A DNA stretch of 63,950 nt, filler included, from Octopus bimaculoides (Eukaryota), in NCBI RefSeq assembly GCF_001194135.2. It is 6 parts of 6 records of this genome, joined end to end, with 100 filler letters (N's around TTAATTAATTAA, not from the genome) between each part and the next. Parts side by side here need not be neighbours in the genome. Positions count along the whole stretch, not along the records: positions 29,437 to 50,352 come from NC_069002.1; 5 more parts are not named here. One strand, given 5' to 3'. The notes under the pieces are model-generated. The model did not search any database. It was not told the DNA's origin and saw only the letters and a list, made by a program, of their open reading frames with translations. The stretch's first letter is position 1. Every line of letters begins with the position of its first letter. A program made the position numbers and the translations under genes. This document shows, in pieces, positions 1-63,950 of the stretch.

Positions 1-2
1 GA

Positions 3-245
3 GAAGTTGAGATAGGAGTGTGAGTCTGTGTGTTTGTAGTGGATGGAGGTGCTAAGGGCGGAGTGGAGGATGCTGACCGAAATGTCGAGAAAGGGGACAG
101 AGGTGTCAGAGACAGTACAGGAGAAGTGGAGGGCAGGATGGAAAGATTGAACGAAAGAGAGGAACGAGTCAAGATGTTCGCGGGAGAGAGAGGTGGCACC
201 GATACAGTCGTCGATATACCGACCGTATAGTTCGGGAGTGGGACC
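3..245 (-). mobile_element. Penelope-like element (PLE) reverse-transcriptase fragment, stop-free, running off the window start
   Basis: Manual minus-strand translation (no ATG, so absent from the ORF track): GPTPELYGRYIDDCIGATSLSREHLDSFLSFVQSFHPALHFSCTVSDTSVPFLDISVSILHSALSTSIHYKHTDSHSYLNF. It carries the catalytic RYIDD (207-221), FHP.LHF, PFLD and YK.TDSHSYL motifs typical of PLE RTs. 5'-truncated against a (TA)n run. Confidence 0.85.
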
Positions 246-269
246 AATATATATATATATATATATAAA

Positions 270-830
270 TCTCTGGCGTGAATGGGACAAAATCTTGCAT
301 TCTTTGAGAATAATGGACAGAACATTCTGAAGGCTGTTGAGGTTGATCATTTGAACCATTCGGAGGACCTATATTACTTGATGTATAAAGTGTACATTGT
401 GATGAGTATGGAACTTGGTAACATTGTCTGAGGTTTATTTAATACGTTATATGTGAAGATGGATGCAAAACGAACAGCAGATGTGGAGTTTTTCAACTGA
501 AAGTAATATCAACGAATGACCATTGTTGGGAGCTGAAATGAAAACATTTTGCAAGGTCGCTAGATTTTGTTGGGGGAATATAACATAAAAATCGGCTTCA
601 GTTTCAGAGGCCGAAAATACACGCAGTCGTTCTCCACGGTTCGGTTGTTGTTTTCTATGAAAAACATTGCTAAGTAAAAGATGCCCAGAGTCTTAATAGC
701 TTGATAACCTACGGCGCAGCTATGAATGAACTACTTGTGGCACTGGGGATGTCAGTTTTCCTTGTGTGTGAAACATGGAAAGACATGTCTAAGAATACGG
801 TTCCAGTAGTGATTGTTTAAGTACAAAACA
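270..830 (-). mobile_element. older, decayed Penelope-like RT/thumb remnant
   Basis: Fragmented minus-strand peptides TVFLDMSF..HTRKTD and PQVVHS*LRRRLS resemble the PLE RT C-terminal region; many stops and frameshifts. Confidence 0.35.
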
Positions 831-2799
831 CACATCCTGTAAGATATAGCAAATAACCACCAAAAATCTGATCAATCATCTGATTTGCGCACTATAATAT
901 TTGGGAGACGGAATTTGTGCATTGCATGATGATTATTGATGTTAAATTAGCTGAGGGATGATTGAAAGACTAAACATACCACATAGGGATCAGTGTGGAA
1001 GCCAAGGTGAGGTGCATTCATGGAATTCACCAAACGTAGTAACTTCCGAGTAGTCAGTAATAAGACACACCAAATGCAGGTCGAGGATGTTTCAAATTGT
1101 TTTATATTCATGGTGTTATTTTTTTAGTAATTAGATTATGGTGATGTAGCCAATACCACATTGTGTCATAGAAAGAATTCGAGCTTTATTACATAATATA
1201 AAACATGGCTGAATTTATTAATTTATTAATTACATAAAGCACTGCAAATACTATTTATTCGTGAGAGTAAACATTGTTTTCTTTCCAAGTAAAGATCGAT
1301 ATTTCAGCTCTGTGATACAGATACGGTCCATAATAATTATTCACTTCGAAGGAACATTAAGCATCTGCTGTATCTAGATGACGCATTGAAATCAAGAATG
1401 TATGACAACAACTGCACTAATTACATCTGATAAAAAAAAATATTTTGTGTTGTAGATCAATATAAATGCCAGAATAATGGCTTCATCTGACATATATTAT
1501 CATTTTATTATTAAGGAATTTTACTACAAGTACAAAATAATGTATTTTAGATATACGACTAAATGTCTTTGATAATACAAGTATTGTATTAAGAAATGTC
1601 ACGTAAATGTATTTAGAATATGTAGTAAGATTTGTACCAGAGAGCCTCAGCTATCGAATACAATTTATTGATAGCAGAAAGTCATTTCTGAAACTCTGCA
1701 AAAATGTGTTTTATTATTTCTTTCAAAATCTCAGATCAATTGAAATTTTACTTTCTGCCAAATAACTACAGATGCTATATGAAATGTTCAAATGAAATTA
1801 TCAAGCATGGCAGTCTAAGTTGAGAATATTTGTAGCTTGTGGTATTATGACATGGAACGCTTCACCAATCTAGATGTTGAACCATCTATTCACTGGGAAA
1901 CGAGCACGACATTAAAAAGAAGAAATTGCACATAAAAGCTTTCAACATTATATGAAAAGCTTCCATTTGACGTCTATAATTAATCAAACATATTACTAAA
2001 TTTATAAAATAGAGTTAGAGGTTGAAGTATTGAAATATTACTCTGCCATTTCGCCAAAGTTGAAATGATAAAGTTTTAAAAGCGTTAAATCTTTCATTGT
2101 GCTAGCTGAGGAATGTTGCCAAAATTTTAGTTTGTATCTTTACTGACAATATGATTAAACAATTAAAATAAAACAATATTAATATAATTTCAGAAGCATT
2201 TTTGATTAATTACTAATGATGAAGAAAAGAAGTAATATTTCATTTATTGTTTAGATACTGAACACAATAACTGATTTGATTTTAATAAAATAACGTTAAA
2301 AATGGAAAGAAAAACATGTAATTATGCTTTCTTTTAATCACAGATACGCAAGTTAGATTTCTATTTCGTTTCACGTTCCTAACTGTATGGCATTTTAGTG
2401 CAACCTTTGAGGTTTATAACACAATGAATGTTATTCAGATTCCAGTGATATTCTTAACTCTTTATTTTATTTTAATATATTTCTATATATGGAATTATTT
2501 ATTGAATATCACTGATAGAACCAAATTTACATCATACGCTAGTTCCCAACTCTTCTTCGGGAAATTTAATTATCAACAACTTAGAAACAATGACACATAC
2601 TTTCTTGTAAAGAGAACAAAACAAGAGATGGGGCATTGTTTTATATTTGGAGTTCTTCCAATAACCTTCCTTTGCTGGAATCATCAATGGTAAATGCTTG
2701 TCATTTCTTATACACTCGTACACATATAACATAAACGAACATGCATGCACGTGCACATACGCGCGCGCGCAGTCATGTATACACATAACTAGCTAGATA

Positions 2800-2867
2800 G
2801 ACAGACTGACAGACAGACAGACAAATGGACGGACGGACGGACGGACGGACGGATGGATGGATGGCTG

Positions 2868-2935
<68 letters not shown>
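2800..2935. repeat. compound tetranucleotide microsatellite (GACA/GGAC/GGAT/GATA)
   Basis: Seen directly in sequence. Confidence 0.95.
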
Positions 2936-4029
2936 CTGAATCCTACCTAATTTAACTTAATCTAATATTGAGAGTTAACTTTAATGAAAATAGTAATTAG
3001 AATTGGTGAACTTCGATTCCCTTTGCATTACAGTAGCAAAAAATTGATTTTTAATTAAAAATACTTTAAAATAGTATCTCATTGGATCTTTATCAAATTG
3101 CATTCTACTCGTGAATATATGACGTCAAGTTTACGCTTTGTCATTCTGAAAACAAGTTGCTGTATAATTTTCAAAAATTTGTGTTTATTGATGCACATTT
3201 TCGTTGTACTAACAAAAGAGTAAAGTGGTAGAATGATAATACATCATTTTACCATTCATATATACTCTTTTCAAGAGGAAAGAGGACATTAGACCACAGA
3301 ATATTTAATTTAATTACTCTTTCAATTTATAAAGTACAAAATTATAATATAATTGATTTACTAATTTTACTTTCCGCTCTGCGATGTACTAAAACATTTC
3401 TGAAATGTATTGTATTACTGACATTTTACTGAATATTAACGAGTAAAACCAATTTAATTATAGTTCATTATTTAACTCCTAACGTTAGATTTGATAAAAG
3501 CTTAACAGATTTAATAAAATACAACTAATATCAAAATCATTTCAATTGCAATAAGTGCAGCATATAACAGAGAAATGTACAGAATTAAAGCATGAGGCAA
3601 ACACTTTGAATATAACTAATATTTAGCTCGTTGAAAACAGAATAATGCATTAAAACTGATTTATTATCTTATGCTAAAATATTTATTCGTATTCCTTTGT
3701 GAAATCCACTTACGCTTCATAAAAGTTTACTGTTTCCGAGGAATATAAACATCTAATGTGTATCATTTTGCATAAGAACTTTGATATGTTGTCTACACTA
3801 TCAAATGATCAAATATTTCGCACGTAACATATATGTATATATATGTATATATAGAAGATGGGTCCAGTGTAATCCGTGGGTAGGAGAGGTGCAGCCGGAG
3901 GGTGTAGCGTTCAGAATAAAACAGTCCAGAAAGAATAAATCCAGAATGAAAGAAGGTAGAATCCAGAAGTTCGTGTTTGATGAGAGGAGACAGGATTAGC
4001 TGGTGCGACCACGAGAGCGTGTATTATAT

Positions 4030-4275
4030 GTGGGAGAATGTACAAAAAAAAAACAACAACAGACGAGGACAGGTGGTGTAAACAACAAAAGGATGTATTA
4101 GTTTGACGCTCAGGAATGTGTGTTTTTCTCCTTGTTTTCTCCGTATTCTTTCTGTTGAAGAGCGTAGCTCGAAACGTCAAAGACTTTCCGTATTCCCGAG
4201 CGTCAAACTAATACATCCTTTTGTTGTTTACACCACCTGTCCTCGTCTGTTGTTTTTTTTTTCGTACATTCTCCC

Positions 4276-4277
<2 letters not shown>
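4030..4277. repeat. ~88-bp-arm inverted repeat (PLE-type terminal palindrome)
   Basis: 4030-4117 (gtgggagaatgtac...gtttgacgctcaggaat) is the near-perfect reverse complement of 4191-4277; ~73-nt loop. Confidence 0.9.
4147..4183 (+). ncRNA. minimal type I hammerhead ribozyme-like motif (variant core)
   Basis: TCTTT-CTGTTGA-A-GAGC(GTA)GCTC-GAAA-C-GTC-AAAGA: stem I TCTTT/AAAGA, 4-bp stem II, loopless palindromic stem III (ACGT), GUC triplet. A6U change and one extra A after A9. Confidence 0.6.
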
Positions 4278-4345
<68 letters not shown>

Positions 4346-4399
4346 ATATTCACACACACATACACACACACATACATAATACATAGATACACTGGTTAG

Positions 4400-4835
4400 C
4401 AAGGGACGCGTTCGGATCTTAGACAGAGAAGTCCGATCGAAAATTATGTCTCAATCTCTACTCAACGCCAGAATCGTAAGTAATAAGCCTGCAACTTGTA
4501 CGAGGAGGCGTAGGGAGCACAAAGATGCATGTCTCACCTCAACAACACGAATCGTGGTTAGGTGGTAAAAAGCATAGTTATTGGGAATCAAAGTTTCACA
4601 ACCCGTACGAGTAAAGAACTTGAACCAGTAGAAGAGGCGAAATGCTAACGGCTAGATATAGTCGGTGTCTCCTCTACAAGATTTTATATTTCTGGTACCG
4701 TAGATTTGGATGGAGAAAGAAAGTTCCACAATCCAGATGTAGTGTCAAGTGTTTTCAGAGATGGGAGTGTGGATACTAGCTTCTGTCTATCAGACTGAGT
4801 TATGGAGTGGATGTCGCTAGGTGAGAAGATCTATT
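4400..4835 (+). mobile_element. RTE-type LINE 5' fragment (AP-endonuclease N-terminus), decayed
   Basis: Translates to ELEPVEEAKC*RLDIVGVSSTR...SGTVDLDG...EWMSLGEKI, matching the APE start of RTE LINEs. Confidence 0.55.
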
Positions 4836-5485
4836 CCTTGAATATTATTTTCTGTCAGATATTCAGAAGATGTATTCCCTGAATATTATTTTCTGTCTGC
4901 TTTTTCCAGTGATAATTTCCAAAATGTTTTAATTGAATTTCATTTGGTCTGCATTTATGCTTCTTTTCATTTAAGGAAGTAGATTAGAATTAACTTTAAA
5001 ATGTTAGAGTTGTGATAGGTGCAGAGATAGTGATAATATCAATCATTATTAAGTGAAATATAAACACTGTATTTTACTAAATTCAGACAAATAGAATTTC
5101 TTCAAAAGCACGTCTCTTAGGCGCCACTGTACGAAAACCAATTTTTGTGGCAATATTAACATGTTGAATATGCATAATATAAATAAAAAATAAACCCGAA
5201 GTATATTAAACAGAGATGAAAAGAAGCAATACTTTCCAATGATTAACAGTATTTTAATTCTGTTTTTTAGACAATTACAAGAACCAACATAGAATATACT
5301 TGAATTTCTTTCTTTCCCAATGAAACGTAACTTTCTATGTCTTAGCAATAAAATGAACATTGAGTGAACCTACAAGAATATACACTGGTTGGGGTAAGAA
5401 ATAGAAACGTTTATAAAAGAAATAAAGTAGTTAGTTATGTCAGCCATATTTAAGCCCTTTTTAACGCTAGATTTCAATGTATGTA

Positions 5486-6747
5486 TCAGGTTGAATAAAA
5501 CGTAAGCAACATTTTGAACCATGAAGAATTTGTACCGGATTTTTGTAGAGTTTTGAATTTTTTAAAAACAATTTTTTGAAATTGTCTGATAATACAGGCA
5601 CAGACTTGCCCAAATACAACAATAAATTAACATTGATATTTTTGTCACTGTTGTTACAATCATCTCAAATGGAACTGTGAATGCGCGATATTAGAACGAT
5701 TTTGCTATTCAACTTCAAAAAAGGACATAAAGCAGCTGAAACTGCTCACGATATCAACGAGAAATTTTGAGGAAATGACCAGTGAGTGGTCAGCTCGAAA
5801 ATGGTTTAAACGATTTCGCAGTGGAGACCTGAGACTTGAAGATCGTGAGCGCAGTGGACGCCCATCTGTTATCGATGACGGTCAGTTAAAGACCGTCACT
5901 AAGAAAGATCCACGTAAAACCACCCGAGAACTGGCAAAAGGACTTATCCAAAAAACTGTCTGCAACCATTTGCATGTGATCAGAAAATCAAGAAAAAAGC
6001 TCGATAAATGGGTACCACACGATTTGAATGAAATTCAGAAAATGCACAGGTATGAACTTTGTTCGTAGCTTCCTCTTTGTAACCGGACCGATCCATTTCT
6101 CGACCGTATTGTAACTTGCGATAAAAGTGAATTATGTTCAACAATAAAAACGTTCCTCGCAGTAGTTGGACAAAAATGAGGCACCGAAAACCTTCCCTAA
6201 ATCAGAGCTCTTCAAAAAGAAGGTTATGGTGATTGGATGGTGGTGTACTGCTGGACCCATCCAGTATAGCTTCTTAAAACACGGAAAAACCATTACCGCA
6301 GAAACATATTGCTATATAATTGCCAAAATAAACGAAAAACTACAACTCCTCCCTCCCAGATTGGTCATCAGAAGAGGGCCAGGCATTCTTCATGACAATG
6401 CTCGATCATATGTTTCACTAATGACGCTCCTGAAGTTGAGGAATCTTGGCTACGAAGTTCTTTCCCACCCAGCTTATTCCCCAGAACTTTCTCCTACTGA
6501 CTACCATTTTTTCAAGCACCTTGATGGCTTTCTGCAAGAGAAGGAGTTCAAAAATCAAACCAATAGTGAAAGTGCGTTCAAATAGTTCCAGAACACCAGA
6601 TTTTATGTTACAGTAACTTGTAACTTGTTGGCAAGATTGTGTTGATTGTAATGGTACGTACTTTGCTGAATAAAATTTCCGCATTGTTGAAATATATCGT
6701 GGTGAAATTCATGTTTCAAAACGTTGCTTACGTTTTACTCAGCCTGA
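5486..6747 (+). mobile_element. full-length but inactive mariner (DD34D) transposon
   Basis: ~40-bp TIRs (tcaggttgaataaaacgtaagcaacattttgaaccatgaa / ttcatgtttcaaaacgttgcttacgttttactcagcctga), TA target duplication at 5484-5485 and 6748-6749, WVPHDL and YSPELSPTD motifs, 34 residues between HDN-D and PTD-D. Transposase broken by stops and frameshifts (ORFs 5775-6068, 6166-6585). Confidence 0.95.
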
Positions 6748-6949
6748 TACATACTAAGCCACCACCATGCACAATTCTCAAGTCTCTCTCACTAAACAAC
6801 TCGCGTAAATCTATTCAACATCCCATATGTATGCAAGAAATATGCAACGAAAATTAAAATATTTGTGGCAAGTTAAAAATGGTCATTCTCATTTTCATAA
6901 ATGAGGCTATGATCTGGTGCTTTCACGCAATTCTCATGCACATACATAC

Positions 6950-7025
6950 ATATGTGTGTGTGTGCCTCTGTGTGTGTGTGTGTGCCTCTGTGTGTGTGTG
7001 TGTGTGCCTCTGTGTGTGTGTGTGC

Positions 7026-7060
<35 letters not shown>

Positions 7061-7120
7061 TGTGTGTGCCTCTGTGTGTGTGTGTGTGTGTGCCTCTGTG
7101 TGTGTGTGTGTGTGTGTGTA
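6950..7120. repeat. (TG)n microsatellite periodically interrupted by CCTC
   Basis: Seen directly; source of several spurious VC/HT ORFs. Confidence 0.95.
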
Positions 7121-7169
7121 AGCACATACGCACACACACAATACGCGCACACGCACAAACAGACTAAAA

Positions 7170-7516
7170 TATATCTTTTATCCTTTACCTGTTTCAGTTA
7201 TTAGACTGCGGTCATGCTGGTGCACTGCCTTGAAGAATTTTAGCTGAAAGAATGTGGTAGTGATGGGAAGACACAACCACATATACACACACACAAATAT
7301 AAGCGCGCGTGCACACACACTCACTCACAGATATAAATATTATTTTATTCTTTTACTTGTTTCAGTCATTTGACTGTGACCATGCTGTAGCACCACCTTA
7401 AATGGTTTCAGTCGAAGAAATTAACTCTAGGCCATATATATATGACGGGATACTTTCGGTTTCCGTCTACCAAATCCGCTCACAAGGCTTTGGTCGGCTT
7501 GAGGCTATAGCAGAAG
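7170..7516 (-). mobile_element. SINE family A partial copies (two 3' tails plus core), cut by an assembly gap
   Basis: tgtttcagtcatttgactg..catgctg tail and tttccgtctaccaaatcc..acaaggctttggtcgg core are shared with copies at 11139, 26032, 43451, 45728 and 48988. Confidence 0.85.
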
Positions 7517-8654
7517 NNNNNNNNNNNNNNNNNNNNNNNNNNNNNNNNNNNNNNNNNNNNNNNNNNNNNNNNNNNNNNNNNNNNNNNNNNNNNNNNNNNN
7601 NNNNNNNNNNNNNNNNNNNNNNNNNNNNNTATATATATATATATATGAGAGGTATTGATATCTAGAAGACCCAATGAGTGGCGGGTAATGCTTACTAAGT
7701 ACTAGGGACAGACCGTAGTTAAATTCTTCGTTCGATAGTGATACGAGTGAGGAGTCTAATGTGTGTGTGTCTGTGTCTGTGTGTCTGTGTGTCTGTGTGT
7801 GTCTGTGTGTGTCTGTGTATGTATGTATGCATAAATACATTTATACGCTGTCTCTATATTCTGCGGAAATAGTAAACATTACTGCTCTTCTCAACATTTT
7901 ATAAGTTTACTTCTTCCTTCTCACGGTCCTTACTCAGTCCGTCGGTCTCTAAAACACGTTTCTGCCTCATGTTATCTCTCTGAAGACCATGGTGTTTAAT
8001 CCTATGTCGCTCCAAATTAAACACACTGTGATTGAAGAGATCCTCTCTTGATCATTCCATCTTTAATTTAGATATTGTGTTTCAAGGGCTACATTGTTTA
8101 ATGCGTTTGTTTCTTCTTTCAGTATTGTAGATTCGGGTTTAAGAGCGTCTGTGTCGCTATTTCTCCCAGGTCGAGTGACCAAATAGAATATCTTTTAATT
8201 TGCTCATCAACCGTACCAACTTCACTAATCAGGAACAGCTGAAAATTTCGAAGGGATTGTCATTCCTACTCCAAATAAATAACATTATTTTACGTTCAGA
8301 AAAATATTTTCCCAACCAATCGATTATACGGAACAAATATTATTTTGCAGAAAATTAGCACTTCCACACCTCCCTATATATAACAGTCAACGGGTTTATT
8401 GTGCTTTGTTACAATCAACAAATGTTATTCTCGTGACGATCTGACTCCACACATTATATATCAAACAAATTTGAGAATAATAAACGCAAAATTTTGATTT
8501 GTTTTACTCTTGTGGCAAAAATCGATAAATTTATATATATTATCAAAATATAGTTTGGTCGCGTAATACATTTATTTGTTCCATGTAGTAATATAAGATT
8601 TTTATTTATTCTAAGAAGTTTTAAAAATAAGGCGTTTCATATGCATGTATAAAT

Positions 8655-8885
8655 ATAGATAGATAACTTTCTTTTATTAGCCACACAGGGCTGCACACAG
8701 AGGGGACAAATACAACTGTAGAGCTTTTCTTTAAAAAAAATATTAAAAAAAAAAAAAATCCGATCAAAGGGGATCGGTAGGGGCAAAAAAAAAAAGGGGG
8801 TATCGTATATCACAGAAAATGTCAATTGTGTAAAATGGGGTAACATTAGGTTTATCCATGGAGAGAAAAGCCTACGGAAAAGACC
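8655..8885 (-). mobile_element. probable LINE 3' UTR ending in AATAAA at a (TA)n run
   Basis: Minus strand ends ...gtgtggctAATAAAagaaag next to a microsatellite, with internal poly-T tracts; no coding motif visible (gap follows). Confidence 0.35.
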
Positions 8886-9306
8886 ANNNNNNNNNNNNNN
8901 NNNNNNNNNNNNNNNNNNNNNNNNNNNNNNNNNNNNNNNNNNNNNNNNNNNNNNNNNNNNNNNNNNNNNNNNNNNNNNNNNNNNNNNNNNNNNNNNNNNN
9001 NNNNNNNNNNNNNNNNNNNNNNNNNNNNNNNNNNNNNNNNNNNNNNNNNNNNNNNNNNNNNNNNNNNNNNNNNNNNNNNNNNNNNNNNNNNNNNNNNNNN
9101 NNNNNNNNNNNNNNNNNNNNNNNNNNNNNNNNNNNNNNNNNNNNNNNNNNNNNNNNNNNNNNNNNNNNNNNNNNNNNNNNNNNNNNNNNNNNNNNNNNNN
9201 NNNNNNNNNNNNNNNNNNNNNNNNNNNNNNNNNNNNNNNNNNNNNNNNNNNNNNNNNNNNNNNNNNNNNNNNNNNNNNNNNNNNNNNNNNNNNNNNNNNN
9301 NNNNNN

Positions 9307-9360
<54 letters not shown>

Positions 9361-9730
9361 ACACACATACGCACACGCACACACGCACACACACACACAC
9401 CACAACAAACTATGACTTTGAACACTATAATGTTACGTTCTGGTATTATCATTTTATAAACGACTCGCTTTGTGGTCTAGTCTTAACGCCATGTGTTGTT
9501 AAATCGTTAAAGAAAACCATCATTTGCCATTATTTCATATTCAAAATAAAGGGAAATAAATAGCCGAGACAATAGATCAATTAATTTATGTTCTATACCG
9601 GAAATTATGTGTCTGTCTTGCTAATGTAGCCTTTTGACCGGTGAAAATTGTATGAATGATAACGAATTTCTCTATGAACAGCAACAGTTTCTTAGAAACG
9701 GTATTTTAGTTCATAATGTTTAATGTTGAT

Positions 9731-9793
9731 CTGATGAGAGGTGATGGACTGATGAGAGGTGATGGACTGATGAGAGGTGATGGACTGATGAGA
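9731..9793. repeat. 18-bp minisatellite, 3.5 perfect copies (CTGATGAGAGGTGATGGA)
   Basis: Units at 9731, 9749, 9767 and a partial unit at 9785. Confidence 0.95.
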
Positions 9794-10982
9794 TACGACA
9801 AATATGTACGCGAATATCAGTCACAGAATACATGGTAATTATTATTGAACTAAGTGCATAATAAACTTTAAATAAAATTAAAACACTCTTCCTAGGCACA
9901 CAGCAGAATGAATTTAAGTCAGAGATCATAGTCTAAAATCATACAATAGAGTAACTCTTGCTTTCGCAGGCTCTACCTATTATTAAGGCAACTTTTTTCA
10001 TTTTACACATAACTGCTTCCTAGTGACATACACTACAACTTTTTCTCTTAGGAACGTTCCATATTTTGAATCTTTTCTGATATCATAACAGTGCCCACGG
10101 TTATTTTGAAAACTATAAGATGCATGGAAGTTTATATAGAACAATAAAATATATAATGTATTTGAAAATTCATTTTATTTTTACTTTAGATAGTATAAAA
10201 GTTTACATAGGTAGTACCATTGGATGCGCAGTCTTAAGAAACAGCTTTTCTGAAAGTTATAGTCATTATGCTCATGCCTCTTCTACCTTGAAAATTGTTA
10301 TATTCTGTATTTCACTTTACATCAACTAAACATTGCAACGAAACTTATAGTATTATCCTGTTACTGTGCAACTCCGTTGGTAAATCTTTAACAAAACTTG
10401 ATATACACTTGATGTGTGTATGTATGTATGTATGTATACTATACTCAATTTTAAATATTTATTTACTCAGTTATCAAACAATGTCATTACGAATAATAGG
10501 AACATGTGGCATCTCTACAAGTTTGTGTCTTTCAATTCCTTCAATAGTTTTTTTCTTCAATTGCCTTGCGAGTAATCTAACTTTTACATCATCCATTTCG
10601 TTCCAAAGTTAGAGCATTATATACCTAGACAAAAGCTGAATATATTTTTGGCTAATCAAATGTGAAATAATCGAATAAAGCAGGCAACAATTAATTGTAT
10701 TAAAGCGCATGCTTTCAGTGATTGACTATTTGAAAAATTCATCAATAAAATATACTTTTTGTGTGTCCTCACTTCCATTAACTAATATCCCGACCGATGA
10801 CACTATCACAACTATAAAATCTACTACAGTTCTCAGTATAGCAATGTATGTTTGAGCATGTGCATGTGTGTGTGATACACCTTTGCCTTCTCTTACTCTC
10901 AAACCAAAACTTTCTTCTTTAACTCTCCAGACTGTTTCTCCATTTCTCTCTCTTTCTCTCTCTTTCTCTCTCTATTTCTTTC

Positions 10983-11053
<71 letters not shown>

Positions 11054-11099
11054 ATCTGTCTATCTATCTATACATCTCTCTCTCTCTCTCTCTCTCTCT

Positions 11100-11136
<37 letters not shown>

Positions 11137-11138
11137 TA

Positions 11139-11500
11139 GGCGCAGGAGGGGCTGTGTGGTAAGTAGCTTGCTTACCAACCACACAGGTTCAGTCCCACTG
11201 CGTGGCACCTTGGACAAGTATTTTCTACTATAGCCTCGGGCCGACCAAAGCTTTGTGAGTGGATTCGGTAGAAACTGAAAGAAGCCCGTCGTATATGTGT
11301 GTGTGTGTGTGTGTGTTCCCCCAATATCGCTTGACAACCGATGCTGGTGTGTTTACGTCCCCGTAACTTAGCGGTTCGGCAAAAGAGACCGATAGAATAA
11401 GTACTAAGCTTAAAAAGAATAAGTACTGGAGTCGATTTGCTCGACTAAAGGTGGTGCTCCAGCATGGCCGCAGTCAAATGACTGAAACAAGTAGAAGAGT
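11139..11500 (+). mobile_element. SINE family A, full length (tRNA-derived head, core, internal microsatellite, 3' tail)
   Basis: A box (ggctgtgtggtaag) and B box (ggttcagtccc), core ggcaccttggacaagt..ctactatagcc, tail ccagcatggccgcagtcaaatgactgaaacaag; many homologues in the window. Confidence 0.9.
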
Positions 11501-11845
11501 ATATATATATATATATATATATNNNNNNNNNNNNNNNNNNNNNNNNNNNNNNNNNNNNNNNNNNNNNNNNNNNNNNNNNNNNNNNNNNNNNNNNNNNNNN
11601 NNNNNNNNNNNNNNNNNNNNNNNNNNNNNNNNNNNNNNNNNNNNNNNNNNNNNNNNNNNNNNNNNNNNNNNNNNNNNNNNNNNNNNNNNNNNNNNNNNNN
11701 NNNNNNNNNNNNNNNNNNNNNNNNNNNNNNNNNNNNNNNNNNNNNNNNNNNNNNNNNNNNNNNNNNNNNNNNNNNNNNNNNNNNNNNNNNNNNNNNNNNN
11801 NNNNNNNNNNNNNNNNNNNNNNNNNNNNNNTATATATATATATAC

Positions 11846-11913
<68 letters not shown>

Positions 11914-12261
11914 TTATCTATCTATCATATCTAATTTTCATTCTGTCGATATATGTATCTGTCATTTCTAACAAGACAAATAAGCATTTAAACCTACAAA
12001 AAAAAGCTGAATAATGGCAGAGCCCCAGCATGACCACAGACTTTCAACTGGAATATGTAAAGAGTAAAAAAGAGAAACATCCACAGCTACTTCATATCTA
12101 AAATTATTTCACATTGCTTCAACTAACTAGCGATATAACAATCCAGCCATCTTTCTATATTCTATCTGCAGATGCAGCTATCTATATGAACAGACAGATA
12201 CATCTACAACGCGTCCCTGCAATAAACAGGCATTCACTACTATCTCTTTCACACACACACA

Positions 12262-12325
<64 letters not shown>

Positions 12326-13150
12326 TTTTAACCTCAAATTCATATGCTAAATAAGTTCTATTTCTCTCTCTAGCTCGTCTTTCGACTAAATATTTCGCCA
12401 CATAATATATACCAATTCTTTCTGCTAGCTCATAGCACTAATGCTCTTCTCTCACCCTCTCTATCTTCCTTCAGCTATCTATACGACATCGTCATGCATT
12501 TGGCTTGGAGGTATTAATATATAGATATCTATCCCACAAATAAGCTAAAGGCGGGCGTTCGGAGATCTAATCGGTTAAAAATAATGTAATGGTAACATAA
12601 AGATCGTAAACAGGATATATATTCTCGTTAACAATTGCAAGAACAATGAACTCGCGCTATCATTATTTAGTAACGGTCCTTTATGTTCTATGATCAAATG
12701 CCAACAATGTTCACTTTATCTTCATCGTACGGAGTCGATAAACATCTTTCAGCGTAATAAATACCATTTAAATAAATGTAAATAACAAATTATTACAATT
12801 GGAAAAGTTATTGAACATAGGAATTTTGTTTGAAATTAACTGACTCTGACAAAATGACATTGCTGAGATATAATAGGGTGTCCGTCCAACCCCAGCAAAG
12901 GTTTGATCATCTGTTAGTGGATACCTCAAATCTTTATTGGCTTTGCATAGGATCTGTTTTCGTGTATACTAATAGTGATATATTAAGAATAGCCTCTGAG
13001 ATCATTTATCCGGAAATATTATTCAATTAACATTGATGTATTTAATGCAGGGATATTGAAAGTCAAATTGTGAACACACTATGCGTTAAGAAAAGTGTTA
13101 GTCCATAGGCAATATATTATCAAGTATTTTGGCAACAAATGAAGAAACTC

Positions 13151-13187
13151 AGAACATGTTTCAGTATTTTATGATATCATCAGCGAA
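13151..13187 (-). ncRNA. degenerate hammerhead ribozyme motif
   Basis: Minus strand: CTGATGA-tatcataaaatact-GAAA-CATGT-T-ctgag. Core intact and palindromic stem III (ACATGT), but stems I and II are eroded. Confidence 0.5.
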
Positions 13188-25144: not shown

Positions 25145-26031
25145 NNNNNNNNNNNNNNNNNNNNNNNNNNNNNNNNNNNNNNNNNNNNNNNNNNNNNNNN
25201 NNNNNNNNNNNNNNNNNNNNNNNNNNNNNNNNNNNNNNNNNNNNNNNNNNNNNNNNNNNNNNNNNNNNNNNNNNNNNNNNNNNNNNNNNNNNNNNNNNNN
25301 NNNNNNNNNNNNNNNNNNNNNNNNNNNNNNNNNNNNNNNCCCCCCCTCCATTCATCCATCCTTCAATCTATCCATCTATCGCTCTCCCCTTCCTTTCCCT
25401 CTCTACACCCTTTTCTCTCTCTCTCTTCCTTTCCTCTCTCTCTTTATGAGATCATAAGAGCAAAAACAAAAAAAGAAAGAAAGAAAAAAGAAAACCGTAA
25501 GAAATTCTAACCCGGTTGGCTGAGCTACTCCTGCAATGCCGGCAGCAAAGCAAAGCCTGCAGCAACAACTAAGCTGCCCATAACGCTACGACACGTTAAG
25601 GAGCTCCACTTTGAAAATAGGGAGTCGGAGTGTTCTCGCAATCAAGGAGCAGCCAATTAGGAACTTTCGTTCTCTGTCAGTCGCTCATACATTTGTATTT
25701 ATGTTGGCATGTGTGTTCACATATGCATATATCTATATATAAATTTGCAGGTATCTATGTGTGTATATATATATATATATATACACATACATATACACAC
25801 ACACAAATGCCTGGTTGCTACCTGAATATGCAAGTAATGGAAAGAAGTAAAGATTTTTTTTAAATACTGAAATGTTAATAAAATAAGAGAAGAAAAACGT
25901 AACAAAAAGATGAGGAAATGAAGAAAAGCGAGAGTTGAAGAATAAATAAACAGAACGGGAGCGCATTATATATATATATATATATATATACATACATACA
26001 TACATACATACATATAAATATATACATATAT

Positions 26032-26195
26032 ACGACGGGCTTCTTTCAGTTTCCCTCTACCAAATCTACTGACAAGGCTTTGGTCGGCCCGAGGTTATAG
26101 TAGAAGACACTTGCCCAAGGTGCCATGCAGTGGTACTGAACCAGGAAGCATGTGGTTGGAAAGCAAGCTACTTACCACACAACCACTCCTGCGCC
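26032..26195 (-). mobile_element. SINE family A 5' half
   Basis: Near-consensus head and core ending ...accactcctgcgcc. Confidence 0.9.
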
Positions 26196-26284
26196 TATAT
26201 ATATATATGCGTATACATGTGTGTATACGTATGTAATTACAACAATATGCAGGACTATACACACACAGAAACATGCACTGACAT

Positions 26285-26328
<44 letters not shown>

Positions 26329-26805
26329 ACATTCATCCATATCGTCCATGGACTTACAGCGCATCAATTTCCGTGACTAGCTTTGTATTTTACATATTGA
26401 TAATTTCCATGAATATCAATTAGTGTACACGTACACAGACGTACAAACACATTCATATACGCACGTGGATTTGTTCATATATGCATATACATATATATAT
26501 GTGAGTGTGTGTATTTATGTGTGTCTGTGTCCGTGTGTATATGAACATTCGTATGTATGTATATGTGTGTATGTATGTATGTGTGTATGTACTTATGTAT
26601 GTATGTAAAGACAAAGCTGCGACATGTCATGTCCAGGACAAAATATATACAATTGTAAAATAGTGGAGAAGAAACATCGATAGTTGTTTGGGTGGAGAAA
26701 AAAAGCCAAATGAAAAGAAGTGAAGGAAATATCGATAACTGAGGTATACACATCCTGATGTGTATGTATATACACTTACACCCCTATCCCCACCACACAC
26801 ACATA

Positions 26806-27360
26806 CAAGGTGCGGTGGATATATTGTCGTCTAAATTATGCAAAGATGAAAATACCACTGACATCTCATTCTAACAGATATATTTACCAAAATTACATAA
26901 AAATATCTTGAAATACTAAAGAGTAAATTTATTCAATAAAATCGCCATTGGTTTAGCCATCGCCTTTAGACGACTTTCGAATCTCCAGTAATTCTTCAGG
27001 ACGGTCTCCTTGTTTAAGTTGGTGAATGCTGCCATAATCCTTGCCTTCAGTTCATCTTTACTGTTACAAGGAGTTTTGTTGGTCTCTCGCTCAACTGTAC
27101 CCCACACATAATAATCAAGGGGGTTGGAATTTTGGGGGAGTTAGGTGGCTAGATGTTAGGGGTGATGTGGTCACAGAAATTGTCTGACAACCATTCCTGG
27201 GTTCTCCTGCTTGTGTGGCATTGTGCAGAGTCCTGTTGCCAGGCATAGGGTCTTCCAGCAGCCAACCTCTTCACCCAGGGCAGCACTACTTCCTCCAGGC
27301 ACTTGATATAGGCCTCCGTGTTGAGTCTGTGGCCATGTGGGAAGATGCCTTATTTTCGTG
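26806..27360 (-). mobile_element. maT / DD37D Tc1-mariner transposon 3' remnant
   Basis: Minus strand: ...EVVLPWVKRLAAGRPYAWQQDSAQCHTSRRTQEWLSDNF...PPNSP..NPLDYYVWGTVERETNK..., giving ~37-residue D-D spacing; terminus caaggtgcggtggata after TA at 26804. Confidence 0.8.
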
Positions 27361-27400
27361 CACCCAGTCACGCACTTAGAACATTCACATATGTATGCGT

Positions 27401-27443
<43 letters not shown>

Positions 27444-27689
27444 CACTCAAGTGACCTATGTGCGTGTATATGGAGTAGTGTCTATATTTACATATCGAAA
27501 TATATATACATGTTTAAGTATAGACACTCCTCCATATACACGCATGCGTGCGTGTGTGTGTGTGTGTGTGTGTGTGTATGGTATGAGTGTGCATGTGTAT
27601 TTACGTGTATGTTTGTCTTATATATATATATACACCTCAGTCCAATTAAGTCTATACACACACACTGTCACACCTTTTATACGCCATCA

Positions 27690-28284
27690 CCATCAACAAC
27701 AGAATATATACACACCGCCATCTCGATATACCCGACTGCCCCCACTACCACGGCTACCACCACCAGCACCACCATTGCTATCATCATCATCATCATCGTC
27801 ATCAACATTAGTGAGCGTCATCGTCTCACCCATCCTCGTCTGCACCCCACTCCGCCTCCTCTTCATCATTGTCACGACCAATGTCATCATTGTCATCATC
27901 GAAGATACCGTCAGCAACATCAACATTTTCGTCGTCGTCGTCATCATCAGCCTCATCAGCAATAATCATTATCATCATCAACATGGTCGTCGTCGTCGTC
28001 ATTATCCTCCTCCTCCTCCTCCTCCTCATCACCATGGTGATCATCGTCGACATCGTGGTCGTCATCATCATCATCAGCATCCTCATCATCAACGCGGTCC
28101 TTATAGTCTTTATAACGGACAGGCCTTCATTAGCCTCTGCCCCACCACAAATTCTCCATCTAAGCCCCCCCCCCCCGGGCACACCTCCATTATCGTCACA
28201 TCTCACAATTACTGTCACATTCCCCACCCACGAAGATCATACAGAAAACACTCGCAGAGCTGCAACCGCCACCACCACCACCAC
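27690..28284. repeat. long degenerate trinucleotide low-complexity tract (CAT/CAC/CGT/CCT)
   Basis: Seen directly; open in several frames only because it is a triplet repeat. Confidence 0.9.
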
Positions 28285-29210
28285 NNNNNNNNNNNNNNNN
28301 NNNNNNNNNNNNNNNNNNNNNNNNNNNNNNNNNNNNNNNNNNNNNNNNNNNNNNNNNNNNNNNNNNNNNNNNNNNNNNNNNNNNNNNNNNNNNNNNNNNN
28401 NNNNNNNNNNNNNNNNNNNNNNNNNNNNNNNNNNNNNNNNNNNNNNNNNNNNNNNNNNNNNNNNNNNNNNNNNNNNNNNNNNNNNNNNNNNNNNNNNNNN
28501 NNNNNNNNNNNNNNNNNNNNNNNNNNNNNNNNNNNNNNNNNNNNNNNNNNNNNNNNNNNNNNNNNNNNNNNNNNNNNNNNNNNNNNNNNNNNNNNNNNNN
28601 NNNNNNNNNNNNNNNNNNNNNNNNNNNNNNNNNNNNNNNNNNNNNNNNNNNNNNNNNNNNNNNNNNNNNNNNNNNNNNNNNNNNNNNNNNNNNNNNNNNN
28701 NNNNNNNNNNNNNNNNNNNNNNNNNNNNNNNNNNNNNNNNNNNNNNNNNNNNNNNNNNNNNNNNNNNNNNNNNNNNNNNNNNNNNNNNNNNNNNNNNNNN
28801 NNNNNNNNNNNNNNNNNNNNNNNNNNNNNNNNNNNNNNNNNNNNNNNNNNNNNNNNNNNNNNNNNNNNNNNNNNNNNNNNNNNNNNNNNNNNNNNNNNNN
28901 TCCCGCCACCACCACCACCACCACCTCCGCCCCTTTCGTTAACGCAGTGATTAGAAAAAAAACTAATTCCGTAGATTTCGGTTAATGTTGCTGAACATAT
29001 AAAATAGGACTAATTTACCATGGCAACAACATCTGCAACAGCAACGGCAGCAGAAGAAGCTGCAGCAACAGCAACGGCAGCAGAAGAAGCTGCAGCAACA
29101 ACAACAACAGCAACAACAGGTTGAATAATTACAACAGTTGTACGAAGAGACATCTCCAAATCATTTATGTATGCATAATGTATGTATGTATGTATGTATG
29201 TATGTGTGTA

Positions 29211-29262
<52 letters not shown>

Positions 29263-29989
29263 CACACATATACATATACACACACATATATACATATATA
29301 TATATACATATATATACATATATATATATATATATANNNNNNNNNNNNNNNNNNNNNNNNNNNNNNNNNNNNNNNNNNNNTTAATTAATTAANNNNNNNN
29401 NNNNNNNNNNNNNNNNNNNNNNNNNNNNNNNNNNNNTATATATATATAAATATATATATATATAAAATTAAAATATGAGTTTCAAGCTTCTTTATTTTTG
29501 ACAATTTCAGCCACACTTTCAATCAGAAAACTAATCTTTATCCATTGCGAGATACCATTAACAAAAAAAAACTCTGTGACTTGGCGCACTTCATTCCATT
29601 ACTACTAATTTTCTATTTTCCACCATATTTATGTATATTGTATGTTGTCATTTAAGCGTAAATTTTTTTAAAATCTAAAAGTGAAACTTTCAAATTCCAA
29701 CAGGTTTCGTAGCATCACCTATAATGCAGCGCCCATGTTGCAGCTTCCATGATGCAAGAGCTGAATAATCATCGTATGAAATGCTACTTCTTTCAACCCA
29801 AAGCCTTTTTTCACGGAAATGTATCATTATTGTGGAACCTCAGAGTGTGATGTTGCAATTTGTTACATACACGTTGTATCATATTATTAAAACATGCGAC
29901 AAAATTGTATGTTGATAGTTAAATTATTAAGAAAAAAGAAATATATATACATATATAAAACACTATATGAAAACCAAGACAAAATTTCA

Positions 29990-31954
29990 ATGAAGAATAT
30001 CAATGGAATCCTTAATTACTTTGGGTTAATAATGAATCGTATATTCCTTCGAATATCCTATATATCCCTTGTAATTATATTATGTCTACTTTACCATACA
30101 TGGTTCAGATTGTATTTACCTCTCGTCAAAACTGAGAATATGTTAAGTTTTATAAGCAACAAGAACAAACATGAGAAAAAATTAGAAAACACATCAAAAG
30201 ACGCGCTTGCAAATGAACCTGATAGATATCTTATTGATACAATTGGTTGTAAAATACTAGCAATTGATATACCTGAAACTAATTTTAACATTAATCGTTC
30301 CTCAGTAGTATGCCCTGGTCCACCAAGGTTAACAAAAGTCGTTGGTACAATTTTGTACGTGGACCAATCAATTAAAGCAGCTTATTACTCGAACAAAATT
30401 AAACGCTGTCAGAAGTGGAGTATTAAACGAGGTAACAGCGATAATGATATTGTCTTTGGAAAACCGACTACCTTTCATAACCAAACTAAAATTGATGCAG
30501 AGTTCAGTGTGATAAAATGTGTAGGATTTAATAATTCCGTCTTATATACAGATTTCCACAGTCGTATCATTGATAAAGAACATGTTCGGAAGAAGTTGAA
30601 GTCCCAGTCTGGTAAAAGAGCTGAAGATATTCCACTTAGTGTTCTTCTTATTGGAATTGATTCAACGTCTCGCAATAGCTTCTCTAGACAAATGCCTCGT
30701 TTAAAGAAGTACCTTCTAGAAACACTAAAAGCTTATTCATTTCCTGGATTAACAAGAGTTGGTGTGAATACTCTACCAAATATAATACCGTTATTAACAG
30801 GAAAACTTTTGAACGAAAGTAAATATCGCCAAGGTATGCCTTTTGACTCAGTAGATTTTATATGGAAAAACTATAGTTCCAAAAATGCTATAACACTTTT
30901 GGTAGAGGACCGTCCGAGAACTGGAGCCTTTAATTTTTACCGCCGTGNNNNNNNNNNNNNNNNNNNNNNNNNNNNNNNNNNNNNNNNNNNNNNNNNNNNN
31001 NNNNNNNNNNNNNNNNNNNNNNNNNNNNNNNNNNNNNNNNNNNNNNNNNNNNNNNNNNNNNNNNNNNNNNNNNNNNNNNNNNNNNNNNNNNNNNNNNNNN
31101 NNNNNNNNNNNNNNNNNNNNNNNNNNNNNNNNNNNNNNNNNNNNNNNNNNNNNNNNNNNNNNNNNNNNNNNNNNNNNNNNNNNNNNNNNNNNNNNNNNNN
31201 NNNNNNNNNNNNNNNNNNNNNNNNNNNNNNNNNNNNNNNNNNNNNNNNNNNNNNNNNNNNNNNNNNNNNNNNNNNNNNNNNNNNNNNNNNNNNNNNNNNN
31301 NNNNNNNNNNNNNNNNNNNNNNNNNNNNNNNNNNNNNNNNNNNNNNNNNNNNNNNNNNNNNNNNNNNNNNNNNNNNNNNNNNNNNNNNNNNNNNNNNNNN
31401 NNNNNNNNNNNNNNNNNNNNNNNNNNNNNNNNNNNNNNNNNNATAGAAACCAAAATCGTCTTGTGACGATTTTCGATGTTTATGCCACGCTTTCTGAAAA
31501 TCTGAACAGAGGGAAACAAACTCGAATGATGATGAGTAACAGAAGCATCAGTCTTATGTCACCAATACCAAGTAACAGAACATGTAAAGAAGCAGAAATA
31601 CCTGCGCAATTCTGTGAGTGTTTCTCAGCAAGAAAGCAAGTAAGTGTTGAAAATGTGAACGTGACCCAAGCAGCCAACGCTGTTGTGAAATCACTGAATA
31701 AACGTTTAGAAAAAGGAAAAGCGAAAAAATGCGCAAAACTGAAATTGAAAAAGATAATACGTGCTTTTAAATATAGAAGTACATACTCTGTAACGTTAAA
31801 GGTGTCACCAAGTGAAGGAATTTTCCAGTCTTTGGGAGAATACCGTGGTAAAATCTTTCGACCGTTTGGAGAAATATTACGAATCAACATATATGGTAAC
31901 CAATCTCATTGCGTCAACACTCCTAACCTGAAACCGTTTTGTTTTTGTGTGTGA
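29990..31954 (+). CDS. DUF229-family protein A (alkaline phosphatase/sulfatase superfamily, N-terminal membrane anchor), single coding exon with internal assembly gap
   Basis: ORF is open from 29894; likely start is ATG 29990 or 30032, before the hydrophobic anchor. Motifs IDTIGCKI, LIGIDSTSR, TRVGVNTLPN, ED.P, NQNRLVT.FD.YATL, RTC..A.IP.QFCEC and terminal RINIYG.QSHC...KPFCFC. 495 N at 30948-31442. Confidence 0.9.
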   Translation: MKNINGILNYFGLIMNRIFLRISYISLVIILCLLYHTWFRLYLPLVKTENMLSFISNKNKHEKKLENTSKDALANEPDRYLIDTIGCKILAIDIPETNFNINRSSVVCPGPPRLTKVVGTILYVDQSIKAAYYSNKIKRCQKWSIKRGNSDNDIVFGKPTTFHNQTKIDAEFSVIKCVGFNNSVLYTDFHSRIIDKEHVRKKLKSQSGKRAEDIPLSVLLIGIDSTSRNSFSRQMPRLKKYLLETLKAYSFPGLTRVGVNTLPNIIPLLTGKLLNESKYRQGMPFDSVDFIWKNYSSKNAITLLVEDRPRTGAFNFYRRXXXXXXXXXXXXXXXXXXXXXXXXXXXXXXXXXXXXXXXXXXXXXXXXXXXXXXXXXXXXXXXXXXXXXXXXXXXXXXXXXXXXXXXXXXXXXXXXXXXXXXXXXXXXXXXXXXXXXXXXXXXXXXXXXXXXXXXXXXXXXXXXXXXXXXXXXXXXXXXXXXXXXXRNQNRLVTIFDVYATLSENLNRGKQTRMMMSNRSISLMSPIPSNRTCKEAEIPAQFCECFSARKQVSVENVNVTQAANAVVKSLNKRLEKGKAKKCAKLKLKKIIRAFKYRSTYSVTLKVSPSEGIFQSLGEYRGKIFRPFGEILRINIYGNQSHCVNTPNLKPFCFCV

Positions 31955-32733
31955 ACCGCTGGTTTCTATTTAATTGTCTTTTGTACACTCGTATATGTAA
32001 CTTAGGAAATGTTTCCAAGATATTTTCCAGCATTATACTCATTCATCTAAATAGCATAACATAATTACAGACAGACACTCTTCTATTAACAACAGCCAGG
32101 ATTGGTAAATAAACTATTGTATTCATGAAACGGGTGTCATAGTTGAGCGGTGCACTTTAAGAATAGACCTCACAAACTCATAGAGAAAGAAAAGAGCACG
32201 AATTCGTTGATAGTTTCTTTCTGAGAAATAATCTTTTGTTCAAAGTATTTAATTCTCTACATTTATATTCATGAGCCTTTTCTAGTGAATTTTTATTAGT
32301 ATTTTTCTAAATAAGGTCGTGATAACTATTCCTAATGTCCGCCACTCAGCTATTTTGCACCCGTCTCATGAGTGTGTTAGATTATTCAAATAAAAAAAAT
32401 TGGCTTTCATTAATGGGAAAGAGCTTAATTATATTTATGCGATTTTATTAAATAAACCAATCAGTTGGAATTTTATTAAATAAACCAGTCAAGTGGAATA
32501 GAAACTCTGATATCTTTTTGATATCTTCTGATATCTACTGTAATACTCCATGGCAGAAGCTGTTTGAAAATAAATTATATTGCATTTCCTTTCAATATTT
32601 GTTGATTTTGTGATTGTTATTTTTCCCTATCGTTCTTCATTAAAACATAATTTCATCAATTTCTAATTGATTGAATGTAACTGGAATTTAGCACATTTTC
32701 TAAATTAAGTTTTGTCGTTACCTGAATAACTGC

Positions 32734-32900
32734 GAAGGTGCGTGGCCTAGTGGTTTGGGTTTTGTCCTCCCGATCTCGAGATCGTGGTTTCGATACCTGG
32801 ACCGTGCGGTGTGTTGTGTTCATAAAGAAAAACACTTCATTTCACATTGCTGCAGTCTACTCGGCTGTAAATGAGTAAGCTTGTAGCGCTCTGGCGTATT
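32734..32900 (+). mobile_element. SINE family C (tRNA head + CORE-like)
   Basis: gtggcctagtggtt..gtttcgatacc..acacttcatttcacattgctgcagtctactcggctgtaaatgagta. Confidence 0.75.
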
Positions 32901-33269
32901 TCTCAGCGAGAATGTTGAGATCTCTTAAACGTAACAGAAACTAATTTGGCTGGATTTAGGGGGTGACAAAATATTTTTAAGGTGTCGGTTATAACATTTT
33001 CAACCATCCTACAGAGGTATGGTCTTTTAAATGAAGTTCAATAAGGCTACATTTTTAAATTTTATGTTTTTGGTTATTTTAGAACTTTATTTTTATTTCT
33101 ATAATTCTATTTATATAAATTACCAGTTTTGTGGTATTTGTGCTTGTGGGGGGTCTGTGTATTGTTTGGTTAACCGTTATAAAAAAGTGACAAGGAATAG
33201 TCCGACAAAAATGAATGTAAATTGCGATGGAAATTAAAAGGGACGATAACAACATCCCAAAATTTCATT

Positions 33270-33470
33270 AAACACATTTGATATCCGATAGCAAGGCTTC
33301 CTATGTAGGTCAAGGCAACTTCTATGCTCATGAAGTTGTCAACAATTCACTGAATTTTGTTGATCCAAACGATGATAACATCCATATACAGACTTTAGAA
33401 GGGGGCAATGGATTCTCGCTTAGAAGAAACTTAGGCAACAATGGGGTGACAATGGGTGGCTTGTGATAAT
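33270..33470 (+). mobile_element. Merlin (IS1016/ISXO2-like) DDE transposase remnant
   Basis: ISDSKASYVGQGNFYAHEVVNNSLNFVDPNDDNIHIQTLEG matches the I.SD.W..Y....Y.H..VNHS..FVDP....HTQ.IE signature of IS1595-family/Merlin transposases. Confidence 0.7.
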
Positions 33471-34309
33471 TTATATACTCATATCTGCATGAACATGCGT
33501 GGCAATACAAGTTTAGAGATTGTTGTTTTCCAGTAAATGTGACTGCTTTCATCAGATACAATATATATGTATGGTTTTTCATGTTATATTAAATATGTGC
33601 ACCTTCTATACCAGTCATGAGGGACCTGTTGCCCGCAGGACTTTCTGAATGGCACGCCTAACCAAAACATCTTAAACTTCTTTTAGTAGTGCATCTCACC
33701 AGATGTTAAGTCATGTCTCATGCGGCCCGCTTCTCTATACATTGGTCATGTTACATAAGTTGCTTACAGGAAATTATAGGGTGTCAGTAATGTCACTGGC
33801 TTCTATTGCAATTTATTTTATGTTTTTAAGAACATATTTGCAACGGTAAACTGCATTTTAATCTATTGTTTTGCCAATAAAGACCTCGCATGTATCAGTA
33901 TTTCATATTTTGCTACTTTAAATAATACTAAGAGTCCTTGTGGAAGTTCCGCTGGTATTTTGAAAACTATAAGATTGGCGATAATTCTGCTTAGAATTCC
34001 AGATTCTCTTTTATCAATCTTTTGTCAATCTCCTGAGACACCGGTCTGAACCAGTTTTCAGGGAAAGAGTAGCTCTGTTGACTTCAGTAGAATATTAACT
34101 CAGAAGGTCAATTATATATTGCAAGATTTTTCATTGTCGAATGCACGAAATTGTTTTTTATTTAAAAGGAAATAAAGACAACACAAATATTTTTTGAAAC
34201 AACTGTACTTTATTTTAATGACAAAATAATTTTGTTTTATTAGAAGACAGAGAACGTTAATGATAATAAATTTGTCCTGTGAAAAATAAGAACTGTGGTG
34301 AACAGTTTA

Positions 34310-34520
34310 ATCACGAAATTGTGGCGACGATATGCATGGCGACGAAACATTTGGTAATAAAATTTTGGCGGCGAAAAATTTAACGACGAGAAGTTTGGTG
34401 AAGGTATGCGTGACGGCGAAAAGTTTTGGTGATGGAAGGTTTGGTGAGAGAAGTGTGAAAGTAACTTTTGCGACGAGAAGTTTGATGACGAAAGTCCGGT
34501 GAGAGGTCACAGATCCGATA
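34310..34520. repeat. degenerate ~15-bp minisatellite (GGCGACGAAAAGTTT-like)
   Basis: About a dozen imperfect units, ending ccggtgagaggtcacagatcc; resembles the internal arrays of non-autonomous DNA transposons. Confidence 0.6.
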
Positions 34521-34539
34521 TTACGGAAATGTAATTAGA

Positions 34540-34660
34540 ATGTCGCATGAAAAAATCCCCAAAACGGATTCTTCAAGTCGATCCAAACGGCAGGAAACGA
34601 AGGGGTAGACCAAGAACAAGATGATTGGATGATATCCATAGTCTCAGTTGGTCACGCTTG
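34540..34660 (+). mobile_element. LINE C-terminal fragment (RTE/CR1-like)
   Basis: RMKKSPKRILQVDPNGRKRRGRPRTR*LDDI motif. Confidence 0.6.
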
Positions 34661-34899
34661 AGAGTCCAACCGGAAAGTGTAATGACGGTTGTTTCTGATA
34701 GGACCCAATGGAAAGAGGCCCGAAGACAACCCCGATTTCCCCAGGAATGTTGGGTGGAATAGTGGGGGTGGCGGAGGAAATGAAAGTCCTGTGAAAAAAT
34801 AGTATAGAATATCTGAATGCTGTGAAAATAAACAGTTTATACTGAAGTGCCTGAAGTGGTGAGTGGTAAAAAAATGTAAGTTATTCAAATGATATTGTT

Positions 34900-35130
34900 C
34901 CAGGTGACCATATATTACAATAACTCCGTTGGCTTGTGACAGTTTCTACAACATTACCTGGATAAAGACATCAACACAGGTGACATCTTGTTACACGTAT
35001 CTATCCATATCTATCTCGTTTAATGATAACAGCAGTAAATGTGCCTTGCAATTAGCATGTTGCCTACCATGGGAGTCACCGGAGACTCCCCACGCTATAT
35101 GTACCGTTGGACTCACCAGTGAATCTCAAT
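34900..35130 (-). mobile_element. decayed Penelope-like RT remnant
   Basis: Minus-strand pieces GESPVTPMVGNMLI (cf. GSP.SP..AN.FM) and DRYV*QD (cf. RYVDD), in different frames. Confidence 0.4.
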
Positions 35131-35759
35131 GGAAATGTTCTTTTTTAGGTTTTTTTTTTACTTAACTGTGGTTCGAAATTCATTCTTCGACTTTTAGGAA
35201 ATGTACAGAACATATTTTTTATTTGAATTTCTCGGGTGGTTTCCAACTTGAATCAATGGAAGCTGAGATAGGATTTGGTAAGACGGGCACAAGCTACTGT
35301 CATCTGTCTGCAACTACCTTTGGGAATCTACAATGCAAAGCCTCCTCTTACCAGTCAGATAATATTTTTTTCTCGTTATCAACTTCATTTGGCTTTTTTG
35401 TTTCTCTGTCCTACTGTGACTCTAGCAGGTCTAAATAAACTTTCTTCACTATTACCTACATAGGAGGCAATACTTACTCTAGCTAACTCCACGTAGTCTT
35501 CTACTGATATTACTTAACCTTCTTCTGATATTACTTAACCTTCTTCTACCTTCCTTTCTGGGTAAGTATATCTTGCTACACCTGCTCTTGGGTGACAGAC
35601 AGACCGGCAGGCAGACGGACGGACGGACGGACGGACGGACGAACGGGCGGACAGACAGACATACAAACAGGGAGGTAGGTAGATAGGTGGATGGGTGGGC
35701 AGCAGACAGACAGACAGAAATACAGACAAACAGACAGACAGACAGAGAGACAGACAGAC

Positions 35760-35809
<50 letters not shown>

Positions 35810-36502
35810 TGCGATTTTTGTTTATTTGATTTGATTTTTGAGACAACAATTAAAATGTCTCTTGATAATATCAGAAATCGCCGTTGGCACGACTCCCCAA
35901 AAATTGTTTTTTGGGAGTCACACGCGCTAACTAACATTTTGCCTAACAAGCACGTTTTGGACCAGAATTCCTTATCTCCTTGTGTACCAGCTGTTTAATC
36001 TTGTTATAAATTGAGCCATTCAGTTATTTTTTTTTTCTTGAGGGATTAGTAAATCATCTAGCACACTCATGAAATGGGTGCAAAGAAGCTAATTGGCGGA
36101 CATTCGGAATAGTTAACACGACCTTATTGAGAAAAGTAAGAGTAAAAATTCACTAGAAAAGGCACGTGGAAATGTAGGGCATAAATCTAAAGAATTAAAT
36201 ATTTTGAACAAAAGATTCTCAAAAGGAATCAGTCAACCAGTTCATAACCCTTTTCCTTCTCCATGAGTTTGTGATACCTATTCTTAAAATCCACCGCTCA
36301 ACTATGACACCCGTTTCATGAGTACAATAGTTTATATAGCAATTATGGCAGTTGTTAATAAGAAGAGTGCCTATAATTATGTTATTTGGATCAATGGTTA
36401 TTATGTTACATGTGTTTAGTTTGATGCTGGAAACTGTCAAGAAAACACTTAATAAGTTATGTGGACGAATATAGAAAAGATAATTAAATAGAAATCAACA
36501 GT

Positions 36503-38323
36503 TTACGTACAAAAACAAAGCGGTTTCAGTTTACGTGTTTTGACGCAATGAGATTGGTTACCATATATGTTGATTCGTAAAATTTCTCCAAGCGGTTGAA
36601 AGTTTTTACCACGATATTCCCCCAAAGACTGGAAAATTCCTTCACTTGGTGACACTTTTAACGTTACAGAGTATGTACTTCTATATTTAAAAGCACGTAT
36701 TATCTTTTTCAATTTCAGTTTTGCGCATTTTTTCGCTTTTCCTTTTTCTAAAAGTTTATTCAGTGATTTCACAACAGCGTTGGCTGCTTGGGTCACGTTC
36801 ACATTTTCAACACTTACTTGCTTTCTTGCTGAGAAACACTCACAGAATTGCGCAGGTATTTCTGCTTCTTTACATGTTCTGTTACTTGGTATTGGTGACA
36901 TAAGACTGATGCTTCTGTTACTCATCATCATTCGAATTTGTTTCCCTCTGTTCAGATTTTCAGAAAGCGTGGCATAAAAATCGAAAAACGTCACAAGACG
37001 ATTTTGGTTTCTATGAACAGAATCGGCTTTTGATTTGTGTTTGATCTTGAACCATTCTGGGACAATGAAAAATAAAAAAGGTAAATTTGCTTCATGACTT
37101 CCAGCGACAGTTGTACGAAATCCACCCAAGCGGAAACCATGATCCCCGAAGAAAAACAGCAAAGTATTGTTTAGTATTTTCGATTGATGAAGCCATTGAA
37201 AAAACCCCAAAAGTTTGTCTTCCCATCTAGCCGCACCATGCAAGTGATTGTGCGTCCAACGTGTGAAAAATGTAAGGGCAAAATAAAAAGACATTTTATA
37301 CTTTTTTAAAAACTGCTTCATATAATGTTGTACATAATCCGTCTCAGGAAGAGGGCCTACACAGAACTCGTTCCGAAATTTGTTCTTCATTGCAATAGTT
37401 AAAGGTCTAAAATAATAATCAGTCGGTTGTTTTCGAAATCCACGCGCTACATAATTGAATGCTGCTATGTAGGGATGGTCCTCTGCCATGACTGTTATAG
37501 CATTTCTTGAACTATAGTTTTTCCATATAAGATCCAAGGAATCATAAACCTGGCCGGAACGCCACTTAGTCTCGCTCAGAAATTTTCCTGATAATAATGC
37601 TAGTATATTTGGGAAGGTATTTTCACCAACCCTTGTAAATCCAGGAAACGAATAAGCTTTTAGTGTTTCTAGAAGGTACTTCTTCAAACGAGGCATTTGC
37701 CTAGAGAAGCTATTGTGAGACGTTGAATCAATTCCAATAAGAAGAACACTAAGTGGAATATCTTCAGCTCTTTTACCAGACTGAGATTTCAGTTTCTTCT
37801 GCACATGTTTTTTATCAATGATACGACTGTAGAAATCTGTATATAAGACGGAATTATTAACTCCTTCACATTTTATGAAACTGAATTCAGCATCAATTTT
37901 AGTTTGGTTATGAAAGGTAGTCGGTTTTCCCAAAATAATACTATTATCGCTGTTACCTCGTGTAACATTCCACTTCTGACAGCGTTTAATTTTGTTCGAG
38001 TAATAATCTGCTTTAATTGATTGGTCCACGTACAACATTGTACCAACGACTTTTGTTAACCTTGGTGGACCAGGGCACACCACTGGAGAACGATTAATAT
38101 CAAAATCATCTTCTGGAACCTGGAACCTTAGTATCTTACAACCAATTGTATCAATGAAATATTCACCAGAAGTGTGATTAGGTTTTCTTTCGTGTTTCAT
38201 CTTAAAGACTGAATCCTTCAAATAGTTCTTAAAGATAAAATCCATTTTGAACCATACTATAGTTAACATTAATAGTCCAATCACAATAATTCGTAAAAAT
38301 AACCGAAAGATAGAATGTGTCAT
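36503..38323 (-). CDS. DUF229-family protein B, complete single-exon CDS (606 aa)
   Basis: Uninterrupted ORF; ATG at 38323 (the track start at 38347 is a TTG). N-terminal anchor, IGIDSTS, GENTFPN, EDHP, FRKQPTDYYFRP, GDHGFRLG, NQNRLVT and the Cys-rich C-terminus. Confidence 0.95.
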   Translation of the reverse strand: MTHSIFRLFLRIIVIGLLMLTIVWFKMDFIFKNYLKDSVFKMKHERKPNHTSGEYFIDTIGCKILRFQVPEDDFDINRSPVVCPGPPRLTKVVGTMLYVDQSIKADYYSNKIKRCQKWNVTRGNSDNSIILGKPTTFHNQTKIDAEFSFIKCEGVNNSVLYTDFYSRIIDKKHVQKKLKSQSGKRAEDIPLSVLLIGIDSTSHNSFSRQMPRLKKYLLETLKAYSFPGFTRVGENTFPNILALLSGKFLSETKWRSGQVYDSLDLIWKNYSSRNAITVMAEDHPYIAAFNYVARGFRKQPTDYYFRPLTIAMKNKFRNEFCVGPLPETDYVQHYMKQFLKKYKMSFYFALTFFTRWTHNHLHGAARWEDKLLGFFQWLHQSKILNNTLLFFFGDHGFRLGGFRTTVAGSHEANLPFLFFIVPEWFKIKHKSKADSVHRNQNRLVTFFDFYATLSENLNRGKQIRMMMSNRSISLMSPIPSNRTCKEAEIPAQFCECFSARKQVSVENVNVTQAANAVVKSLNKLLEKGKAKKCAKLKLKKIIRAFKYRSTYSVTLKVSPSEGIFQSLGEYRGKNFQPLGEILRINIYGNQSHCVKTRKLKPLCFCT

Positions 38324-38887
38324 TTTGTAGCAACAGAATATTAACAAAATATATAATTTTAAGCTGGAGAGTTATTTGTTAGGAGAATGTGTCGTTGAAA
38401 TTATCACATGAAATGTTTTCTGAATTATCTCGTATATTTTTTTCTTTTCATAATCGTATAAATTCCCGAGTGTAGAACACAAAATTCGCAAAGATTTTCT
38501 GAAAATTTCCCAAAATAAAAGAAGTTATACATCTAATTTTTTTGCATTTTAATCCTCTCGTCAAGGTCATGATTCAATACTTGTTTAAATATATGTACTC
38601 GATAAATAATGTGTACGTGTTTGATTATATGTATATGTAAGCATCAAAACATACATACATATGGATATAATTATTACAAATTAAAAGGGTAAAGGATTAT
38701 CAATTTATTAATTAATAAATCAATTAATAATTAATAATTTTTACCAAGCCCATCGGTATGAAAGCACCATTATTGGTGGAGAACTTATTCAAAAGCTCAT
38801 ATATTTATAAATATATGTGGTATATTTCGTTTTGGGATTTGGTTTGTAAGATTCTTTATGTGAGTTCGTGTGTTGAAGCATATTCTG

Positions 38888-39138
38888 TTGTGTCTGGGGA
38901 GAGTCATTCTCTTTTGGTGCCTTATAATTTAACACACTCATCGGTAAAATTTCCACTTATTTCTTTTTTTATTTTTCTAAAATTTTCGTTGCGTTTTGCA
39001 AGCTTTTCGACTATTGAAAAAGGTTGCAAGACGCAACGAAAATTTTCGGAAAATAAAAATAAGGAATAAGTGGAAATTTTACCGGTGAGTGTGTTAAATT
39101 ATAAGGCACCAAAAGAGAATGACTCTCCCCAGACACAA
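38888..39138. repeat. near-perfect ~250-bp palindrome (~113-bp arms)
   Basis: ttgtgtctggggagagtcattctc...gcgttttgcaa is the reverse complement of ttgcaagacgc...gactctccccagacacaa, with only a few mismatches. Confidence 0.95.
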
Positions 39139-39640
39139 AAGTATGTATTTATGTATATCTGCATGTATGTACAAAATAAAGAATGGGACTGCTGAAATAC
39201 GGGCTATGAGCCAATAGTATATATTTCAGTAAGCTTGTGGTGCCATTTTTAACTATTTTGCTCTCGTGCCATTTTTACGTAAATTCATGAACATATTAAG
39301 CTGACAGACCTCTCAGTATCCTGGGGTGCATGGGAAGAGTCATTTAACGAAAAGGGGTCCTTGGTAGTGATGAGAGAACTCTCTCTACAATTATCCAAGG
39401 TGCAAACGAATAACAACGTCGCCATGTGGCAGGTTTAATAACTGTTGAGAGTTCGCTGTACATGAAACCAATCGTAGTCTTGTCAACCCACAAATAAAGA
39501 TTATGTATCCACCAATGCGTTGTTGAGTACTCATTTTTGCTGTTCAATATTAACATTTACTCACACACACATATATATATGAATATGTGTGTATATATAT
39601 ACACATATATATGTATAAACTGAAAGATGCTAGTCGTATG

Positions 39641-39682
<42 letters not shown>

Positions 39683-39871
39683 TTATACTCACACAGGTGA
39701 GCACAAGTACAAAACAAGGTGGGGAAAATGGTTCTCGAATATCAAAGATAGAGTAATATGCTTTATTAAAGCTGCAAAAACTGTTGAAGTTTCACTCTCC
39801 AGTTCGTTGGACAGCTGTGATGAAAACTGAATTAAAATTGATATAATATATATATATATATACATAAACAT

Positions 39872-40035
39872 AGGACTAGCGTCTTTCAGTTTCCGTCTAC
39901 CATATCAACCTGCAAGGTTTTGGTTGGCTCAGAGCTGGCTATCGTAATGTTTGGGCCCTTGTCCGAGGCGCCGATTAGTGGGACTGAACCCAAGAGCACA
40001 TAAATTGGAAAGCAAGCTTCATAACTACACAGCCC
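39872..40035 (-). mobile_element. SINE family A, old 5' half
   Basis: tctttcagtttccgtctacc...gtgggactgaacc...acacagccc. Confidence 0.75.
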
Positions 40036-40221
40036 ACAATTCATAGAAAACAATAAGCTCTTTGAAGTTGAACTCAGAACTACATGCTAAAAAAACTTAG
40101 CTATTTTGTTACCAATCCGGCTCTGGCTCTGAGTACAAATGTCTTGTTTTCATTAGTTTTGAAATAAAATATTCCACCAAAACCTTAGCCACAATTTATG
40201 TTCCTAATACTTATTGTTGTT

Positions 40222-40435
40222 GAAGGGTGCTGCAAAGTTCCTGGCCCTGGGTAAAGGAAATACAGGAGGATCAGTTAATTATGATTTTATTTGACATAAT
40301 CTCCTTTCAGATTCACATATTTATTACAGCAGTCCTACAGTTTTTCTAAGCCCTGTAAAAGAATTTGGAAGGTTAGGACTCCAACGAAAGCCTTTTGCGA
40401 TATCCTTAAAGCCAGGAACTTTTCAGCAGCCCTCC
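40222..40435. mobile_element. mariner-type MITE
   Basis: TIRs gaagggtgctgcaaagttcctggc / gccaggaacttttcagcagccctcc. Confidence 0.7.
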
Positions 40436-40634
40436 ATATATATCTCTACCTTTCTTCCCTCTCTACACCCCCTGTGCTGCTATCCGTTCCCGTCCTTTGC
40501 CCATCTACCACTCTTCTCCCTCCTACTACTGACACGTGACCCGTAGCCATCTGATATTCTCTCTCTTTTCCATTTCATGCCGACCGTCGAAGCGACTGGT
40601 CGTATTTTCTCTCTCTGCTTCTAATCCTTTAGGG

Positions 40635-40857
40635 CAGTGGTTTCCAAAGTGGGCAGTATTGCCCCTCTGGGGGCTGTGGAATGCTCCATTGAAGAAAAGT
40701 GGGGCGATGAAAATAATGGGTTCACTAGGTTAAATTTTGTTTGTGAAATACAGTTGCTTTGAATTTGCTTCAGAAAGAGGTCTGTGTGATGGGGGCGCTA
40801 GGAATGTGGCCTGGGTGTCGGAGGGGGTGACAGCCCGAAAAAGTTTGGAAACCACTG
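40635..40857. mobile_element. hAT (Charlie-like) MITE, 223 bp
   Basis: TIRs cagtggtttccaaa / tttggaaaccactg; 8-bp TSD ctttaggg / ctttagga. Confidence 0.9.
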
Positions 40858-40956
40858 CTTTAGGATATTCCACATAGCATTAACCATATTTTCGTCTCCT
40901 GCCTGGCCCTAAGGTCGCATTTTGCTGATTAAATTCAGTTTATTCATATGTTCAGT

Positions 40957-41326
40957 GGAGGCGCAATGGCCCAGTGGTTAGGGCAGCGGACTCGCGGTTT
41001 CGATTCCCAGACCGGGCGTTGTGAATGTTTATTGAGCGAAAACACCTAAAAGCTCAACGAGGCTCCGGCAGGGGATGGTAGCGAACCCTGCTATACTCTT
41101 TCACCACAACTTTCTCTCACTCTTACTTCCTGTTTCTGTTGTGCCTGTATTTCAAAGGGCCAGCCTTGTCACACTGTGTCACGCTGAATATCCCCGAGAA
41201 CTACGTTAAGGGTACACGTGTCTGTGGAGTGCTCAGCTACTTGCACGTTACTTTCACGAGCAGGCTGTTCCGTTGATCGGATCAACTGGAACCCTCGACG
41301 TCGTAAGTGACGGAGTGCCAACAACA
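40957..41326 (+). mobile_element. SINE family C, full length
   Basis: ggaggcgcaatggcccagtggttaggg head through ggaaccctcgacgtcgtaagtgacggagtgcc(aac)n tail; homologous to 46174 and 48096. Confidence 0.9.
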
Positions 41327-41789
41327 ATTCGTATGTCCACATTTCGTCTTTGCCTCTGGTCCGTCCATTTATGATCTCGTCTTGAATCGCATTTATATAT
41401 TCACTTTCTTTATTGCATATTTATTTCTTTTGTTCACTTTCTATCATGTTCGGTCCCTTGTTCATTGACTCGCCATTTCCCGGCGGCTTCTTGCAGCCAG
41501 CGCCAGCAGAAGGGGTAATACTATCGTTGAAGGCGTGAAACTGCGTTTGACCCTCTTCCCCTGGCCGACAGCTGATGAGGATTTGGTGGTCTTCTGTGTC
41601 TGTTTTCCGTTTGTGCATTTATGCTTAACACTTCCTCTGAGTATCACCCCCATCTACATCTCCCTTTTCAATCTTGTGAACTCACCCATCCACTTGTCTT
41701 CTCCAATCCCCAGTCCACTACCCCCTCCCCCACCTGAAGCAGCCATATTTTCCTTCTAATGCAATACTCCTTTTTCTGATCCAGACTAC

Positions 41790-42627
41790 TACTCCCTCCC
41801 ACCCCTCAGCTAAAGGGCCTCGTCTTGTAAGTTGTTTGGTGATCCTACTGCTGCTGGGGCCACATAAAAAGCACTCAGTCCATTCTGTAAAGTGATTGGT
41901 ATTAGAAAGGGTAACCAGCCATACCAAAATAGACTCCACCAGCGTTTGTGCTATGTATAAAGCACCCAGTCCACTCTGTAAAGTGGTTGGCATTAGGAAA
42001 GGCCCCCAGCCATAGAAACCATACCAAAGCAGACAGCAGGGATCGATGCAGTCTTCTGACTTGCCAGTTCGTGTTGAACCTTCCAACCCATACCAACATG
42101 GAAAACAGACATTAAATGATGATGACCTTCCCTCCACACACATACAGTTTCTATCTATCAAATCCACTCACAAGGCTTTGGTCAGCTTGAAGCTATAATG
42201 GTAGAAGGCAGTAGAACAAAGTGTAGCATATTGGGACTGAACCCAATATCACATGGATTGCAACATGAGCTTCTTAACCACACAGCCAGGCCTACATCTA
42301 GCTTATAATAATTGTAAAGTGGTAAGAAAGGGCATCACTGAGAAAAAGACAAGGGACTGAGAGCTGTGGTGATTTGCTGTACTTCAGAGGACATGTCAAG
42401 CTGAGTAACACTCTTGTTATCCATACGTTGCCAGTACCGCCTGACTGGCCTTCATGCTGGTGACACGTAAAAGCACCCACTACACTCTCGGAGTGGTTGG
42501 CGTTAGGAAGGGCATCCAGCTGTAGAAACTCTGCCAAATCAGATTGGAGCCTGGTGTAGACATCTGGTTTCACCAGTCCTCAGTCAAATCGTCCAACCCA
42601 TGCTAGCATGGAAAGCTGACGTTAAAC

Positions 42628-42668
<41 letters not shown>

Positions 42669-42900
42669 CGACAGGCTTGTCCTTTAGAGGTGCCGATGAT
42701 GCATAAATTCACCTGTGCCAGTGGCATGTAAAAAGCACCTGCTGTGCTCTGTAAATTTGGTGGTGTTAGGCAGAGCATCCAGCCATAGAAACCATGTTAC
42801 AACAGACAATTGGAGTCTGGACAGCTCCTGTCAAACCATTCAACCCATGCCAGCATAGAAAATGGATCTTAAACTGATGATGATGATGATGTTGATGAAC
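41790..42900 (+). mobile_element. cluster of SINE family D (V-like) copies with an intervening family A fragment (42140-42295, minus)
   Basis: Repeated aaaagcacc..gtggttggc(g/a)ttaggaagggcatccagc cores, each ending ccaacccatgc..gcatggaaa..(gat)n. Confidence 0.85.
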
Positions 42901-43450
42901 AGAAAGAAAAAATAAGCCAGCAGTGGCTCCCAGAAGGGCTTCAATGAAGACTAAAACCCCCCCCCCAAAAAAAAACTAACATATTTTGAAGCAATGCAAC
43001 AAGCAACAGGTGAGAGCTAAAGGAATGTAGAGGCTAAAAAAAGAAACAAACGAAGGACACAATACAGGTGTTTCTGTAAATTCCATATTCTGAGTTCTAA
43101 TTCCAAGACAGACTGAGCATTTTAGACAGAGGTAGAGTCAAGATACATTGGATACAATAGTAGTATTGGTAGTAGTAGTAGTAGCAGGAGTTCAGTGGTC
43201 AGTTTGTTGGTCCTCAACACCTTTGTGTTCAGCAAGTATTTCATTTTTTTTTTGTTTCTGTTGTACAAGTAGTAGTATTAGTTTCATATAGTTGTTGTTG
43301 TCTGTTTGTGGTAATGACGGTGATATAAATGGATGTAGCTATGGAGTTTCTTCTGACAATCTTTTAGATGATATACACACATATATATATATATGTATGT
43401 ATACATACACATATGTATACATATACATATATATATATACATACACATAT

Positions 43451-43814
43451 ACTTTTGTTTCAGTCATTTGACTGTGGCCATGCTGGAGCACTGCCTTTAG
43501 TCGAACAAATCAACCCCAGGACTGATTCTTTGTAAGCCTAGTATTTATCGGTCTCTTCTGCCAACCACTAAGTTACATGGACGTAAACACATCAACATCA
43601 GTTGTCAAGCGATGGTGGGGGGACAAACACAGACAGACACACACACGTCATGCATATATATATATACATGACACACACATATATACCTACATATGATAGG
43701 CTTCTTTCAGTTTCCATCTACCAAATCCACTTGCCCAAGGTGCCACACAGAAGGGACTGAACCCAGGACCATGTGATTGGTAAGCAAGCTGCTTACCACA
43801 CAGCCACTCCTGTG

Positions 43815-43816
<2 letters not shown>
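43451..43816 (-). mobile_element. SINE family A, near full length
   Basis: Tail, internal microsatellite and head all present; part of the core is deleted. Confidence 0.9.
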
Positions 43817-43851
<35 letters not shown>

Positions 43852-43962
43852 TTCAACATGTAGAAAAGTACTCAATTAGCTAAGAGAGTACAGGAACTTA
43901 AAATAAAAAAAACCACAAAGCTTGTTTATCTTTTTGTCTTTTTAGAAGCATCTCTCGTTTAA

Positions 43963-44183
43963 CCTTCCTCATTACCATATTTCTGTCAACATATGCTACC
44001 TTTGTTTCAATTAATTTTTAAAATAACGAAGTATTTAGTAAATTGACTTTCTCATTATTAAACTGGAGTCGAGAATAAATTGTCATGAAATTTTGACGGA
44101 AAATTATAATTTAGACCACTTTAACACAGTAAGCTTATGTCATCGAACCTGGGGTGGTCTCAGGCAGGTTGGTATCAAAAGGG
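43963..44183. mobile_element. piggyBac-type MITE
   Basis: TTAA at 43959-43962 and 44184-44187 flanking cctt...aaggg termini. Confidence 0.65.
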
Positions 44184-44610
44184 TTAAACATTATCTGCTC
44201 AAAGAACAGCTGACAAACAGTCTTGTTTTCAGCCTTCATAAATGGCAGAATAAATTATTCCAACCAAGGAACTTTTGGTAGCTGTAATTACAAGATTTGT
44301 GATTTTTTATTTATTTCAAGATTTTATATATATATATATATATATAGCGAGAGAGAGAGGTATGTGTCTGTGTGTTTACAGTTCTGCTATAAGCAGAATC
44401 AACAAAAAAAAAAATACTCCATCCAGTGAGAGATAAATATCATTTAGTCTACACAATTTACAAAAGAGCTACCAGTAGTTTTATGCTACATAAATCTGCC
44501 AAATCATTGTTGTGTCTCGAATGCATGAACCAACAAGTTATTCTTTTGTAAACTGTATAAAAAAATCATATATATATAAATATAATGTATGTATGTGAAA
44601 CACACACATA

Positions 44611-44649
<39 letters not shown>

Positions 44650-44784
44650 TACATGTACCCATAATTCGTCATTATCATCATTCAACATGTATTCATACAT
44701 AAGGTGTATGTCTCTCTCTCTAGCTATAGACACACACACACATATATGCATACCTGTATGTGTGCGTAGGTGTATGTATATCTA

Positions 44785-44888
44785 CCATCATCATCATCGT
44801 TTAACGTCTGCTTTCCATGCTAGCATGGGTTGGATGATTTGACTGAGGTTGGCGAACCAGATGGCTACACTAGGCTCCAATCTGATGG
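44785..44888 (-). mobile_element. SINE family D 3' end
   Basis: (cat)n-cgtttaacgtctgctttccatgctagcatgggttggatg. Confidence 0.8.
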
Positions 44889-45167
44889 TATATATATATA
44901 AAACAGTAGACAAGCATATGTATATATCCACACACACACACACACATGTATGAGACACAGTATACATATGGATGGGTATATGTGTGTGTGTGTTCCCGTA
45001 TGTATGTATGTGTTATAATAGAACGAGAAAGGGAAGGCAAACTTTTGCCTACAATCCTCTTCATGTCCTCGTACACAGGGGAGATTAGGATCAGCATGTT
45101 GTAGAAGCCTGATAAATCTTATATTCAGTCCCACCATGCATGCTGTTGAATGAATGTGCATGTGTAT

Positions 45168-45202
<35 letters not shown>

Positions 45203-45388
45203 CAAGCTTAGGATGTGTCACTGTTTGTTGCTTTGTAAGTAGTCTCATTAAATAATTTATACATCTTTCTTTTCTTTATTATCATTATTTCTTTATTTTA
45301 TCAATCCATCGGTTGGTTGTTTGGTTACTCTCTCTCACTCTCTCACTCAATCTCTCTCTCTCTCTGTTTCTCTCCTAACGAGTTTAAT

Positions 45389-45549
45389 TTAGTGTGTTTT
45401 ACTAACACGTTTCCATTCACCGGTGACATAGTTCATTTGGAAGAAAGTCTCCACGGTAACCTTCTTTGTTCCTTCTGGTTGTGCTCGAATCTCCTCGTTT
45501 TCACTGAGGCGTATACTAATGATGTCTCCTTGCTCAGGACACGGGTTAA
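45389..45549 (-). CDS. NELFA: NELF-A terminal coding exon
   Basis: Acceptor ttgtgtcatttgcAG|TT, phase 1; encodes (V)NPCPEQGDIISIRLSENEEIRAQPEGTKKVTVETFFQMNYVTGEWKRVSKTH*, matching the NELF-A C-terminus (cf. human ENPCQEQGDVIQIKLSE...VDTVFEMNYATGQW, from memory). Confidence 0.92.
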
Positions 45550-45647
45550 CTGCAAATGACACAACACAAAGCAGCATTAAATTAAATTACAATAAATCAA
45601 ATTGAATCGTTAAGTTCATGTTTAGTATTGGCTGAGTTCACCTAACC

Positions 45648-45715
45648 CAGTGGTTCTCAACCAGGGTCCATACGGCCCTCTGGTGGGTCTATATAAGATT
45701 TTATTGTGAAAATTT
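45648..45715 (+). mobile_element. hAT MITE terminal fragment
   Basis: cagtggttctcaaccagggtccata; same family as 53492-53836. Confidence 0.6.
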
Positions 45716-45727
45716 TATGTGCATCAA

Positions 45728-46138
45728 CTCTTTACTTGTTTCAGCCATTTGACTGCGGCCATGCTGGAGCACCGCCTTTAGTCGACGCAAATCGACCCCA
45801 GGATTTATTCTTTGTAAGCCTAGTACTTATTCTATCGGTCCCTTTTGCCGAACTGCTAAGTTACGGGGACGTAAACACAAGCAGTATCGGTTGTCAAGCG
45901 ATGTTGGGGGGACAAACACAGACACACACATACATATATATACACACACACACACACGCATATATATATCTATACGACAGGCTTCTTTTCAATTTCCGTC
46001 TACCAAATCCACTCACAATGCTTTGGTCGGCCTGAGGCTATAGTAGAAGACACTTGCCCAAGGTGCCACAGAGTGGGACTGAACCTGGAACATCGTCCAA
46101 CCCATGGAAAGCAGACGTTAAACGATGATGATGATGTA
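45728..46138 (-). mobile_element. SINE family A copy (minus) fused at its truncated head to a family D tail (plus, 46093-46138)
   Basis: Direct similarity to the other copies in the window. Confidence 0.85.
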
Positions 46139-46173
46139 TGTGTATATATATCTATATAAATATATTATATAGT

Positions 46174-46500
46174 GAAGGAGTGTAGCTTAGTGGTTAGGGA
46201 ATTCGGCTCATGATCATAAGGTCGTGAGTTCAATCACCAGCGGTGAATTTTTTCCTTGAGCAAGACACTTTATTTCACACTGCTCCAGTCCACTCAGCTG
46301 GGAAAAATGAGTAGTACCTGTATTTCAAAGGGCCAGCTTTGTCACATTCTGTGTCACGCAGAATCTTCCTGAGACCTATGTTAAGGGTATGTGTGTCTGT
46401 GGAGTACTCAGCCACTTGCATGTTAATTTCATGAGCAGGCTGTTCCGTTGATCAGATCAACTGGGACCCTCATTGTCGTAAGAGATGGAGTGCCAGCGAA
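46174..46500 (+). mobile_element. SINE family C
   Basis: tRNA-like head, CORE-like segment, and tail shared with 40957. Confidence 0.85.
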
Positions 46501-46634
46501 CAAAAATGTTAAATATACACATAGGTATGCATAATGATGACGATGATGATGATGATGATGATGATGAAGGAGGACATTAATGATGCCAATGTGATTTTGA
46601 CAATTAATGGAAGATGCGATAATAATATACAGAC

Positions 46635-46734
46635 CTCGCGATCCTGCCATAAACGCTAGGATCAATGCCTTCTCTGGTCGAGTCACTTTATTGGATGTGC
46701 TGAACATTTCCTTGGCTTCAGAAACATGTTCTTT
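46635..46734 (-). CDS. NELFA: NELF-A penultimate coding exon
   Basis: ttgtcttttgcAG|AAA...CGA G|GTctgt; 100 nt, phase 0 to 1; KEHVSEAKEMFSTSNKVTRPEKALILAFMAGSR, the hallmark NELF-A motif; splices in frame to 45549. Confidence 0.95.
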
Positions 46735-46858
46735 CTGCAAAAGACAACCAATTTGGAATCGTAAAAATGGTAACATTAAGAAACAACAATAACAAGACAC
46801 AGATACACACACTTAGGTATCTCACCAAATAACGAGAGCAACACACACACACACAAAA

Positions 46859-47055
46859 GGTGGCGAGCTGGCAGAAACGTTAGCACGCCGGGCGAAATGC
46901 TGAACGGTATTTCGTCTGCCGCTACGTTCTGAGTTCAAATTCCGCCGAGGTCGACTTTGCCTTTCATCCTTTCGGGGTCGATTAAATAAGTACCAGTTAC
47001 GCACTGGGGTCGATATAATCCCCTGTGTGTAGCCCTTTGTGGGTAGTAAAGAAAT
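46859..47055 (+). mobile_element. SINE family B (Meta-like), young copy with 17-bp TSD
   Basis: Near-consensus; aacacacacacacacaa at 46840-46856 and 47056-47072. Confidence 0.9.
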
Positions 47056-47135
47056 AACACACACACACACAAGGTGATCTAGAAGTATCATTGGCACATC
47101 AGACAAAATGCTTGGCTACATTTCGTCTGGCTCTT

Positions 47136-47412
47136 TATTCTACCGGTCACTTTTGCCAAACTGCTAAGTTACATGGACATAAACATACCAACATTGGTTG
47201 TCAAGTGATATTGGGGGGGAACAAAGAAAGATAAATATATACATATACATATGATGGTCTTTAGGTTTCCACCTACTAAATCCACTCACAAGGCTTTGGT
47301 TGGCCCGAGGCTATAGTAGAAGACTCTAGCCCAAGGTGCCACAGAGTGGGACTGAACCTGGAACCATGTGGTAGGGAAGCAAGCTTCTTACCACACAGCC
47401 ATGCCTGCACCC
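47136..47412 (-). mobile_element. SINE family A
   Basis: Core and head on the minus strand. Confidence 0.85.
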
Positions 47413-47439
47413 ATATTCACATTTATCCAAATTAATCAT

Positions 47440-59864: not shown

Positions 59865-60248
59865 TGTATACATATATATATATTCTCTCTCACCCGCTCT
59901 CGCACGCTCTCCCTCTCTCTTTCTCTCTCGCTTTCTAAGTCTGGTACTAATTCTATCGATCGCTTTCGCCGAACTGCTATGTTACGGGGACGTAAACACA
60001 CTAATGCTGGTTGTTAAGCGGTGATACGGGACAAACACACACAAAGTACACACACATATGCATACACACACACATATATATATACATATATGACGGGATT
60101 CTTTCAGTTTCCATCTACCAAATCCACTCACAAGGCTTTGATCGGCCCGAGGCCATAGTAGAAGACGCTTGCCCAAAGTGCCACGCAGTGGGACTGAACT
60201 CAAAAATATATGGTTGGGAAGGAAGCTTCTTACTACACAGCCACGCCT
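59545..60248 (-). mobile_element. SINE family A with a greatly expanded internal microsatellite block
   Basis: Tail at 59545-59636; middle and head at 59940-60248. Confidence 0.8.
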
Positions 60249-60774
60249 GTTGACTTACATCTGGATAAAAGTGGAGTTGCCACAACTAAAACGTCTTTAA
60301 TTATAATTTGTTTTGATCAAGAAGAACTGGACGTAAACAACACAAATAACTACTTCATAAAAGCATGAAGTATTTATAAAGATAGTTATTAAAACTTGTA
60401 CTTCAGGCAGAATAAGTTTTGTAAAACATTCTTTTATCCTTTTAATCCTTCTCTGGTTTCATTCTTTGAACTGCAGCCATGATGGAGTACAACTTTCAAT
60501 GGACACAGTTCTATATTTAAGAGATGAGGAATTATGTACATTATTTACATTTGAAGGATATTTGTCTTCATCAAGATGAGGACAAATATCCGTCAAATGT
60601 AAATAATGTAAATAATGAACTTTCAATGGTTTCAATATAGATCCCACAATCTACGGCACCCTGCTACTTCAAGCATGACCACACACACACACACACACAC
60701 ACACACATGCACATACACACTCACACACACACTTACACACACTCACAGACAGGCAGACAGACAAATAGACTGAC

Positions 60775-60814
<40 letters not shown>

Positions 60815-60890
60815 TTTATTTTATATATAGAAGTACATATAGGTGCATAAATATGCATATATGTATGTATATATATATATATATATATAT
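59635..60890 (+). repeat. direct duplication of a ~180-bp composite microsatellite block (59635-59810 and 60700-60890)
   Basis: Shared unique anchor ttttattttatatatagaagtacatataggtgcataaatat. Confidence 0.85.
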
Positions 60891-63668
60891 ATNNNNNNNN
60901 NNNNNNNNNNNNNNNNNNNNNNNNNNNNNNNNNNNNNNNNNNNNNNNNNNNNNNNNNNNNNNNNNNNNNNNNNNNNNNNNNNNNNNNNNNNNNNNNNNNN
61001 NNNNNNNNNNNNNNNNNNNNNNNNNNNNNNNNNNNNNNNNNNNNNNNNNNNNNNNNNNNNNNNNNNNNNNNNNNNNNNNNNNNNNNNNNNNNNNNNNNNN
61101 NNNNNNNNNNNNNNNNNNNNNNNNNNNNNNNNNNNNNNNNNNNNNNNNNNNNNNNNNNNNNNNNNNNNNNNNNNNNNNNNNNNNNNNNNNNNNNNNNNNN
61201 NNNNNNNNNNNNNNNNNNNNNNNNNNNNNNNNNNNNNNNNNNNNNNNNNNNNNNNNNNNNNNNNNNNNNNNNNNNNNNNNNNNNNNNNNNNNNNNNNNNN
61301 NNNNNNNNNNNNNNNNNNNNNNNNNNNNNNNNNNNNNNNNNNNNNNNNNNNNNNNNNNNNNNNNNNNNNNNNNNNNNNNNNNNNNNNNNNNNNNNNNNNN
61401 NNNNNNNNNNNNNNNNNNNNNNNNNNNNNNNNNNNNNNNNNNNNNNNNNNNNNNNNNNNNNNNNNNNNNNNNNNNNNNNNNNNNNNNNNNNNNNNNNNNN
61501 NNNNNNNNNNNNNNNNNNNNNNNNNNNNNNNNNNNNNNNNNNNNNNNNNNNNNNNNNNNNNNNNNNNNNNNNNNNNNNNNNNNNNNNNNNNNNNNNNNNN
61601 NNNNNNNNNNNNNNNNNNNNNNNNNNNNNNNNNNNNNNNNNNNNNNNNNNNNNNNNNNNNNNNNNNNNNNNNNNNNNNNNNNNNNNNNNNNNNNNNNNNN
61701 NNNTATATATATATATATATATATATATGAGATTCGCCACCAGAATCTCATATACTTGCGATTTATCTCGCTCAAAGCAAGTCTCTCCTAATCTGTAATT
61801 GTCTTCAAATGAGTGCTATATACAACGCTAAAGTCTCCACCAGTGACTGTATAAAATTCGATATGGCTCTCACGAATAACTCGTTCAAGCCCAAATATTA
61901 CCAGCACACATTTTAATTCAGGAATAAAGATGAAAGAGAAATAGAACATTCTGATACATCTACTATCTTTACTGAATTCCAAATTAGAATACATCAACTG
62001 GAACCCTCGACGTTGTAAGCGACCGAGTGCCAACCAACAAACAAACAGGTTTCTCTTCTAAAAGCATATCTTCACAACAAGTATCACAATTTTTACTACT
62101 AACTCTTACTCCTTTTCAATATTCATACTGGTTTTACTATAAATATATCGCGAACTCTGTATATGTATCATAAAAACTTAATTTATATAAACAATCTACA
62201 CCTGTCTTGTTTAACAAAAATAACCTACATCTACCATACTCAGTTGCTCCACTTTGCTTCTTCCACCTCTCAAAAAACAATTCGTATAAGCGAATAATGT
62301 AGCCAGAGCCCTAAGTCAGCGGCCAGATTGATTTAAAATATTTTTATATTTATATCTGTTCCATTTTCCTATTCATACCATATCATCTAGGTGTGTGTGT
62401 GTATGTGTATGTTTGTGTGTTTGTATGTGTATGTTTGTGTGTTTAGATACACATATGTAGATATATATATATGTGTGTGTGCGCGCGCGCGCGTGTATGT
62501 ACGTGTGTGTATATATATACAGATGTATGTATGTATGTATGCAATGCTTACAACATTCATATTCCCGTTCTTTATTTCTTTTGAATAGGAGTAGGGGAGG
62601 GGGTATTTCGAAATATCAAGACTAATTAAATATATCCTGAGGTGACATTTCAATAACTTTATTATTATTTCATGTTCTATCTGCATTGCTATCGCCTATG
62701 ATAAGACATTGATTTTTTTTAATGTAATATGTTTGTATATGTATGAGCGTATACCTTCATGCACTTATACATATTTCAATATGTGTATATACTTCTTTAT
62801 GTGTGTGCATGTGTATATTTATACGGACTTGNNNNNNNNNNNNNNNNNNNNNNNNNNNNNNNNNNNNNNNNNNNNTTAATTAATTAANNNNNNNNNNNNN
62901 NNNNNNNNNNNNNNNNNNNNNNNNNNNNNNNGATTAAATTTTATTAAATTTTCATTAAATAAAAATAATTTCTGTTTAACACGTATCACATTGAAAAATA
63001 TTAAATTATGAAGTGTTTGTATTTATAATAAATTTTATTTTACATTTCTTGCCTACAAGAGATTATGTCTAATCTTTAGCATACTTCTGTATGTCTTCTC
63101 AAATCATGATCACAGGAAAAGTTGTTGATTATCAGCAAAAACAAAGCTGATAAATACGCACAAGTGCTGCAAAATAAGTTTAATTACCAATAAACGTGCT
63201 TAGATGACACTTTACTCAACAGACATAGGAAGGTGACTGATCAAGCTGATTATGTAAACAGAATTCTGATTGGTCAAAAGTGTCTTCTTGCCTCAAACTC
63301 TGATTTTCTGCCTATTCTTGTCAGAACCTTTGATACAGAGTATCGAAATTTTAATACCTTTCACACTTATAAAATGTCAAGCAAACTTAAAAATTTGTCA
63401 TTACCATTTTAGGTAATGACCATTAGGTATATAAAAAAAAACTATATTGTTCTCACTTACGGGGAAATTGCATCCTCAAATTGTGAGTGTGTATGTATAT
63501 ATATGTATATAGAATGGAAAAATTATACAAAATGTATAAATAGATTATGAGTAAAGCACTGTCAGTTTAGGTTACCTGTTGTTAACTGTAGGTTTACTCC
63601 AGGAACTTCGCAGTGGCAGTTGGGGTAATAGTATTCATAAAATAGGAAATGGAATGTGTATTAGACTT

Positions 63669-63726
63669 TTATTAAGTACAACATGTTTCGACCCATTGTT
63701 CTGGGTCTCTTCAGGTACATTAATAA
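63669..63726 (-). ncRNA. canonical minimal type I hammerhead ribozyme
   Basis: Minus strand: TTATTAATGTAC-CTGAAGA-GACCC(agaacaat)GGGTC-GAAA-CATG-TT-GTACTTAATAA; intact core, 5-bp stem II, palindromic stem III (ACATGT), 11/12-bp stem I. Confidence 0.85.
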
Positions 63727-63950
63727 AATAAAGTTGCACTAGAGATTTTGTGTGTCGGCTTGTTTACCAGTATATGTCCATGAAATTCAAGAATGAATAA
63801 AAGCAGAGAAAAATTATTGAAACACAAAGAATTCAAATATGAACATGTCAGTTACTCAACACTGGCATTGGCCACTGGCCACGCCCAGATGCCGGAGCAT
63901 ATCATCATCATCATCATCATCATCATCATTTAACGTCCGCTTTCCTTGCT

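What the first reader, a model, noticed from the sequence alone, without database searches (positions are those of the whole stretch)
29990..38323. Tail-to-tail DUF229 paralogues form a large inverted repeat with mosaic identity (arm-to-arm gene conversion)
Seen: the genes and ~450 bp of 3' flank (to ~32410 and ~36010) are inverted copies around a ~3.6-kb spacer. Identity is patchy. By hand count there are only 4 differences in ~355 nt (31445-31800 vs 37010-36655) and 4 in ~150 nt around IGIDSTS..KAYSFPG. The intervening block (30760-30947 vs 37620-37440) and the N-terminal anchor/stem are heavily diverged (GVNTLPNIIPLLTGKLLNESKYRQGMPFDSVDF vs GENTFPNILALLSGKFLSETKWRSGQVYDSLDL; EDRPRTGAFNFYRR vs EDHPYIAAFNYVAR). 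The 5' flanks show no evident homology. Inference: an old duplication whose scaffold is repeatedly homogenised by intrachromosomal conversion between palindrome arms, while the segments around the putative nucleophile are kept different, i.e. one fold with two specificities.
Basis: partly seen in the sequence, partly recalled or inferred. Interest (0 to 1): 0.7.

Follow-up and report, generated by a model that had tools for sequence, protein, structure and literature searches.

The report
Gene conversion between inverted octopus paralogues
Two neighbouring, oppositely oriented copies of an uncharacterised octopus enzyme gene keep overwriting two stretches of each other while the stretch encoding the catalytic core stays different; this is a clean but textbook case of concerted evolution.

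Summary
The window is Octopus bimaculoides. Two intronless DUF229 genes lie tail to tail: A on + (29990-31954, broken by the N gap) and B on - (38323-36503). They form 2.1-kb inverted arms (30226-32386 / 38162-36052) around a 3,665-nt spacer.

Identity is a sharp mosaic, and synonymous divergence (dS) between the copies varies about 100-fold:
- Anchor/stem and central block: dS about 0.7-1.5.
- N-tract: 0.13.
- C-tract: 0.00.

Both have the same tail-to-tail layout and no gaps.
- In the two tracts, 39 informative sites group the copies by species and 0 group them by paralogue.
- Everywhere else the counts are 1 and 109 (Fisher p = 3e-35).
- Per-segment trees agree.

Repeated arm-to-arm gene conversion on an old duplication is therefore strongly supported, and an assembly chimera is very unlikely.

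The unconverted island encodes the predicted catalytic core, including the putative Thr nucleophile. The B island evolves 4-5 times faster than the A island, but dN/dS stays below 1 and every family-invariant residue is kept. "Two specificities" is plausible but unproven.

This is a new example of a known phenomenon.

The parts
29990..30947 (+). Gene A (DUF229), 5' part of the single-exon CDS: TM anchor, stem, N-terminal domain and the left part of the central block.
   Evidence: ORF listing. Pfam DUF229 E=8e-33. The ATG at 29990 is the one conserved in O. vulgaris and O. sinensis, where a stop codon lies just upstream.
30948..31442 (.). Assembly gap (495 N) inside gene A. It hides about 429 nt: the rest of the central block, the DHG motif and the start of the C-tract.
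   Evidence: Bases opposite the gap: 426 in B and 429 in OvA, OvB and Argonauta. Both flanks are in the homologous frame.
31443..31954 (+). Gene A, 3' part of the CDS, with the stop at 31952-31954.
   Evidence: Pfam DUF229 E=5e-20. Alignment to B.
36503..38323 (-). Gene B (DUF229), complete single-exon CDS of 606 aa.
   Evidence: Pfam DUF229 E=3.6e-104. AlphaFold model with mean pLDDT 85.
30226..32386 (+). Inverted-repeat arm A.
   Evidence: blastn and alignments. The same arm limits are seen in O. vulgaris.
36052..38162 (-). Inverted-repeat arm B.
30311..30750 (+). N-tract (pairs with B 38077-37638): converted tract. ObA and ObB differ at 28 of 429 compared sites (dS 0.13). It is nearly identical in O. 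vulgaris (0 differences over 418 nt) and O. sinensis.
   Evidence: 12 species-type sites against 0 paralogue-type sites. dS values. OsA-OsB 5/429.
37246..37637 (-). Central unconverted island in B, about residues 229-360 (pairs with A 30751-30947 plus part of the gap). It carries the NT(F/L)PN nucleophile motif, E281-D282, PTDYY and H358.
   Evidence: 44 paralogue-type sites against 0 species-type sites. dS 0.7-1.5. Trees group by paralogue at 99.7-100%. Invariant residues.
31443..31917 (+). C-tract as visible in A (pairs with B 37014-36540; the full tract in B is about 37245-36540): recently converted tract.
   Evidence: 27 species-type sites against 0 paralogue-type sites. dS(ObA-ObB)=0.00 over 118 codons. 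Species grouping at 100% and 99.4%.
31918..32386 (+). C-terminal 12 codons plus the roughly 430-nt 3' flank of A (pairs with B 36539-36052). Homologous, but not converted since the species split.
   Evidence: 38 paralogue-type sites against 1 species-type site. K(A-B)=0.20-0.24 against 0.08-0.15 for orthologues.
32387..36051 (.). Spacer between the arms (3,665 nt) with SINE-like and (GACA/GATA)n repeats. It is 18-20 kb in O. vulgaris and O. sinensis, in the same orientation.
38163..38323 (-). TM anchor and stem of B (pairs loosely with A 29990-30225). Homologous only at protein level, with dS about 1.1-1.3.
   Evidence: AlphaFold helix at residues 2-35.

Best explanation
Shown: the window holds two functional-looking, intronless DUF229 genes of Octopus bimaculoides. 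They arose by an old inverted (tail-to-tail) duplication of the whole transcription unit.

Shown: since then, non-reciprocal recombination (gene conversion) between the two arms has repeatedly overwritten two stretches.
- The N-tract is about 440 nt and encodes the N-terminal domain up to AYSFPG.
- The C-tract is about 700 nt and runs from the GAARWED/DHG region to QSHCV.
- The events were independent in the O. bimaculoides lineage and in the O. vulgaris/O. sinensis lineage.

Shown: four regions have not been exchanged since before those species split. They are the membrane anchor and stem, a central island of about 400 nt, the last 12 codons and the 3' flank.

Inferred: the island persists for two reasons. 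Selection removed conversions that homogenised the catalytic core (the 'peak of divergence' model). And at about 70% identity heteroduplex formation across it is now blocked, so the tract borders stay fixed.

Inferred from fold and conserved residues: the proteins are type II membrane-anchored, lumenal or extracellular enzymes of the alkaline-phosphatase superfamily (LtaS/EptA/sulfatase-like). T236 is the likely nucleophile, and D199 and D394-H395 the likely metal ligands.

My probabilities: conversion mosaic about 0.95; island maintained by selection for a functional difference about 0.5-0.6.
For: Anatomy.

Source and orthologues:
- The window is O. bimaculoides. UniProt A0A0L8GXE7 and XP_014777247.1 are copy A spliced across the gap.
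- O. vulgaris (OX597835.1, no N in this stretch) and O. sinensis (VCDQ01004298.1) have the same tail-to-tail pair with the same arm limits.

Sliding identity:
- OvA and OvB are 100% identical in both tracts and 68-70% identical in the island.
- Orthologues are 92-99% identical in the island.

Quartet site patterns:
- Tracts: 39 species-type, 0 paralogue-type.
- Elsewhere: 1 species-type, 109 paralogue-type.
- Discordant sites: 0. Fisher p=3.4e-35.

Permutation tests give P<5e-5 (nucleotide runs, both species, and the polymorphic-site test in O. vulgaris); the polymorphic-site test for ObA/ObB gives P=3e-4.

dS:
- Paralogues: 1.1-1.3 (stem), 0.7-1.5 (island), 0.13 and 0.00 (N-tract in Ob and Ov), 0.00 and 0.013 (C-tract in Ob and Ov).
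- Orthologues: about 0.10-0.13.

NJ bootstrap: stem, island and C-end group by paralogue (94-100%). The C-tract groups by species (100% and 99.4%).

Layered ages imply several events:
- 3' flank K about 0.2.
- N-tract in Ob about the same as the speciation distance.
- C-tracts and the Ov N-tract are recent.
- Between O. vulgaris and O. sinensis the N-tract endpoint differs at 4 clustered sites.

Protein:
- Pfam DUF229, E=3.6e-104.
- AF2 mean pLDDT 85.
- Foldseek finds PbgA/YejM, LtaS, EptC and sulfatases at E about 1e-8.
- Invariant residues D199, S202, N235, T236, N239, E281, D282, D302, Y304, H358, D394 and H395 are kept in both types.

The B island is accelerated:
- dN 0.089 against 0.018.
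- 26 against 10 unique amino-acid changes, p=0.011.
Against: - Copy A in the window is interrupted by a gap. The island/C-tract border and about 143 codons of A are therefore unseen in O. bimaculoides.
- The near-identical C-tract abuts the gap, which is where short-read assemblies are least reliable.
- No dN/dS above 1 anywhere in the island (0.16-0.45).
- There are no expression, polymorphism or biochemical data, so selection on the island is an inference.
- The non-coding 3' flank also escapes conversion, which shows that escape does not require selection on protein function.
- Only two independent lineages were available, because O. vulgaris and O. sinensis differ by less than 1%.
- The age of the island relative to the Argonauta split is contradictory. 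Amino-acid characters say older. Synonymous distances say younger.
Confidence: 0.88

Rival explanations
1. Neutral escape. Conversion is real, but the central island is not maintained by selection for a different function. It drifted past the identity threshold needed for heteroduplex formation and has been mechanically immune ever since. The two enzymes do the same job.
For: - The stem (dS 1.1-1.3) and the non-coding 3' flank (K 0.20-0.24) also escape conversion.
- dN/dS in the island is below 1 in both copies.
- All invariant catalytic residues are retained in both copies.
- GC content shows no special signature.
Against: - The island is internal and flanked on both sides by actively converting tracts. 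It is also as old as the oldest parts of the duplication (dS about 1).
- Early on, when divergence was low, tracts spanning it should have erased it unless they were selected against. This is the argument reviewed in PMC3924837.
- It coincides with the catalytic core.
- The B island is specifically accelerated while the stem is symmetric: 26 against 10 in the island, 5 against 5 in the stem.
Confidence: 0.4
2. Import rather than homogenisation. The B-type central block was pasted into copy B from a third, more distant DUF229 paralogue. In that case the mosaic partly reflects a foreign insert, not an island that resisted conversion.
For: - At 5 island sites A, Argonauta and mostly the ENA homologue share a derived residue while B keeps the arthropod/mollusc consensus. 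There are 0 sites of the opposite kind.
- A protein NJ tree with outgroups joins A with Argonauta at 98.9%, excluding B.
Against: - No third octopod paralogue appeared in the search of 5.8 billion proteins.
- Synonymous distance A-B (pS 0.57-0.59) is smaller than A-Argonauta (0.68).
- The stem has the same age as the island.
- This model still needs post-speciation conversion to explain the 39 species-type sites in the tracts.
- The fast rate of B can mimic a basal position.
Confidence: 0.07
3. Assembly artefact. The near-identical tracts are chimeras or collapsed consensus between the two copies, produced by short-read assembly or gap filling next to the N gap.
For: - The C-tract of A starts exactly at the edge of a 495-N gap.
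- The original O. bimaculoides assembly is short-read based (my own knowledge).
- Three sites are swapped between O. vulgaris and O. sinensis in the C-tract. That could be a polishing error.
Against: - The same mosaic, with even longer identical runs (418-419 nt), occurs in two other assemblies without any N here.
- ObA and ObB still differ at 11 sites in the C-tract, 3 of them within 80 nt of the gap edge.
- The 27 species-type sites in the C-tract are substitutions shared by both O. bimaculoides copies against both O. vulgaris copies.
- The tracts are short (under 0.8 kb) and flanked by unique sequence, so long reads resolve them easily.
Confidence: 0.03
4. No recombination. The tracts are alike only because of extreme purifying selection or low mutation rate on those nucleotides.
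For: The tracts encode conserved parts of the enzyme.
Against: - Orthologous dS in the same tracts is normal (0.10-0.13), while paralogous dS is 0-0.013.
- Both copies share species-specific substitutions, including synonymous ones.
Confidence: 0.01

Closest known systems
Peak-of-divergence paralogue pairs under gene conversion (human red/green opsins; RHD/RHCE; Teshima-Innan model; reviewed in PMC3924837)
   Same: - Linked duplicates are homogenised by conversion over most of their length.
- A short internal segment with the functionally important residues stays diverged.
- Paralogues are closer within species than orthologues outside the peak.
- RHD/RHCE are also in opposite orientation, tail to tail (my own knowledge).
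   Different: - Here the function is unknown and no specificity-determining residues are known.
- The island is large (about 130 codons) and very old (dS about 1).
- The genes are intronless.
- Conversion is confined to two short tracts rather than most of the gene.
Large sex-chromosome palindromes with arm-to-arm gene conversion (human Y P1-P8; primate and mouse X palindromes; PMC8327919, PMC8600007, bioRxiv 10.1101/800185)
   Same: Inverted arms around a unique spacer, intrachromosomal arm-to-arm conversion, and a structure conserved between species.
   Different: - The arms here are 2.1 kb and 88% identical overall, against more than 8-10 kb and more than 99%.
- There is one gene per arm, with a diverged core.
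- There is no evidence of sex linkage or testis expression.
- It works like these palindromes but does not meet their definition.
Islands of divergence in converting paralogues of GOT1 in the copepod Tigriopus (PMC3728101), and Drosophila duplicates (PMC2588116)
   Same: Invertebrate enzyme paralogues with mosaic conversion and persistent divergent islands, read as candidate targets of selection.
   Different: Different gene family and taxon. Here the pattern is replicated across species with identical tract borders.
Suggested gene conversion in octopod reflectin and tyrosinase clusters (Argonauta argo genome, PMC9635652)
   Same: Concerted evolution of clustered paralogues in an octopod.
   Different: Those are tandem multi-exon clusters inferred from within-species similarity. 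Here there is an inverted two-gene pair tested with orthologous loci.
Alkaline-phosphatase-superfamily transferases and hydrolases: LtaS, EptA/EptC, PbgA(YejM), type I sulfatases
   Same: - The predicted fold matches (Foldseek E about 1e-8).
- There is an Asp after the first core strand (D199).
- There is a Thr at the start of a helix (T236).
- There is a D-H pair after a core strand (D394-H395).
   Different: - Only 10-15% sequence identity.
- An extra N-terminal beta domain and a C-terminal domain.
- A Thr rather than the Cys/Ser-formylglycine motif of sulfatases.
- An animal type II membrane protein.
- No activity is known for any DUF229 member.

Membership tests
Pfam DUF229 (PF02995) | Match to the family HMM above the gathering score (25 bits). 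| tested here: met
   B scores 349.7 bits, E=3.6e-104, over profile positions 71-495 of 496. The two pieces of A score 114 and 72 bits.
Alkaline-phosphatase superfamily (LtaS/EptA/sulfatase-like) | Core alpha/beta fold shared with solved members. | tested here: met
   The AF2 model has mean pLDDT 85 and pTM 0.84. Foldseek against the PDB gave 246 hits at E<=1e-3; the top hits are PbgA/YejM, LtaS/LtaP, GALNS, EptC and S1 sulfatases, at probability 1.00 and target-normalised TM-score 0.31-0.55 (mostly 0.4-0.55). Pfam Sulfatase and Phosphodiest matches fall just below their cut-offs.
Alkaline-phosphatase superfamily (LtaS/EptA/sulfatase-like) | Metal-ligand Asp/Glu after the first core strand, a nucleophile Ser/Thr/fGly at a helix N-terminus, and a D-H metal pair. 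| tested here: inconclusive
   Candidates are conserved across 24 homologues and sit in the expected secondary-structure positions. These are D199 after strand 192-198, T236 at the start of helix 236-245, and D394-H395 after strand 387-393. No residue-level superposition or metal site was examined.
Alkaline-phosphatase superfamily (LtaS/EptA/sulfatase-like) | Phospho- or sulfo-transfer or hydrolysis activity. | not testable with these tools
   No biochemical data for any DUF229 protein were found.
Concerted evolution by interlocus (arm-to-arm) gene conversion | Within the tract, paralogues of one species are closer than orthologues between species. | tested here: met
   C-tract: (ObA,ObB) at 100% and (OvA,OvB) at 99.4% bootstrap. 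There are 39 species-type against 0 paralogue-type sites in the tracts.
Concerted evolution by interlocus (arm-to-arm) gene conversion | Flanking segments of the same genes follow orthology, so independent duplication is excluded. | tested here: met
   Stem, island, C-end and 3' flank hold 109 paralogue-type against 1 species-type site. Arm limits are shared between species.
Concerted evolution by interlocus (arm-to-arm) gene conversion | Synonymous divergence is heterogeneous along the gene and identical runs are longer than chance allows. | tested here: met
   dS ranges from 0.00 to 1.5 between segments. Permutation P<5e-5 (nucleotide runs, both species, and the polymorphic-site test in O. 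vulgaris); 3e-4 for the polymorphic-site test in O. bimaculoides.
Concerted evolution by interlocus (arm-to-arm) gene conversion | The pattern is reproducible in independent assemblies. | tested here: met
   O. vulgaris OX597835.1 and O. sinensis VCDQ01004298.1 show the same mosaic and have no N in the locus.
Selection-maintained 'peak of divergence' (Teshima-Innan) | An internal island of high divergence flanked on both sides by converting sequence. | tested here: met
   The island at B 37637-37246 lies between the N-tract and the C-tract.
Selection-maintained 'peak of divergence' (Teshima-Innan) | Evidence that the island carries a selected functional difference. | tested here: inconclusive
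   The island holds the catalytic-core motifs, and B is accelerated: dN 0.089 against 0.018, and 26 against 10 changes with p=0.011. But dN/dS is 0.16-0.45, and there are no functional or polymorphism data.
Large near-identical palindromes (mammalian sex-chromosome type) | Arms longer than about 8-10 kb with more than 99% arm-to-arm identity. | tested here: not met
   The arms are 2.1 kb and 88% identical overall. Only 0.4-0.7-kb tracts exceed 98%.

The most novel reading that the evidence does not exclude
The central island may be an adaptive, neofunctionalised catalytic core. On this reading, selection has defended about 130 codons carrying the nucleophile and substrate-facing loops against conversion since before the Octopus/Argonauta split. 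The rest of the enzyme is kept interchangeable. The locus would then be a natural domain-swap experiment that pinpoints the specificity determinants of the wholly uncharacterised DUF229 family.

A more remote reading is also not excluded. Read-through transcription across the convergent pair would make a 2-kb hairpin RNA with perfect 400-700-bp stems. That could be a substrate for the heavy A-to-I editing or small-RNA pathways of octopus. I put that at no more than 0.05.
Probability: 0.45. Interest if true: 0.5.

Novelty: new member of a known kind. Interest (0 to 1): 0.35.

Why it matters
This is an unusually clean invertebrate example of mosaic concerted evolution. The tract borders are sharp and conserved across species, conversion events are independent in two lineages, and an old internal island sits on the predicted catalytic core.

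Three practical points follow:
- Whole-gene trees or whole-gene dS for this pair are meaningless. They would date the duplication anywhere from "yesterday" to "ancient".
- The public O. bimaculoides models of copy A (A0A0L8GXE7, XP_014777247.1) are gap-spliced artefacts. They lack about 143 residues, including the DHG motif.
- The island marks the residues to swap when someone first assays a DUF229 enzyme.

It does not reveal a new mechanism.

Tried and rejected
- **Literature on DUF229.** Most hits are other DUF numbers. The true hits only list the domain, for example an expansion in bivalves (PMC8059625). No function is known.
- **PDB sequence search.** It gave only a marginal sulfatase hit, 9bba at E=0.05. 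A fold search was needed.
- **tRNA and Rfam scans of the whole piece.** Nothing found. ORFs in 38.4-50.3 kb are repeat-derived noise.
- **Spacer inversion as a sign of crossover between arms.** Not seen. The spacer has the same orientation in O. bimaculoides, O. vulgaris and O. sinensis.
- **GC-biased conversion.** GC is 0.35-0.38 in the tracts against 0.31-0.40 elsewhere. No signal.
- **Loss of a catalytic residue in B (FFTDW to FFTRW).** Rejected. That column is variable across the family (N, S, A, R), and the neighbouring invariant His is kept.
- **Dating the island relative to Argonauta.**
  - My first nucleotide NJ tree suggested that A and B are sisters.
  - Protein NJ with outgroups and polarised characters suggest that B is older.
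  - Synonymous distances are near saturation.
  - I leave this unresolved.
- **Second copy near the Argonauta or ENA homologue.** None within 10 kb on either side.
- **Biopython bootstrap.** It timed out and was replaced by my own NJ code.
- **Second and third large protein searches.** The first returned no further octopod sequences although the tracts are 93-100% conserved.

Full report
**What is in the window.**
- The usable piece is 29437-50352, with N gaps at 30948-31442 and 48344-48870.
- Two long ORFs face each other tail to tail.
  - Gene A is on the + strand. Its ATG is at 29990 and its stop at 31952-31954. It is interrupted by the first gap.
  - Gene B is on the - strand at 38323-36503. 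It encodes 606 aa and is uninterrupted.
- Both genes are single exons and both match Pfam DUF229. B scores E=3.6e-104. The two pieces of A score 8e-33 and 5e-20.
- The arms of the inverted repeat are 30226-32386 and 38162-36052.
  - There are no indels inside the coding part.
  - Homology continues about 430 nt past the stop codons.
  - The spacer is 32387-36051 (3,665 nt).
- Upstream of about 30190 / 38200 only faint protein-level similarity of the membrane anchors remains.

**The gap, tested first.**
- The gap edges 30947 and 31443 pair with B 37441 and 37014.
- They sit at codon positions 1 and 2 in both genes, so each flank is open in the frame homologous to B.
- B has 426 nt opposite the gap. 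O. vulgaris A, O. vulgaris B and Argonauta each have 429 nt.
- The 495 N are therefore an over-estimate whose divisibility by 3 is fortuitous.
- Physical continuity cannot be proved from the window.
- The gap hides about 143 codons of A. These include the right half of the divergent block, the DHG motif and the start of the C-terminal near-identical tract.
- The public models of copy A (UniProt A0A0L8GXE7, 497 aa; RefSeq XP_014777247.1, 519 aa) simply splice across the gap. They also identify the window as Octopus bimaculoides.

**The mosaic.**
- Identity between arms, in A coordinates:

| Segment (A coordinates) | Identity A vs B |
|---|---|
| 30226-30310 | about 72-86% |
| 30311-30750 (N-tract) | about 94% |
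| 30751-30947 (left part of the central island) | about 70% |
| 31443-31836 | 98.7% |
| to 31917 (end of the C-tract) | falling to about 92% |
| last 12 codons and 3' flank | about 80%, with indels |

- Shuffling the 200 differences never produced an identical run as long as the observed 182 nt. The longest shuffled run was 115 nt, so P<5e-5.

**The decisive comparison.**
- A protein search returned the orthologues.
  - O. vulgaris: CAI9739028.1 (B-type) and CAI9739025.1 (A-type), on OX597835.1.
  - O. sinensis: XP_029657267.1 (B-type) and XP_029657266.1 (A-type), on VCDQ01004298.1.
- In both species the genes are again tail to tail with the same arm limits. The spacer is 18-20 kb, and there are no N in the locus.
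- O. vulgaris A and B are 100% identical over 418-419-nt runs in both tracts.
- The same two copies are only 68-70% identical in the island, where orthologues are 92-99% identical.
- Site patterns for the quartet ObA, ObB, OvA, OvB. "Species-type" means the two copies of one species share a base. "Paralogue-type" means orthologues share it.

| Segment | Species-type | Paralogue-type |
|---|---|---|
| Stem edge | 0 | 27 |
| N-tract | 12 | 0 |
| Island | 0 | 44 |
| C-tract | 27 | 0 |
| C-end and 3' flank | 1 | 38 |

- No discordant site occurs. Fisher p=3.4e-35.
- NJ bootstrap gives the same answer.
  - Stem, island and C-end group by paralogue at 94-100%.
  - The C-tract groups by species at 100% and 99.4%.
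  - In the N-tract OvA+OvB join at 100%. ObA and ObB form an unresolved trichotomy with them.
- O. sinensis repeats the pattern. OsA and OsB differ at 5/429, 125/401, 6/706 and 92/435 sites in the N-tract, island, C-tract and 3' part.

**Synonymous divergence.**

| Comparison and segment | dS |
|---|---|
| Paralogues, stem | 1.1-1.3 |
| Paralogues, island | 0.7-1.5 |
| Paralogues, N-tract (Ob / Ov) | 0.13 / 0.00 |
| Paralogues, main C-tract, 118 codons (Ob / Ov) | 0.00 / 0.013 |
| Orthologues, all segments | about 0.10-0.13 |

- The 3' flank has K(A-B) of 0.20-0.24, against 0.08 (A) and 0.15 (B) between orthologues.
It is clearly not met.
- The different ages imply at least four or five separate events:
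  - an older homogenisation that included the 3' flank;
  - an N-tract event at about the time of the bimaculoides/vulgaris split;
  - recent N- and C-tract events in the vulgaris/sinensis lineage;
  - a recent C-tract event in O. bimaculoides.
- Between O. vulgaris and O. sinensis, which differ by less than 1%, two further things are seen.
  - The N-tract endpoint differs at four clustered sites, where OsA carries the B state.
  - Three C-tract sites are reciprocally swapped between the copies.
- This suggests that exchange is still going on. Polishing errors cannot be excluded for the swapped sites.

**What the genes encode.**
- The AlphaFold model of B has mean pLDDT 85. It shows:
  - an N-terminal helix at residues 2-35, the membrane anchor;
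  - a beta-rich N-terminal domain;
  - an alpha/beta core;
  - a C-terminal domain.
- Foldseek against the PDB finds PbgA/YejM, LtaS/LtaP, EptC and many type I sulfatases at E about 1e-8.
- This agrees with sub-threshold Pfam Sulfatase and Phosphodiest matches. The protein belongs to the alkaline-phosphatase superfamily.
- In an alignment of 24 homologues the following residues are invariant or nearly so: D199, S202, N235, T236, N239, E281, D282, D302, Y304, H358, D394 and H395. All are kept in both A and B types.
- T236 opens helix 236-245. D199 follows strand 192-198. D394-H395 follow strand 387-393. This geometry is the one expected for the nucleophile and metal ligands. That reading is an inference from knowledge of the superfamily, not a superposition.
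- The island covers about residues 229-360 and carries T236, E281-D282, the PTDYY motif and H358. D199 and D394-H395 lie in the converted tracts.

**Is the island kept different by selection?**
- Evidence for selection:
  - The island is internal, with converting sequence on both sides, and is as old as the duplication. The peak-of-divergence model treats this as the signature of selection against conversion (PMC3924837).
  - It coincides with the catalytic core.
  - The B island evolves faster than the A island. Since the species split, dN is 0.089 against 0.018, and amino-acid differences are 12 against 3 in 71 codons. Relative-rate counts are 26 against 10 (p=0.011), while the stem is symmetric at 5 against 5.
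- Evidence against, or neutral:
  - dN/dS is 0.16 for A and 0.30-0.45 for B, never above 1.
  - No catalytic residue differs between the copies.
  - The non-coding 3' flank and the stem also escape conversion.
  - At 70% identity conversion is blocked whatever selection does.
- I rate selection-maintained divergence at about 0.5-0.6. "Two specificities" is unproven.

**Age of the duplication.**
- It is about ten times older than the bimaculoides/vulgaris split (dS about 1.1-1.3 against 0.10-0.13).
- Whether it predates the Argonauta split is unresolved.
  - Protein NJ with arthropod and mollusc outgroups joins A with Argonauta at 98.9%, excluding B.
  - At five island sites A, Argonauta and mostly an unidentified ENA homologue share derived residues while B keeps the family consensus. 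No site shows the reverse.
  - Yet synonymous distance A-B (pS 0.57-0.59) is smaller than A-Argonauta (0.68).
  - The fast rate of B can also mimic a basal position.
- Argonauta hians has only an A-type gene within 21.6 kb.
- The B island might have been imported from a third paralogue. That is not excluded, but nothing supports it, because no donor was found.

**Rivals.**
- An assembly chimera is very unlikely.
  - The pattern is stronger in two gap-free assemblies.
  - ObA and ObB still differ at 11 C-tract sites, three of them within 80 nt of the gap.
  - The 27 species-type sites are real shared substitutions.
- Selective constraint without recombination is excluded, because orthologue dS far exceeds paralogue dS in the same codons.
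- Independent duplications are excluded by the paralogue-type segments on both sides of each tract and by the shared arm limits.

**Comparison with what is known, and novelty.**
- Mechanistically this is interlocus gene conversion between inverted repeats with a persistent divergence peak.
- It is the same kind of system as the following:
  - red/green opsins and RHD/RHCE (PMC3924837);
  - Drosophila duplicates (PMC2588116);
  - Tigriopus GOT1 (PMC3728101).
- It works like the arm-to-arm conversion of sex-chromosome palindromes (PMC8327919, PMC8600007). It does not meet their definition, because the arms are 2.1 kb and 88% identical overall.
- Gene conversion has already been suggested in octopod reflectin and tyrosinase clusters (PMC9635652).
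- I found nothing about this locus or about DUF229 function.
- It is a new member of a known kind. It is tidy and useful for annotation and for designing the first DUF229 assays, but it is not surprising to a specialist.

**Caveats.**
- Only two truly independent lineages were available.
- Copy A is incomplete in the window.
- NJ and Nei-Gojobori estimates were used rather than likelihood models.
- No expression, population or biochemical data exist.

Noticed in passing
window 29990-31954 (gene A) and the public models: Public O. bimaculoides models of copy A (A0A0L8GXE7, 497 aa; XP_014777247.1, 519 aa) splice across the N gap and start at an upstream ATG (29894). They lack about 143 residues, including the DHG motif. 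The O. vulgaris model CAI9739025.1 (582 aa) starts at an internal Met and lacks the membrane anchor. O. sinensis XP_029657266.1 (633 aa) has the anchor.
   Followed up: yes
O. vulgaris versus O. sinensis arms, at ObB-equivalent 37646-37631, 37200, 37134 and 36959 (L001/L002 versus L005/L006): At four clustered sites on the N-tract/island border, O. sinensis A carries the B state where O. vulgaris A keeps the A state, so the conversion endpoint is shifted. At three C-tract sites the A and B states are reciprocally swapped between the two species. This is either a double exchange or a polishing artefact.
   Followed up: partly
window 32387-36051 versus the O. vulgaris and O. sinensis spacers: The spacer is 3.7 kb in O. 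bimaculoides but 18-20 kb in O. vulgaris and O. sinensis. It is colinear in the same orientation, apart from a small local inverted match at 35308-36012. The difference is mostly interspersed repeats.
   Followed up: partly
window 35592-35818: A long compound microsatellite, (GACG/GACA/GATA)n, lies in the spacer just outside arm B.
   Followed up: no
window 38882-39144: A hairpin-like inverted repeat (105-nt arms, 90% complementary, 53-nt loop, with a nested 42-nt pair) lies about 560 nt upstream of gene B. It also matches O. vulgaris sequence about 5 kb upstream of gene A in both orientations, so it is probably a MITE-like element.
   Followed up: no
window 40950-49400: There is a dense field of SINE-like interspersed repeats in both orientations, for example 40994-41137 / 48147-48289 and 45993-46091 / 47266-47364 / 49039-49143. 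Copies also occur throughout the O. vulgaris locus. A second assembly gap lies at 48344-48870. There are no credible genes, tRNAs or Rfam hits.
   Followed up: partly
L003 (Argonauta hians BAAFZT010000065.1) and L004 (ENA ERZ21867824 ctg113289l): Argonauta has a single intact, intronless A-type gene. The full ORF starts upstream of the 'partial' annotation, and the gene lies between LURAP-like and NELF-A genes. An unidentified ENA contig carries a 45%-identical intronless homologue with the A-type EDRPRTGAFN motif. On that contig the deposited 681-aa product reads through a stop.
   Followed up: partly
window 31443-31800: All four ObA/ObB differences in the most recently converted stretch are non-synonymous (I/F, V/F, T/I, R/L) and none is synonymous. 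The count is too small to be significant.
   Followed up: no
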